In this document: positions 1 through 64,000 of the stretch, piece after piece
Layout: each line of letters opens with the position of its first letter
Numbering within the stretch: position 1 is the stretch's first letter
Assembly (NCBI GenBank): GCA_000002435.2
Contig: CM018793.1
Origin: Giardia intestinalis
Taxonomy: Eukaryota
Reading direction: 5' to 3' (one strand)
DNA length: 64,000 bases
Made by a program: the position numbers and the translations under genes
The notes under the pieces: model-generated
The model's database searches: none
What the model saw: the letters and a program-made list of their open reading frames with translations, nothing else
What the model was told of the DNA's origin: nothing

Positions 1-3000
1 GTGGGTGGTGAGCCTAGAGCAGTCGCCGAATCGATGGTTTCGGGACAGCTTCTGTCATGAAGGATAATAGAACAGTGCAGCGAAGAACAGGTAACCCAAG
101 TATCAAGAGATACACCTATAATGGCAACCAAGAGAAGTGCTATACATAGTTAGTGACCAATTCCCTTAGACAGGAAGCGGCAGATTATATGGCAGAAGAG
201 AAGTGTTGTTACTGTCGGCCGATCAAGCATTCTAAGACATCGAAGCTGTGACGATGCATCTACCAGTGAGCTCCATCGTGCATTCTGAATGGCACGTTGC
301 CCAACTAAGCTAGGGAAGTTCAGGAGATGACTACGCCCTTCTGTCATCGTATGTGCCCTTTGTGAACACATGTTTGACCCAGCATCCTCTGGCACTCAGA
401 GTAAACCCAAGTGCAAGCAGGGTCAGGCTCATTGAGGCACACCTGCTACGAGTAGCCCCTAGTGTTGGCCAGTCACACCTGAGAGCGTATCTGTCTAGGA
501 GAGCTCTATGTAGGGCGAGGAAGACCATCCTTCGCTGGTTGGCCGTGACTTGGAGCTCAGAACAGACAGGAAACTGAAGTGGTGGCTGGGCTATTGCTCC
601 GCATCGTCTGTGCAGCCATGGCCAGGTCAGCCAGAAGGATGCCTCGATGTGCACATGATTGGCTTGTGTCTGAATACTAAAAAAACTTGAGGCAGCCACC
701 GCGCCCGCCACCCCCAGGACAGAGCTTCTGCACGTATGGCTAGCTCCCCTTGTCAGTTCAGTCTATTGGTCCAATAGTCTGGGAACCCTCTGCCCCGCTC
801 TCTGGCGTACGATGTATCGCAACTGCTCATAGGGGTAAGCAGCATGAAAGAGGAATTGCATGTGTAGACAGCGTGTTATGCCCGTCTCAGAGGACCGAGG
901 TGTCTAACTACAGAGCGCTGCACCGAGCCATGCGCCCCACTGCCTTGCACTGGGGGCTGCCTCCACCACTGCACTTGCTACAACGGAGCTGTGTTGGCCC
1001 AGCAGATTAAGTAGATACTGCATCGACCCTATTTGACGATGTGTACACATCGCGTGATGTCCAATGGTGGAGCGGACACCGTGTGCCAAGGTGTCTGCTA
1101 TTAACGAAAAACAGCACTTGGTTGCACCAGAGATGCTTCTGTGTAAGCATGGGGTCTTCACACCTGTCCCCTATCAGCTATAGTGCCAGCTGTATATCCA
1201 GAAAGGTCCTGCAGAGCACTCCACCGTCTTTCAAGGTGAGACATGGGCTCCACACCTATAGCTAGAAACAGAACTCTGTACACCAACTGTTGTGACCCTC
1301 GTGTGGTAACTGGCCTGTATCATAATCAACTTACTAAACATCTATACACTTGTCTGGATGCCCGTTGCTGGTTTTAGACGGACCTGCGAAAAGGTTTGCC
1401 TTTGTCCGCATGACCTAGTGGTATCTAGTCTTGGTGACAGGCTTCAAGGAAGGAGGATGTTATTTGGGTACACAGAAGGCTACTCGTGTACAAAGATTCT
1501 CGGGAAGCAAATTTAGACAAAGAAGATGGAGAAAGCCAGGGAGCCCACTCTGTAATAGGATGACTAGGTATAGACCCATTTACAATAGGGAAGCACGTGA
1601 GTCATTCTGGCTTCTAAACATGGAAAGATCGTGGAGTCTGCGGACGACTTGGAGGCTGATTTGATTTTGTGCATTTGTAGCGAGGCAGAGGCTTTTGAAG
1701 ACCCACCTGTTCCGAAGTCGAGGGAGCTCGTTTCCTCTCCGTACGTGGCGCAAGACCCTATTGTAGAGGTATACGGTGCACACCAATATCAGTCAGCGTG
1801 TTTGCTACTCAGCAGTTCCTCAGTTGCGTCTTTTCGCAGTAGACGAGCCACCGGATGAGGCTCCCACAATCCACACGATTAGCTTTATAGTGCTCTGTAG
1901 ATGGCCATCCACCCTCACCAGGGGATGACTACATGCATTACGCAGTTTGAGGTACTTGGCAACCAAGGTGGCATAGTTAGCTCTTGCCCACTCAAGCTAG
2001 ACCTCAACCACCTTGCCAACCACATTCCAAGTCACGGTGTTTGTAGATGTCCACCTCAAGTCTACAAGGTGCATCCCACGACTGCACAGCGCGGATAGAA
2101 CCCTTTACCTGCTATAAGAGGCGCCAACCAGTTTGCTGCATCTGGATATCCCTTGTGCGCCCAACGGAGACTTAATGGATCACATTGCTGTGCACACCAG
2201 CCTCTCTGCTCGCGAGCTGCTTTAAGGCTCTCTCATTGTCTCGCCTCCACATGGTTGTCAGACTACCAAGCACTTTGTAACGTCAGCTGATCACCCGAGA
2301 TATCAAGCTTTCGTACAGCGGGTTGCTCAATGTGACACGAAATCTAGAGGGCACTGACTTTCTTAGCTTGCTGTCCATATAGCACTATCATCAATCTTCA
2401 GTCCAGTTGACCAGCACACAGTCCGTTCTCTGGCCAGCCAACCGGGCCTAGTCTTGCTGGTAGACTTTCGAGCATAAGAGTATCCCCTGACAGCGGTGGC
2501 CACGCTGTGTACATTGCCCGGATGATCACTCTTGGCAATGGCTCCAGGACCTGGGCACCCCAGACCAGAGGGACGACAACGGCCCAGTTCGTCTACGGCT
2601 CCACTATCCCTTAGTTAGCATGGAGTGTGGCAGCCCAGATAGCGCTGGCCGTCCGGTATCACCTTTTCTCCGGTGCGCGGGGGTAGCCCTCGTGTGAGAG
2701 GCGCTGTGATATGTTGGCTGGAGCCGGTCAGGCGAGCGGGACCACCGCTCTAGAAGTGCTGGCACATCATTGCGTGTCCGAAGGCATGCCCACCTCAGTG
2801 GGACCATCCCAGATGAGGACGGACGGGCACCGGTTCCTAGATGGGCCTGCGACCGGCGAGGGACAGTCTTTAAAGACGATCGGCCGGCAGAACCTGCTTC
2901 AGTGGCATAGGAGTCGACAGGGGGCAGGCTTATCGACGGTCTGCGGTGCAACCAGGTTAAGTCGTATGACAGACGGACATCCATCCGTTCGCGGTGGGCA

Positions 3001-3537
3001 TGTTGCGTGTCCCTAAGCAGAGGGGGCAGTCGTAGTGAGTCGCGATAGAACACGCAGCCATCCTCCACGGGGCATCGCTCCTGCCGGGCCTCAATGTAGG
3101 ACCTCGACAAGCAGTGTCTGAGGCATCTGCTTGTGATGACCCGTGGCTCGGGCTGCTGGGGATCGCACGGCCGGCTCCATCGGGTCGCTGGTCAGACATC
3201 CAGGAGAGCCTAGGAGTCCCTTGGCAGACCTTGTGACTGGCACAGCAGGAGAACTGGTCGCCAGGAGACCCTCACATCACAGCGAAGAGCGAGGCAGACC
3301 ACTGTCTAGCAGTTACCATGCGATGCGCCTTGCAACACAGAGGAGGGGCCTGCACTGATCGATCCATCTCACAGCCAGCCAGTCACATGAAAGTCGAATC
3401 AGCACGACCCCACCTCTCAGTGCAGACCATGTAGAGACCCTCCCTGCCAGCGCGTCATGCAGCACAGGCAGATGCCACGAAGGGGCGGACTAGTGAACAG
3501 AGCTGTCATGGCCTGTGTGACAGAGCGCCGGGCCATA

Positions 3538-5313
3538 ATGTTCTACGCAGTTTTACTGATCGGCCTTGCGCTTCAGCTGGCGACAGAGGAGTGCACACCT
3601 GTTTCTTCCGGTGGCCCCAACACTTGCAAGGCCTGTGACGCTGTCATCAACGGCAAGAAGTACTGCTCGCAGTGCAATGATACTGGGAATTCTGATTCCA
3701 GTGGCGCCCCGACAGACGGAGTGTGCTCAGCAGACAATAACGAGTGCAGCCAAAAACAAGATGGGAAGTGTACACAGTGCGCTAATAAATCCTTCATGTA
3801 CAAGGGCGGATGCTACAAGGATAGCCAGGCACCTGGCAACACGATGTGTGAAACAGCAACTGATGGAGTGTGCACGCAGGCTAAGGCTGGGTACTTCCTA
3901 CCACCCGATGCTGATAGAGATAATGCACACCAATCGGTCATACCATGTGGAGATGACACAGTAGTAACGCTTGGAAATAGCAAACAGTACAAGGGCGTAC
4001 CGCACTGCACTCAGTGTGAGAAGCCCACAGAGGCAAGTGATACTACTACTGCCAAGGCTGCGACGTGCACGGCTTGTGAGGACGGGTTCTTTGGGGCTAC
4101 TTGTGAAGCATGCCAAGACGAGAATTGCGCTACGTGTGCCATGACAGGCAATAACAAGTGCAGTAAGTGTAAAGGAACTGGTACTAAGACATATCTGAAA
4201 GTGGACGGTGGCAGCACAGGCACGTGCGTCGAAGCATCTGGATGTACAGCTGCTACGTTTCCAAAGGTCGATGAACAACAGGGAAACAAGTGCGCTGCAT
4301 GTAATAGTGTGCCAGATGGTGGAATCGCTAATTGTGCGACGTGCAGTCTGCTCACTCAAGGATCTAGAGCCGCCCCTTTGGTCACATGCTTGACGTGTGA
4401 ACAAAATAAGTATCTCACTCCAGAAAAGAATGCGTGCTTAGATACCTGCCCTGCTGGAATGTATGCCGTTAGTGGCGATAGCGGCAATGTTTGTACCCCC
4501 TGCCACGAGTCGTGCGCAAGCTGTAGCAATGACGCAGCAACGTCGTGCACGGCCTGCTATCCGGGGCATGTGCTGAGTCGGTCGTCTGGTGACGCAGGAA
4601 CGTGCATAAAAGAGTGCACGGGAGACTTTATGGCCCACTGCAAGGCCGACGGCTGCTCACTGAACGTCGGAGGCTCGAAGTACTGCGATCAGTGCGAGGA
4701 GGGGTACGCCCCAGTCGACGGCGTCTGCACATCCATACCTGCAACAGCGAGAGATGCCTCCGGATGTAAGGCAAGTGGCGGGAAATGCACTGAGTGTGGG
4801 GCAAACTACGCTCTGTTATCGGGCGGATGCTACAACACACAGAAGCTTCCTGGTAGCTCTGTGTGTACGGCTGCACAGAATAAGGGACAATGCCAAACGT
4901 GTGCCAATGGACAAAGCCCAGCTGGAGGAAAATGTCCGGCGTGTACTGAAGGATGTGTGAAGTGTGCGGGTAGTAAGGAAACCTGCACAGATTGCTTAGC
5001 AGGGTATTACAAAGGTGCCGGTGATAAATGCTTCAAATGCACGGATAGTGATAAGGCTAGCTCTAATGCAATAACTGGTGTAGAAAACTGCATAAGCTGT
5101 GCCCCGCCAGCTGGTGGCAATGGCCCTGTCACCTGTTACGTAACGCAACAAAAGGCTGACGATGGCACCGGCGGAGATACTGGAGGAGACAGCACGAACA
5201 AGAGCGGCCTCTCCACGGGCGCCATCGCGGGGATCTCCGTCGCTGTGGTCGCTGTCGTGGGGGGCCTCGTGGGCTTCCTCTGCTGGTGGTTCCTCTGCCG
5301 GGGGAAGGCGTGA
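3538..5313 (+). CDS. Variant-specific surface protein (VSP). It is Cys-rich with many CXXC motifs, an N-terminal signal peptide, a C-terminal TM helix and the invariant CRGKA tail.
   Basis: The ORF 3457..5313 ends ...[26 protein letters not shown]. The likely true start is the ATG at 3538 ([15 protein letters not shown] signal peptide) in a TAATGTT context shared with the other VSP starts. About 12% of residues are Cys and CXXC motifs recur throughout. Confidence 0.85.
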
Positions 5314-5327
5314 CTTAGGTAGTGAAT
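5313..5327 (+). terminator. Conserved VSP-type extended polyadenylation / 3' motif, ACTTAGGTAGTGAAT.
   Basis: The 15-mer overlaps the TGA stop. The same motif recurs after every VSP or VSP-fragment stop in the window (5589..5603, 8296..8310 reverse complement, 10941..10955). Confidence 0.7.
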
Positions 5328-5334
5328 GCTGTAC

Positions 5335-5584
5335 AGTGATAGTGATAGTGCTATGTGGTGTGACATGCTCTGTGGGTGACTGCAAGAGCTGTGTGATGGA
5401 TGATGTGTGTGGGGAGTGCAGCGATGGGTTCAGCATAGAGGGTGGCAGGTGTGTGTCTTCTGGCACCAACAGGAGCGGGCTCAGCGCGGATGCCATCGCG
5501 GGGATCTCTGTGGCTGTCGTCGTCGTCGTCGGAGGGCTTGTCGGCTTCCTCTGCTGGTGGTTCGTGTGCAGAGGAAAAGCGTAG
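5335..5584 (+). pseudogene. VSP C-terminal fragment with a Cys-rich stub, TM helix and CRGKA. It is a tandem partial duplication of a VSP 3' end and has no ATG of its own.
   Basis: In frame it reads ...[72 protein letters not shown]. It is followed at 5589..5603 by ACTTAGGTAGTAAAT. The only in-frame Met lies upstream at 5162, in a frame overlapping the complete VSP. Confidence 0.6.
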
Positions 5585-5589
5585 ATGTA

Positions 5590-6140
5590 CTTAGGTAGTA
5601 AATACGTCACTGTATAAGCCTATCACTCCTGTTTCCAGGGCCTCGCCTGTAGGTGCATTCAAGGATCTCACGGGCAATTCTTATTCAATTTCTGGCCGTC
5701 CGGAGATGAGGGTTGGTTTTGGATAACATAACGAGAGAGTCCTCTCCAGTGATATATCCAGAGCCTAGCGCCTTCCCCGGTCGCTCCGCAGGGGTGTGCT
5801 CAGACCGAATGCGTACTTCGGTCCTTTCGGGGTTCAGGCCTTCTTACGGACTCTCTGGTCCACCAATGGCGCCTCTTCTTGGTCTTCCTTCGTGGCGGGT
5901 GAAGCTCCGGTCGCTGTCTTTTTTAGATGCCCCGTCTGTCGGGGGCTGCCATCGGGCTCTCCGCTGGCTGGGCCCCTCGGTGTCCGTCCGGCTGTGGTTC
6001 TGGGCAGTGGTCCCACAGTCGCGGTCACGTAGGTCCCAGTGGGCCGGCTGGTGGGTGGGGCGGGGGTATGGGGCGGTGAGGCTGGAGGGGCTCTGGTGGG
6101 ACCAGGTGGTGGGTGTTCGTATGTGCCCCTGAGCTCCTGA
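5590..6140. repeat. Inverted-repeat arm A. It is the 3' flank shared by the convergent VSP pair and pairs with 7640..8310.
   Basis: ORF translations on opposite strands are near-identical. Examples are 5713..6132(+) versus 7626..8090(-), and 5796..6032(+) versus 7855..8274(-). Nucleotide comparison of the two VSP downstream flanks shows roughly 85% identity as an imperfect palindrome. Confidence 0.75.
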
Positions 6141-7639
6141 TGAGTGGGGTGATCGCAGCTGTGGTGACTGGGGGCTGTCCATCTGTGACTCACCCCTCTG
6201 TGTGCTCGTGGTCTGTGAGTGCCTCCACCCAGACAACGCCTCAGGAGCCGTGCACACCGGGACAGAGAGGATGACCAAGGGGGTCAAGCAGCCCCGCTAC
6301 GAGAGATGAGAGTGCACAGCAACCAGCCTGATCTGCAGGGCTGCTCGAGCGATGTAGTGGTAGACGGCTCCCTCTGACAGCGACCCTGGTGACTGCACTG
6401 GCCTGCTCTCGAGGCTGAGTGACAGTGTGCACAGATGGACCTGAGTGCAGGAGGACCATCCACACACGAACAGACTGTGTAGACCCAGAGAGGACTGGAG
6501 TCTGCTCGGGACACGCTGACTGTGCCCCCATACGAGAGCACCAGGCAACCACCCGAGCACCCGAGAGGCAACAACAGACACGGGCACCAGAGATCCCCAA
6601 CCAGATACATTGCTACGCTCATCCACAGGGGCATCAGAGGACCAGGTGGGGTCACCCTCACAGTCAGGGCCTGATAGGAAGCCAGAGGACTCACGCAGCA
6701 CAGTAGGTCCAAGGGAGGCACACTCCAGGCAGGTGAGCAGTGGCAGAGCCCTGACAGCTGCCAGCCCCCATGACACCCAGGCAGGCACCAGACTCACCGA
6801 AGACTCCGCTGGCCTCGACTGTCTTCATTGATGACCCGAGGGGGCAGCAGCCAGAGGAGTGAGGAGGCCTTCGGACGCCACAAGAGGCCCGGCTGTCCAG
6901 CAGGCTACGAGGCAGACAGGTGACCTCTGAGCACCACCCAGGCACAGAGCCGACCATCAGAGTGATGCCCGATCACAGAGATGATCACGAGCACCCTCCA
7001 CTGCACTCTGAGGGGCTGTCAATCATCCCAGCTGCCTCTCATAGCAGACCTCCTTGGGGGCAGTGCAGTGGGTCCCAGCTCATGCAGGAGGGTGCACGCC
7101 CCTCGGCATAGGATGCCCCGGCTCTCCCCGAGGGGTCATCAGAGCCACGAGAGGTGTTAAGGTTAGTAGACCACACCGGGAACTCCCGAGGGCACAGCAG
7201 GTGATGTTGGGTGATCCTCAGCGTGCTCCTCTCTGATGGTAGAGCATCCTGAGACCAAGGAGGCTCACCTCTGCCTACGGACGACACACAGCGCTCCACA
7301 ACGAGGACCCACCAGGAGCAGCACAGCTGGTCACGGGGATAGTGCAGCCACCCGGTGCCCCACCGTGTTAGTCTTTTGAGTCATCACACTAGAGGCATGA
7401 GAGAACCCCATCCCATCCACAGGCTCATCCACACCCCTGCTGGCCCGAGGTGAACTACCGTCGAGGCACTGGACAGGGCATGCCAGGGGCTCAGCAGATC
7501 CACACAGAGCATCAGCACAGAGCATCAGCGAGTAGCAGGAGAGGCTGCGATGGCCTGCCTCAACCCTCACGCACCAGCCAGACAGAGAGGCAGTACTGCC
7601 CGAGACAAGGGGCCAAGGGAGGCGCTCAGTCAGGGGGAC

Positions 7640-8310
7640 ACGACACGATCGTCGGTGCCTGTGTCTTGGAGTGCAACGAAGGCTGGGGATCAGACACAAC
7701 CACCTTAGCAAACAGAGCGGGGATCACCCACCACCCCACTGGCCCACTAGACCCAGGGACACATACAAGCACCCCCCACCTCAGCCCCCACCAGGAGCCT
7801 ACCAGCCTCACCGCCCCATACCCCCGCCCCACCCACCAGCCGGCCCACTGGGACCTACGTGACCGCGACTGTGGGACCACTGCCCAGAACCACAGCCGGA
7901 CGGACACCGAGGGGCCCAGCCAGCGGAGAGCCCGATGGCAGCCCCCGACAGACGGGGCATCTAAAAAAGACAGCGACCAGAGCTTCACCCACCACGAAGG
8001 AAGACCAAGGAGAGGCGCCACTGGTGGACGATGTACATGGTGAGTAAGCGGAATCCCAGGCCGACTGAGCAAGCATTCCCGGGTGTGCACACTCAGCTGA
8101 GCACACCCCTGCGGAGCGACCAGGGAAGGTGCCAGGTTTTAGATATACTAAAAGAGAGGAGCTCCTCGTTATATCATCCACAACCAACCTTTGTCTCCGG
8201 ACACGGCCAAAGGAGCGAGAATTTATTCGTGAGATTTCTGGATCGTACCTACAAGCACCCGGTAGCACATCCATATAAGCTACATAAAGTAACGCGTTTA
8301 CTACCTAAGT
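7640..8310. repeat. Inverted-repeat arm B. It is the reverse complement of arm A and carries about 100 bp of extra sequence.
   Basis: Same evidence as arm A. It also includes the reverse-complement polyA motif at 8296..8310. Confidence 0.75.
8296..8310 (-). terminator. VSP-type polyA / 3' motif (reverse complement ACTTAGGTAGTAAAC).
   Basis: The plus strand reads gtttactacctaagt directly abutting the minus-strand stop codon at 8311..8313. Confidence 0.7.
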
Positions 8311-10638
8311 CTACGCCTTCCCCCTGCAGAGGAACCACCAGCAGAGGAAGCCCACGAGACCCCCCACAACGACGATGACTGCGACGGAGATCCCCGCGAT
8401 GGCGCCAGTGGAGAGCCCGCTCTTGTTCGTGCTACCACCGGCACTGTCACCGTTCATGAGGTAGCAGAGAACGGAGCCAGTACTAGACGATGGAGGAGCG
8501 CAGCTCATGCAGCCAGCAACTCCCTTGACACTTCCACTGTTGCTGTCACACGAAGTGCATGGTCCAGCTGCTGATCCGACCATATAGTACCCAGCTGCGC
8601 ATGACGTACACTGGTCAGAGCTATCTGCAGCTGAACATGTATTACAGGTTGAATGACACGAGGGGCATGCTCCATCATTGGGCCGAAGACTATTAGCACA
8701 TGTTTCGCACTTACCCCTGCTATCAGCTAATGTGCATATCTGTTTGCCTGGCTGCTTGGTAGTTTCATAGCAGCCGCCTTCCTTGAGGAAGTAGTTAGCG
8801 GCGCATTTGATACATGCTCCATTATTCATTTCAGTACAGAAAGCTACTCGTGCGTTACTTGTTGTACAGACCCCGTTCAGAGGAGCCTGATTATCCACTG
8901 AGCACTGGGAGCAGTAGTCTGTCCCGCCGATCCTTGCCCCACAGACCTTACATCCGTTCTTGTCCGCCGTACACGCATCCCCGCAGGTGCCCCCTTGCAC
9001 AGGATCACTACTTTTGTATATTAATGCCTTGCCAGCAGGACAAGCACTACACTGATTGTTGGCTGGCCCAACGCACTCAGCGCACTCAGGGCTGCATGCC
9101 TTACACTTCCTGTCAGTATCTCCATAGTATCCGCTGATGGTCGTGCAGTCAGGTATGCACTGGTTTGTTGGAGTGAGATAATTGTTGTCATTACATTCAG
9201 TGCAGACCTCTCTGTCAGTCTTCGGGTTATCACAGGCCTTGCAGTTGGGAGTATTGCAGGCCCCTGCCTTCGGAACACACGTGAGCCCGTCCTCTGACGG
9301 CTGGTACGTCTCCGTGCACGTGCAGATTCCTCCTGCCTCGTTTGCGTTATCGGGGCACTTCGCTATGCAGCCCTTTCCGTTCGGCTGGACCTTCTGTCCG
9401 ACCGTCGCACAGCCCGTGCATGTCTGCTCGCCCCCAGGAGGCGTTGCGCACGTGCTACAGCCGGGTATCGGTGGGTCACAGGCCGTTTTCAGGACACACG
9501 TGAGCCCGTCCTCTGACGGCTGGTACGTCTCCGTGCACGTGCAGATTCCTCCTGCCTCGTTTGCGTTATCGGGGCACTTCGCTATGCAGCCCTTTCCGTT
9601 CGGCTGGACCTTCTGTCCGACCGTCGCACAGCCCGTGCATGTCTGCTCGCCCCCAGGAGGCGTTGCGCACGTGCTACAGCCGGGTATCGGTGGGTCACAG
9701 GCCGTTTTCAGGACACACGTGAGCCCGTCCTCTGACGGCTGGTACGTCTCCGTGCACGTGCAGATTCCTCCTGCCTCGTTTGCGTTATCGGGGCACTTCG
9801 CTATGCAGCCCTTTCCGTTCGGCTGGACCTTCTGTCCGACCGTCGCACAGCCCGTGCATGTCTGCTCGCCCCCAGGAGGCGTTGCGCACGTGCTACAGCC
9901 GGGTATCGGTGGGTCACAGGCCGTTTTCAGGACACACGTGAGCCCGTCCTCTGACGGCTGGTACGTCTCCGTGCACGTGCAGATTCCTCCTGCCTCGTTT
10001 GCGTTATCGGGGCACTTCGCTATGCAGCCCTTTCCGTTCGGCTGGACCTTCTGTCCGACCGTCGCACAGCCCGTGCATGTCTGCTCGCCCCCAGGAGGCG
10101 TTGCGCACGTGCTACAGCCGGGTATCGGTGGGTCACAGGCCGTTTTCAGGACACACGTGAGCCCGTCCTCTGACGGCTGGTACGTCTCCGTGCACGTGCA
10201 GATTCCTCCTGCCTCGTTTGCGTTATCGGGGCACTTCGCTATGCAGCCCTTTCCGTTCGGCTGGACCTTCTGTCCGACCGTCGCACAGCCCGTGCATGTC
10301 TGCTCGCCCCCAGGAGGCGTTGCGCACGTGCTACAGCCGGGTATCGGTGGGTCACAGGCCGTTTTCAGGACACACGTGAGCCCGTCCTCTGACGGCTGGT
10401 ACGTCTCCGTGCACGTGCAGATTCCTCCTGCCTCGTTTGCGTTATCGGGGCACTTCGCTATGCAGCCCTTTCCGTTCGGCTGGACCTTCTGTCCGACCGT
10501 CGCACAGCCCGTGCATGTCTGCTCGCCCCCAGGAGGCGTTGCGCACGTGCTACAGCCGGGTATCGGTGGGTCACAGGCCGTTTTCGGGCCGATTCCTGCT
10601 AGAACCGTTGTGCACACTAAAAGAATTACTGCCAACAT
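8311..10638 (-). CDS. Variant-specific surface protein (VSP) carrying six tandem 73-aa Cys-rich repeats. It is convergent with the VSP at 3538..5313.
   Basis: It is a 775-aa ORF with a signal peptide (MLAVILLVCTTVLAG). The unit KTACDPPIPGCSTCATPPGGEQTCTGCATVGQKVQPNGKGCIAKCPDNANEAGGICTCTETYQPSEDGLTCVL occurs six times. The protein then continues as a non-repeated Cys-rich body ending in the [17 protein letters not shown] tail. The start ATG sits in TTAATGTTGG. Confidence 0.85.
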   Translation of the reverse strand: MLAVILLVCTTVLAGIGPKTACDPPIPGCSTCATPPGGEQTCTGCATVGQKVQPNGKGCIAKCPDNANEAGGICTCTETYQPSEDGLTCVLKTACDPPIPGCSTCATPPGGEQTCTGCATVGQKVQPNGKGCIAKCPDNANEAGGICTCTETYQPSEDGLTCVLKTACDPPIPGCSTCATPPGGEQTCTGCATVGQKVQPNGKGCIAKCPDNANEAGGICTCTETYQPSEDGLTCVLKTACDPPIPGCSTCATPPGGEQTCTGCATVGQKVQPNGKGCIAKCPDNANEAGGICTCTETYQPSEDGLTCVLKTACDPPIPGCSTCATPPGGEQTCTGCATVGQKVQPNGKGCIAKCPDNANEAGGICTCTETYQPSEDGLTCVLKTACDPPIPGCSTCATPPGGEQTCTGCATVGQKVQPNGKGCIAKCPDNANEAGGICTCTETYQPSEDGLTCVPKAGACNTPNCKACDNPKTDREVCTECNDNNYLTPTNQCIPDCTTISGYYGDTDRKCKACSPECAECVGPANNQCSACPAGKALIYKSSDPVQGGTCGDACTADKNGCKVCGARIGGTDYCSQCSVDNQAPLNGVCTTSNARVAFCTEMNNGACIKCAANYFLKEGGCYETTKQPGKQICTLADSRGKCETCANSLRPNDGACPSCHSTCNTCSAADSSDQCTSCAAGYYMVGSAAGPCTSCDSNSGSVKGVAGCMSCAPPSSSTGSVLCYLMNGDSAGGSTNKSGLSTGAIAGISVAVIVVVGGLVGFLCWWFLCRGKA
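9271..10584. repeat. Coding tandem repeat array of 6 x 219 bp inside the VSP gene.
   Basis: A periodicity of exactly 219 nt is seen directly. For example, cacgtgagcccg occurs at 9278 and again at 9497, and then repeats a further four times. Copy 2 of the duplication has a single unit. Confidence 0.9.
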
Positions 10639-10760
10639 TAAGTTTAAGCTTACGCTCGATTATTATTCTCTTCAATTAAGCTTATAATTAATCCATAAGT
10701 TATAGACAAACCACTGTTACCTTTTGATAAATCAATTAGAATGGAAAAGAATAAAATCAA
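10639..10760 (-). promoter_or_regulatory. AT-rich 5' flank and putative promoter of the minus-strand VSP.
   Basis: About 75% AT lies immediately upstream of the ATG (ATTAATTATAAGCTTAATTGAAGAGAATAATAATCGAGCG...). Giardia promoters are short AT-rich elements near the start codon. This is an inference only. Confidence 0.3.
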
Positions 10761-10889
10761 GAGCACACCTACCAGAGGCCGGCTGATAGTGCGGTTCTCC
10801 CTGGCTTCAATAGAAACAGGATGAGTGAGGGCTAGACTCAGATCGTGCGTCCCTTGCGGAAACTAATAATTGTTCAGAGATGCATTCCT

Positions 10890-10955
10890 ATACATTGCTG
10901 TCAGTATGTTTGTCGACTTTTTTGCAGAGGCAAGGTGTAGATTTAGGTAGTAAAT
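10890..10955 (+). pseudogene. Degenerate VSP 3'-end relic reading ...CRLFCRGKV* followed by ATTTAGGTAGTAAAT.
   Basis: The reading frame ending at TAG 10938..10940 gives HCCQYVCRLFCRGKV*. The 15-mer 10941..10955 matches the VSP 3' motif with one mismatch. There is no TM region or VSP body upstream. It lies in the 5' flank of the minus-strand VSP. Confidence 0.4.
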
Positions 10956-12101
10956 GCGTTAACTGATATGTGCAGATCCCTCTGTGCCCAGCTCGGGCTC
11001 CTCAGTAGCATACCTGGATCTGATGGATAGAGAAGCACACCTACTATAAGCATCTCTTGCTGATGGCCTGTAACCACCTTTTACAGTCCAGTGTGCATCC
11101 TCTAGTGCTCCACTTCCCCCTGTGGCCAGTGTATCTCTAGGGCGAAGCAGACTCTTTTGAAAAGGTATTGACCTAGCACCATGAAGGAGCGCGGGGCACT
11201 GCACTGGGCCCGTACACAGGTCAGAGGCCCGTAGTTGTAGGTCAGCAAGATCCCGGTGCGACGGTCGGGTGCTCGTCCATCAGAGCTCTCAGGATGGTGG
11301 CCAGGGGGCAGGAGCGACGCCTTTCTTGTCGGTCGCGACGCTGGTCAGTTGTCGATGCAAAATGTGCAAGGCCCCACAGGCGAGGAGCACAGAAGGGCAC
11401 AGGGAGCGTAAGGCCACCAGCAACTCGTAACTTTTTATATCTTGGTGGCCGGTCTCAGCACTTCGTAGGTGCAGATATGAGAAGCTGGGCCGAGTGATCT
11501 GCTGGTGGAGGGGCCGACACACACTTCTCTAAGGGTTCTGCCATGGGTGACGACGATGGTAGGCCGCACCACTGCAGGACCGACGCACGCCAGAAATAGA
11601 TGAAAGGCTCGCAAGCAGGTGCAGACTGGAGCGCCAGCCGCTGGCCGGATCACCCGCACAGGCACGCTCTGGTTACTTCAATAGATGGTTCAGTGGCACC
11701 TTAACGGAAAACACTGCTGCGCTCCACTTGCTGGCCATTTGAGGCACGCAGGTTCGATTGGTCCCAGGGCCACCGCTAAGCGTGGCATGACAGGCTATCT
11801 CCCAACATCGGGCGACGGTAAGACTCACGCCTACTTTTAGCCAACTGAGCTCGAAGCAATCCATGCCCTTGCGGGTCCATACTGGCGTGGTCTGTACAGC
11901 TATGCGCAGTGATGCATAACAGACCTCGGAACCGTAGACACCCTGGGCGCGCCCCTTGCTGCGCAGGGCCAGGGACGCCGGGAGGGCTCGGGCCGCCAAA
12001 TGCCTTGGTTCGCAGTCTTTCGCAGGAAAACCAGCTAGGAAGCGTAACCGCACGCCTCTTCGAGGTGAACGGGAATGGCGCAGCACTGTTCAGATTATAA
12101 C

Positions 12102-13817
12102 CTAAAGAGCATGAAAGTGTGTAATCATCTGTAGTTTGTCTGCATCCTTATATGAACAGAAACTTCCAGATTTGGCTATTATGACTTCACTGTCCCCTTC
12201 AAAATCCATTTCACGTACATATCCTTTAGCCACGTGAACGGTCGCAATCATGCTAAGCCGCTGAGAAAGGGCATCTTTCATTGTTGCAGTCTTATTTTGG
12301 TACTTCCTAGTCATCCTCTTATCATCGCAAGATTGAATCCTCTGAAGCTGGCCGTGGGTATCTACCTCAAACGAATAAATAACACTCCGTGTCTCTGAAA
12401 GTGTGTCTTGAGCATCAAGTCCTAGAGAAATTTTCATCGTAAGCCCTAGTGGTGTATTAGGATCCTCTACTTCTACTGTATCTAGTTTTCCATTTTTTGC
12501 TTCAGTGGTACAGCTGGCAGAAGCTTTGAAGTCTTCGTCAACTATCTTGAATAAAGGAGTAAGCACCTCTACTGTAGAACCAGATGATGTGCTACTCCAG
12601 TCTTCATTTCTCTTGCCTTCTATGGTACTGCCCCCCACTACTGATAGCCTAGTCAATGGATTTTTAGATGTACTAATATTAGTATGGGATTGATATTCTT
12701 CACAAACTTTACAAATAAAATCTTTGGTTCGTATTCTGTTAAATTCCCTAAGATTGCTAGCTGTCAAAGTACAGTCATTATATATAGTCCCCGATATAGA
12801 ATAAAAATATGCTAAAGCGGACCCAACGCAGTCAGTTATACCAGGATTGGTGCACTGATTGGGCTGTGCCAAGGCTATTGGGTCAAGCTTGTACTTAGTG
12901 TTGAGAAGAGGGAGCGAATCAAGGAGTTGTAACTTTGATAGATACTGATCTACTAGGTGCTGCCTTTTAGCCGAGATCTTGAGACTGTTGCAAATATGAA
13001 CAAAGTCGTCCTCGCCGAATGTATTTTTCTTGTTGGTGCGATGGGATTTTTCATAATCTCGAATCTTGTTTTTAACAATCGTGCTTGATATACTATACAA
13101 GGCAGTCAGAGCATTACCAAATGCGTCTGCCGACAGACACTGTGAGTAATTTGTGTCATGAAGGTAATACGATAACAGATAAGGAAACCCTCTGATCTTT
13201 GGAAGGCGATATAAGAAGTAACATATTTGTACATATACCTCGCACGTGATGACTTCGACGCTCGTGTAAGCATACTCCCAGATGAACCAAATATCTTCAA
13301 CTGTCGCAGAGAGCTTATAGAGTGTCTCTGTACAGACAACATCGTACTTAGTGAACTGCTTGGCAAGGGCCATGCCCAGTGTACGGCGAGAAATATGTCC
13401 ATGGCCGTGAAAGTCAAGAAGGTGGAAATCGTGGGCCACTTCTGCTGGCCTAAATGCAAAGAAGCTAAAGTCGGCATAAAGCCCGTCAGTGCCTAGAGAG
13501 CCAGATGCACGTGTATGTCCTAGTGCACCACGTTCAGCCCTTCCATTAGATTTCTTGCTGTCATCTTGAGATGTCGATCGAGCTTCCAAACCCTGTATTG
13601 AATAGCCTTTTGGGATTAGTGGGAGCACAGCAGTCAATTTTGTGCGAGGTTTATCCTTGGGAGGTTTTCTTTGCAGACATTGTTGTGGGCTATTTTTCTG
13701 TTGACTAGAAGACGAAGAAGAAGAGGACAGCTTTCTCTTTAATAGTCGGGCCTTCTGACTAGGCGATAGCATCGCCAAAAACATATCTTCGTCTTGGCGG
13801 CTGCCAGCTAAACCCAT
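12102..13817 (-). CDS. Hypothetical protein with a possible N-myristoylation motif (MGLAGS...).
   Basis: The ORF-track start at 13874 is TTG. The first in-frame ATG is at 13817 and gives MGLAGSRQDEDMFL..., which fits the MGxxxS/T consensus. The product is about 571 aa. No recognisable catalytic motifs were found. Confidence 0.5.
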   Translation of the reverse strand: MGLAGSRQDEDMFLAMLSPSQKARLLKRKLSSSSSSSSQQKNSPQQCLQRKPPKDKPRTKLTAVLPLIPKGYSIQGLEARSTSQDDSKKSNGRAERGALGHTRASGSLGTDGLYADFSFFAFRPAEVAHDFHLLDFHGHGHISRRTLGMALAKQFTKYDVVCTETLYKLSATVEDIWFIWEYAYTSVEVITCEVYVQICYFLYRLPKIRGFPYLLSYYLHDTNYSQCLSADAFGNALTALYSISSTIVKNKIRDYEKSHRTNKKNTFGEDDFVHICNSLKISAKRQHLVDQYLSKLQLLDSLPLLNTKYKLDPIALAQPNQCTNPGITDCVGSALAYFYSISGTIYNDCTLTASNLREFNRIRTKDFICKVCEEYQSHTNISTSKNPLTRLSVVGGSTIEGKRNEDWSSTSSGSTVEVLTPLFKIVDEDFKASASCTTEAKNGKLDTVEVEDPNTPLGLTMKISLGLDAQDTLSETRSVIYSFEVDTHGQLQRIQSCDDKRMTRKYQNKTATMKDALSQRLSMIATVHVAKGYVREMDFEGDSEVIIAKSGSFCSYKDADKLQMITHFHAL

Positions 13818-13974
13818 GGTCGACGCACCAAATGACAATTTTTTGCTTGAAACTGACCTGGTTCCAAAGCTCAATTACGAGATAGAAGCACCCGCTGCCA
13901 ATGAATACGTGTCCTTCCAAGGCAATGGTCTGAGACAGTAGACTTCAATTCCCAAAATTTTCATTTACCTTTTA

Positions 13975-14460
13975 ATGAGTGGAAACAACCCTCTGAAGAA
14001 GCTTGTCACCATCCAAACCACTTTAAAGAAGATTATGATGCGAATAACTAACATAGAAGAGCAGATAGAGCAAGAGGAGCGCGAAAAGGCGCGGTGTATG
14101 ATAGGGATTACCCGAAGCATTATGAAGAGACATATAGAGCAGAACAAAACTTTGGAGCGTGAGCTAGCAATTCTTATGATGGTGGACGAACGTCTCACAA
14201 ACCAAGCGAATGCTAATGAAAAACTTAGTAGAGAACTCGTCAGCCTCGTGACGTACTTCAAAGACGCAGTGATCCCAAGAGAGAGGCAGCTGGCTCCTGT
14301 GTTCGTGCCGGCCATGACGCCCCAGACCGCCCAGGTGATTCAGAAGGCTCCGGCTCCAAGGCCGCTTTCTCACATTCGGCAGATCACGCATTTGAACAGT
14401 TCGGTAGGGTCTTTCATTACAACCACAGCAACGCCTGTTACGAAAGACGTATCAAAGTAA
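13975..14460 (+). CDS. Small charged, helical (coiled-coil-like) hypothetical protein.
   Basis: The ORF starts at an ATG and is 161 aa, rich in E/K/R/Q heptad-like sequence (IEEQIEQEEREKAR...). The antisense ORF 13965..14315 is judged spurious. Confidence 0.4.
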   Translation: MSGNNPLKKLVTIQTTLKKIMMRITNIEEQIEQEEREKARCMIGITRSIMKRHIEQNKTLERELAILMMVDERLTNQANANEKLSRELVSLVTYFKDAVIPRERQLAPVFVPAMTPQTAQVIQKAPAPRPLSHIRQITHLNSSVGSFITTTATPVTKDVSK

Positions 14461-14521
14461 TGTCTACCTCTACCGTCATCAAAATCATGGTAGACTTCTT
14501 GTAAATTTTACCTTTAATCAA

Positions 14522-15601
14522 ATGGAGAAAGACCGCCTGCAGAATAGGTCGACACCTCATGTGGTCGCTATGAAGCATAGCACAAGTAGCTTGTTTCATG
14601 ATAGTAAGCGGGCAATCCCTGGACCTCCCAGATCGATTGCTCCCGTTGATCTACAGGCATTGAAGCGGATTGCAAGCAATGCAAGCTCTGCTATTCCACC
14701 ACCCTTGGACTCCTATGTACCTAAGGCAGAACAAGTGAAGGGCCTGGCTCATATGTGCCCGAAGTTGTTCGAATTGGGCAATCGCTCTGTAGTTCCACTA
14801 TCTAAGGTGAAGGCTATCCCGGCCTACAAGGGCACCCCATATGACCAGCGAGCAGATGATATTTCTATCTTAGTAGCAATTGCTCATGAGAATCTAAGCT
14901 ATTATCGAAAAATCAATCTCCTGGTATTAATTCTAAACATGGTCTCTAACGTGTCTCAGTATCTGCACCAATGGATTGCTAACGATTACGCTCACTATAT
15001 TGAAAAGAAGAAGGCTGGAGACACTTGCATTAAGAGTATCTATGATCCAGCCAAGCAACCAGCAGCTGACCTCATTCGCGACCCGGAGTACTTGCCGGAC
15101 ATGTCAAGGTTTTGCAGTGAACATAGAAAATACAAACCAGAACTGTACAATAGCACGATCTCTATTCTGTCCGACTGCTTCTCTGACGCTGCATCTGAGC
15201 CTCCATCAATACTAGAATCGATGGTCAACACGCCCATAGGTTCTTCTGCCACGTCGATCCCCTCTGAAAACTCGTCAATCTCCTCGTTATCAGATCTGTC
15301 CACAGCCAGCGTCAGTGCCGAATTGCAGCGACGAAAAGTCATGAGAGAGTCTGTTTCTATGACAACAAGCAGCCTATCCGAGGGGTACAAGCAGATGGAA
15401 CTAAAAACACTAAAGCAGATACTACAGACTACTTTCAGTTGTCAACGAATAATCCCATTAGTTGATATAGAGAAGCAGCTGAAGCGAAAGCATCCCAAGG
15501 TAAACGCTCTTAAGCTACTCAGAGACCTAGCAGACACCACCACCTGCATTACAGTTTCCCAGGGAGATGTATCTATTGATTGGGCTAAAGCAAACTTCTG
15601 A
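14522..15601 (+). CDS. Hypothetical protein.
   Basis: It is a 359-aa ORF with an ATG start and fills the gap between its neighbours. It ends 16 bp from the convergent kinase gene. No motif was recognised. Confidence 0.5.
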   Translation: MEKDRLQNRSTPHVVAMKHSTSSLFHDSKRAIPGPPRSIAPVDLQALKRIASNASSAIPPPLDSYVPKAEQVKGLAHMCPKLFELGNRSVVPLSKVKAIPAYKGTPYDQRADDISILVAIAHENLSYYRKINLLVLILNMVSNVSQYLHQWIANDYAHYIEKKKAGDTCIKSIYDPAKQPAADLIRDPEYLPDMSRFCSEHRKYKPELYNSTISILSDCFSDAASEPPSILESMVNTPIGSSATSIPSENSSISSLSDLSTASVSAELQRRKVMRESVSMTTSSLSEGYKQMELKTLKQILQTTFSCQRIIPLVDIEKQLKRKHPKVNALKLLRDLADTTTCITVSQGDVSIDWAKANF

Positions 15602-15617
15602 AGCGGCATGCGTTATT

Positions 15618-16754
15618 CTACTTTACGGTAAAAGAGCCTGTATTTAGCCATGAATGTGTAATACATACAACCAGATCCGTGATGTTACTGGCCCCAGTTG
15701 AGTCGGGACTGAAGTGTTGGGCCACTGCTGCATGAATACACTCAACGGATGGGTTCTCTAGCACTAGCTTAATGATGCTACGGAGGCTCTTGTCTAGAAG
15801 CTCACGTCCTATCACCGTCTGTGCCTTTTGATATAGCTGCTTATATCTGTGTGCTAGTTCTGCCCGTAGTACCTTAGTATATTCAGTATTTAGAACTATT
15901 GGCGTAAGGACTCCAGGCTGGCTCATCTTGCCATTTGCAGATTGTCCAGCACTAGCTAGGACACCAAACATGGCGAGTGCTTCTGCTGCATCTGAGCGCC
16001 GCTTTTCCTCCTTTTCCAGCATGTTATAGATGGCGTTGCAGAATGGTTTGGAAAACTTTTCCGGAAGAGGGTCGTACTTTCCTTCAACAATCTGCATGGC
16101 AACAGATACAATTGTTCGCCCCGTGAAAGGGCGTTTTTGCGCCGCAAGCTCATAGAGTGTCACGCCTAATGACCATATGTCCGATTTTGTGCTATACATA
16201 TGCTTAGAAATGAGCTCTGGCGAGAGATAGTAGGGGGTTCCGACCAGTGTCGTTGCAAGGGACGACTCTCCAAGGACCTTTGCAATGCCAAAGTCTCCCA
16301 GCATCACACGAAACGGGTACTTTCTTTCTTTCGAAGATTCTACAGTGGTCTTTGCGAGGAAGATGTTCGCCGGCTTTACGTCACGATGTATCACATTGTG
16401 TGAATGCAAGTATATGAGAGCGTTTAGTATCTGTGTAGCAACATAAGTAATGAACGGCTCATCAAAAGGTTCTGAAGAACTTCTCATAAAGTTTTGGAGA
16501 TCTCCCTTGTTAGCGTATTCTGTTATGATGTTGAGTGCTCCGTTTTCTAAAAAACTTTGCTTGTAGGAGACTATGTTTGGATGGAAGAGTTGTGATAAGA
16601 GATTTGCCTCCCTAAGCGCTCGCTCTCTCTCGGCAGCAGGTAGCTGCGCCAGGGTAAGCTCTTTGATAACGACACTGGCACCAGTCTCAGTATCCTTTGC
16701 TAACCATGCAATTCCATAAGCACCTCTACCAAGAATACGATTCTTTATGTACAT
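15618..16754 (-). CDS. NEK-family Ser/Thr protein kinase with catalytic motifs intact.
   Basis: It has the Gly loop LGRGAYG, VVIK, HRDVKPANIF, GDFGIA and GTPYYLSPE. This is the typical NEK signature, and the Giardia kinome is dominated by NEKs. Confidence 0.85.
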   Translation of the reverse strand: MYIKNRILGRGAYGIAWLAKDTETGASVVIKELTLAQLPAAERERALREANLLSQLFHPNIVSYKQSFLENGALNIITEYANKGDLQNFMRSSSEPFDEPFITYVATQILNALIYLHSHNVIHRDVKPANIFLAKTTVESSKERKYPFRVMLGDFGIAKVLGESSLATTLVGTPYYLSPELISKHMYSTKSDIWSLGVTLYELAAQKRPFTGRTIVSVAMQIVEGKYDPLPEKFSKPFCNAIYNMLEKEEKRRSDAAEALAMFGVLASAGQSANGKMSQPGVLTPIVLNTEYTKVLRAELAHRYKQLYQKAQTVIGRELLDKSLRSIIKLVLENPSVECIHAAVAQHFSPDSTGASNITDLVVCITHSWLNTGSFTVK

Positions 16755-16906
16755 CAGTAGGGTAGTATGAGTCCTTCGATATTAAATTTAGATTAACGTA
16801 TGCAGTTACTGGCTACAGTAATATAAAACGTGTTGAGAGAATATTACAGATTTCCAAGTAGCACGTTTATTTGTTCTAGAACACGGTTGGTGTGGGGCAA
16901 AAAATA
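16755..16906. promoter_or_regulatory. AT-rich divergent intergenic region, a candidate bidirectional promoter.
   Basis: It lies between the divergent starts at 16754(-) and 16907(+) and is AT-rich (ttaaatttagattaacg..., aaaaaataatg). Confidence 0.3.
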
Positions 16907-18694
16907 ATGAGAGAGCGACTGCACTCCCAGTTCCATAAAAACAGTGTTTATATCCGTAGTAGTCAGCTGGGGGCTGTGTATAAAGCAGAGAGACTGTCGG
17001 ATGGAGCCACCGTTGCTGTAAAGGAGATTTCTCTGCGGAACATCCCTGATGACCAATATGTGGCTCTGTGCCGTCCGTACGAGCTGTCACGCTACCTTGC
17101 TCACCCACACTTACTAGTATACCATGAAGCGTATGTCATTCCTGGAGAGCGCTGCCTTCTCGAGATGGAGCTCTGCGAGAATGGCGCACTTATCGACGTC
17201 CTGGATGACCTTTACAAACGGAAAGAGCATCTCGAGGAGTCGTTCGTGTGGGAGATAATTGCACAGATTGCAGATGCTCTTGCCTACCTTCACGACGCTG
17301 ACAAGCCCCAAGGACCAGTTCTCCACAAGGCTGTCAGAGCCTCGAGCATATTCATTGGGGAGAGCGGTCTAAAGCTAGCAAAGCTAGGCTCAACACGCCA
17401 CGCATCAGAGCTCACAGTGTTTGGGACCAGGCACAAGCACGATATGTACCTTCCTCCGGAGGCCACAGTGCGGCGAACGCCCACTGATAAATGGGACATC
17501 TGGGGCCTTGGCTGCCTCGCAGTTGAGGTGTGCACCCTCGGGACTGTTTATAACGACTCCTCGACAATGCTTAGCAGATTATCATTTGATCTCCGACCTT
17601 ACTCGAACGCTCTTGCTTTCATGGTGGCGAGTTGCCTCAGTGTGTGTGATAGGGACAGACCATCGGCTGTGGAAATCAAGGGCCATATAGAGATAAAGCG
17701 TGCGCTACGCCGCGTCAATCCGTCCAGCGTGACAAAAATTTGCAATCCGGAACTCCGGGCTCCAAACGAACATGGATCTGAAACTGACAGTTTACAAGAT
17801 GAGTGTGAGGTAGAAACAGACGTAGAAGTTTGTACTGCTGACTTCGACCACAGCATCAGCATGAGCTCGCCCATTGTTGGAGATGGTGTCATAAAAGCAT
17901 CCCTCGGTGAAGCTAGCCAGTGTTCTCAGGTCGATCTAACTCTATCTCGAGGGTGTGCACACAACGGGCTCATATCTGACGATCTCATGGAGCTTATATT
18001 GAACGACAATTCCCACGGTGTATCTGCTCAAATAGACAGGCTCATGAACTGCCTCAAAACAGCCTTAGATGTAGCTGCATTCGAATCTAGGCCAAATGCC
18101 CTTCGGATTATTTGTGAAGCAATCTATACAAACGCACTTCCCATACAGATTTCTAAAAGAAAGGGGGAACGTAGTCTTGGGAAGACCCCCTTGATGTTTG
18201 CAGCAGAAACAGGTAATACAGAGAAAATTCTACAACACCTTGACCAAACAATGCAGTTATTCTACACCTCTCTTCCTTCTAGATCCGATCAAGGTGTACA
18301 CCATGGTGTAAGCAATAATAGACATACAGATGAAGTGACAGCGCTGATGATTGCTGCTTCAGCAAACAAAGTTGAAGCTGTAAAGCTTCTCCTCTTGGAA
18401 ATTGGTGTGCAGAATCAAAATGGGATGACGGCATTGATGTTTGCAGCCATGAACGATAGCGTTGAAGCAGCAAAATACTTAGTTGCCGAAGCGGGGTTTA
18501 GAACTGCGGAGGGAAAGACTGCCCTTATGCTTGCAGTTTATAACAATGCAACGGAATGTGTAGAGCTACTCAGGGGGAGAGAAAATCACATCGCCGACAG
18601 AGCTGGAAACCGAGCTATAGACTATGTGTACACATCCGGAACGAAGGTCCCTTTATACCATCAAAAGAGAATGGCAAGTATCTTGAACAGTTAA
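16907..18694 (+). CDS. NEK-like pseudokinase fused to C-terminal ankyrin repeats.
   Basis: The ORF-track start at 16892 is GTG, so the first ATG at 16907 is used. It is kinase-fold-like (VAVKEI, ...LAYLHD...). The catalytic motifs are degenerate: HRD becomes HKAVRASS, DFG becomes KLG and APE becomes PPE. The C-terminus has ankyrin repeats (TPLMFAAETGN..., TALMIAASANKVEAVKLLL..., MTALMFAAMND..., KTALMLAVYNN...). Confidence 0.75.
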   Translation: MRERLHSQFHKNSVYIRSSQLGAVYKAERLSDGATVAVKEISLRNIPDDQYVALCRPYELSRYLAHPHLLVYHEAYVIPGERCLLEMELCENGALIDVLDDLYKRKEHLEESFVWEIIAQIADALAYLHDADKPQGPVLHKAVRASSIFIGESGLKLAKLGSTRHASELTVFGTRHKHDMYLPPEATVRRTPTDKWDIWGLGCLAVEVCTLGTVYNDSSTMLSRLSFDLRPYSNALAFMVASCLSVCDRDRPSAVEIKGHIEIKRALRRVNPSSVTKICNPELRAPNEHGSETDSLQDECEVETDVEVCTADFDHSISMSSPIVGDGVIKASLGEASQCSQVDLTLSRGCAHNGLISDDLMELILNDNSHGVSAQIDRLMNCLKTALDVAAFESRPNALRIICEAIYTNALPIQISKRKGERSLGKTPLMFAAETGNTEKILQHLDQTMQLFYTSLPSRSDQGVHHGVSNNRHTDEVTALMIAASANKVEAVKLLLLEIGVQNQNGMTALMFAAMNDSVEAAKYLVAEAGFRTAEGKTALMLAVYNNATECVELLRGRENHIADRAGNRAIDYVYTSGTKVPLYHQKRMASILNS

Positions 18695-18719
18695 CCGAAG
18701 TCTGTGACACTTCCGCATA

Positions 18720-21212
18720 TTATGCAGAGAAGTCATAATCATCTAGAGCGTCGTAATCATCATCTAACAAGTCAGATACCGTAAGGTTATCATGCTTAGG
18801 AATGAATTCGTTATCAAGAGCCTCTACCTCCTTGTGCTGAATCCGGTATCCGGCATATTGAGATGAGTAAGGTATGGTGATCGCCTTGTTCTCTCTTTCT
18901 TCTTCAATATTTTCACCATGCTCTCTTTCATCGGTGAATGTCACACTTTTCTGCCTTACCTGATTTTTTGGTGTGGGTGCCGGTGTAGTCCGTCTGGTAA
19001 GCTTGTGTGCGGATGCTTTGTATTCAGAGGAACTCGAGGCTTGTGATGGATGTGCCTTCTCCTCGTTGTGGCTGTTAGCAGTTGGCCTAAGCTCCCTTGA
19101 AGGGTTTCTAACGACGGACTTTACGGGATTCTTGTCATTATTGCTTGCATAATCGTCTTCGTGTTGCTCTGAATCAGATTGCATGTTAGATCTTGGTCCT
19201 CTCCGATCTTGTTGACTTTGGCGCTTTGCCGATTTATTAGCGCTTCTCTTATTGTAATTTTCTTGATAATTAACCACTGCAATCCTTACTTCGCTGTCCT
19301 CGTCGTCATTTTCACTGTGGCAGGAATGGTTATTTGTGTGCACTTGGGCTTTCAAGTCTGGGTCTTGCTGCTCTGGGAGGCTGCTTTTGTACGCTCCACT
19401 TCTGCTCTTTGTCTTTACAACGTTGAGTACACCATACCCGACACTTTGAGAGACATCAAGGGGACCCGAAAAGAGGGATTTCAGAAGCTGATGATTCGAC
19501 ACATGAACCTCTTGTGATGCGGAGGAGTCATCAGCGCCCCCAGATGACGCTAGCACAGTAGGCAGGGGCTTTGGCTCAGAGAGACTTTGTTTTGCAGATG
19601 TGCGCCGCATGACTCGCCGTATGGGACCTGTTGCTTGCGCACTCTTTCCACGCCCGTTGCTATTGGAGATATTAGTATTGCTTGTACTGCTGTTTAGTGG
19701 CGCAATAGCAGAATACTGAGCCTTGCTACTTTTATTGCTCGCAGAGGGCAGTCGTTGATCTGGCTGCTGCTGTGTCTTCAACTGATCTATATTCTGGACT
19801 CGAAGTTGGTGCGGACCAACTGCTGCATTTGAAAGGGATTCTTTTACTGCCTTGCTATCGTGCATCTGCTGGTGTTTAAGGTAGTCTAGGCGCTTTTTCT
19901 GTCTCTGCTCGTCGGTGAGGTCGTCATCAGGTGATCCGTATGCAAGATCTTCTAACGTCTTAGAAGGTCGCTTGGGAGGATAGTCAGACAGTATGGAGAT
20001 AGATACCCCGGCTTGGTGGCTTACGTTTGTGCTATCGATAGAGTAGTTTGCCAGTTTCTTGTCCAGTTCAGACAGCTCTCTCTTCAATGCCTCTTCATCA
20101 TCGGTGCATTTGGCAAGGTTTCGATTCAATTTCACGGTTTCTAGGCCCTCGAATGTCTTTGGTTTCGGGGCTGGCCTTGTTTTGAGCTCTACTTCTTTGT
20201 TTTGTAAGATAGGAGATAGTCGCATGATACCATTTGCTAATTGCTCGTGAGCAGACGCAGAGAAAAACATGTGCGTGTGGGCCTGGTCATTCGTTAGATG
20301 GGGCTCCAATTGAGCCGAAGAGGTAAGTGCTGGTATAGCAGCTTGAGAGTACCGCTGCAGTCCATTATCATAGACACTATCTGCGTAGTTTGTGTCGTCT
20401 TCATCATCAGAAGATTCTGCATATGTTGGAAGTTGGCGAACATCATCAATGGCTCGCTGTAGACCTGCAGCATTATTCGAATTGATGGAAGTAAGGTATT
20501 CATCTTCTGGCGGGACTACGGGTGCTGATGTTTTGGCTTTGGCTTGTGAAAGGTTGGCTATGGAGGTATCTGTACTAGAGACACTGAATTCGTTAGCGTG
20601 CCGCTTATCGCTACGACGGTCAACTGGTCCACCTTTCATTTTGGAGGGCGGAAGCTTATTCTGAACGGAGCACATGGCAAGCTGATGTGTTTCCGAGACG
20701 GCACGATTTTCCTCCAAAACAAACGTCTTTGCGCCCTGGGCTTCTGACTGCAAAAATGGGACACATGAATCCATAAATGCAGTGTTCTGTAGTTTTCCTC
20801 TGGCAACTTCTTGATAAACATTGTGTAGTATATTAGTAAACGTTGTCCCTGTGTGGTCAGTTGTTTCGTTTGTGGGTAAGTGCAAATCTGCCGACCTGGC
20901 GGATGACCTGAATTCAGCCGAGGGCGCCGGAAGCCGGCTAACCTTGCGTTTCTCTGCCACTTGTCTCGTGTGCGCTATTTTGTACTGCTGCATTCGTTGA
21001 TGCTCTTGTTCCTCCAGCTGCCTTGTCTGTTCATCATAGCGTTTTATCCTGTCACGAGTCTCCTTAGCAGCGCTGGAAGACGAAGCCGAGGGCGCTGGCT
21101 GACGCATACTAGTGGATGGTTTCGAGGCTGATCCATGCGAGTAGCTGTAAGCATACCCGTTCCCGTCCATTAAGGGCGCCCGACTAGCCCTGGGCGGCTC
21201 CCTCAGGGCCAT
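18720..21212 (-). CDS. Large low-complexity hypothetical protein rich in S/N/Q/D/E.
   Basis: It is an 830-aa ORF with an ATG start and fills the interval. No domain was recognised. Confidence 0.5.
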   Translation of the reverse strand: MALREPPRASRAPLMDGNGYAYSYSHGSASKPSTSMRQPAPSASSSSAAKETRDRIKRYDEQTRQLEEQEHQRMQQYKIAHTRQVAEKRKVSRLPAPSAEFRSSARSADLHLPTNETTDHTGTTFTNILHNVYQEVARGKLQNTAFMDSCVPFLQSEAQGAKTFVLEENRAVSETHQLAMCSVQNKLPPSKMKGGPVDRRSDKRHANEFSVSSTDTSIANLSQAKAKTSAPVVPPEDEYLTSINSNNAAGLQRAIDDVRQLPTYAESSDDEDDTNYADSVYDNGLQRYSQAAIPALTSSAQLEPHLTNDQAHTHMFFSASAHEQLANGIMRLSPILQNKEVELKTRPAPKPKTFEGLETVKLNRNLAKCTDDEEALKRELSELDKKLANYSIDSTNVSHQAGVSISILSDYPPKRPSKTLEDLAYGSPDDDLTDEQRQKKRLDYLKHQQMHDSKAVKESLSNAAVGPHQLRVQNIDQLKTQQQPDQRLPSASNKSSKAQYSAIAPLNSSTSNTNISNSNGRGKSAQATGPIRRVMRRTSAKQSLSEPKPLPTVLASSGGADDSSASQEVHVSNHQLLKSLFSGPLDVSQSVGYGVLNVVKTKSRSGAYKSSLPEQQDPDLKAQVHTNNHSCHSENDDEDSEVRIAVVNYQENYNKRSANKSAKRQSQQDRRGPRSNMQSDSEQHEDDYASNNDKNPVKSVVRNPSRELRPTANSHNEEKAHPSQASSSSEYKASAHKLTRRTTPAPTPKNQVRQKSVTFTDEREHGENIEEERENKAITIPYSSQYAGYRIQHKEVEALDNEFIPKHDNLTVSDLLDDDYDALDDYDFSA

Positions 21213-21577
21213 GCGGTGATTCTTTTTTGGACTAGCCTACACCCGCAGCCAAAGAGCATAGACAGAGACACGGGTGAGTAGTTGACATTTACTGGGCCTG
21301 CAGAGAAGGCAGGCGTAGAGAGTGCTTAAAGGCTCAGGGCGTTCGATGCGCACGCAGAAACACAGGCCCCACACTCTATGCACGCATCTGGACGGGCAAC
21401 AGATACAACCTTGGCCCCCGATGGAAAATCGAACACGTCTGCAGGGCACACCTCGCAGCACTCCATCGTTGCGCAGCACTTAGCAGCATCAAGCTTGATC
21501 GGCATTTTTAAAGTGGAACATCTTCTAGTATTTACGAATGCGGTGGGAAGTCTAAATTTACAACTATCAATGCAGCG

Positions 21578-22297
21578 TTATACATACGAACGTTGGGCTG
21601 GACGGCGAGGACAAAGGAAAAGTCCGATTACACCGTACAATATTAGCACAGTAGTAACGCACACCACTAAGAACATAATTATGGACCCGACGAAGCGAGG
21701 CATGTGCTCCGACGAAAGATTGTAAGGGTATGCAAGACAAAGAAACGAAAGGACAACGAGGGAAGCCCACTTGTTGAGCAGCAGAGGGTTCGTGTCCAGG
21801 AACTTCCTCATGATTGCAAGGTCTAAGTGGCAGAGGCCAAACAGGATTGTGATGAAGCCGAAGAAGAGTGAGCACATGAGCCAGTAGAACTCAAACCCGC
21901 CGTTGTTGATTTTGTAGAAGATAGACAAAATGAACGCAAGACAGGTCAGAAAGTGCGTGATAGAGAACACACACTTTAGTACGGTAGCCCAAGTACCCTT
22001 GCTCACAGGGTACGTGTCTGGGATGCGAACGGGAAGACGCGCTTTTGCGTACTCATCATCGTCGTTTCCGAGGTTATCCCTATCAGGAACCGGGGGCTGG
22101 GAAGCCCTGAAGTTGTTAACGGCGCTGTTGTCAAGGTTCATCCCGGAGCTCCCGATAGCGTTCCCGGGTTCTGAGGTCTGCCATCCCGGCTGTTGCGCTG
22201 GTGCATAGGGATTGCCTGAGGCGATGGGCCCCGGGGCCACCATACCGGCAGGAGCGCCCATACCCATAGTTTGGGGCATGTTGGAGTTGTACTGCAT
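21578..22297 (-). CDS. Four-TM membrane protein with a Pro/Gly/Gln-rich N-terminal tail.
   Basis: It is 239 aa. The N-terminal 90 aa are low-complexity (NPYAPAQQPGW). Four hydrophobic segments of 20-23 aa follow (VFSITHFLTCLAFILSIFY, LMCSLFFGFITILFGLC, LVVLSFLCLAYPY, IIMFLVVCVTTVLILYGVIGLFL). Confidence 0.55.
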   Translation of the reverse strand: MQYNSNMPQTMGMGAPAGMVAPGPIASGNPYAPAQQPGWQTSEPGNAIGSSGMNLDNSAVNNFRASQPPVPDRDNLGNDDDEYAKARLPVRIPDTYPVSKGTWATVLKCVFSITHFLTCLAFILSIFYKINNGGFEFYWLMCSLFFGFITILFGLCHLDLAIMRKFLDTNPLLLNKWASLVVLSFLCLAYPYNLSSEHMPRFVGSIIMFLVVCVTTVLILYGVIGLFLCPRRPAQRSYV

Positions 22298-22433
22298 GTC
22301 GACAAGAAAAGCCTTTTAAAACTCTATAAAATCTTACAGGATAAGACACGTGACTCTTATCTTTAACATTTCATTTAATTTATCTTAATAACCTTTTCAC
22401 TGATTTGTCCTTTAATAACTTTATTTTTCGGAC

Positions 22434-24248
22434 ATGTCCACTGATAGAGAATGTGCACAATGCAACTGGGTCATGGACAGAGATGACGTAGATCTCACCG
22501 TAGCAACCATGGTGAGCGACATCCTTCAGCAGTACTCACGAGATCCTCATAAAACTCACGGTACAAACCGCTCGGGGAGCCCCTGCTCGACTCAGGCGTC
22601 TGTTCCTCTATCCGAGATTACTGGCTCAGAAGAAGAAGCCTCTCTCCGGCCCATTGCTCACAGATTAGGAACTGTTCCCCGTCCTGCTTCAATGAATGCA
22701 GTTGCAGACGTGAAGACGCGTCTTAAAGAGTATAAGCAAAGGGTCAACCACCTGGAGGCAGAAATTCGCAACCTGGAGCAGACACTCATCGACGAGCGCA
22801 CCAAAGCATCCGTATATCAAATGGAACAAGAACAGCTTATTGCTACCATGAAGGAGAGCTTTAAGCAAGAGAACTTGAAGCTGCTGGCGTCCAACAAGCA
22901 AATTGTAGAGAAGCTCCTTGCAGAAAAAAAGGACCTGGCCGACAAGTATGAGGAGCTGGCCAATGATCTCCACAAAGCCAAGCTTGAGCAGATGGGCAAC
23001 GTAACGGCTGCCTCTGAAAACGAAATTCTCAAGACGCAGTTAGATAAGCTTAAGCAAGAACACGTGTCACTAAAGGCAACCTTCGATGAGCAACTTGAGA
23101 AGGCCAAACACAGAATCCAAGTAACTGAAAGCAAGAAGCGAAAGCAAGCTGTTGAAGAGGCCATAGAGCAGACCAAGCATACGCTAGCATTAGGATTAGA
23201 GCCAAAGCTCCAGGAGATGGACCTAGCTCATAAGACAGAGACATTAAAGCTCACAGCTGACCATGAAACAGCTCTCCGACGGCAAAAGCAAGACCTGACT
23301 CTTCAGCACGAAGAAGCCTTGGCAAAGCAGCGTACAGAAATTATGAAGCAAACAGCAGAGGAAATCGATCAACTCCGCGAAGAGATGCAACAGAAAATCA
23401 AACGAGTCAAGGCAGAGTTACAGCATGAACACAGCCTAGAACTAGAGACCATCAAAAAGAAACTGCAAATGGAGCACGATGTGTCTGTCAGCACAGAGCT
23501 TACCAAGATGCGCGGCCTTCTCAACGAAAAAACATTAGAATGCGACATACTCAATGACAAATTGCAAAAGTTGAGTGCAGAAGCTCAGAAATCTATAGAG
23601 CAGCTCAAGCTAAGCTACATATCTGAGGTAGACAAGTACAGAGTTGCCTATGCAAATGAGGTTTCAGTGATTAAAACGCAGTACAAGGAGCTAGCAAGAA
23701 CACTCTGGTTGCAGAGTAAGCCAGAGATGGTGGAGCAGGTAAGGACGGAGCGCGATAAGATTCTCAAGTCCATGGCAAAGACATGGGATGAGAAGATCGA
23801 AGCAGCTCGGCTGCAAGAGCGCACGGTGGTGACTGAAAAGGAGGCTGAGATAGCTACAAAGGACGCGAGGATTAAAGACTTGCAGCTACAACTTCTCAAC
23901 GCTGAGGTAGAAACGAGCAAATGTAATGCAGAGCGGGAGGCTTTAACTGGTAGAATTTCTCACCTTGTTAATGAAAAGGATTCTTTCATGACTAGGCAAT
24001 CCTATAGTTATGCTAGGCTGCAGATGAGTGTGGAGGACTATCGCTGTCGAGCAATTCGCCAGCAAACCAGACGGCGCGACTTCGAGGCCAAGATTAAGAA
24101 CAAGGTGCAGGAGAAGCTTCTGGCCATTGCTCAGGAGAAAGACACTCTAATAGCACAACTCACTGAAGCCCTGGAACTAGAACAGCAGCGCTCCGCCGAG
24201 TATGTCGCACAGCTTGCTCAGCTGCAGGAGCTGACAAATGCCGAGTGA
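22434..24248 (+). CDS. Long coiled-coil protein of cytoskeletal type.
   Basis: It is 604 aa, and residues about 90-600 are almost continuously heptad-like with E/K/Q/L composition (KLKQEHVSLKATFDEQLEKAKHRIQ...). Confidence 0.6.
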   Translation: MSTDRECAQCNWVMDRDDVDLTVATMVSDILQQYSRDPHKTHGTNRSGSPCSTQASVPLSEITGSEEEASLRPIAHRLGTVPRPASMNAVADVKTRLKEYKQRVNHLEAEIRNLEQTLIDERTKASVYQMEQEQLIATMKESFKQENLKLLASNKQIVEKLLAEKKDLADKYEELANDLHKAKLEQMGNVTAASENEILKTQLDKLKQEHVSLKATFDEQLEKAKHRIQVTESKKRKQAVEEAIEQTKHTLALGLEPKLQEMDLAHKTETLKLTADHETALRRQKQDLTLQHEEALAKQRTEIMKQTAEEIDQLREEMQQKIKRVKAELQHEHSLELETIKKKLQMEHDVSVSTELTKMRGLLNEKTLECDILNDKLQKLSAEAQKSIEQLKLSYISEVDKYRVAYANEVSVIKTQYKELARTLWLQSKPEMVEQVRTERDKILKSMAKTWDEKIEAARLQERTVVTEKEAEIATKDARIKDLQLQLLNAEVETSKCNAEREALTGRISHLVNEKDSFMTRQSYSYARLQMSVEDYRCRAIRQQTRRRDFEAKIKNKVQEKLLAIAQEKDTLIAQLTEALELEQQRSAEYVAQLAQLQELTNAE

Positions 24249-24296
24249 TAGATGTAGAGGCATGCATACACGAACATATGCACACCAACGAATCAT

Positions 24297-25208
24297 TCAC
24301 TTACTTGAAAAGTTTAGTCCCCACGTGGAACTCTTGATTGGCCCCTTTTTGTCGACAATTTGGGGTATCGCGTTCAGTTTAGATAGATCAATCCGTTGCT
24401 TAGGGTCGTAGTTTAACATGCTCTGTAGCGTTCCGATCAGCTCCTCGCTATACTCCCGCTCTCTTAATTCATTCACGTCTACCTCAAAGCCTTGCAGCTT
24501 TTTCAGTAGCTCCTCGGGGTTTGCAGAGTATGCAGGCGGCTTAAGAGCACACACACAATACACAAGAGCGCCTAGGGACCATAGATCGCTTTCTTCTGTG
24601 TATCTCTCCATTTTGAGGACCTCTGGGGGACAAAATCCCAGGGTGCCGAATATGGTAGAGCTCAATATTACATTGTCCAGCAGTCTAAACGTTCCGGAGT
24701 CAGCGAGTTTGCAGTATCCGTCGGCTGCTAGAAACACCTTCGATGGCTTAATGTTTCTGTGTACTAGGGGACCCATGTCGGTATTGTCCTTCTGTGGAGA
24801 ATGGTAATAAAGAAGAGCCTCTGCTAGGTGAGAGAGAATATACCACACCGTTTCCTCAGGGATCACGCGCTCCTTCATTCTGTAAAAGAGGATCACATCC
24901 ATTAGGCAGCACCTTTCGTAATACTCCATTACAAAATGACCAAGGTTTTTCGTATCATTATAATAAACATCGTAATACTTCACAAGGTTCTTGTGTGACA
25001 GTGAGCATAGCTTGATGAAGTCGTTGCGTACGACAGATCTGTACCTGTTCGGTATACTTGTAATATTGACTACCTTGACTGCATAGTCTTGCCCTTGACT
25101 TCCATCATTGCACGCTGGGTCCAGTGACCGTACCACTTCCACGTGTCCCAAAGCCGTCTTTGCTAGGACGGGGCCAGTGGAGACATAATGCTCCTCGAAC
25201 TTGGCCAT
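24297..25208 (-). CDS. Kinase-like protein, a probable NEK-family pseudokinase.
   Basis: YAVKVV is present. The catalytic loop is HRNIKPSKVF (Asp replaced by Asn), DFG is replaced by DSG, and it has GTLGFCPPE. No Gly loop is present. Confidence 0.65.
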   Translation of the reverse strand: MAKFEEHYVSTGPVLAKTALGHVEVVRSLDPACNDGSQGQDYAVKVVNITSIPNRYRSVVRNDFIKLCSLSHKNLVKYYDVYYNDTKNLGHFVMEYYERCCLMDVILFYRMKERVIPEETVWYILSHLAEALLYYHSPQKDNTDMGPLVHRNIKPSKVFLAADGYCKLADSGTFRLLDNVILSSTIFGTLGFCPPEVLKMERYTEESDLWSLGALVYCVCALKPPAYSANPEELLKKLQGFEVDVNELREREYSEELIGTLQSMLNYDPKQRIDLSKLNAIPQIVDKKGPIKSSTWGLNFSSK

Positions 25209-25277
25209 TTTTTAAAATGCCTGAGAGGTCTGCAGAGGCACCACGTTACAAATTATTTAATATATAACCGCTCTGGA

Positions 25278-28200
25278 TCACTGGACAATCCGTCCTATAA
25301 ATTTTCCATCCAGAGAATAGATAATTACATACTTGCCATACCTAATTGTTTTATAGTATTGTAGTAAATTCCTATTGACACTTGGATCTCTATCAATATA
25401 GATTGGAAGGAAGAGCCTAGTATCTTGCTGCGGCATGCCCAAAGAGACGCTTTGGTGCTGGCCTGTCATCTTCTCTGCTCCGTCTCGAACAATTAGCATG
25501 GAATAGGACAACAGCTCTAGGCGCATGCTCCTCCTTGAGATTATGTCAGTCAACTGAAGAGTGCGAAGTATAGTACATAACGGAGGGAAGTCACGAGCCC
25601 TGTCCACATTGTGAACAGGCCGCCCCTCCAGTTTAAATGAGCCAGTGACCTCTGGAAACGAGGAGACACCGTACACGGAGATAGACTTGGCTGCAAGCAA
25701 GCTTATGTTGCTAGAATTGATGAAATAAGGTGCATTGTTGGTTGAAACGATCTGCTTCGAGGATACGCGGTCAAGAAAGGCATCAAATGTGTGTTGCATG
25801 AACTGGAGAAGAGCTCGTTGGCAGATTACAGTGTTAATTGTGGTTAACATTATGAGAGAGTGGATTGAAAGATACTGCAGGTTGATTCGAGAGTACTTCT
25901 GCAAGAGATACATCGCTAGTTCTTTGTCCAATGACTCATAGCAGAGGTCAGACAGCCAGTAGCGAGGAGCAATCTCAACCGTCATGACAATCGAGAGGAC
26001 GTCCTCTACGCTGACTCCTGGACTGATCTGGTTTAATTTTGACGAGGTATTTGTCACGCCACAAAGGAGATTTAGCAAGACGTTACATGTCTTGGCTATT
26101 ACAGTTTGTCTGGTTGGCAGCGTATCGTGGTATGACTTCAAAAGGCTGTGCATGCGTGCATACATTCTCGCGAAAATTGGCTTAATACGCCCATTGCTCT
26201 GGATGAGGGAGAAAGAAACCTGGTCGTTTTTGGCTATCGCCTGCATACGCTCCTTCTCTAGGGTAAATGTGCGGAGAAGAGTAAGCAAGTCGCCCTTCTC
26301 TGATAAATCTAAAAGGCCTAGGCAAACTCTAAAGGCTTTCTTCATGCGAATGTCAGCTACAAGACGCCGTTGGTCATCCAGTGAAGTGGATCCAATCAAA
26401 TTACAGTTAAAGTAGGGAACAAGGGCTTCATCGAACTGCTTGTACAGGCTTCCTAGGGAGATAACTGGCAGAACTTCGTTGTTGTAGTATCGCATAAGAT
26501 AATGGCCCACTCCATTAGAGTACGCTTTAACGTACCGAAATGCAGGGGCATCGAATGCTAGCTTGTACCGCAAGTGTCTGGGAGCAAACACCGGTATGCC
26601 ATCGCCACCTGAGCGTGCCAACCACAGGTGCACCGTTTCAGGAAACGATGTAGTGTCCCCTATATAGTCATAGCCAGAGGGCTCCTCAACCGCAGTCAGC
26701 TGTGTATAGATGGACGGAGGATTGAGATCAAAGAGAATGTAAAAGCTTTGTGGACCATTTTGCAAAACAGACGGATTAGTATAGCATAGCATTCGTACAC
26801 TCAGGTGAAGGAGCCCTGTGTGACCGGGTAGTGGATCAACCTGCGTCTGCTTGGCCATGGTATTGGTGATTCTCTTGTAGTGCAGGGCGCCAGAGACCAC
26901 CATTGGCGAGAGAGAATCGGTTAGCTTAACGTGGGACGTGGCGCTCTTGTCAGGCTGATATTTGCTTTCCTGGCTCTGCGGCCAAGCCCGCTCAAAGGTC
27001 TCTCGCTGAGTACTAATCCGTGCCCTTAGCGAATCTGTAGCCTCTATGGTTGTCGTTGCAACAAACTCCCTCTCCATGCCGGCAAGCTTTATGCAGTGAG
27101 GCTCAGTAGTTGCATATGTATCCAACGGCTCAAGCAAGAGCCTGTTTTCAAAGAATGTGGTAGGCATGTACGCCATGCGAAAGATAACACCAAGAAGCCG
27201 TGCATTTTCATACACTCTCCCAAAGAGGCAATTGAGTAGCTGCCGTGTTTGCTTATTGTGCTCAGGTCCCAATCCTTTATTAGACGGCTCACGCAATAAA
27301 AAGCATGAAAGCTGTTCCGGATTAAGGTATCCCCCGGGGAATTCTAAAGTATGGGTGTATATCTGCTGAGGTTTGGACCTCTTGTCGCTCCTATTATCAG
27401 TCTTACTCCAGGCATCGTCAAGGCGATAGGAGTGCTGCGTTATCAAGTGTGCAAGACTGGTTGCAGTAAAGATGACGATGGCCTCCTCTTCTTCGACGAT
27501 GTTATAATAATGCTCAAGTGGCAGGCCTGGCACTTTGACTAAAGACTCTTGTAGACCTTGGGAAGCGCTTACTTTGTTGTCGCTCCAAATCTTTGCTTGC
27601 TGCTTGAGTTGACTACCTGGCATGAAATTAAGATAGGATAGCTCTCGCACACGATGATCAGATGCAGATAGGGAGTGCTCCGATCCTGCTCCCTGATGTC
27701 CAAACAGCCTCTGCGAAGGAATGAATGGTATCAATGGAATCTTTTGTCCTGGAAGCTTAAATGAATAGATGCACCGTCGCAAGCTCCGCTTAGACACAAA
27801 GTCCTGATGGAGAGCAATCAGCTTGATAAACATCTTATGCTGCTCTGGGGTGCATCCGTTAAGTTTAACGTTGGTCGGTATGACATCTGGATCTAGTATG
27901 TAACTAATGAATGACTGATAATTAAATTGAAGCTCACGAGTTTTCATAATATAGTTTCGCAGATTGAATAACAAAAGGACAAGGTCTCGTCGCGTGAACG
28001 CCCGAAAGTCTACCTCGGTGGCCCGTTGACGCTGCATGGAACTCTGTGTCTGAAGAGCCTTCTCACTACGCTGTAAATAGATGTGCAGAGGGAGGTTGTC
28101 GATCATCGCCTTTGCAAAGAGTTGACAGCAAATGGTCGGTGCGATTGTCAGAAGTGCTCTTGAGACAAGGCTGTAGCTGGCCCGCCCATTATAAATAGCA

Positions 28201-31200
28201 ATTGACCGCTCCACTTCTCCAGTTGAATCGGGATTGGCTTCATCTGGTGGGGTAGTGTATAGAATAAGATGCAGCTCAAGTGCAGAAGCAGCCTTGCTAC
28301 GACATGGGTTTTTTAGATCACAGTTGCATGCCTTACACTGTCGTAGTTGTGGAATAAGCATAGTATTAAGTACACTTGAACCTTTGGCAGAAAACGCTCC
28401 TTCAGTTGAGTTAGGCAGTGTCCGATAGACGATACGAAGTCTGTATGGAAGAGCAGAATATGAGGGCGATCGGTTAAGCAATAGCGTAAACAACTGTATT
28501 GTTAGTTCAGACTCCTGACTCACATCACCATGCGCTGATGTCCTCTGAATAAACTGACGAAACCGTTTGCACTCGCTGCAGGCCTTGTTACTCTCCAGAA
28601 TCACCGAGGGATTGTATCCTAGAAGAAGGCGCTCAATCGCTCTGTGCCATAGCAAACTGTCGATATGAGCCACTATACCATATAGTTTGGAGAGGCACAT
28701 AGCGCTCCCAGAGACACGACACGTTGTGACAGTGGTATTCAGAAACGCATACGTTGCTAAGAAGTCAGACTCATATGCAGGATTGCATCTGAGATACTTT
28801 AGATATGCAGAGTTGATTGGAATGGATTTGATTACAGAGCCTGCCCATGCGCCTGAGGGTTTGGCGCTTAGAAGGCCCGAAGGGCTGATAATGTTTGGTA
28901 ATGAGTAGGCTAGTGCCACGAAGACGCAGCACTCTGCTTTCTGTTGAATGGTCATATCTGTAATAGGGCTTTTAACAGACATGCTTTCCTTCAGAAATTC
29001 GCTGTAAAAACGAACGCTTTTGTCCCACATAGCCACCGCCACATGTGCATGAGGAATGGGAGTTGGAATAAAGTAGCCTCCGTGGTAGTAATTCAACTGT
29101 TCAGAAATGTTTTCAATGGACATAAATAGCGACGAGTTCAAGCTATTCATGGAGTCTCCCTCGTTGGTTTTAAAGGACTTGATGTCGGCTCCAAAGAGCG
29201 AATACTGTGTGTGGGGTATCTCCATAGAAAACCGGCATGTGCGAAGAAGGTAGTTAAACTTTCGCAGCGCCTTATAAACCTTCTCAGTGTAAAGAGACTT
29301 CGTTGTATCCGTGGGAGGAAGGCTAAACACTGTTGTTGGATCTATGCCCTCGAGTACCAGATACCTATTAGCCTGCGGCTGCGCCTGCAGTTCCTCGAAC
29401 TGCAACTTGGAGAAATGGGGTTCCGTATTTCCTGCAGACAAGTCACTTATCAGAAAGAAGTACCTAGCAAAATCTGACATGAAGTCCACAATGGTATCCG
29501 TATAGGAGTAGATAGCTGCAGAAAAGATACGCTGAACAATTTTAGTAACATCCGCCCCTTTTATCTGGAAAGTAAGCTGGAGGCGTCCATCACCTCCAGG
29601 GCTTATGATAGAGACGGCAAGTCCGAGAGATGCATCGAGAACAATTTCAACGGAAGATATTTCTGCCTGGAGTCCTTCCCTGGTGGCATCTACCAGGAAA
29701 GTATTGTTAGCCAATATTACCTTAAAATGATTATAGAAATCTACGAGAGGTATGTTGATATGTGAAGAAAGCTGCGAATGTAACGACATGATGAAGCGAA
29801 AAAGAAAAACGCTGGATTGGCTGCGTGTAGATAGGTCCGTACTGTCCGTAGAGTAGTATGGGATTCTTGTCACATCAAGATACTCGGCGAAGTCTGGGCC
29901 TTTTCTGTGCTTGACACGTGTATCTGAAAGCAGCTGAATAAGCCCAAACGGATAAGTGTATACAGGCCGGAAGAAGAAAATAGCATAGTTATCTTTCCGC
30001 TTTGTCTGCTGATAAAGGGTAAGAATGTGACCGATTGTTTGGTGGGATCCTTTCCCGACACCCAATGCCAAGCTCTTTACTGCAGTCAAGGAGGTATCCT
30101 CATCTACAGAATAACCGATCATATACTTTAGGTCTATGTGTGGATAGAAAAGGCCGACGTCCTCAAGCATACAGCCCCCAAGTTCGTATACCTTCTCAAT
30201 CAACGAATTGCTCCATACTGTCAAACGAAAAATGACAGCAAAGCAGGGCTGCAATAGCCTATGTTTATGTTTATCAAAGAAATGATGAAACGAGGGAACA
30301 GCGATTTCATGGAGCGCATCTTGTAGCTGAACACCGTAAGCGTTGGGAGCTCTCCGGTAGAAGCTTGCCCTTGCTTGAAAAGCAGAGTTCTGATTGGAGG
30401 CCTTGTACATGGCAAGCTGTGTCACCATCGTCGAGGCAGCTCTTGATGAAATAAAGTCACAAATAATCGAGTGGACCATGTAGAAGCGCGTATCAGTAGG
30501 ACGAATAGAGGTCATCTCGAGACTCTTACGTACACGCTGCAACTTCTCCTGTATGCACTCTGTAATAGAACTTATCATTATTGTATTCTGTGCTAGCTCT
30601 GCCGGGTAGAACTGGAGCTTCATAAGCTCCATAGGTAGAAAGTCAATCCCGCTATTGAGATAAAAGTTTATATCAGTAACAAAAACGCACCGGTAGAAGT
30701 CTGTTTTTACGGCAACCCTAGCGCCACTTACAGCCAAGGACATCCCCGCAGGCTTCAACTCTCGTACCATGTAACGAACTACTTCCTCGGTTGTGGCACG
30801 CTTATATTGTCCGTGTATGAGTGATTTGTACCGTTCCTTTGATGCCTGCAACATACTAATGGGGGTGGAATAGAATGGCCACCGGGTCAATCTTGTCCCG
30901 GGCGGCCCCGAGAGCATGACGATTGCCCGGTCAACCGCGTAAATGGGGTCATAGAAGCCGTGTACTTCAGTGAAAGTAACTGGAAACTCATCCACCGAGC
31001 GCAGAACCCGATAGTGGTCATGGGACGAAGCCCACCGGGAAAGAATAAGTTGCTTGCCCTTGGAAATAATATCTCGCGAGTGTGTCGAGTATATCGGTAA
31101 AAGATGCTTCAGAAAACTCAGCAAAGTTCTAATCTTGGAAAGAATCAAGATCGAGCGTGTTGCTGGGTTAATCTGGCCCTTACGGGGAAGCTCCTCTACA

Positions 31201-31325
31201 ACTCGCTTGAGGGCCTCATAAAGGACATATTTTAATAAGACGTAATTAGGAATGCTCTCTTCTATGGTCTCGCTGTCTGCTATAACGCTGCTCAGATCCT
31301 TGCAGCTGGAATCATGATTATTCAT
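25278..31325 (-). CDS. Giant hypothetical protein of about 2015 aa.
   Basis: It is a continuous ORF. The ORF-track start at 31340 is TTG, so the first ATG at 31325 is used (MNNHDSS...). No domain was recognised by eye. Confidence 0.55.
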   Translation of the reverse strand: MNNHDSSCKDLSSVIADSETIEESIPNYVLLKYVLYEALKRVVEELPRKGQINPATRSILILSKIRTLLSFLKHLLPIYSTHSRDIISKGKQLILSRWASSHDHYRVLRSVDEFPVTFTEVHGFYDPIYAVDRAIVMLSGPPGTRLTRWPFYSTPISMLQASKERYKSLIHGQYKRATTEEVVRYMVRELKPAGMSLAVSGARVAVKTDFYRCVFVTDINFYLNSGIDFLPMELMKLQFYPAELAQNTIMISSITECIQEKLQRVRKSLEMTSIRPTDTRFYMVHSIICDFISSRAASTMVTQLAMYKASNQNSAFQARASFYRRAPNAYGVQLQDALHEIAVPSFHHFFDKHKHRLLQPCFAVIFRLTVWSNSLIEKVYELGGCMLEDVGLFYPHIDLKYMIGYSVDEDTSLTAVKSLALGVGKGSHQTIGHILTLYQQTKRKDNYAIFFFRPVYTYPFGLIQLLSDTRVKHRKGPDFAEYLDVTRIPYYSTDSTDLSTRSQSSVFLFRFIMSLHSQLSSHINIPLVDFYNHFKVILANNTFLVDATREGLQAEISSVEIVLDASLGLAVSIISPGGDGRLQLTFQIKGADVTKIVQRIFSAAIYSYTDTIVDFMSDFARYFFLISDLSAGNTEPHFSKLQFEELQAQPQANRYLVLEGIDPTTVFSLPPTDTTKSLYTEKVYKALRKFNYLLRTCRFSMEIPHTQYSLFGADIKSFKTNEGDSMNSLNSSLFMSIENISEQLNYYHGGYFIPTPIPHAHVAVAMWDKSVRFYSEFLKESMSVKSPITDMTIQQKAECCVFVALAYSLPNIISPSGLLSAKPSGAWAGSVIKSIPINSAYLKYLRCNPAYESDFLATYAFLNTTVTTCRVSGSAMCLSKLYGIVAHIDSLLWHRAIERLLLGYNPSVILESNKACSECKRFRQFIQRTSAHGDVSQESELTIQLFTLLLNRSPSYSALPYRLRIVYRTLPNSTEGAFSAKGSSVLNTMLIPQLRQCKACNCDLKNPCRSKAASALELHLILYTTPPDEANPDSTGEVERSIAIYNGRASYSLVSRALLTIAPTICCQLFAKAMIDNLPLHIYLQRSEKALQTQSSMQRQRATEVDFRAFTRRDLVLLLFNLRNYIMKTRELQFNYQSFISYILDPDVIPTNVKLNGCTPEQHKMFIKLIALHQDFVSKRSLRRCIYSFKLPGQKIPLIPFIPSQRLFGHQGAGSEHSLSASDHRVRELSYLNFMPGSQLKQQAKIWSDNKVSASQGLQESLVKVPGLPLEHYYNIVEEEEAIVIFTATSLAHLITQHSYRLDDAWSKTDNRSDKRSKPQQIYTHTLEFPGGYLNPEQLSCFLLREPSNKGLGPEHNKQTRQLLNCLFGRVYENARLLGVIFRMAYMPTTFFENRLLLEPLDTYATTEPHCIKLAGMEREFVATTTIEATDSLRARISTQRETFERAWPQSQESKYQPDKSATSHVKLTDSLSPMVVSGALHYKRITNTMAKQTQVDPLPGHTGLLHLSVRMLCYTNPSVLQNGPQSFYILFDLNPPSIYTQLTAVEEPSGYDYIGDTTSFPETVHLWLARSGGDGIPVFAPRHLRYKLAFDAPAFRYVKAYSNGVGHYLMRYYNNEVLPVISLGSLYKQFDEALVPYFNCNLIGSTSLDDQRRLVADIRMKKAFRVCLGLLDLSEKGDLLTLLRTFTLEKERMQAIAKNDQVSFSLIQSNGRIKPIFARMYARMHSLLKSYHDTLPTRQTVIAKTCNVLLNLLCGVTNTSSKLNQISPGVSVEDVLSIVMTVEIAPRYWLSDLCYESLDKELAMYLLQKYSRINLQYLSIHSLIMLTTINTVICQRALLQFMQHTFDAFLDRVSSKQIVSTNNAPYFINSSNISLLAAKSISVYGVSSFPEVTGSFKLEGRPVHNVDRARDFPPLCTILRTLQLTDIISRRSMRLELLSYSMLIVRDGAEKMTGQHQSVSLGMPQQDTRLFLPIYIDRDPSVNRNLLQYYKTIRYGKYVIIYSLDGKFIGRIVQ

Positions 31326-31456
31326 TTTATTTACTAGCAAACGGCCGAAACTTGCTTAGAATACGAAAATAGACCCTATCCAGACAATATAAGGCGGTGT
31401 CTCATATAGCCGCCTTCCTATTTTTGTTACTTAGGAGTTTTAAAAGATGAACCTTG

Positions 31457-33175
31457 CTATACTAGGTTATAAGTTATGTCTGTTAGTAGATTGAGACGAG
31501 CTGTATGCCACCCGGATACGTCTGTTACCGTAATCACAGCACCTCCGTCTGTGATGTCTACCTGCTCGTCGGCGTCAAATTGCGAAAATGCGTTCCAGTC
31601 TGCCACGGCCCTACTAATTTGCTCTAGCTCATCTGCTGTGAAGGCGTAGTCTGATGCTTGTGTGGTTGATAACATTGCATCTTCACAGCTACTGTCTCCA
31701 TCTGTGAGACTACCCCAAGTGGTACTGGGGTCACAGTCTGTGTGCTCTGACACATGCTTAGGTACTGCCTGAAACAGATGTAAGGGCAACAGATTGACCA
31801 CATCAGTCTTAGCGACAGAGTCATGCTGGGGTGAAGGCGTGATATTAAGTGTTGTTGGGTCTTGCGTGGAAATAGCGTTCTCGTTAAGGTCAACAATGCT
31901 CTCTATAAGCTGTGGAATATCTTTTGATACTGGAGCACAAATGAATTCTTCGCTCTCTGAATCGTGTGGCGAATTGAGACAAGAGCTTGGCGCACTAAAC
32001 ATAGGACTAGTAGAGTCACGCGACTGTGCCACAATGCGCTGCTTAGGTGGTGATGGTTTATCTAGTAGAGAGAGACTTCGGAAATTAGCTGAATCATTCA
32101 GATATTCTTCTTCAACAGAGGAACGTGTAGGCGCCCTCTGTGATAGACTTGAGCGCTTTCTCACCATGATAATGTTTGTGGGAGAAATCCGCGGCTTTGA
32201 TGGCTCTCTGTGTGTCTGATAGGAAACAGCTGGCTCGCACTCGCTGTCACTTACAACGATGGCGCCGACCGAAAGTGAACATCCGTTAGACAGCGGCCTC
32301 TGCACAGCTGTGTCAAGCATCTGCGTCTCTGTAGGCGACTGATAGGGAATAGCAGCCGAAGCCAGTTGCCTGTCATAAATGTCTGGGGAAAACCGTGAAA
32401 GTGTTGGATATATAGAATGATTGTCTATTGCTGTGATACTCTTGCTTGCCTTGCTCATAGTGGTCTTCCTAGGCAACTTGTTACTGTCCATTGGCAGGCC
32501 TGGGACACGTATGGGCTGAAGGAGAGGAGACGGACTGACGCGTGTTTCAGTCAGCTTTGATGTTACATACGCCTCGATGGGAACAACGGTTCGCCTGGAT
32601 CCTACCAGGAGAACAACAGATCCTTTGAATAAACCTTCTACGCTGGGAAGAAACCGGACGGAGATGCGTAAGAGTGGTCCCTCCGGCCTGGAAGAAACCT
32701 GTAACGAATGACACGAAGAATATATGCGTATAAGTGAGAGGGGTGCGTCCATAACTCGTGAGTCCGCATACATGGTAATTGTCTCCGGCTCATCTATAGT
32801 AACCCTGTCTAAAATGACACGCTCTGGGGTAACGAAGGAGGCCGATGGCCTTTCACGCGCACTGGCAACGCGCTCTCGCACAAATCGAGTCAACAAGGTG
32901 TTCAAATGGGCATTTGATCTCTGAGAGGCTCGCGGTCTTGGAGGCATTCTGTAACTAGATTCCGTCCGCCGCGCTTCGTTTAGCTGCGTAGATGATTCCA
33001 GAGCCAATTCTATATATTCTGCGTGGACATAACGCAAAAAGAGGGGCCTGGGGATGTTGAAGTATTCCTGGCGTGTATGCTGTAAAAGCTGCACAATGTC
33101 AGTAATTGAGCGCCCAGACCTCATCGCTTCCTTCACATCGCGAGCCAGGAAGGGAAAACGCTGCTTTATGTCCAT
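31457..33175 (-). CDS. Hypothetical protein.
   Basis: It is a 572-aa ORF with an ATG start (MDIKQRF...) and a Ser/Pro-rich middle region. Confidence 0.5.
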   Translation of the reverse strand: MDIKQRFPFLARDVKEAMRSGRSITDIVQLLQHTRQEYFNIPRPLFLRYVHAEYIELALESSTQLNEARRTESSYRMPPRPRASQRSNAHLNTLLTRFVRERVASARERPSASFVTPERVILDRVTIDEPETITMYADSRVMDAPLSLIRIYSSCHSLQVSSRPEGPLLRISVRFLPSVEGLFKGSVVLLVGSRRTVVPIEAYVTSKLTETRVSPSPLLQPIRVPGLPMDSNKLPRKTTMSKASKSITAIDNHSIYPTLSRFSPDIYDRQLASAAIPYQSPTETQMLDTAVQRPLSNGCSLSVGAIVVSDSECEPAVSYQTHREPSKPRISPTNIIMVRKRSSLSQRAPTRSSVEEEYLNDSANFRSLSLLDKPSPPKQRIVAQSRDSTSPMFSAPSSCLNSPHDSESEEFICAPVSKDIPQLIESIVDLNENAISTQDPTTLNITPSPQHDSVAKTDVVNLLPLHLFQAVPKHVSEHTDCDPSTTWGSLTDGDSSCEDAMLSTTQASDYAFTADELEQISRAVADWNAFSQFDADEQVDITDGGAVITVTDVSGWHTARLNLLTDITYNLV

Positions 33176-33256
33176 GCCAAAGCCGACACGAAAGGCGACC
33201 CACGCTAAAGAAATCCTTAAACTGTAAAGGTTACGAGGTGGTCGTTTACAAAAGCG

Positions 33257-33904
33257 TTATACCGAGGATACAATCGGAGGGACAGTCTCCTTTAACCGAA
33301 TGTAGTTGGCATAAATGTTTTCAGTCTGTCCAAATTCGTTCCAAGGCTCTGTGTAGATGGAGCAGCCGAGGCGGTGCATTGTATCCAGGAAAGTATGGTA
33401 ACACCTGTCAAGCCCCTGCAGATAGGAAAGGGGGATGGATGCCTCACATGGCCTACAGCGTACATTGTGGATGCGGTAGTAGCATGTTTCTGGAGTCGCA
33501 TCCAAGTAGAGGATAACCGTAGGCAGCGGCAGGTCCTTTAGTTGGCTCTGGTACTGCTCATTATACAACTTGAAATCGGCGTCTGATATGAATCCGTCTT
33601 CATAGGAGTTGAGCGCGAAAACTAAATCACTAAAGACAGAGCGGTCAAGCAAGACGCCCTTGGCAGTCTTCGACGCCTGAATTGCCTCCTTGTATGTATT
33701 AAGACGCTGGTTGAAGAACCAAATCTGCATCTGATACCCCCATTTCTTTGGGTCCTCGTAGAAGAGCTCAAGGTAGGGATTTTCCTCCACAGGCTCTGTA
33801 AATAGCGTCAGGCCATACATGTTGGCAAGCTTGCTGGCGAGAGTGGATTTACCAGCTGCTATGTTCCCTTCTAATATGAAAATGTTTGGCGCAACGTAGC
33901 ACAT
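33257..33904 (-). CDS. Deoxynucleoside kinase in the dCK/dGK/TK2-like salvage family.
   Basis: It has the P-loop ILEGNIAAGKSTL near the N-terminus, an LLDRSVFSD (ERS/DRS-like) motif, and a length of 215 aa typical of the family. Giardia depends on deoxynucleoside salvage. Confidence 0.7.
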   Translation of the reverse strand: MCYVAPNIFILEGNIAAGKSTLASKLANMYGLTLFTEPVEENPYLELFYEDPKKWGYQMQIWFFNQRLNTYKEAIQASKTAKGVLLDRSVFSDLVFALNSYEDGFISDADFKLYNEQYQSQLKDLPLPTVILYLDATPETCYYRIHNVRCRPCEASIPLSYLQGLDRCYHTFLDTMHRLGCSIYTEPWNEFGQTENIYANYIRLKETVPPIVSSV

Positions 33905-34070
33905 TTATTTTTTACGATGTAGAACGGAGGCTCGTAAGACGCGAAGGTTAGTAGGCAAAAAGGGAAATGGCTGCAAAAAGAATATTAAGGGATAACTACT
34001 CAGCTGGTAGCAGTTCTTTGCTAGGCCTGAAGATCTGATGTTTTCCGCCAAAATAGTCGTTCAATCTTTA

Positions 34071-35354
34071 TTAATAGAATAGCAGGTCGGTAACGTGATG
34101 AGAGGCAGTTCGAGGTATCCCCATGGTTAGCAGACGCTGCTGGACTGTAGATGGGGACTCTATTACAAGGGACTTGTAAGTAGGATAGGTTCTCACAACT
34201 GCCTCGGCGACGCTGGGTGAGTAATTGCAAAGAATATTTCTGATGAAGCAGTGCCAATCATTACAATCATTAGAGTGCATGGTCGGCAAAGGACCAGAAT
34301 CAGCATCGTCTGATGGACAGACACATCGACACCGAGAAAGGTCAGAGGTACTTCTGAACAGATATTCATATATGCGTGCAGTATGCTCTGCACTAACACT
34401 TTGAATGATAGACGACACGTTTCCCTTGCTCACCTCATTGAGCACAGCCTGGAAAAGCTGACATTCATGAATGAGGAGCAGTTGCGGATCCTCTACCAGG
34501 AGAAAGGTGGGAAACCTCGCAGGACAACCAAGCTGCCGTTGAATGCGTCCATCATAGAGAGACGCAGACAGGTCAGAAATGGTCTTTCGCTCAACTAAAA
34601 CAGTAGGGTGATCATTACTCAATATAAGACAGTCTCCTCGAGGAAGTTTAGCAACAATTGTGTATTGTGCAATATCATGAGGCAGTAGCCTCGCATACGA
34701 TCCCTCTCCACGGCAATCTAACACGAGTCTCGATCTGCACTCGATAGCTGTTTGATTCGTAGGGTCAGCCCGATGGGCATCGTTCAAGATAGACTGCTCA
34801 TTCTCCGTGATCTTTTCTATCTCGTGGTGCTGAGGAGATAGCTTCGCAAGTATACCAGCCCCCTTCTTTGTCAAAATAAGCTCATTTTCTTTCGATAGCG
34901 TTACGTACTTTAGCTCTAGAAGCTTGCTTAGGGCCGTGTCAAATTGTACTTGCAAGGAGGATGGTTTCATCTCGACAGACGGAGACTGGGAAAGTGTCTT
35001 TGTGCTAGTACTGCTATCTCGGATAGACATAAGAGCATTCCAATATATGTCACCAATTCTAATTCTGGTCCTTTTGCTTCTAGACTCTGCAAGCGCCTCT
35101 TTTCGAGCATGGTATTCTTTCTCTGAGAATCTTATGAACTCCAAGTCCGCAATATCTAGGGTTGGGGCAGCAGTAGAACGCTCCGATTCGGGTTCAAGAA
35201 ACGAACCTGTGCGCTTGTACACAGCGTCAATGCCGTGAAGGTAGTCCTTCAGTGCAGAAGAGAGTCGATAATGGAGCTGTTCGGAGATGAGCGTCACAAA
35301 TGCTGACGGCTTCATACAACTTATAAAAAAGGAGGTCAATGTCACTGGAAGCAT
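34071..35354 (-). CDS. Hypothetical protein.
   Basis: The ORF-track start at 35423 is TTG. The first ATG is at about 35354 (MLPVTLTS...). It still overlaps the plus-strand EF-hand gene start by about 16 bp, and a later Met at about 35315 would remove the overlap. Confidence 0.45.
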   Translation of the reverse strand: MLPVTLTSFFISCMKPSAFVTLISEQLHYRLSSALKDYLHGIDAVYKRTGSFLEPESERSTAAPTLDIADLEFIRFSEKEYHARKEALAESRSKRTRIRIGDIYWNALMSIRDSSTSTKTLSQSPSVEMKPSSLQVQFDTALSKLLELKYVTLSKENELILTKKGAGILAKLSPQHHEIEKITENEQSILNDAHRADPTNQTAIECRSRLVLDCRGEGSYARLLPHDIAQYTIVAKLPRGDCLILSNDHPTVLVERKTISDLSASLYDGRIQRQLGCPARFPTFLLVEDPQLLLIHECQLFQAVLNEVSKGNVSSIIQSVSAEHTARIYEYLFRSTSDLSRCRCVCPSDDADSGPLPTMHSNDCNDWHCFIRNILCNYSPSVAEAVVRTYPTYKSLVIESPSTVQQRLLTMGIPRTASHHVTDLLFY

Positions 35355-35824
35355 ATTCTCAGGTGCTTGTGCGCAAGGTTGGGGATACCTTTGATATATT
35401 CGATACTGAGAAGAATGGAACAATTGATGTCAGAGAGGTAGGAACTGTTCTGCGCTCCTTGGGGGTGTACCCCACTGAGGCCCAGCTGCACTCCATGCTG
35501 TTAGAAATACAGCAGGATGAGCCGTCCATGTATGTTTCTAAGGCATCGTTTATGGCTGTGGTGTGCCGGGTGATCAGCACAAATGAAATAACTGGTCCTG
35601 CTCCGGATGAACTTGCCCGGGCATTTGCCGTTTTGGACCCCAACAATACCGGGTTTCTAGAAACGGAGCAGCTCAGGGTTTACTTGACTACGAGCGGGGA
35701 GCGGTTGAACGCCGATGAAATGGAGAATTTTAGTGCCTTTGCCACAGATACAGAAACGGGTCTAATTGATTGGAGATCCTATCTAACTGCTGTGACAGAC
35801 ATCCTGTGGCAAAATGATGACTAA
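35339..35824 (+). CDS. EF-hand calcium-binding protein of calmodulin/centrin/light-chain type.
   Basis: It has the canonical loops DTEKNGTIDVRE and DPNNTGFLETEQ plus the degenerate DTETGLIDWRSY. It is 161 aa, and the start is an ATG in caATGtcactgg. Confidence 0.7.
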   Translation: MSLEAYSQVLVRKVGDTFDIFDTEKNGTIDVREVGTVLRSLGVYPTEAQLHSMLLEIQQDEPSMYVSKASFMAVVCRVISTNEITGPAPDELARAFAVLDPNNTGFLETEQLRVYLTTSGERLNADEMENFSAFATDTETGLIDWRSYLTAVTDILWQNDD

Positions 35825-35841
35825 GATAAGGCCAGGGTGAG

Positions 35842-37695
35842 ATGGCTTGCCTATTAGGTGCTAGCTCGCCGGAGATAGTTTGCTTAATTAACTTAAAAAT
35901 GCTGACCTTTTATGCGCAAATTGCGGCAGCAGAGCGTGCCCCTCTAGTGCCAAGCATTGTCCAGCAATTAGATCCTTTTGAAGGGGGGCTGTGTCTTCAC
36001 TCTCTTGGGTCCAAAGACCTTCGGATTATCTTTCGTGCAATACTGGCGCAGCCCAAGGATTTACAACGCCTCATCATAGAGGACTGCAATTTGAGCTCCC
36101 TCGGCGTGGCACTAAGCAATGCCATCTGCTCGGCAACTGAGCTAGAGACCTTGATCTTCGACAGGTGCCAATTTGCAGTCAACGCTCTGTACACACAAGT
36201 CCTAGCCAACCTCCACCTTACTAAAGTAAAGGCACTCTCTATCATCAATTGCAAACTCACAGATTCTCAGCTCATATCTTTTGCACGCACTCTTGACAGC
36301 CTACCCTACCTTACCGAGCTTTCGCTCTCGCACAACCACGTCAAAGATAGCGCTATAGCGCAGCTCTTTAAGGCTCTTCAGAACTATTCTCTTGATACTC
36401 TGGACTTGCGGTTTTGCGGCCTGGGGTTCCAGAGTGCCAAAATCATCTTGTCGTTTCTTGACCGATACCCAGCAAATATAGGTACATTGCTACTGGACTA
36501 CAATAACTTTAGTGCGAATTTACAGAATCGTCTCCTTCAACGATGCTCTGACGGTGCTCCGCGGGCCTTGGACAAAAGCCAAGGCAGTAGTAGGTCTTTA
36601 AGCAGATCCTTAAGCAGGTCATCCAGCAGGAGTCCACAAGATCGTCGTCTTTCGCATGCTATGCGCACAAATGTCTGCACTAAGATAAGTGGATTCCACG
36701 ACGACGCGCTCCAGAATACTGAGTCAAATACGCTTACTCAAACCCACTTGGATATCAACTCTGGTACACAGATACACATGGATTCTCTTGAACTTGCAGA
36801 TATACAGCCCAATAATCAGGCAGAAAGCGGTGATATGAATCCGATGGTGTTACCATCTCAATCTGCTTCTGAATTGACTCTAAACTTCCCCGGCACTGAA
36901 AATTCTTCTACCATGTTACATACCATTCAGCATTGTATCAATACTAATGAGCTTACTGCCTTTCTAGATGCTCATCCAGACAAACATGGGCACCCGCTCA
37001 ATGTAGACTTCAAGACGTTCAAGTGGTCCTTTTCAGACATCCTTAGTACCTTCCAATCTATTATTTTTTCCTGCCAAAAGCGTAAGGAAAAACTCGGGAA
37101 AGCTGACCTTCGGAAGATGCTCAGTATCTTGCATTCCTTGCACAACGGTTCTGTGACATATAACGCACTCCTGAGATTAGATATGATATATAAATTAAAG
37201 TGTGCAGGCAAACGGAGTGATGCGTACGTAGTGTATCAGGAGAAGAAGGCTGGCTTACTGCTCAAAAGCTCGAACTTGGAACAAGTCGCTGCTTCCCATC
37301 AAAGCGAAATGCAAGGTTTATTTACTCGTATATCAGACTTACAACAACATATTAAAAATGTTACCATACGGCTAGAGGGTGGTAGCCTCGACGAGGAGAT
37401 TAACGATCTAGAGAAGAAAATTTCAGCTACAAAAACCAAAAATGTGGAGCTGTCTACTCAGGTAAAAGAAATACAACAGCTTTACGATGAGCTACTCGCC
37501 ACTGAGTATGCCCAGCAATCATCTGCAGCTGGGTATGTTGATAATCTCCGAAAAGAGTTTCCAGTTTATGCCGAAGCCAGAGAAGGATACTGCAAGTACC
37601 TCTACAATCTAATAGATGAGCTGCTTGAGCGGGTGCGGAATCACAAGAATGAACTGAAAGGTCTTTTGGATGCTATCCGTGTCCGCAGTGTATAG
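35842..37695 (+). CDS. Leucine-rich-repeat (RNI-like) protein with a C-terminal coiled coil.
   Basis: Repeated LxxLxLxxC/NxL units occur (LETLIFDRCQF, LTKVKALSIINCKLTD, LTELSLSHNHVKD, LDTLDLRFCGLG). A charged helical segment lies at the C-terminus. Confidence 0.6.
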   Translation: MACLLGASSPEIVCLINLKMLTFYAQIAAAERAPLVPSIVQQLDPFEGGLCLHSLGSKDLRIIFRAILAQPKDLQRLIIEDCNLSSLGVALSNAICSATELETLIFDRCQFAVNALYTQVLANLHLTKVKALSIINCKLTDSQLISFARTLDSLPYLTELSLSHNHVKDSAIAQLFKALQNYSLDTLDLRFCGLGFQSAKIILSFLDRYPANIGTLLLDYNNFSANLQNRLLQRCSDGAPRALDKSQGSSRSLSRSLSRSSSRSPQDRRLSHAMRTNVCTKISGFHDDALQNTESNTLTQTHLDINSGTQIHMDSLELADIQPNNQAESGDMNPMVLPSQSASELTLNFPGTENSSTMLHTIQHCINTNELTAFLDAHPDKHGHPLNVDFKTFKWSFSDILSTFQSIIFSCQKRKEKLGKADLRKMLSILHSLHNGSVTYNALLRLDMIYKLKCAGKRSDAYVVYQEKKAGLLLKSSNLEQVAASHQSEMQGLFTRISDLQQHIKNVTIRLEGGSLDEEINDLEKKISATKTKNVELSTQVKEIQQLYDELLATEYAQQSSAAGYVDNLRKEFPVYAEAREGYCKYLYNLIDELLERVRNHKNELKGLLDAIRVRSV

Positions 37696-37859
37696 GTAGA
37701 GGGTGCAAGTACGAATTTTCTCCTCTCCATGCTTTGTCTCTGTAGCGTTTGGAAAGCGATCAGTATGTATTTGTTGGTAGATAGATTGGCTAAGTAAGTA
37801 TTCCTTTATAACAAGCTTGAATCATGTATCGATACGTGTCAAATTACGATATCAATTAC

Positions 37860-38300
37860 CCCTAGGAGAGGCGCCCGCCGCCCTCTGCCGTCTGCCCCGT
37901 GGGCCTCTCGAGTGCCCGCGAGGCGATCCGGCTAGCGTGTCCGCGCCCCTTACGTAGGCAGGGATTCTCGCCGTCTCTGTCCCGCCGCCCTGGGCACCAG
38001 CACAGGGTCGCTTGCTGCGCCATCGTTGGTGCCTCTCCCGTGCCGAGCCAGGAGCACTGCAACCGCTGCAGCCTCTGTGTCAGGGCGGCCCGCACTGTTT
38101 TGTGGGTCCTCCTATGAGGTGCAAGCCGCGTGGGTGCCCTGATCGAGGTCGGCTAGCTGATCGGAAGCCTGAAGCCGGAATGACAGGCGCTCACAGTCTT
38201 CGACAGCTTTTGGTTCTGCTACTAGGGACAGATACCCACGATGACTATGCCCCCATCAGTTCGAATACAGTTGGCTGCGTTGTGGCCACGTCGTCAGCGT
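37860..38300. other. GC-rich island of roughly 70-75% GC at the edge of a non-coding spacer.
   Basis: It is compositionally distinct from the flanking sequence. Only short overlapping ORFs are present. It is followed by an AT-rich region of about 1.2 kb free of ORFs (39300..40600) that leads into duplication copy 2. Confidence 0.4.
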
Positions 38301-38653
38301 GTATCGGCTGGGCCCCTCAGAAGCTAAGAGTCTCGTCCAGAGCCCTTTCATCTCTATTTTGTTTCCAGTACTACTCCTGGAAGTCTACTAGCCCTTTGTC
38401 ATGGTTAATGTGCAATGTTTCTAAGCTCTCAAGTCGTGGGACAGCCCGAGCACTCCTTGCCTTTCCCACTTCCTAGCAGGTTCACAAGCTGAGTTAGAGA
38501 CGGCCGATTCTCCTGGCCCACAACTAATAGACGCTGTACTAGCTCTACTCAGCTGCGCCTTCGGCTCTGTTTAGGCCAAGCTCCCAGTTCCCTGGAGGGA
38601 CACCCTCATTCCCCATATCTTTAATAAAGGCTAGAGCATTCATAGCCATACGT

Positions 38654-39019
38654 TCATGTAAAATATAACGCATGCTCCAAATACTCGAGGTGGTTATGCC
38701 CTTTCCTACTCCATGCCCCCGGGACTGTATGCATTAGCATGACTTCAAAATATGCTCTGTTGAGCCTATCTTTTGGAGCACAGAAAACTAAAAGAACGGA
38801 GCCATGTTTTCGCCATGATCGAACTCGGTTACGACTAGATATACTGTACTGCGACAGAGGAAAGCTCTCCATTAGAGTGTCTTTTCTCAGACACGTGAAA
38901 TGCGCCATCAGAGCCGAAATCCGACGAACCATCTCGAGGGCTTTGGCCTCTTGGATGGCCATTCTCCACTGTCTGAAGAACCTTATTGCGTCTTTAAGAG
39001 CAGACTTATAACATTGCAT
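38654..39019 (-). CDS. Possible small hypothetical ORF of 121 aa.
   Basis: It has an ATG start. A second ATG-initiated ORF of 65 aa lies at 39139..39336(-). Neither has a recognisable motif, and both could be spurious. Confidence 0.15.
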   Translation of the reverse strand: MQCYKSALKDAIRFFRQWRMAIQEAKALEMVRRISALMAHFTCLRKDTLMESFPLSQYSISSRNRVRSWRKHGSVLLVFCAPKDRLNRAYFEVMLMHTVPGAWSRKGHNHLEYLEHALYFT

Positions 39020-42000
39020 GCACAGGCAAAAGGTTCTTTGTTGTGCAATACCTGTTTGTATTCAAAGGGATGTAAAGGCTTGAAGAGCTGCATAGTACAC
39101 AGGTCGGCCTCAGTGGCGTCCGGAATAATCCCCTTCAATTAGATACCCCTACCTACCTCGTCCAATGTGTCTTTCAATGCATAAACAGTTCTATACAATC
39201 CTTTGCCAATCACTATAGCCAGCTTAATCATCGGATCATCACTCGTTTCAGTTTTCTCAGACATTTTTAGTTGATACTCGATGAGCTGACCTAATTGGTA
39301 GTGCCAAAGGTAGCATGAAGTTTGTCTGCTTTGCATATGGAAGGATCTGTTATATCCTTACAGAATTTGGCAGTGCAATGTATAATTACCAACAAGGATC
39401 TGTAAAGCAAATAGTCACAAGTTTTGAAGGATTTAGCAAGACTAAAAGTCACTCTCAGACCTCAACTTGAGTATAAGTGATGATCCTATCGAGAACTAAA
39501 GGTCCATAAACGTAACGGAACAGGCGAATAGTCCGATAATTATTTCTTCTTGAAACGACAGATTTTTTCATGCTTCTAAGTGATTAAACTAAAGACAAAT
39601 TCTAGGCTAAATAAGAGCCCCGGAATCCCTTGAAGCATAAGCTATCCTATTACTGGGTTATTATAGAATCTAACTAACTCTAGTACTGTGGAATGGCAAC
39701 CAGGTTTAAAGTAAGGGAAGATCTATGTGCTTACAGACTTTAGGCCCACGGGATAGGGGTAGCAAATCATATATTTGAAGCTAATTGTTTGCCATCTTAT
39801 CTTCTAGCTGATTCACAGTAATGTGTATCCTTCGCACCGCAAATGGTTTCTAGTATCAAGAAAATGCATAGCAACTCTACCGGGCTACAGCTAAAATAAA
39901 GCAAGAAGCAAAGTCCACGGATATATGCCCAACTATACATAGTTATCATAATTGGCTAGGGCCTCGCGGATTACACAGTGCCTTTGCGATGTGCAAGATA
40001 ACATCGTATAGTAATGTGCACTCATCCATAAAGTAGCACGCATTATTTGTACATATTGATGTAGCAGGGCCTGGTATCTCCAATTATCCGGATAGCTTTC
40101 TAACTCGACTAGTAATAAGTTGCAATATCTTTATTCTTCGCCAAATGGCCAGCATTTTCTGAGGGTCTAGACCAGGAATAGTGAAGTCAGCATTCAATTG
40201 AGTACTTGTACACTGCACATAGGGTGGGTTGGTCTCTACGCATCCAAAGTTTGTAGCGGAAACTCATTGCGTAACTATCTAAGAATCCTATGCAAAATCG
40301 ATAGCTCTTAACGCAGATAGGCTATCTTTTCAAATCTACAAATCGCTAAGATCCCCTTTCTAAAATCTTCGACATCACAGACCCCATGCCAGGCAGCAAA
40401 CCTTGTGCTACATAATATGAGAGCCTCTAGGATGTGTAAACACCTGTGCGGCTACAGCGACGTATCTCCATTCACAGGTGCCAGTAGAACCGATGGACAC
40501 TGGTGAAGCATATCGGTGGGTGGAAGATGTAGTGAGTCAGGCATTCTGTATACTGTCATTCACCACAGCTCCCGTAGTGAGCCATGGGGAGCCTGAAGAC
40601 TGGTGCTCTATGGCGGCGTGAGTGTGGGTGGTGAGCCTAGAGCAGTCGCCGAATCGATGGTTTCGGGACAGCTTCTGTCATGAAGGATAATAGAACAGTG
40701 CAGCGAAGAACAGGTAACCCAAGTATCAAGAGATACACCTATAATGGCAACCAAGAGAAGTGCTATACATAGTTAGTGACCAATTCCCTTAGACAGGAAG
40801 CGGCAGATTATATGGCAGAAGAGAAGTGTTGTTACTGTCGGCCGATCAAGCATTCTAAGACATCGAAGCTGTGACGATGCATCTACCAGTGAGCTCCATC
40901 GTGCATTCTGAATGGCACGTTGCCCAACTAAGCTAGGGAAGTTCAGGAGATGACTACGCCCTTCTGTCATCGTATGTGCCCTTTGTGAACACATGTTTGA
41001 CCCAGCATCCTCTGGCACTCAGAGTAAACCCAAGTGCAAGCAGGGTCAGGCTCATTGAGGCACACCTGCTACGAGTAGCCCCTAGTGTTGGCCAGTCACA
41101 CCTGAGAGCGTATCTGTCTAGGAGAGCTCTATGTAGGGCGAGGAAGACCATCCTTCGCTGGTTGGCCGTGACTTGGAGCTCAGAACAGACAGGAAACTGA
41201 AGTGGTGGCTGGGCTATTGCTCCGCATCGTCTGTGCAGCCATGGCCAGGTCAGCCAGAAGGATGCCTCGATGTGCACATGATTGGCTTGTGTCTGAATAC
41301 TAAAAAAACTTGAGGCAGCCACCGCGCCCGCCACCCCCAGGACAGAGCTTCTGCACGTATGGCTAGCTCCCCTTGTCAGTTCAGTCTATTGGTCCAATAG
41401 TCTGGGAACCCTCTGCCCCGCTCTCTGGCGTACGATGTATCGCAACTGCTCATAGGGGTAAGCAGCATGAAAGAGGAATTGCATGTGTAGACAGCGTGTT
41501 ATGCCCGTCTCAGAGGACCGAGGTGTCTAACTACAGAGCGCTGCACCGAGCCATGCGCCCCACTGCCTTGCACTGGGGGCTGCCTCCACCACTGCACTTG
41601 CTACAACGGAGCTGTGTTGGCCCAGCAGATTAAGTAGATACTGCATCGACCCTATTTGACGATGTGTACACATCGCGTGATGTCCAATGGTGGAGCGGAC
41701 ACCGTGTGCCAAGGTGTCTGCTATTAACGAAAAACAGCACTTGGTTGCACCAGAGATGCTTCTGTGTAAGCATGGGGTCTTCACACCTGTCCCCTATCAG
41801 CTATAGTGCCAGCTGTATATCCAGAAAGGTCCTGCAGAGCACTCCACCGTCTTTCAAGGTGAGACATGGGCTCCACACCTATAGCTAGAAACAGAACTCT
41901 GTACACCAACTGTTGTGACCCTCGTGTGGTAACTGGCCTGTATCATAATCAACTTACTAAACATCTATACACTTGTCTGGATGCCCGTTGCTGGTTTTAG

Positions 42001-44161
42001 ACGGACCTGCGAAAAGGTTTGCCTTTGTCCGCATGACCTAGTGGTATCTAGTCTTGGTGACAGGCTTCAAGGAAGGAGGATGTTATTTGGGTACACAGAA
42101 GGCTACTCGTGTACAAAGATTCTCGGGAAGCAAATTTAGACAAAGAAGATGGAGAAAGCCAGGGAGCCCACTCTGTAATAGGATGACTAGGTATAGACCC
42201 ATTTACAATAGGGAAGCACGTGAGTCATTCTGGCTTCTAAACATGGAAAGATCGTGGAGTCTGCGGACGACTTGGAGGCTGATTTGATTTTGTGCATTTG
42301 TAGCGAGGCAGAGGCTTTTGAAGACCCACCTGTTCCGAAGTCGAGGGAGCTCGTTTCCTCTCCGTACGTGGCGCAAGACCCTATTGTAGAGGTATACGGT
42401 GCACACCAATATCAGTCAGCGTGTTTGCTACTCAGCAGTTCCTCAGTTGCGTCTTTCCGCAGTAGACGAGCCACCGGATGAGGCTCCCACAATCCACACG
42501 ATTAGCTTTATAGTGCTCTGTAGATGGCCATCCACCCTCACCAGGGGATGACTACATGCATTACGCAGTTTGAGGTACTTGGCAACCAAGGTGGCATAGT
42601 TAGCTCTTGCCCACTCAAGCTAGACCTCAACCACCTTGCCAACTACATTCCAAGTCACGGTGTTTATAGATGTCCACCTCAAGTCTGCAAGGTGCATCCC
42701 ACGACTGCACAGCGCGGATAGAACCCTTTACCTGCTATAAGAGGCGCCAACCAGTTTGCTGCATCTGGATATCCCTTGTGCGCCCAACGGAGACTTAATG
42801 GATCACATTGCTGTGCACACCAGCCTCTCTGCTCGCGAGCTGCTTTAAGGCTCTCTCATTGTCTCGCCTCCACATGGTTGTCAGACTACCAAGCACTTTG
42901 TAACGTCAGCTGATCACCCGAGATATCAAGCTTTCGTACAGCGGGTTGCTCAATGTGACACGAAATCTAGAGGGCACTGACTTTCTTAGCTTGCTGTCCA
43001 TATAGCACTATCATCAATCTTCAGTCCAGTTGACCAGCACACAGTCCGTTCTCTGGCCAGCCAACCGGGCCTAGTCTTGCTGGTAGACTTTCGAGCATAA
43101 GAGTATCCCCTGACAGCGGTGGCCACGCTGTGTGCCTTGCCCAAATGATCACTCTCGGCAATGGCTCCAGGACCTGGGCACCCCAGACCAGAGGGACGAC
43201 AACGGCCCAGTTCGTCTACGGCTCCACTATCCCTTAGTTAGCATGGAGTGTGGCAGCCCAGATAGCGCTGGCCGTCCGGTATCACCTTTTCTCCGGTGCG
43301 CGGGGGTAGCCCTCGTGTGAGAGGCGCTGTGATATGTTGGCTGGAGCCGGTCAGGCGAGCGGGACCACCGCTCTAGAAGTGCTGGCACATCATTGCGTGT
43401 CCGAAGGCGTGCCCACCTCAGTGGGACCATCCCAGATGAGGACGAACGGGTACCGGTTCCTTCAGAGGGGCCTGCGACCAGCGAGGGACAGTCTTTAAAG
43501 ACGATCGGCCGGCAGAACCTGCTTCAGTGGCATAGGAGTCGACAGGGGGCAGGCTTATCGACGGTCTGCGGTGCAACCAGGTTAAGTCGTATGACAGACG
43601 GACATCCATCCGTTCGCGGTGGGCATGTTGCGTGTCCCTAAGCAGAGGGGGCAGTCGTAGTGAGTCGCGATAGAACACGCAGCCATCCTCCACGGGGCAT
43701 CGCTCCTGCCGGGCCTCAATGTAGGACCTCGACAAGCAGTGTCTGAGGCATCTGCTTGTGATGACCCGTGGCTCGGGCTGCTGGGGATCGCACGGCCGGC
43801 TCCATCGGGTCGCTGGTCAGACATCCAGGAGAGCCTAGGAGTCCCTTGGCAGACCTTGTGACTGGCACAGCAGGAGAACTGGTCGCCAGGAGACCCTCAC
43901 ATCACAGCGAAGAGCGAGGCAGACCACTGTCTAGCAGTTACCATGCGATGCGCCTTGCAACACAGAGGAGGGGCCTGCACTGATCGATCCATCTCACAGC
44001 CAGCCAGTCACATGAAAGTCGAATCAGCACGACCCCACCTCTCAGTGCAGACCCATGCGGAGGGCCTTCCTTGCCAGTGCGTCATGTAGCACAGACAGAT
44101 GCCACGAAGGGGCGGACTAGTGAACAGAGCTGTCATGGCCTGTGTGACAGACGCTGGCACA

Positions 44162-45943
44162 ATGTTCTACGCAGTTTTGCTGATCGGCCTCATGCTCGAG
44201 ATGGCACGGGCAGCGCAAGCCGGAGACGAATGCGAAGAGGTAACTGGCAGCGAACCCAACACTTGCAAGGCCTGTAGCGCCGTCATCAACGGCAAGAAGT
44301 ACTGCTCGCAGTGCAACAGCGGTGGGTCTCAATCTGCCCCGACGGACGGCAAGTGCACAACAGACAACAACGAATGTAGCCAAAAACAAGATGGGAAGTG
44401 TACACAGTGCGCTAATAAATCCTTCATGTACAAGGGCGGATGCTACAAGGATAGCCAGGCACCTGGCAACACGATGTGTGAAACAGCAACTGATGGAGTG
44501 TGCACGCAGGCTAAGGCTGGGTACTTCCTACCACCCGATGCTGATAGAGATAATGCACACCAATCGGTCATACCATGTGGAGATGACACAGTAGTAACGC
44601 TTGGAAATAGCAAACAGTACAAGGGCGTACCGCACTGCACTCAGTGTGAGAAGCCCACAGAGGCAAGTGATACTACTACTGCCAAGGCTGCGACGTGCAC
44701 GGCTTGTGAGGACGGGTTCTTTGGGGCTACTTGTGAAGCATGCCAAGACGAGAATTGCGCTACGTGTGCCATGACAGGCAATAACAAGTGCAGTAAGTGT
44801 AAAGGAACTGGTACTAAGACATATCTGAAAGTGGACAGTGGCAGCACAGGCACGTGCGTCGAAGCATCTGGATGTACAGCGGCTACGTTTCCAAAGGTCG
44901 ATGAACAACAGGGAAACAAGTGCGCTGCATGTAATAGTGTGCCAGATGGTGGAATCGCTAATTGTGCGACGTGCAGTCTGCTCACTCAAGGATCTAGAGC
45001 CGCCCCTTTGGTCACATGCTTGACGTGTGAACAAAATAAGTATCTCACTCCAGAAAAGAATGCGTGCTTAGATACCTGCCCTGCTGGAATGTATGCCGTT
45101 AGTGGCGATAGCGGCAATGTTTGTACCCCCTGCCACGAGTCGTGCGCAAGCTGTAGCAATGACGCAGCAACGTCGTGCACGGCCTGCTATCCGGGGCATG
45201 TGCTGAGTCGGTCGTCTGGTGACGCAGGAACGTGCATAAAAGAGTGCACGGGAGACTTTATGGCCCACTGCAAGGCCGACGGCTGCTCACTGAACGTCGG
45301 AGGCTCGAAGTACTGCGATCAGTGCGAGGAGGGGTACGCCCCAGTCGACGGCGTCTGCACATCCATACCTGCAACAGCGAGAGATGCCTCCGGATGTAAG
45401 GCAAGTGGCGGGAAATGCACTGAGTGTGGGGCAAACTACGCTCTGTTATCGGGCGGATGCTACAACACACAGAAGCTTCCTGGTAGCTCTGTGTGTACGG
45501 CTGCACAGAATAAGGGACAATGCCAAACGTGTGCCAATGGACAAAGCCCAGCTGGAGGAAAATGTCCGGCGTGTACTGAAGGATGTGTGAAGTGTGCGGG
45601 TAGTAAGGAAACCTGCACAGATTGCTTAGCAGGGTATTACAAAGGTGCCGGTGATAAATGCTTCAAATGCACGGATAGTGATAAGGCTAGCTCTAATGCA
45701 ATAACTGGTGTAGAAAACTGCATAAGCTGTGCCCCGCCAGCTGGTGGCAATGGCCCTGTCACCTGTTACGTAACGCAACAAAAGGCTGACGATGGCACCG
45801 GCGGAGATACTGGAGGAGACAGCACGAACAAGAGCGGCCTCTCCACGGGCGCCATCGCGGGGATCTCCGTCGCTGTGGTCGCTGTCGTGGGGGGCCTCGT
45901 GGGCTTCCTCTGCTGGTGGTTCCTCTGCCGGGGGAAGGCGTGA
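44162..45943 (+). CDS. VSP, the paralog of 3538..5313. Its N-terminal ~90 aa differ and the rest is near-identical.
   Basis: It begins [41 protein letters not shown]..., whereas copy 1 begins [36 protein letters not shown].... From ...[15 protein letters not shown] onwards the sequence is identical except for about one substitution (KVDGGS versus KVDSGS). It ends CRGKA*. Confidence 0.85.
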
Positions 45944-45964
45944 CTTAGGTAGTGAATGCTGTAC

Positions 45965-46214
45965 AGTGATAGTGATAGTGCTATGTGGTGTGACATGCTC
46001 TGTGGGTGACTGCAAGAGCTGTGTGATGGATGATGTGTGTGGGGAGTGCAGCGATGGGTTCAGCATAGAGGGTGGCAGGTGTGTGTCTTCTGGCACCAAC
46101 AGGAGCGGGCTCAGCGCGGATGCCATCGCGGGGATCTCTGTGGCTGTCGTCGTCGTCGTCGGAGGGCTTGTCGGCTTCCTCTGCTGGTGGTTCGTGTGCA
46201 GAGGAAAAGCGTAG
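45965..46214 (+). pseudogene. VSP C-terminal fragment, the copy-2 equivalent of 5335..5584.
   Basis: The translation is identical (...[17 protein letters not shown]), followed by ACTTAGGTAGTAAAT. Confidence 0.6.
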
Positions 46215-46219
46215 ATGTA

Positions 46220-46765
46220 CTTAGGTAGTAAATACGTCACTGTATAAGCCTATCACTCCTGTTTCCAGGGCCTCGCCTGTAGGTGCATTCAAGGATCTCA
46301 CGGGCAATTCTTATTCAATTTCTGGCCGTCCGGAGATGAGGGTTGGTTTTGGATAACATAACGAGAGAGTCCTCTCCAGTGATATATCCAGAGCCTAGCG
46401 CCTTCCCCGGTCGCTCCGCAGGGGTGTGCTCAGACCGAATGCGTACTTCGGTCCTTTCGGGGTTCAGGCCTTCTTACGGACTCTCTGGTCCACCAATGGC
46501 GCCTCTTCTTGGTCTTCCTTCGTGGCGGGTGAAGCTCCGGTCGCTGTCTTTTTTAGATGCCCCGTCTGTCGGGGGCTGCCATCGGGCTCTCCGCTGGCTG
46601 GGCCCCTCGGTGTCCGTCCGGCTGTGTCCCGGGCAGCGCTCTACAGTCGCGGTCACGTAGGTCCCAGTGGGCCGGCTGGTGGGTGGGGCGGGGGTATGGG
46701 GCGGTGAGGCTGGAGGGGCTCTGGTGGGACCAGGTGGTGGGTGTTCGTATGTGCCCCTGAGCTCC
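46220..46765. repeat. Inverted-repeat arm A in copy 2.
   Basis: It is homologous to 5590..6140 but carries copy-specific indels. One example is 46621 gctgtgtcccgggcagcgctctacagtcg versus 5991 gctgtggttctgggcagtggtcccacagtcg. Confidence 0.7.
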
Positions 46766-48289
46766 TGATGAGTGGGGTGATCGCAGCTGTGGTGACTGGG
46801 GGCTGTCCATCTGTGACTCACCCCTCTGTGTGCTCGTGGTCTGTGAGTGCCTCCACCCAGACAACGCCTCAGGAGCCGTGCACACCGGGACAGAGAGGAT
46901 GACCAAGGGGGTCAAGCAGCCCCGCTACGAGAGATGAGAGTGCACAGCAACCAGCCTGATCTGCAGGGCTGCTCGAGCGATGTAGTGGTAGACGGCTCCC
47001 TCTGACAGCGACCCTGGTGACTGCACTGGCCTGCTCTCGAGGCTGAGTGACAGTGTGCACAGATGGACCTGAGTGCAGGAGGACCATCCACACACGAACA
47101 GACTGTGTAGACCCAGAGAGGACTGGAGTCTGCTCGGGACACGCTGACTGTGCCCCCATACGAGAGCACCAGGCAACCACCCGAGCACCCGAGAGGCAAC
47201 AACAGACACGGGCACCAGAGATCCCCAACCAGATACATTGCTACGCTCATCCACAGGGGCATCAGAGGACCAGGTGGGGTCACCCTCACAGTCAGGGCCT
47301 GATAGGAAGCCAGAGGACTCACGCAGCACAGTAGGTCCAAGGGAGGCACACTCCAGGCAGGTGAGCAGTGGCAGAGCCCTGACAGCTGCCAGCCCCCATG
47401 ACACCCAGGCAGGCACCAGACTCACCGAAGACTCCGCTGGCCTCGACTGTCTTCATTGATGACCCGAGGGGGCAGCAGCCAGAGGAGTGAGGAGGCCTTC
47501 GGACGCCACAAGAGGCCCGGCTGTCCAGCAGGCTACGAGGCAGACAGGTGACCTCTGAGCACCACCCAGGCACAGAGCCGACCATCAGAGTGATGCCCGA
47601 TCACAGAGATGATCACGAGCACCCTCCACTGCACTCTGAGGGGCTGTCAATCATCCCAGCTGCCTCTCATAGCAGACCTCCTTGGGGGCAGTGCAGTGGG
47701 TCCCAGCTCATGCAGGAGGGTGCACGCCCCTCGGCATAGGATGCCCCGGCTCTCCCCGAGGGGTCATCAGAGCCACGAGAGGTGTTAAGGTTAGTAGACC
47801 ACACCGGGAACTCCCGAGGGCACAGCAGGTGATGTTGGGTGATCCTCAGCGTGCTCCTCTCTGATGGTAGAGCATCCTGAGACCAAGGAGGCTCACCTCT
47901 GCCTACGGACGACACACAGCGCTCCACAACGAGGACCCACCAGGAGCAGCACAGCTGGTCACGGGGATAGTGCAGCCACCCGGTGCCCCACCATGCCAGT
48001 CTTCTGGGCCATCACACTAGAGGCACGAGAGAATCCATCCCATCCACAGGCTCATCCACACCCCTGCTGGCCCGAGGTGAACTACCGTCGAGGCACTGGA
48101 CAGGGCATGCCAGGGGCTCAGCAGATCCACACAGAGCATCAGCACAGAGCATCAGCGAGTAGCAGGAGAGGCTGCGATGGCCTGCCTCAACCCTCACGCA
48201 CCAGCCAGACAGAGAGGCAGTACTGCCCGAGACAAGGGGCCAAGGGAGGCGCTCAGTCAGGGGGACACGACACGATCGTCGGTGCCTGT

Positions 48290-48935
48290 GTCTTGGAGTG
48301 CAACGAAGGCTGGGGATCAGACACAACCACCTTAGCAAACAGAGCGGGGATCACCCACCACCCCACTGGCCCACTAGACCCAGGGACACATACGAACACC
48401 CACCACCTGGTCCCACCAGAGCCCCTCCAGCCTCACCGCCCCATACCCCCGCCCCACCCACCAGCCGGCCCACTGGGACCTACGTGACCGCGACTGTGGG
48501 ACCACTGCCCAGAACCACAGCCGGACGGACACCGAGGGGCCCAGCCAGCGGAGAGCCCGGTGGCAGCCCCTGACAGACGGGGCATCTAAAAAGGACAGCG
48601 ACCCGGGCTTCACCCACCGTGAAGGAAGACCAAGGAGAGGCGCCACTGGTGGACGATGTACATGGTGAGTAAGCGGAATCCCAGGCCGACTGAGCAAGCA
48701 TTCCCGGGTGTGCACACTCAGCTGAGCACACCCCTGCGGAGCGACCAGGGAAGGTGCCAGGTTTTAGATATACTAAAAGAGAGGAGCTCCTCGTTATATC
48801 ATCCACAACCAACCTTTGTCTCCGGACACGGCCAAAGGAGCGAGAATTTATTCGTGAGATTTCTGGATCGTACCTACAAGCACCCGGTAGCACATCCATA
48901 TAAGCTACATAAAGTAACGCGTTTACTACCTAAGT
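48290..48935. repeat. Inverted-repeat arm B in copy 2.
   Basis: It is homologous to 7640..8310 with several substitutions. Confidence 0.7.
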
Positions 48936-50168
48936 CTACGCCTTCCCCCTGCAGAGGAACCACCAGCAGAGGAAGCCCACGAGACCCCCCACAACGACGA
49001 TGACTGCGACGGAGATCCCCGCGATGGCGCCAGTGGAGAGCCCGCTCTTGTTCGTGCTACCACCGGCACTGTCACCGTTCATGAGGTAGCAGAGAACGGA
49101 GCCAGTACTAGACGATGGAGGAGCGCAGCTCATGCAGCCAGCAACTCCCTTGACACTTCCACTGTTGCTGTCACACGAAGTGCATGGTCCAGCTGCTGAT
49201 CCGACCATATAGTACCCAGCTGCGCATGACGTACACTGGTCAGAGCTATCTGCAGCTGAACATGTATTACAGGTTGAATGACACGAGGGGCATGCTCCAT
49301 CATTGGGCCGAAGACTATTAGCACATGTTTCGCACTTACCCCTGCTATCAGCTAATGTGCATATCTGTTTGCCTGGCTGCTTGGTAGTTTCATAGCAGCC
49401 GCCTTCCTTGAGGAAGTAGTTAGCGGCGCATTTGGTACATGCTCCATTATTCATTTCAGTACAGAAAGCTACTCGTGCGTTACTTGTTGTACAGACCCCG
49501 TTCAGAGGAGCCTGATTATCCACTGAGCACTGGGAGCAGTAGTCTGTCCCGCCGATCCTTGCCCCACAGACCTTACATCCGTTCTTGTCCGCCGTACACG
49601 CATCCCCGCAGGTGCCCCCTTGCACAGGATCACTACTTTTGTATATTAATGCCTTGCCAGCAGGACAAGCACTACACTGATTGTTGGCTGGCCCAACGCA
49701 CTCAGCGCACTCAGGGCTGCATGCCTTACACTTCCTGTCAGTATCTCCATAGTATCCGCTGATGGTCGTGCAGTCAGGTATGCACTGGTTTGTTGGAGTG
49801 AGATAATTGTTGTCATTACATTCAGTGCAGACCTCTCTGTCAGTCTTCGGGTTATCACAGGCCTTGCAGTTGGGAGTATTGCAGGCCCCTGCCTTCGGAA
49901 CACACGTGAGCCCGTCCTCTGACGGCTGGTACGTCTCCGTGCACGTGCAGATTCCTCCTGCCTCGTTTGCGTTATCGGGGCACTTCGCTATGCAGCCCTT
50001 TCCGTTCGGCTGGACCTTCTGTCCGACCGTCGCACAGCCCGTGCATGTCTGCTCGCCCCCAGGAGGCGTTGCGCACGTGCTACAGCCGGGTATCGGTGGG
50101 TCACAGGCCGTTTTCGGGCCGATTCCTGCTAGAACCGTTGTGCACACTAAAAGAATTACTGCCAACAT
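48936..50168 (-). CDS. VSP, the paralog of 8311..10638, with a single 73-aa repeat unit (410 aa).
   Basis: It has the same N-terminus, C-terminus and CRGKA tail. The difference of 365 aa equals 5 x 73. One substitution is seen outside the repeats (ACIKC versus ACTKC). Confidence 0.85.
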   Translation of the reverse strand: MLAVILLVCTTVLAGIGPKTACDPPIPGCSTCATPPGGEQTCTGCATVGQKVQPNGKGCIAKCPDNANEAGGICTCTETYQPSEDGLTCVPKAGACNTPNCKACDNPKTDREVCTECNDNNYLTPTNQCIPDCTTISGYYGDTDRKCKACSPECAECVGPANNQCSACPAGKALIYKSSDPVQGGTCGDACTADKNGCKVCGARIGGTDYCSQCSVDNQAPLNGVCTTSNARVAFCTEMNNGACTKCAANYFLKEGGCYETTKQPGKQICTLADSRGKCETCANSLRPNDGACPSCHSTCNTCSAADSSDQCTSCAAGYYMVGSAAGPCTSCDSNSGSVKGVAGCMSCAPPSSSTGSVLCYLMNGDSAGGSTNKSGLSTGAIAGISVAVIVVVGGLVGFLCWWFLCRGKA

Positions 50169-50429
50169 TAAGTTTAAGCTTACGCTCGATTATTATTCTC
50201 TTCAATTAAGCTTATAATTAATCCATAAGTTATAGACAAACCACTGTTACCTTTTGATAAATCAATTAGAATGGAAAAGAATAAAATCAAGAGCACACCT
50301 ACCAGAGGCCGGCTGATAGTGCGGTTCTCCCTGGCTTCAATAGAAACAGGATGAGTGAGGGCTAGACTCAGATCGTGCGTCCCTGCGGAAACTAATAATT
50401 GTTCAGAGATGCATTCCTATACATTGCTG

Positions 50430-50484
50430 TCAGTATGTTTGTCGACTTTTTTGCAGAGGCAAGGTGTAGATTTAGGTAGTAAAT
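50430..50484 (+). pseudogene. Degenerate VSP 3'-end relic, the copy-2 equivalent of 10890..10955.
   Basis: It has the same ...FCRGKV* + ATTTAGGTAGTAAAT arrangement. Confidence 0.35.
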
Positions 50485-51634
50485 GCGTTAACTGATATGT
50501 GCAGATCCCTCTGTGCCCAGCTCGGGCTCCTCAGTAGCATACCTGGATCTGATGGATAGAGAAGCACACCTACTATAAGCATCTCTTGCTGATGGCCTGT
50601 AACCACCTTTTACAGTCCAGTGTGCATCCTCTAGTGCTCCACTTCCCCCTGTGGCCAGTGTATCTCTAGGGCGAAGCAGACTCTTTTGAAAAGGTATTGA
50701 CCTAGCACCATGAAGGAGCGCGGGGCACTGCACTGGGCCCGTACACAGGTCAGAGGCCCGTAGTTGTAGGTCAGCAAGATCCCGGTGCGACGGTCGGGTG
50801 CTCGTCCATCAGAGCTCTCAGGATGGTGGCCAGGGGGCAGGAGCGACGCCTTTCTTGTCGGTCGCGACGCTGGTCAGTTGTCGATGCAAAATGTGCAAGG
50901 CCCCACAGGCGAGGAGCACAGAAGGGCACAGGGAGCGTAAGGCCACCAGCAACTCGTAACTTTTTATATCTTGGTGGCCGGTCTCAGCACTTCGTAGGTG
51001 CAGATATGAGAAGCTGGGCCGAGTGATCTGCTGGTGGAGGGGCCGACACACACTTCTCTAAGGGTTCTGCCATGGGTGACGACGATGGTAGGCCGCACCA
51101 CTGCAGGACCGACGCACGCCAGAAATAGATGAAAGGCTCGCAAGCAGGTGCAGACTGGAGCGCCAGCCGCTGGCCGGATCACCCGCACAGGCACGCTCTG
51201 GTTACTTCAATAGATGGTTCAGTGGCACCTTAACGGAAAACACTGCTGCGCTCCACTTGCTGGCCATTTGAGGCACGCAGGTTCGATTGGTCCCAGGGCC
51301 ACCGCTAAGCGTGGCATGACAGGCTATCTCCCAACATCGGGCGGCGGTAAGACTCACGCCTACTTTTAGCCAACTGAGCTCGAAGCAATCCATGCCCTTG
51401 CGGGTCCATACTGGCGTGGTCTGTACAGCTATGCGCAGTGATGCATAACAGACCTCGGAACCGTAGACACCCTGGGCGCGCCCCTTGCTGCGCAGGGCCA
51501 GGGACGCCGGGCGTTTTTAGGCTGTCTACCTGGATAGGGTTGTATTCTGGAATGAATAGTAAAATGAAACGCGCTCCAGCGTTCATGCTTAATCGAAGCA
51601 TAATACATCACTCCAATAAATTGAATGCAAGATC

Positions 51635-54600
51635 ATGAGGTTACACTTGTTTCATCTTTCTACATGGCACTACGTCCTTACCGTTGAATATCAAGGTGTA
51701 TGGGACTCACTGCCTGGTACGATGCATCTTTGTACAGTTTTGCAGAGGGACACGGTCATTACACAACAAGGTTCAGTAGGTGCTCCCGCCTTCACATTTG
51801 CCACCGTCTACACTGAACGAAGCGTTGCTCTAGTTGTCTCCAGATTGTCTGTAGTTTACTATGACAAGGCACTCTCTAAGTACATCAGTGATCTCGATAT
51901 AACTGCTTTAGATATTCTCGCCCTGATGCTAACCAGTAATGATGATTATGAGCGTGTAGCATTAGAAAGTTACAAGCAGATAAAACTAAAACGATACCGC
52001 TATGCCGGACCTGTTCTGCAAAACGAATATTCCACTATAGTGTTGCACAATATCATTCATGCTCAAAAGTCAATATCGTATCTTCTTAATAGGCAACTGC
52101 TTCCAGTCTCTTTGGCAACTGACATATTCAAGATATTAAAAAGTGTTGAGGCCTCTAGAATCCGCGATAGACTTAAAAGCGATTTCCAGAAGACATCACA
52201 AATACTACTGCGTCTATCCAGCTATTTTAGTGATATGGAGTTACTGTTAATTAGTCATGAGCCCTATTCTTCTCGTCTCTCAGATAAGGATGCTTCATTT
52301 ATAATAAGGACAACAAACCCTTATTTCTCCATTGTTCACGTTCCTAGAGGGCTCGCTCAGATTGCTACGCCAACACCTGCACAACTCACATCACTATTGA
52401 ACGCCTTTTCTCCCTCTGAACAGGCTAAGATTGTTATGGAATCCGGATGTACATTATCTGTTCAGATTTTGTCTAATAGCACTGCTGATGCCCTCAATCA
52501 AGAATATCCCCACACACTTGCATATCTTATGCGGCACTATTTTTTTCTTCCAACACTCGTCCCCTTACTCCTCCCGTTTTATAATATCAACAGGATATTC
52601 CCCGTGCTGACAGATCCACACCTCTCTTACCTACATTCGCAATCACCTGATTCTGTTGATGCTACTATCTTCTCTGATGAACCAGCAACCTGTACATCGC
52701 CCCTCTCATTAAAGCCTTCAATATATATCGAACTGGCGAGGCGCTACGATCTTCGCAGTCCAAATGACAAGTCAGTATGGCTGACACTAGAAGTTTCTCA
52801 GCCCCTTTCTCGGGTAGGGTACATGTATGCTCCTTATGTGATTCTCTCTACTGCGTTCTCGACCCATACACTGCACCCAGATGATTGTAAGATAATCTTT
52901 GACAGGGTGAAAACGTTCGAAGAGCAGCAAACGCTGTATTTTTGTCAGGGCCGCCTAGCAACTGAGATATCCTCTTCAGGAGTCGTTCTTAGCGATATTG
53001 GTATGTTAAAGCACACTGTTCTCAATCCTATCAATAAATCCATGGCTTCAAGTGACATGGGTGCGTATAGTTTGGCGGACGCCGTGGTTCCCATATTCAA
53101 CCAGTCTCCGGTTGATGGATCGGCGTCTGCCGGGTACTTTAGTCGCGAGGAGTTCTCAGAGGTGCTGTCCCTGTTTTCCAACAAAGTGAGTGCATTAGAG
53201 CAACAGCTAGCTGTTATCCATGCTGTATATGAAGACCTTTACCTGGCTATTACAGCCGGTCCTCCTGCACATCTCACAAATGATTCTAATATCTTCTACT
53301 GCTTGTCATGCGAAGACAGCTGGAGAGCATACCGGCTTGACTGCTTTAAATATTGGCAGGGCGTTGCACCGTGTATAGATAACGGAGCGGCAAAGGCTTT
53401 GGATAGTTGCAGAGTGCTGTTAGAAACCGACACAGAGCTTTGCTCTTATCATCCAGCGAAGGCCTTGTCTGATAAGCCTGTCCAACTATCTAAAAAGGAC
53501 CTGAGGCAATACACTGCTACTCAAGTCAATCCTTTGCCTCTTTGTAGTCTCATGAAGCGACCCATCCTTATTGATAAGAGATGGGCTCTGCAGCAACAAG
53601 TGATTCTATACGTTTCCGGAATGGAAAAGCGCTTTGCGTTATCAACAGGCCAGATCTATTTCTCTATTCGACTTCACTATCCCCAGCTGAATCTCTATAT
53701 TATTAGGATAGAAACGGCACGAATACTTACATGTGGGCAGTTTATTGCCGCTCTTGTGCTTATAGAGGATATCAATCTCAGTCTTAGCGACTATTTGAAC
53801 TATCTGTCTGATTCCATTGTATTTACGCATGCACCACCGGCTTCTACCCTTCCATCAACCAGCGTCTATCATTGTTTGTTTACTTTTAGCTTGGATGGGG
53901 CCTTCATTGGAATCCAGCCTTTGCTGCTGGGAGGACTGGGTCGTTATTATCGATCGGACGATGCTGATGCTTTTACCGTTCGTACTCTGGGCATTCCTAC
54001 AAGGAGTCAAACAAAGCCTGCCTCTAAGGTGGCCACGGCTTCATTTGATAGCACTTTTCCAGTGTATACAGGGCCTCTGGTAGCATCTCTATATACACGC
54101 ATATTAAGTGACGTTGCAAGCCTTGCTGTCTCTGTCTCTTCTAGCGTTTATATTTGCCTTCATAATTTGCATTTAGTTTTACATCTAGACGTCCTAACAG
54201 GAGAAAAGACGTTGATGGGATGTATGCAATCTCTCGTCCATCCGTACAGCACTCGATTTGTGGTATCTTCAAGTGCTTCATTGCCAATCTTTATGGACAT
54301 GAAGCTGCAGTCCATATTGCTCCCAGCATCTGCATCGAGCCTAGTGGGAGAGTTGCTTTCTGACTATACTGACACAGAGGTTGTTGACATTCTCCAGAAG
54401 GATCATACTATTGACACAGGGCCAGCAGCTTCCATTGCCACATATGCATTAGAGGAGTCAGACGAGATTCGGACTCCAGGCTACTGCACAGATACATCTG
54501 AAGGCGAAGTCGATAGTAAAAGGAAGGGCTCTCCTACAAATCCCCAGACTAAGCTCGACATGCGGTTTTCTCTCTTACTGAGTGACAACGGTAGACAGTT

Positions 54601-55171
54601 CCTTAGGCCACGTCTATTCAAGCCAAACAGATTGTCCATTACTTACTATTCCAAAAAGCATGGTGTTTCTTTAATCTTTGACGACACTATCATGCACTTT
54701 CCACACTATCCGGTAGCAATTTCTCGTTTCCATCTTAAAGATACACACCTGATTGCCGTCATTGGCCAGGGCAGAAATAAAAATTACTGGGGAGTTACAT
54801 TTACCGAGTGTACCTTTGGAGGCTCGTGTTCCCTTGTGCGACAAATGGTAGTTGACTTGGGGGTTCCGTATATCTGCGAATCTCACCCCGTCCTCAACAC
54901 CACCACCTCCCAAGCTCCACCTTCGTCCACTGGCAAAATTAGTACAGCATCCATATCGTGCACCGGAGATTCTCTAATATTTACTGTCCCTACAAAGTCT
55001 TTAATGCCAGGAAATTCCGGACAGATGATCCCTGCGACTAGGCTCGTTGAAGTAGGATTTTACACGGAGCTCCGACAGGTAGCTGAGATTGCTGGTGTCT
55101 ATCGCACGCACACACCATTTAGGATTGTCAATTATCAGATACGACCTGTTGAGGGCTGCTTAGGAACATAG
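51635..55171 (+). CDS. Large hypothetical protein of 1178 aa.
   Basis: It is a continuous ORF with an ATG start, beginning about 124 bp after the duplication boundary. No domain was recognised. Its last 12 bp overlap the convergent ankyrin gene. Confidence 0.55.
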   Translation: MRLHLFHLSTWHYVLTVEYQGVWDSLPGTMHLCTVLQRDTVITQQGSVGAPAFTFATVYTERSVALVVSRLSVVYYDKALSKYISDLDITALDILALMLTSNDDYERVALESYKQIKLKRYRYAGPVLQNEYSTIVLHNIIHAQKSISYLLNRQLLPVSLATDIFKILKSVEASRIRDRLKSDFQKTSQILLRLSSYFSDMELLLISHEPYSSRLSDKDASFIIRTTNPYFSIVHVPRGLAQIATPTPAQLTSLLNAFSPSEQAKIVMESGCTLSVQILSNSTADALNQEYPHTLAYLMRHYFFLPTLVPLLLPFYNINRIFPVLTDPHLSYLHSQSPDSVDATIFSDEPATCTSPLSLKPSIYIELARRYDLRSPNDKSVWLTLEVSQPLSRVGYMYAPYVILSTAFSTHTLHPDDCKIIFDRVKTFEEQQTLYFCQGRLATEISSSGVVLSDIGMLKHTVLNPINKSMASSDMGAYSLADAVVPIFNQSPVDGSASAGYFSREEFSEVLSLFSNKVSALEQQLAVIHAVYEDLYLAITAGPPAHLTNDSNIFYCLSCEDSWRAYRLDCFKYWQGVAPCIDNGAAKALDSCRVLLETDTELCSYHPAKALSDKPVQLSKKDLRQYTATQVNPLPLCSLMKRPILIDKRWALQQQVILYVSGMEKRFALSTGQIYFSIRLHYPQLNLYIIRIETARILTCGQFIAALVLIEDINLSLSDYLNYLSDSIVFTHAPPASTLPSTSVYHCLFTFSLDGAFIGIQPLLLGGLGRYYRSDDADAFTVRTLGIPTRSQTKPASKVATASFDSTFPVYTGPLVASLYTRILSDVASLAVSVSSSVYICLHNLHLVLHLDVLTGEKTLMGCMQSLVHPYSTRFVVSSSASLPIFMDMKLQSILLPASASSLVGELLSDYTDTEVVDILQKDHTIDTGPAASIATYALEESDEIRTPGYCTDTSEGEVDSKRKGSPTNPQTKLDMRFSLLLSDNGRQFLRPRLFKPNRLSITYYSKKHGVSLIFDDTIMHFPHYPVAISRFHLKDTHLIAVIGQGRNKNYWGVTFTECTFGGSCSLVRQMVVDLGVPYICESHPVLNTTTSQAPPSSTGKISTASISCTGDSLIFTVPTKSLMPGNSGQMIPATRLVEVGFYTELRQVAEIAGVYRTHTPFRIVNYQIRPVEGCLGT

Positions 55172-57181
55172 TGGACACATAATCTGCAACAGGTCGGGCA
55201 AAGGAGCCCCGCACCGGATGCACGTATTGGACAAGCTATTCCCATCATCAGTGTCGGGTCCCCCCGCAGTTTCAAGACGATCTTCCTCCTTTCGCTTCAG
55301 AAATCTGCCGAAGATCTTTTTTGTAAGCATCACAAATGAGGACGTTCGTTCTTTTGTAGAATTTGTTGTGGTAACTTCTGAGGTGGTTTCTTGGTCTACG
55401 TGGGGACTTTGTGCTACTGTCTCTGGGAGTGGAGCCTCAGTACCGCTTAATTGCCGCATTAGCGTCATCAGAAGGGACTGAATATCGTCATTCGTTCTAG
55501 TGGGATCATCACTCAATGCAATAGCATCAGTGATAAAATCTAAAAGAGAGCTGGTGAACTGAAGGTGCGACCCTATTTGGCGTTGAAGGGCAGTGATAAG
55601 TGGAGCTGACTCCTGATGTCTGTCTCGCAATTCCGTGAGGATGCGCGTAAGTTCTGTGGTTGTCTTTAAGTGGTGACTTATTCCAGCTCTGAATTTCTGA
55701 TGGAGTAGGAGCGTGTTACCTACTGGAGCATATGCTGCTGGGTCTTGGCCAGGCATATATCTAGAAAAGATGTTACTATTAAGAGTGGATGATCTAAGAG
55801 GTCTCCGAGCGGATATACTAGGAGATTGGTTAGAGTCATTGCTATCTGTGCTAAATCTGTCCGACTTTATTCGTTTATGCCGTGACGGATTAGTTTCACC
55901 TATAGTGTAAAACAGGTCACTCATGCTTACATCGTCAGGATGCACAGATGCGCTTTTTGCTCTATTGGTCCGCCGATACAGGATTGAACCTTGGGCAGGA
56001 GACGCTGGTATAAAGTAAGTAGCGTCTGGAGTATAAGTGAACTTTTCAGTGGAACCGATGTCGTGTACACTTGCGCGTTTTGATGCGGGCGCGCTGCTAA
56101 ACTGCAATGACGAAGAGAGCAGAGCCAGCGCGTCTTCCACAGGCTTAGAAATATTCCCACCCTCAAGGGGCTCTAGATAATCTGCAATATGCTGATAGCC
56201 AAGCTCGTATGCAATTGCGTGGGCTGTCATGCCCCTGTTATCTCTAATGCTAGCCTCATATCGAGCAAGCTCCTTTACGCCATCAAAGTAATCTTCTCTG
56301 GCAGCCAGCATAGTAGCAGTCTGACCGTTCTTATTTTGCAAGCGAGCCTCTTGATCTATTAGTAATCTGATCACCGGAACACGACGATGGATCACAGCAC
56401 TCATAAGAGCTGTTGCTCCATTTTCTGCTTGCAGTCCACCCTCTTCCGCTTTGAGCAAATCTACCAAATCGGCATTACCATTGTTCGCAGCCATCATCAG
56501 TGCAGTTAGCCCATGTCTGCACTGCATCCCCGCTTCTTTTAGGGCAAGAATACGCGCAGAAATGCGTTTGTTGCAGATGACAGCCATCATAAGCGCAGTC
56601 ACCCCTTTGTTGGTTGTCATCCGTGATTCACGCTCTAGAAGTATCCTAATAATCTTGAAGTAGTCACGTTCAGCAGCTAGCATCAGCGCTGTAAATCCTA
56701 CCGCATCTTGCATACCTGCCTCGTGGTCAGAAAGTAGCTGCGCGCCCTCAGTGTGATTCCGCCTGGTAGCTATCATAAGCGCCGTTGTTCCATTAAGTGT
56801 CTGCTTCCGAGCTTCATAAGGCGCAAGAATTCTCATAGCATCAAGCTGCCTATTCTCTGCAGCAAACATAAGCGCAGTTCGACCGTGATGGTCTGCGTGG
56901 CCAGCCTCAAACCTGGAAAGATGCTGGACAGCGCGCACGTTTCCCATGGCTGCAGCAAACATCAAGGCGGTGATTCCGTGACTTGTTTCCGCGCCGTGAT
57001 GTTCTGCAGTATGGGTTTCTAGAGCAGCCAGGTCGTTCTTTGCCGCTGCAATCATCAAAGGAGTAACTTCTGTCGAAGTTAAGGGAGGCTCCATATCAAA
57101 AAACAAGTGTGCCAGATTACTGTGGGACATATCCAGATCGCTATCTAGATCGTGGAGGGTCTCAGCATTCCGCCCGTCCAT
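55160..57181 (-). CDS. Ankyrin-repeat protein of the Giardia protein-21.1 type, with a short C-terminal Cys cluster.
   Basis: At least 9 ankyrin repeats are present with the characteristic TALM(F/M/I)AA... G(N/H)xxxV/A..LL pattern. The C-terminus ends CIRCGAPLPDLLQIMCPLCS. Confidence 0.75.
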   Translation of the reverse strand: MDGRNAETLHDLDSDLDMSHSNLAHLFFDMEPPLTSTEVTPLMIAAAKNDLAALETHTAEHHGAETSHGITALMFAAAMGNVRAVQHLSRFEAGHADHHGRTALMFAAENRQLDAMRILAPYEARKQTLNGTTALMIATRRNHTEGAQLLSDHEAGMQDAVGFTALMLAAERDYFKIIRILLERESRMTTNKGVTALMMAVICNKRISARILALKEAGMQCRHGLTALMMAANNGNADLVDLLKAEEGGLQAENGATALMSAVIHRRVPVIRLLIDQEARLQNKNGQTATMLAAREDYFDGVKELARYEASIRDNRGMTAHAIAYELGYQHIADYLEPLEGGNISKPVEDALALLSSSLQFSSAPASKRASVHDIGSTEKFTYTPDATYFIPASPAQGSILYRRTNRAKSASVHPDDVSMSDLFYTIGETNPSRHKRIKSDRFSTDSNDSNQSPSISARRPLRSSTLNSNIFSRYMPGQDPAAYAPVGNTLLLHQKFRAGISHHLKTTTELTRILTELRDRHQESAPLITALQRQIGSHLQFTSSLLDFITDAIALSDDPTRTNDDIQSLLMTLMRQLSGTEAPLPETVAQSPHVDQETTSEVTTTNSTKERTSSFVMLTKKIFGRFLKRKEEDRLETAGGPDTDDGNSLSNTCIRCGAPLPDLLQIMCPLCS

Positions 57182-57237
57182 CCCTTTTTTTGTGACAGGG
57201 AAATCTTTATTTATTTACTCTAAGAAGGATGTTGCCG

Positions 57238-60200
57238 CTATTTTCTGCCCAGAAACTTATCTGCATAAGACCTTACCAGCGGTGGGTTAGTCTTCTCCTC
57301 TGGTTTTGAGGTTTCTGCAGGGTTAGCTTTTTGTTCTGGCTTGGACGCAAGATCAGCTACCTCTGGCTTCTTGGTAGCTTGTGTCTTTGCTTTTGCCCTG
57401 TTCATCAGACTATTCATGCGCTCAGCTTTAATATTCTGTTTCGCCTTGACCTCGTTCTGTATCTCCTCCAGCACCTTGTCCCTATCGGCTTTCCAACTTG
57501 AGTGAAGATCAGTATAGACCTGGCGGCAATCACTTATGTATGACTCTACAAACTCATCCAAACCTGGAATGCTGTTATATAGCGCTAACTCCTTCATGCT
57601 TTCCATATGCTTTTCTTTCTCATAATTTTGAGACGTCTCATGTATCCGCATGAGAATAGGTTGAAGATACTCATGTTCGGTGGAGTCTAGCAGCTTAAGA
57701 CGGTCTGTAGCCTCTTTTCTTGCAATAAGGAGAGTCAGCTCTGCAAGATTCGAGATACGGACATCACGGTCGAATCTCTTCTGTGCCCGATCATGCTCAA
57801 ATTGGTGATGCTTGATTTTAATGAAGTCATTTGGAGCCTGAACGCTTTCGAGATCAAAAGATGTCAGATAGTTGATTAGATCAGTGTCGTGCACTCTGCC
57901 AGCCACTTCTTCTATAAACTGTTTAGCCAGTTTGATTTGAAGCTGCCGGATTTCTGCTGCACGCTTGGCCTTGCGCTGTTTATTCTGAGCTTCCAGGTCA
58001 AGCGCCTCGTCACGCTTCTGCCTCTGAATGACCATCTCCTTGTACTCCTGAAGCCTTTGCTGCTCTAGTTCGCGAGCCTCTTGAATCCTGCTCGTACGTA
58101 ACTTAGCTGAGGATTGTATTTGTTTAAGCTTTACGGAGCGTTGGTCAGTGTAGCTATAATCGGAAAGATCCTGCAAAGATTGCATAATAACCAATTGTGC
58201 AAGTGTTATATTGTTGTACTGGGATGCAGAGCACGTTAGTAAGGCGCTGGCATTAAGGCTCTTCGCTAAGTTAGATGAGACTTTGCTGTCAGCGTGTGGG
58301 GCAGAGTCAAATATGTTGGTAGTAAAGCACGCGTCGACCTTGTTCAAGTAAAAGGCACTAACCGTAGCATATGTTAGAACATCGATCACCTGAGACACGA
58401 AGTTATAGCGCCCGATAAAGGTCTTGCATCTAAGGGCATCGATGATGGTCTGCTGTATGAGTTCGCGTTTGTATAAATCATCGTTGGCAAGTTTGTCAGA
58501 GAATAGGCCTTTCAAAGCGACCATGACATCATCAAGAGTGACTTGTGTCGTCAAAGAAGTCAGTGTATCTAAGGTCAAGTCCTGGTCGTGGTGTTGTTGT
58601 ACATAAGAGAGCAAACTGTCATGCGCACGCTCAATGCACAAGAGGGAAATCGCCTTCTTTGCAAGTGCCTCCTGCAGGTACACACAGGATTCACCGAGGC
58701 TCCAATTGTCGTACAGTCTTAAGAGGCAGTCTGCGGCCTTGGCAACAAATGCTTCCGCGGTTACAGTGATAAGTAAATCCCTCTCAGTATACAGCAGCGG
58801 AACCAAGTCGAGTAGTCCTTTCTGCAAGTTGTTAGAATAAGACGCTATAATATCCTGTAAGATATAATCCAAGATCGAGATTGATGTGATTGTTTCACTG
58901 ATTGCTGCAAAAGAATTCCCATTGGCCAAGTTCTTGGTCTGGTAAACGGGGTTACTTTCTAAAGAGATAGCATGAACCTGCCTATCAAAACAGAATGCAT
59001 TGGACGTGACCATGGATGCCGGGGTAAGACGTGTTATACTGGGATGGTTTATGAAGAAGCTTGGATTTGTGCTACGCGTGTTCCCAAACATATTAGCGTG
59101 GTTCATTAACATAGACGACTGCATGCTGTCTTGGCGAAGAGAAAGCAGTATCGCGAAGGCCTCATTTATAAGCGTATTCCTGACGTCTTGGTCTAGGGAT
59201 GATATCAGCTTGACGGCCTTATATAGAGAGATACCTGCTGCAAAGAGATACCCCTCGGATGAGAACACAGAGATGGCTGCCTTTAAGTGCGCAGCAACCG
59301 CTGCATTCAGGTCAGCAAAGGTAGCAGGAGATGCACCACCCTTGGTACCAATAGCTTCGGTCATTGCGGTAGAGGGTCCCGTACGCAGCTGAATTGCGTT
59401 GTCGAGGCCTCTTTCCTTAGAGAGTGTGGAAAGAAGCGGCGTGGTTAAATCTTGCACTGAGGAGCACGGTGTACATGAAGCTCCCTTGCTGATCTCAGCG
59501 TATACCTGGATGATAGACTGGGTCGAAACCATATCCACAAGGTCTGGTGTCTCTTCTCCTACTAAGTATTCACAGGAAAGTTTGTGCAGGGGTACACAGG
59601 CTCGTGAAATAGAATTGGTGAGCAGCAAGATGTCGGCTGCAGAGCTCTCCAATAGTTTGATGGCGAGAGTGGGTAACCCAAATGTATGGCAAAACGGAAT
59701 ACAAACAAGCTTGCAATAAATGCCAGAAACCAGTGTGTTGGGCTTCTCATACTCAGACTCAGGAGACTTTACATCCACACCCGCGCCCGGACCCAGGTCT
59801 GAGTCAACCTCTCCCACGTCTGTGAGGCTGCGATCCTTGAGGTACTCAACTGCAACGGTCAAGTCAGACTTGAAGGTCATCTCCATGAACCCAGAGAGAA
59901 CGCGATCGGTCACCGCTATAAACTCGTGTTTTCGGTTAAACCGGCTGCATAGCAAGAAGAGGGCCTCTAAGGCGTCCTTATAGAGTCCAACCATTGTCGT
60001 GCACCTCAGCGTTTCGACAATCATACGTAGTGCCAAGAAGGCGAATATTACTGTACGCGCCTGTGGCGGATACTTGTGTAAATCGGCTAGTTGTACAGAG
60101 AAAAGCGAAGTAGCCCTCTCGTTGGATCCCCCCAGCGGTGCCAACATGGCATGGTCAAAGTCAGGCCCTATGCCATCAAGCGTGCTTTGGACACGCCTTA

Positions 60201-60498
60201 TGTAATCACGGAAGGCCTGATCGACGGTAAATGGAGCGCTAAAGCTGAACAGCTTTCTATAGTGATTTAGGCTCTGGCGCGATGCTGGAAGTTCATGCAG
60301 AGAAATAGCAAGTTCGTTATGCAGAAGAAGAACGGGAAGGAATGGCTCTGTAATTACCTTCGGCATGTTACGGGAGACCAGTATCGGCTTTTGCACGTCA
60401 ATAAAGCTAGAAAGCTGCTGGAGTGCTGCGCTGGCATCGCCGGCTGCTTGTGCAGCGCGTGCCTTGGCCAGCACATCCGAAAAGTCGCTCTTTCTCAT
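57238..60498 (-). CDS. Large hypothetical protein of 1086 aa with a charged helical C-terminal third.
   Basis: It is a continuous ORF with an ATG start. The C-terminal ~350 aa are R/K/E/Q-rich and coiled-coil-like. No assignable domain was found. Confidence 0.55.
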   Translation of the reverse strand: MRKSDFSDVLAKARAAQAAGDASAALQQLSSFIDVQKPILVSRNMPKVITEPFLPVLLLHNELAISLHELPASRQSLNHYRKLFSFSAPFTVDQAFRDYIRRVQSTLDGIGPDFDHAMLAPLGGSNERATSLFSVQLADLHKYPPQARTVIFAFLALRMIVETLRCTTMVGLYKDALEALFLLCSRFNRKHEFIAVTDRVLSGFMEMTFKSDLTVAVEYLKDRSLTDVGEVDSDLGPGAGVDVKSPESEYEKPNTLVSGIYCKLVCIPFCHTFGLPTLAIKLLESSAADILLLTNSISRACVPLHKLSCEYLVGEETPDLVDMVSTQSIIQVYAEISKGASCTPCSSVQDLTTPLLSTLSKERGLDNAIQLRTGPSTAMTEAIGTKGGASPATFADLNAAVAAHLKAAISVFSSEGYLFAAGISLYKAVKLISSLDQDVRNTLINEAFAILLSLRQDSMQSSMLMNHANMFGNTRSTNPSFFINHPSITRLTPASMVTSNAFCFDRQVHAISLESNPVYQTKNLANGNSFAAISETITSISILDYILQDIIASYSNNLQKGLLDLVPLLYTERDLLITVTAEAFVAKAADCLLRLYDNWSLGESCVYLQEALAKKAISLLCIERAHDSLLSYVQQHHDQDLTLDTLTSLTTQVTLDDVMVALKGLFSDKLANDDLYKRELIQQTIIDALRCKTFIGRYNFVSQVIDVLTYATVSAFYLNKVDACFTTNIFDSAPHADSKVSSNLAKSLNASALLTCSASQYNNITLAQLVIMQSLQDLSDYSYTDQRSVKLKQIQSSAKLRTSRIQEARELEQQRLQEYKEMVIQRQKRDEALDLEAQNKQRKAKRAAEIRQLQIKLAKQFIEEVAGRVHDTDLINYLTSFDLESVQAPNDFIKIKHHQFEHDRAQKRFDRDVRISNLAELTLLIARKEATDRLKLLDSTEHEYLQPILMRIHETSQNYEKEKHMESMKELALYNSIPGLDEFVESYISDCRQVYTDLHSSWKADRDKVLEEIQNEVKAKQNIKAERMNSLMNRAKAKTQATKKPEVADLASKPEQKANPAETSKPEEKTNPPLVRSYADKFLGRK

Positions 60499-60674
60499 TT
60501 AACTCAATTTAATGCGAATTTATGACAATACCCTACCATACCATACACTACATTGGCTGCATTTTTAATTTTCATAATTAAGAGATAGAGAGTCCTGCAT
60601 CTACCATAGATCTTATACGGTCTATAGCCTCTTCAGATGAGGTGCAATTGATAGCCACAAGAATCACTTCTCAC

Positions 60675-61262
60675 ATGGAGCGAGCCTTTCAGAGCCGGGC
60701 TAAGCAGCTACATATGATTGTTTTTGGCCTGGGCTCACTTACAGCCAAGCATTCTGCTAAGATCGCCTGTCTGCAACTTGCATTGTTCGAATGTATAGCA
60801 GGCTATATTGACGATGACGAGTCCTCTATCCCAAAGTATGCCATTGACCCTCTTTTTACTGAGCGTGATCGTACTATATTATCTACGCTGGGTTATTCTA
60901 TTCTTCCAGCACAAGATAGTTGCGTACTTTCATCATTCCTGAACTTGCAAGAATCGGATAGGGTGCTTTGTTATCTTCCGCACCTTCCTCTTCACTTGGT
61001 TCTTTCGGCCCTTCTTTCGGCCCCTTCTGGCAGTACGTTTTTGTGCCCGTCGGTGAAAAAGGTCTTAGAATTAGAATTTCTGACCGATTCCAGCTCTCAG
61101 TTATATCATCTATCCTCAAAACTCAAGAAGTTATGGGATGAATCCGACGAATACGATTGGCTCAAAAATAATACAATCACCATTCAACCTATTGTAGAAA
61201 CGACTCTTCTCAGGAGTGCCAATGTGGCTTACAATTGCACGTCTGTGTATATACGGCCTTAG
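60675..61262 (+). CDS. Possible small hypothetical protein.
   Basis: The ORF-track start at 60642 is GTG. The first ATG at 60675 gives about 195 aa. No motifs were found, and support is low. Confidence 0.25.
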   Translation: MERAFQSRAKQLHMIVFGLGSLTAKHSAKIACLQLALFECIAGYIDDDESSIPKYAIDPLFTERDRTILSTLGYSILPAQDSCVLSSFLNLQESDRVLCYLPHLPLHLVLSALLSAPSGSTFLCPSVKKVLELEFLTDSSSQLYHLSSKLKKLWDESDEYDWLKNNTITIQPIVETTLLRSANVAYNCTSVYIRP

Positions 61263-61692
61263 TATAGCTTCTATTGGAGATTGTAAAGAGATAGAAGGTA
61301 GGTAACAAACAACGTGTTCCTTGAGCTGAGGGGGCTCATCTGCTCATCTTTGCTACGTAAAGATGAGACATTGACTCAATCTGTACATCAGAAGATTTAC
61401 TAAGGACTTCTATGCTACTAGCAAGGCAGTATCAATATGATGAGCGCAGATTCGCATGGTCGGGTTTCCATTAGAACGCCAGTGCTCTTTCTCCATGGTC
61501 CTTAGCGCACATCTGCCTGTTGGATGCTTTTGTGCTTACATATCTCTCGCTTCTCTTGCCTCTTGCAACATTCTTCTTCTAGTCTGGTCCAATCGTGCAG
61601 CTGTGCAACCACAAGCAGCTTAACACACTCCCTTGCTGGAGTAAATTGCTAAGAAGTGACCACAATAAATAGCACAGACCATTCACATGCAG

Positions 61693-62559
61693 CTAAGCTG
61701 AAAGCTCGCCCCTCAGGATGTTCGCTATCTCCGGTATAGTTCTCATCTCAAATGCCGTCGGCCTCTTTTTAGGATCAGGGTTCAGCATGGATGACACTAG
61801 GTTGACTAGCTTCTTCGAATATGTCGTTATTATCAGCGGAAGGCGTATCTTCTTCAACGCCTCCAAGGGCTCCTCTGGATTGTCTTCCACCAAGACCCGC
61901 TTCATCATGATTTCATACATGGTGCAGCCAAGCGCAAATATATCCACCTCGCGACCATAGCCTTCGTTGACGATAAGCTCCGGAGCGTAGTATTGAAGAG
62001 TCCCCTGGATATAACCCATCTTTCCCTCCATGCTGAGAAGGTCGCGAGACCACCCGATGTCAGCCAGTTTGCACCTTGTTTCGGAGACCATGAAGATCCT
62101 GCGGGGCATGATGTATCGATGGATGATCGCTCGCGTGAATCTGTGCTCGATGTCCTTCATGCGGGACGGTTCATGGAGCTGACAGATGGCCTCCACCAAG
62201 CAGGCCAGAAGACACCAGCAGGTCTGCTCAGGAAGGAACTCATCCTCAGGAAGACCGTACAGGTAGTCGTTGAGCGTGCCCATGGGGAAGTCCTCCATGA
62301 GGACAAACACCTTCTTGCTCTTTGCTTCATATGTCGCCTCATGAACCGTGGCAAAGAAAGGCGATGCGACCTGTGTAGAGAGCGTGATGTCCGTCTTGCA
62401 AAGGTCACACACCTTGGTAGTGTACTCTTCAAGAGAGATCTGACGACATAAATATCGCTCTCCTGTCTCTTTGTCCTGGACCTCCACCAGACGCTGATAC
62501 TCTGCCTCCTCGATGACACCCACTTCAGTGTACTTATCCGCGAAAGAGAAGGTTTGCAT
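61693..62559 (-). CDS. Kinase-like protein, a probable NEK-family pseudokinase.
   Basis: It has IHRYIMPRRIF in place of HRDxKxxN, DFG replaced by DIG, and GTLQYYAPE retained. No Gly loop is present. The alternative-frame ORF 62157..62732 is judged spurious. Confidence 0.6.
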   Translation of the reverse strand: MQTFSFADKYTEVGVIEEAEYQRLVEVQDKETGERYLCRQISLEEYTTKVCDLCKTDITLSTQVASPFFATVHEATYEAKSKKVFVLMEDFPMGTLNDYLYGLPEDEFLPEQTCWCLLACLVEAICQLHEPSRMKDIEHRFTRAIIHRYIMPRRIFMVSETRCKLADIGWSRDLLSMEGKMGYIQGTLQYYAPELIVNEGYGREVDIFALGCTMYEIMMKRVLVEDNPEEPLEALKKIRLPLIITTYSKKLVNLVSSMLNPDPKKRPTAFEMRTIPEIANILRGELSA

Positions 62560-62907
62560 TTTTTATGGGTGCATGGAGTGTGAGTTTTTTTGACTCTGTG
62601 GCGTCTAAAGAAGAGGGAATTGCAGTACACGGAAAATGGGTTCAACTGTCTTAGGGACAAGGGAGGGATCCACCTGTTTGCAATTAATAAAATGTCAACG
62701 ACGACCGGGCCTTCTAGCACACAATTGCCCACACTACCGCGTCCATACAGCTACATAGAGACATCTGCATCACACAAAGCGGACTCTTCTCATGCTACCG
62801 CCCGTAATACTGTCACAGGGGAGATTCTACTCTGCCAATTTTCCCGAGGCCCTCAGCTGGATGAGGCAGGTCGTTGGCTTTTACAACTTGATGCGCAGTA
62901 CATTTGT

Positions 62908-64000
62908 ATGCTGCAGCATGCCAATCTTCTGTCCTATCGCTCCATATACTACGATCCTCCTTTGAGCACTTTGACCATTTTGACAGAGATCCCTGGCCAA
63001 AGCCTGTTATCTTTTTGCACTGAGCATTATGCTACCGCGGGGATCCTTCCGCCCGAGTGTATCCTGTGGCGCATCATAGCCCAGACCCTTTCGGTCTACC
63101 ATTACTTGCAGACCCAAGAGCTCTCCCTCTGCGCCTCTGAGGCCGCCCAATACCATTATTATATTATTCCAACTATGACAAACACATATGTGTCTGACAG
63201 CTCGTCATCTTTTTCTATCAAATTGTCATTCGTGGGCGCGACTCACAGTGGGCTAGACTATAGCATTACTCAACCGGAGGACCTATTGTTCAGGCAGTAC
63301 AGGCTGGCTGATGCCGAAAGCTTCTCTTTCACCCGCAGGACGAACGTGATTCTTAGCTTAAAGGCATTGGGCCTGCTTCTATATAATTTCATCTCGTTTG
63401 GAGCTTCCCACCAACTATCTACAGACCCTCTGTCTCAAGAGAAGATAGAGGACATATTAGACTCTGAACAATTTAGAAGCTACTCCCCGGAGTTCCGCAA
63501 GATTTTTTCACTCTTTGTGTCTCCAGGAATATACATTCAGGAGAATGCTATAGATATCACCCATAGTGACATAGATCTTCTTTCATTTTTATCTCATCCT
63601 ATGATTCTATCTGCATTAATAAAATTTGACAATATCAATCTACAATTAAGGTTGCAATCCGTTAAAAAATTATATTCAAAAATTAAAGCTGGGGCCCGAA
63701 AATGGCTGGCTAGGAAGGGCTTGCTTGTTAGGGGAGTCCTTGAAGACTCGGTGGTAGCAGGAGAGTCACGGACTAAGGGCGATAGCAACTCAAAGCAGCG
63801 AAAGGAAAAGCACCATAAGATGAAGGTAAGCTTTCATACTGACCTTTCTGTGCAGAATTATGACAAGAACAGTTGCATTGACCCCAGTGTAGCGTTGGCC
63901 ATACTAGATAATCCTGCTCCACTCGCAACTGACTTTGCTTTGTCTGCAAACATTACTTCAAATGATAACATAACTGAGAACAGGGCACCACAACCCCTAA
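62908..64000 (+). CDS. Kinase-like ORF, a probable pseudokinase. It is partial and runs off the window end.
   Basis: In frame 1 it reads LQHANLLSYRS..., LTILTEIPGQSLLSF, LPPECILWRIIAQTLSVYHYLQTQ and IKLSFVGATH. These resemble kinase subdomains IV-VII with no intact HRD or DFG. The same frame is closed by a stop at 62806, so the N-lobe is missing or frameshifted. Confidence 0.3.
   Translation, partial: MLQHANLLSYRSIYYDPPLSTLTILTEIPGQSLLSFCTEHYATAGILPPECILWRIIAQTLSVYHYLQTQELSLCASEAAQYHYYIIPTMTNTYVSDSSSSFSIKLSFVGATHSGLDYSITQPEDLLFRQYRLADAESFSFTRRTNVILSLKALGLLLYNFISFGASHQLSTDPLSQEKIEDILDSEQFRSYSPEFRKIFSLFVSPGIYIQENAIDITHSDIDLLSFLSHPMILSALIKFDNINLQLRLQSVKKLYSKIKAGARKWLARKGLLVRGVLEDSVVAGESRTKGDSNSKQRKEKHHKMKVSFHTDLSVQNYDKNSCIDPSVALAILDNPAPLATDFALSANITSNDNITENRAPQPL

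What the first reader, a model, noticed from the sequence alone, without database searches (positions are those of the whole stretch)
9271..10584. VSP paralogs differ by a 6-to-1 change in 219-bp coding tandem repeats
The minus-strand VSP in copy 1 has six perfect or near-perfect 73-aa units (about 10 Cys each, with CSTC and CTGC CXXC motifs). Its paralog at 48936..50168 has exactly one. The flanks and the whole remaining gene are near-identical, so the difference is a clean expansion or contraction by replication slippage or unequal crossover. This changes the size and epitope valency of the ectodomain, from 775 to 410 aa, without touching the anchor.
Basis: seen in the sequence. Interest (0 to 1): 0.7.

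Follow-up and report, generated by a model that had tools for sequence, protein, structure and literature searches.

The report
Giardia surface-protein twins, six versus one repeat
Two nearly identical surface-antigen (VSP) genes in the Giardia WB reference genome differ only by five extra copies of a 73-amino-acid module. The difference is real, but both the genes and this kind of repeat-number variation have been known in Giardia since the 1990s.

Summary
The minus-strand gene at 8311..10638 (775 aa) carries six in-frame 219-bp units. Its paralog at 48936..50168 (410 aa) carries one. After removing five units (1095 bp), the genes differ at a single nucleotide (I245T).

The window is chromosome 5 of the Giardia intestinalis WB-C6 PacBio reference. 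Both genes are already annotated there as VSPs (KAE8305455.1 and KAE8305473.1). They lie in a direct segmental duplication of at least 10.9 kb, with the two copies 40.6 kb apart. Dozens of independent short-read assemblies confirm its right-hand boundary.

The 2010 catalogue of WB vsp genes, built on the 2007 Sanger assembly, already lists a 410-aa single-unit gene on chromosome 5 (vsp161) and two "TR219" genes (vsp236 and vsp275, about three units, probably collapsed). One-versus-many is therefore independently supported. The exact count of six rests on the PacBio assembly.

The junction sequences favour contraction of an older array over expansion. The mechanism is in-register unequal recombination or slippage. 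The near-exact precedent is vspA6 (about 23 units of 195 bp) versus vspA6-S1 (about one unit).

Verdict: real, ordinary and already known in kind. Interest is low.

The parts
8311..10638 (-). VSP gene, 775 aa, six-unit form (KAE8305455.1 / XP_001703852.2)
   Evidence: ORF. Pfam PF03302 E = 1.9e-88. Exact sequence is in the WB-C6 reference on the 4,018,654-bp contig.
9271..10584 (-). Six in-frame 219-bp (73-aa) tandem units. Units 1-5 are identical; unit 6 differs at 2 nt at its 3' end.
   Evidence: TRF 9275..10585, period 219, 6.0 copies, 100%. Unit-by-unit comparison and coordinates.
48936..50168 (-). Paralogous VSP gene, 410 aa, one-unit form (KAE8305473.1 / XP_001703891.2; vsp161 of Adam 2010)
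   Evidence: ORF. Pfam E = 1.1e-91. Cluster look-up. The 410 aa, 41.4 kDa, 51 Cys and 16 CXXC match the vsp161 row.
49896..50114 (-). The single 219-bp unit of copy 2, identical to unit 6 of copy 1
1..11982 (.). Copy 1 of the direct segmental duplication. It runs off the left edge of the window and includes the 1095 extra bases.
   Evidence: Self-BLAST. Independent short-read contigs end at 11953 (7), 11949 (1) or 11888 (4).
40624..51511 (.). Copy 2 of the segmental duplication
   Evidence: Self-BLAST. 13 independent short-read contigs start exactly at 51482.
10634..10640 (-). TAATGTT initiator element spanning the ATG. The same element lies at 50164..50170 in copy 2.
   Evidence: The motif is defined in PMC2996952.
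8297..8302 (-). AGTAAA polyadenylation-type signal, starting 9 nt after the stop codon. The same signal lies at 48922..48927 in copy 2.
3538..5313 (+). Neighbouring convergent (tail-to-tail) VSP of copy 1, 591 aa from the annotated start (KAE8305454.1). Its copy-2 counterpart is 44162..45943, 593 aa (KAE8305472.1).

Best explanation
[quoted passage not shown] Each sits, tail-to-tail with a second VSP, in one copy of a direct segmental duplication of at least 10.9 kb. Both genes have the same initiator, signal peptide, 319-aa non-repeat ectodomain, transmembrane helix, CRGKA tail and 3' signal. They differ only in the number of a 219-bp in-frame module placed 54 nt after the ATG: six copies versus one. 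The difference arose by in-register homologous misalignment within the array. That could be unequal sister-chromatid or inter-copy exchange, single-strand annealing after a break, or replication slippage. Any such event adds or removes whole 73-aa, 10-Cys modules. The most likely direction is contraction. An array was already present when the segment duplicated, and copy 2 lost all but one unit in a single deletion between the first and last units. The protein-level consequence is inferred, not shown: a shorter or longer disulfide-bonded rod that carries one or six copies of the same epitope-bearing module on an unchanged anchor.
For: Shown:
- Six perfect units versus one, differing by exactly 5 x 219 nt plus one SNP.
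- VSP identity.
- The segmental duplication is real. Self-BLAST finds it, and the fetched short-read contigs, 100% identical to the window apart from two samples at 99.85-99.97%, mostly stop 29 nt inside the shared sequence at both right-hand boundaries: 7 at 11953 and 13 at 51482. None continues to the array.
- The independent Sanger-era catalogue lists a 410-aa, 41.4-kDa, 51-Cys, 16-CXXC gene on chromosome 5 (vsp161). It also lists TR219 genes of 555 and 549 aa with 71 Cys, close to the 3-unit model of 556 aa, 55.9 kDa, 71 Cys and 20 CXXC.

For the direction:
- The internal junction GTCCTG|AAAACG cannot be made by joining the single-copy gene's own ends (GTTCCG|AAGGCA at the 3' end, GGCCCG|AAAACG at the 5' end). 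Expansion from the present one-unit gene would need a duplication, then two substitutions within 3 nt, then a five-fold spread. Meanwhile only 3 differences accumulated across about 2.9 kb of collapsed sequence. A single unit-1/unit-6 deletion gives copy 2 exactly.
- WB paralogs P0001 (10 x 75 aa, non-repeat region 93% identical) and P0002 (11 x 75 aa) carry homologous arrays at the same position that end at the same residue. The array is therefore older than this duplication.

For modularity:
- Each unit has an even number of Cys (10).
- In the AlphaFold model (mean pLDDT 81.9), residues 19-91 score about 78-93 and form beta-hairpins like the rest of the ectodomain.
- The fold has weak similarity to furin-like cysteine-rich repeat rods.

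Precedent: vspA6 versus vspA6-S1, and allelic repeat variation in vspA6 and vspC5 (PMC2996952).
Against: - No reads were available, so the count of six rests on one PacBio assembly.
- The 2007 assembly gave about 3 units, and its authors warn that repeat numbers may be condensed.
- Giardia is tetraploid, and alleles of repeat-bearing vsp genes are known to differ in copy number. Each locus may therefore be heterogeneous, with the assembly showing one allele.
- The direction is a parsimony argument. An error-prone founding duplication could have created the odd junction in one step.
- No expression, surface-display or antibody data exist here for either gene.
- The left end of the duplication lies outside the window.
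Confidence: 0.85

Rival explanations
1. Assembly artefact. The repeat was expanded in copy 1 or collapsed in copy 2, and both loci really have the same number of units.
For: The 2007 WB assembly produced two TR219 genes of about 3 units (555 and 549 aa) where the 2020 assembly has one of 6 units. Adam 2010 warns that repeat numbers may be condensed by assembly. Xu 2020 notes that duplications up to about 20 kb are near the limit their reads could resolve. The old RefSeq had three identical 90-aa C-terminal fragments where there are now two loci.
Against: A 410-aa one-unit gene on chromosome 5 was assembled independently from Sanger reads, which easily span 219 bp plus flanks (vsp161). Multi-unit versions also exist in that assembly. 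The array is only 1.3 kb and lies 1.4 kb from a unique flank, far below PacBio read lengths. The two copies are distinguishable by nearby variants. About 3 units (657 bp) is what a collapse limited by Sanger read length would give.
Confidence: 0.05
2. Expansion rather than contraction. The segment duplicated when the gene had one unit, and copy 1 then amplified the unit to six.
For: All units are 100% identical, as expected for very recent amplification. A short microhomology (CCGAA) is shared by the 5' flank/unit boundary and the unit/3' flank boundary, and could have seeded a first illegitimate duplication.
Against: The internal junction differs by 2 nt from what the one-unit gene could produce by simple duplication, and the same odd junction is present five times. 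Several steps would have to fit into the time in which only 3 differences arose across about 2.9 kb. Related WB VSPs already have 10-11-unit arrays at the homologous position.
Confidence: 0.25
3. The two forms are alleles or haplotypes of one locus that the assembler placed as two loci, not paralogs.
For: Giardia is tetraploid, and allelic repeat-number variation in vsp genes is documented. Regions around VSPs show more allelic variation in mapped reads.
Against: The shared sequence joins two different unique flanks, GL50803_0015013 on one side and GL50803_004263 on the other. Short-read graphs from many independent WB samples branch exactly there. 28.6 kb of unique genes separates the copies. 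WB allelic heterozygosity is about 0.01%, well below the 1.4% divergence of the left part.
Confidence: 0.03
4. The duplication is older than it looks. The VSP gene region is kept nearly identical by ongoing gene conversion between the copies, so the repeat-number difference is a snapshot of frequent back-and-forth change. This modifies the best explanation and does not exclude it.
For: Divergence along the duplicated segment is very patchy. There are 0-3 differences per 500 bp over most of it, but 75 differing columns in 3501-4000 and 28 in 7001-8000. One short-read contig (L009) joins copy 1's unique flank to a copy-2-type variant. Recombination among vsp genes has been reported.
Against: The patches could equally be imports from third VSP genes into one copy of a young duplication. 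No conversion tract boundaries were demonstrated. L009 could be a chimeric contig.
Confidence: 0.3

Closest known systems
vspA6 (CRP170, vsp67) versus vspA6-S1 (vspG3M, vsp175) of Giardia WB
   Same: [quoted passage not shown] They share the family, organism and architecture: leader, then repeats, then a non-repeat region, then the conserved 3' end (PMC2996952).
   Different: The unit here is 219 bp rather than 195 bp and is a different sequence. The counts are 6 versus 1 rather than about 23 versus 1. Here the two genes are shown to lie in a direct multi-gene segmental duplication of at least 10.9 kb on one chromosome. The repeat is known to be immunodominant for vspA6 and is untested here.
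TR219 genes vsp236 (GL50803_122564) and vsp275, and vsp161, in the 2010 WB vsp catalogue
   Same: These are almost certainly the same genes. vsp161 matches the 410-aa gene in every tabulated value. vsp236 matches a 3-unit version to within 1 aa and 0.1 kDa. All carry TAATGTT and belong to clade II.
   Different: The catalogue gives about 3 units and three entries, and vsp236 and vsp275 have no chromosome assignment. The 2020 assembly gives 6 units and two loci on chromosome 5. I found no text that explicitly pairs vsp161 with the TR219 genes.
WB paralogs P0001 (1099 aa, 10 x 75 aa) and P0002 (1229 aa, 11 x 75 aa)
   Same: They belong to the same VSP subfamily, with a homologous unit (63% and 42% identical). 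The array sits at the same place and ends at the same residue before the conserved ACNTPNCKACDNPKTD region. Units within each array are identical, which indicates concerted evolution.
   Different: The period is 75 aa rather than 73 aa. They lie elsewhere in the genome (a 1.54-Mb contig, and elsewhere on the 4.02-Mb contig). Their non-repeat regions are 93% and 69% identical, not 99.7%.
Intragenic tandem-repeat size variation in other microbial surface proteins, such as yeast FLO/ALS adhesins and the group B streptococcal alpha C protein (from my own knowledge, not tested here)
   Same: In-frame repeat gain or loss by recombination or slippage changes the length and antigenicity of a surface protein without touching its anchor.
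   Different: These are unrelated protein families. In Giardia the primary antigenic variation mechanism is epigenetic switching among about 130-300 vsp genes, and repeat-number change is a secondary source of diversity.

Membership tests
Giardia variant-specific surface protein (VSP, Pfam PF03302) | Match to the PF03302 profile above the gathering score | tested here: met
   297.4 and 308.2 bits against a cut-off of 31.4
Giardia variant-specific surface protein (VSP, Pfam PF03302) | C-terminal CRGKA pentapeptide preceded by a hydrophobic membrane-spanning segment | tested here: met
   Both proteins end in ...[17 protein letters not shown]. The model predicts a helix at 384-407.
Giardia variant-specific surface protein (VSP, Pfam PF03302) | About 11-13% cysteine, mostly in CXXC motifs, plus a GGCY motif | tested here: met
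   101 Cys in 775 aa (13.0%) with 26 CXXC, and 51 Cys in 410 aa (12.4%) with 16 CXXC. KEGGCYE is present.
Giardia variant-specific surface protein (VSP, Pfam PF03302) | N-terminal signal peptide | tested here: inconclusive
   The hydrophobic N-terminus MLAVILLVCTTVLAGIG is visible, but no signal-peptide predictor was available. Indirect support: the reference annotation names a gene 'VSP' only if SignalP-positive, and both genes are so named.
Giardia variant-specific surface protein (VSP, Pfam PF03302) | Initiator TAATGTT/CAATGTT at the ATG and an AGTRAA signal after the stop codon | tested here: met
   TAATGTT at 10634-10640 and 50164-50170. AGTAAA at 8297-8302 and 48922-48927.
Giardia variant-specific surface protein (VSP, Pfam PF03302) | [quoted passage not shown] | not testable with these tools
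   No expression data. The only finding is that vsp236 is listed among vsp genes with a conserved miR2 site in the 3' region.
Tandem-repeat-containing VSPs (vspA6 / vspC5 type; 30-36 genes in WB) | In-frame tandem units of 105-516 bp that begin 66-99 bp after the ATG, directly after the leader | tested here: met
   219-bp units begin 54 nt after the ATG, slightly earlier than the three published examples.
Tandem-repeat-containing VSPs (vspA6 / vspC5 type; 30-36 genes in WB) | Existence of a near-identical paralog with about one unit (the vspA6-S1 relationship) | tested here: met
   The collapsed genes differ at 1 of 1233 nt.
Tandem-repeat-containing VSPs (vspA6 / vspC5 type; 30-36 genes in WB) | Allelic or clonal variation in unit number, and immunodominance of the repeat | not testable with these tools
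   This needs reads, PCR or sera. The 3-unit versus 6-unit discrepancy between assemblies is compatible with it but equally with collapse.

The most novel reading that the evidence does not exclude
The roughly three-unit TR219 contigs of the 2007 assembly (vsp236, vsp275) could be real alleles or sub-clonal variants rather than collapsed assemblies. In that case the unit number at this locus would change on laboratory time-scales, within the tetraploid WB line and between its stocks. The 6-unit/1-unit pair would then be a natural, otherwise isogenic system (same promoter, anchor and 3' miRNA site) for measuring how repeat valency affects antibody recognition and VSP switching.
Probability: 0.12. 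Interest if true: 0.4.

Novelty: already known. Interest (0 to 1): 0.15.

Why it matters
It matters little beyond bookkeeping. It gives a clean, well-resolved example of how the VSP repertoire diversifies after segmental duplication: whole-module gain or loss on an otherwise identical gene. It also shows that 'duplicated' VSPs can carry repeats if near-identical pairs of different length are counted. A 2022 preprint that counted only identical pairs reported that none do. There are two practical consequences. Reads from the two genes cannot be told apart in RNA-seq or proteomics except at the unit-unit junction and the 8810 SNP. And repeat counts taken from the 2007 assembly (about 3) should not be trusted for this gene.

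Tried and rejected
1. Exact look-ups of the 775-aa, 410-aa and P0001 proteins in the contig index found nothing. The homolog search did not return the query's own entries, and its best hit was 69% identical. For a while this led me to conclude wrongly that the window was a non-WB (AII) isolate and that P0001 was the WB ortholog. The exact-sequence cluster look-up corrected this: the window is the WB-C6 reference, and P0001 and P0002 are paralogs.
2. I tried to fetch a chromosome-scale contig around flanking genes to compare other assemblies. Only short-read Logan contigs came back. None crosses into the VSP array, so they cannot count units. They did validate the duplication boundary.
3. P0057 (1149 aa) looked like a variant from another isolate. 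It is the same gene with a later start call.
4. The primary paper on VSP size heterogeneity by repeat number (PMC186261) is not held. I cite it only through Adam 2010.
5. A sequence search of the PDB found no solved relative. The fold search gave only weak furin-like-repeat matches, with none at E <= 0.001.
6. The WB versus Be-2 comparison paper says nothing about VSP repeat numbers.
7. I considered the 501-aa antisense ORF across the array (9182..10687, + strand) and rejected it as a by-product of a stop-free frame being repeated six times.
Full report

Yes. Tandem Repeats Finder reports a single strong array in the region, at 9275..10585, with period 219, 6.0 copies, 100% matches and score 2622. 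The minus-strand ORF 8311..10638 encodes 775 aa and the ORF 48936..50168 encodes 410 aa. Both end in CRGKA.

Units 1-5 are identical at every nucleotide. Unit 6 differs only at unit positions 215 and 217 (GTC CTG to GTT CCG, Leu to Pro). The single unit of the second gene (49896..50114) is identical to unit 6.

The two genes differ in length by 1095 nt, exactly 5 x 219. Once five units are removed they differ at one nucleotide, window 8810 A/G, which gives I245T. Each unit has 10 Cys and two CXXC motifs, CSTC and CTGC. The totals are 101 Cys and 26 CXXC against 51 Cys and 16 CXXC.

**2. What and where it is**

Both proteins match Pfam PF03302 (Giardia VSP) at E = 1.9e-88 and 1.1e-91. An exact-sequence look-up shows that the window is the Giardia intestinalis WB clone C6 reference, on the 4,018,654-bp contig. 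That contig is the largest in the 2020 PacBio assembly.
- The 775-aa protein is KAE8305455.1 / XP_001703852.2.
- The 410-aa protein is KAE8305473.1 / XP_001703891.2.
- Both are annotated 'VSP'.
- The flanking genes are GL50803_0015013, GL50803_0023630 and GL50803_004263.

Each gene has the TAATGTT initiator over its ATG. Each has an AGTAAA signal starting 9 nt after the stop codon.

**3. Context: a real segmental duplication**

Self-comparison shows that window 1..11982 matches 40624..51511 in direct orientation. Copy 1 runs off the left edge of the window, so the duplicated segment is at least 10.9 kb. Each copy holds two convergent VSP genes 3.0 kb apart: the repeat VSP and a 591/593-aa VSP.

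Divergence between the copies is patchy:
- 142 alignment columns differ in total.
- 75 of them lie in copy-1 coordinates 3501-4000, the N-terminus of the neighbouring VSP.
- 28 lie in 7001-8000.
- Only 3 lie across 8000..11982.

Short-read assemblies of many independent sequencing runs match the window. Nearly all are 100.000% identical over 5-15 kb; two samples (SRR21529620 and SRR13990249) are 99.85-99.97% identical. The fetched contigs that reach a boundary mostly stop just inside the shared sequence. Seven end at 11953 and thirteen start at 51482, each 29 nt inside a boundary. None continues to the array. This is the behaviour expected of a k-mer graph assembler at a true two-copy repeat joined to two different unique flanks. 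(The k of about 31 is my own knowledge of the Logan assemblies.) The right-hand boundary, and therefore paralogy rather than allelism, is independently supported in WB stocks from several laboratories.

**4. Could six-versus-one be an assembly artefact?**

I could not access reads, but a second, independent assembly speaks to it. The supplementary table of Adam et al. 2010 (PMC2996952), built on the 2007 Sanger assembly, lists three relevant genes:

| Entry | Notes | Size | Mass | Cys | CXXC |
|---|---|---|---|---|---|
| vsp161 | clade II, chromosome 5, complete, TAATGTT | 410 aa | 41.4 kDa | 51 | 16 |
| vsp236 (GL50803_122564) | 219-bp repeat | 555 aa | 55.8 kDa | 71 | 20 |
| vsp275 | 219-bp repeat | 549 aa | 55.2 kDa | 71 | 19 |

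Every vsp161 value equals what I compute for the 410-aa gene here. A three-unit version of the window gene would have 556 aa, 55.9 kDa, 71 Cys and 20 CXXC, very close to vsp236.

So a one-unit gene and multi-unit genes coexisted in an assembly made from different data. About three units (657 bp) is what a collapse limited by Sanger read length would give. The authors themselves warn that repeat numbers 'may have been artificially condensed'.

The old RefSeq annotation held three identical 90-aa C-terminal fragments (XP_001703835.1, XP_001703852.1 and XP_001703891.1) where the new one has two full genes. This suggests one redundant contig in 2007.

I conclude that one-versus-many is solid. The exact number six rests on the PacBio assembly, but it is credible because the array is only 1.3 kb long and lies 1.4 kb from unique sequence.

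**5. Mechanism and direction**

An exact multiple of the unit, in frame, with no other change, is the signature of in-register misalignment within the array. Candidates are unequal exchange, single-strand annealing and replication slippage.

The junctions help with direction:
- 5' flank to unit: ...GGCCCG|AAAACGGCC
- unit to unit, five times: ...TGTGTCCTG|AAAACGGCC
- last unit to 3' flank: ...TGTGTTCCG|AAGGCAGGG

The internal junction cannot be produced by joining the ends present in the one-unit gene. Expansion from the present single-unit state would need a founding duplication, then two substitutions within 3 nt, then a five-fold spread. All of this would have to happen while only three differences accumulated across about 2.9 kb of surrounding sequence. 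One deletion between unit 1 and unit 6 yields copy 2 exactly.

Other WB VSPs of the same subfamily carry arrays at the same position that end at the same residue. P0001 has 10 identical 75-aa units, and P0002 has 11. In P0001 the unit is 63% identical to this one, while the non-repeat region is 93% identical. That pattern indicates concerted evolution of an old array.

I therefore favour contraction in copy 2 at about 0.65, with expansion as the rival at about 0.25.

**6. Protein-level reading (inferred)**

A family-alignment AlphaFold model of the 410-aa protein is confident, with mean pLDDT 81.9.
- The unit (residues 19-91) scores about 78-93 and consists of beta-hairpins like the rest of the ectodomain.
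- The signal peptide and the stalk (residues 368-388) score low.
- Residues 384-407 form the membrane helix.

The fold search finds only weak resemblance to furin-like cysteine-rich repeat rods in ErbB receptors and R-spondins. The best E-value is 4e-3, and nothing reaches 1e-3. No relative by sequence has a solved structure.

With 10 Cys per unit, each unit can in principle satisfy its own disulfides. Adding or removing units should then lengthen or shorten the rod without disturbing the rest. Whether the unit is an epitope, and whether either gene is expressed, was not testable. The only related note in the literature is that vsp236 is listed among vsp genes with a conserved miR2 site in the 3' region.

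**7. Comparison with what is known**

Related published points:
- Adam 2010 counted 30 WB vsp genes with repeats of 105-516 bp. The paper reported allelic copy-number variation for vspA6 and vspC5. It also found that single repeat units of 9 of the 30 match 10 non-repeat vsp genes.
- A 2022 preprint on the new assembly counts 36 repeat-bearing VSPs. [quoted passage not shown] It also states that no duplicated VSPs have repeats, counting only identical pairs.
- Xu 2020 reports that 6.9% of the WB genome is duplicated, with multi-gene duplications of up to 20 kb that are often rich in gene families.
- Long-read work found structural variants enriched for VSPs.

The present pair is therefore a well-resolved instance of a known phenomenon in catalogued genes. 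I found no text that explicitly pairs vsp161 with the TR219 genes, but nothing about the pairing is unexpected.

**8. Verdict**

Assembly artefact and allelism are both unlikely. Novelty: already known. Interest: low (0.15).

The residual novel possibility is that the 3-unit contigs of 2007 reflect real instability of the array within the WB line. It would be cheap to test with existing long reads or a single PCR.

Noticed in passing
window 3501-4000 versus 44140-44640 (N-terminus of the neighbouring VSP pair 3538..5313 / 44162..45943): More than half of all differences between the two ~11-kb duplicates (75 of 142 alignment columns) fall in this 500-bp stretch. It encodes the end of the signal peptide and roughly the first 70 residues of the 591/593-aa VSPs. 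The rest of that gene is almost identical, with one amino-acid difference (D/S) seen downstream. This looks like a short gene-conversion patch from a third VSP, or localized diversification.
   Followed up: partly
window 5463-6131 versus 7754-8432 (and the same positions +40.6 kb in copy 2): A degenerate inverted repeat lies between the two convergent VSP genes. It is 80% identical overall, and the core 5858-6125 / 7762-8029 is 92% complementary. It includes a relic of a VSP 3' end at 5463-5603. It resembles a decayed 'tail-to-tail inverted pair' of the kind described for WB VSPs, in which one partner was replaced by a different VSP.
   Followed up: partly
window 9182-10687, + strand: A 501-aa antisense ORF spans the whole array. 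It is open only because one reverse frame of the 219-bp unit lacks a stop codon and is repeated six times. There is no evidence that it is a gene.
   Followed up: no
Adam 2010 table (vsp236, vsp275, vsp161) versus window 8311-10638 and 48936-50168: The 2007 assembly gave three entries for this gene type (two of about 3 units, one of 1 unit) and three identical 90-aa RefSeq fragments. The 2020 assembly has two loci (6 units and 1 unit). This is either collapse plus a redundant contig, or real allelic length variation.
   Followed up: partly
L009 (SRR10368409), locus 9245-9648; window 11579-11982 / 51108-51511: One short-read contig runs from copy 1's unique flank 404 nt into the shared segment. 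There it matches copy 2 perfectly and copy 1 with one mismatch. This is either a chimeric contig or a sign of exchange between the copies in that WB stock.
   Followed up: no
window 7503-7529 and 48130-48156: A small 13-bp x 2.1 tandem repeat (CACAGAGCATCAG) lies in the intergenic region downstream of the VSP and is present in both duplicates. It is probably of no consequence.
   Followed up: no
The word-indexed homolog search did not return the query's own database entries (P0082 and P0083, 100% identical) and topped out at 69% identity. This briefly led me to misidentify the isolate. It is a tool-behaviour caveat for highly repetitive, Cys-rich queries.
   Followed up: yes
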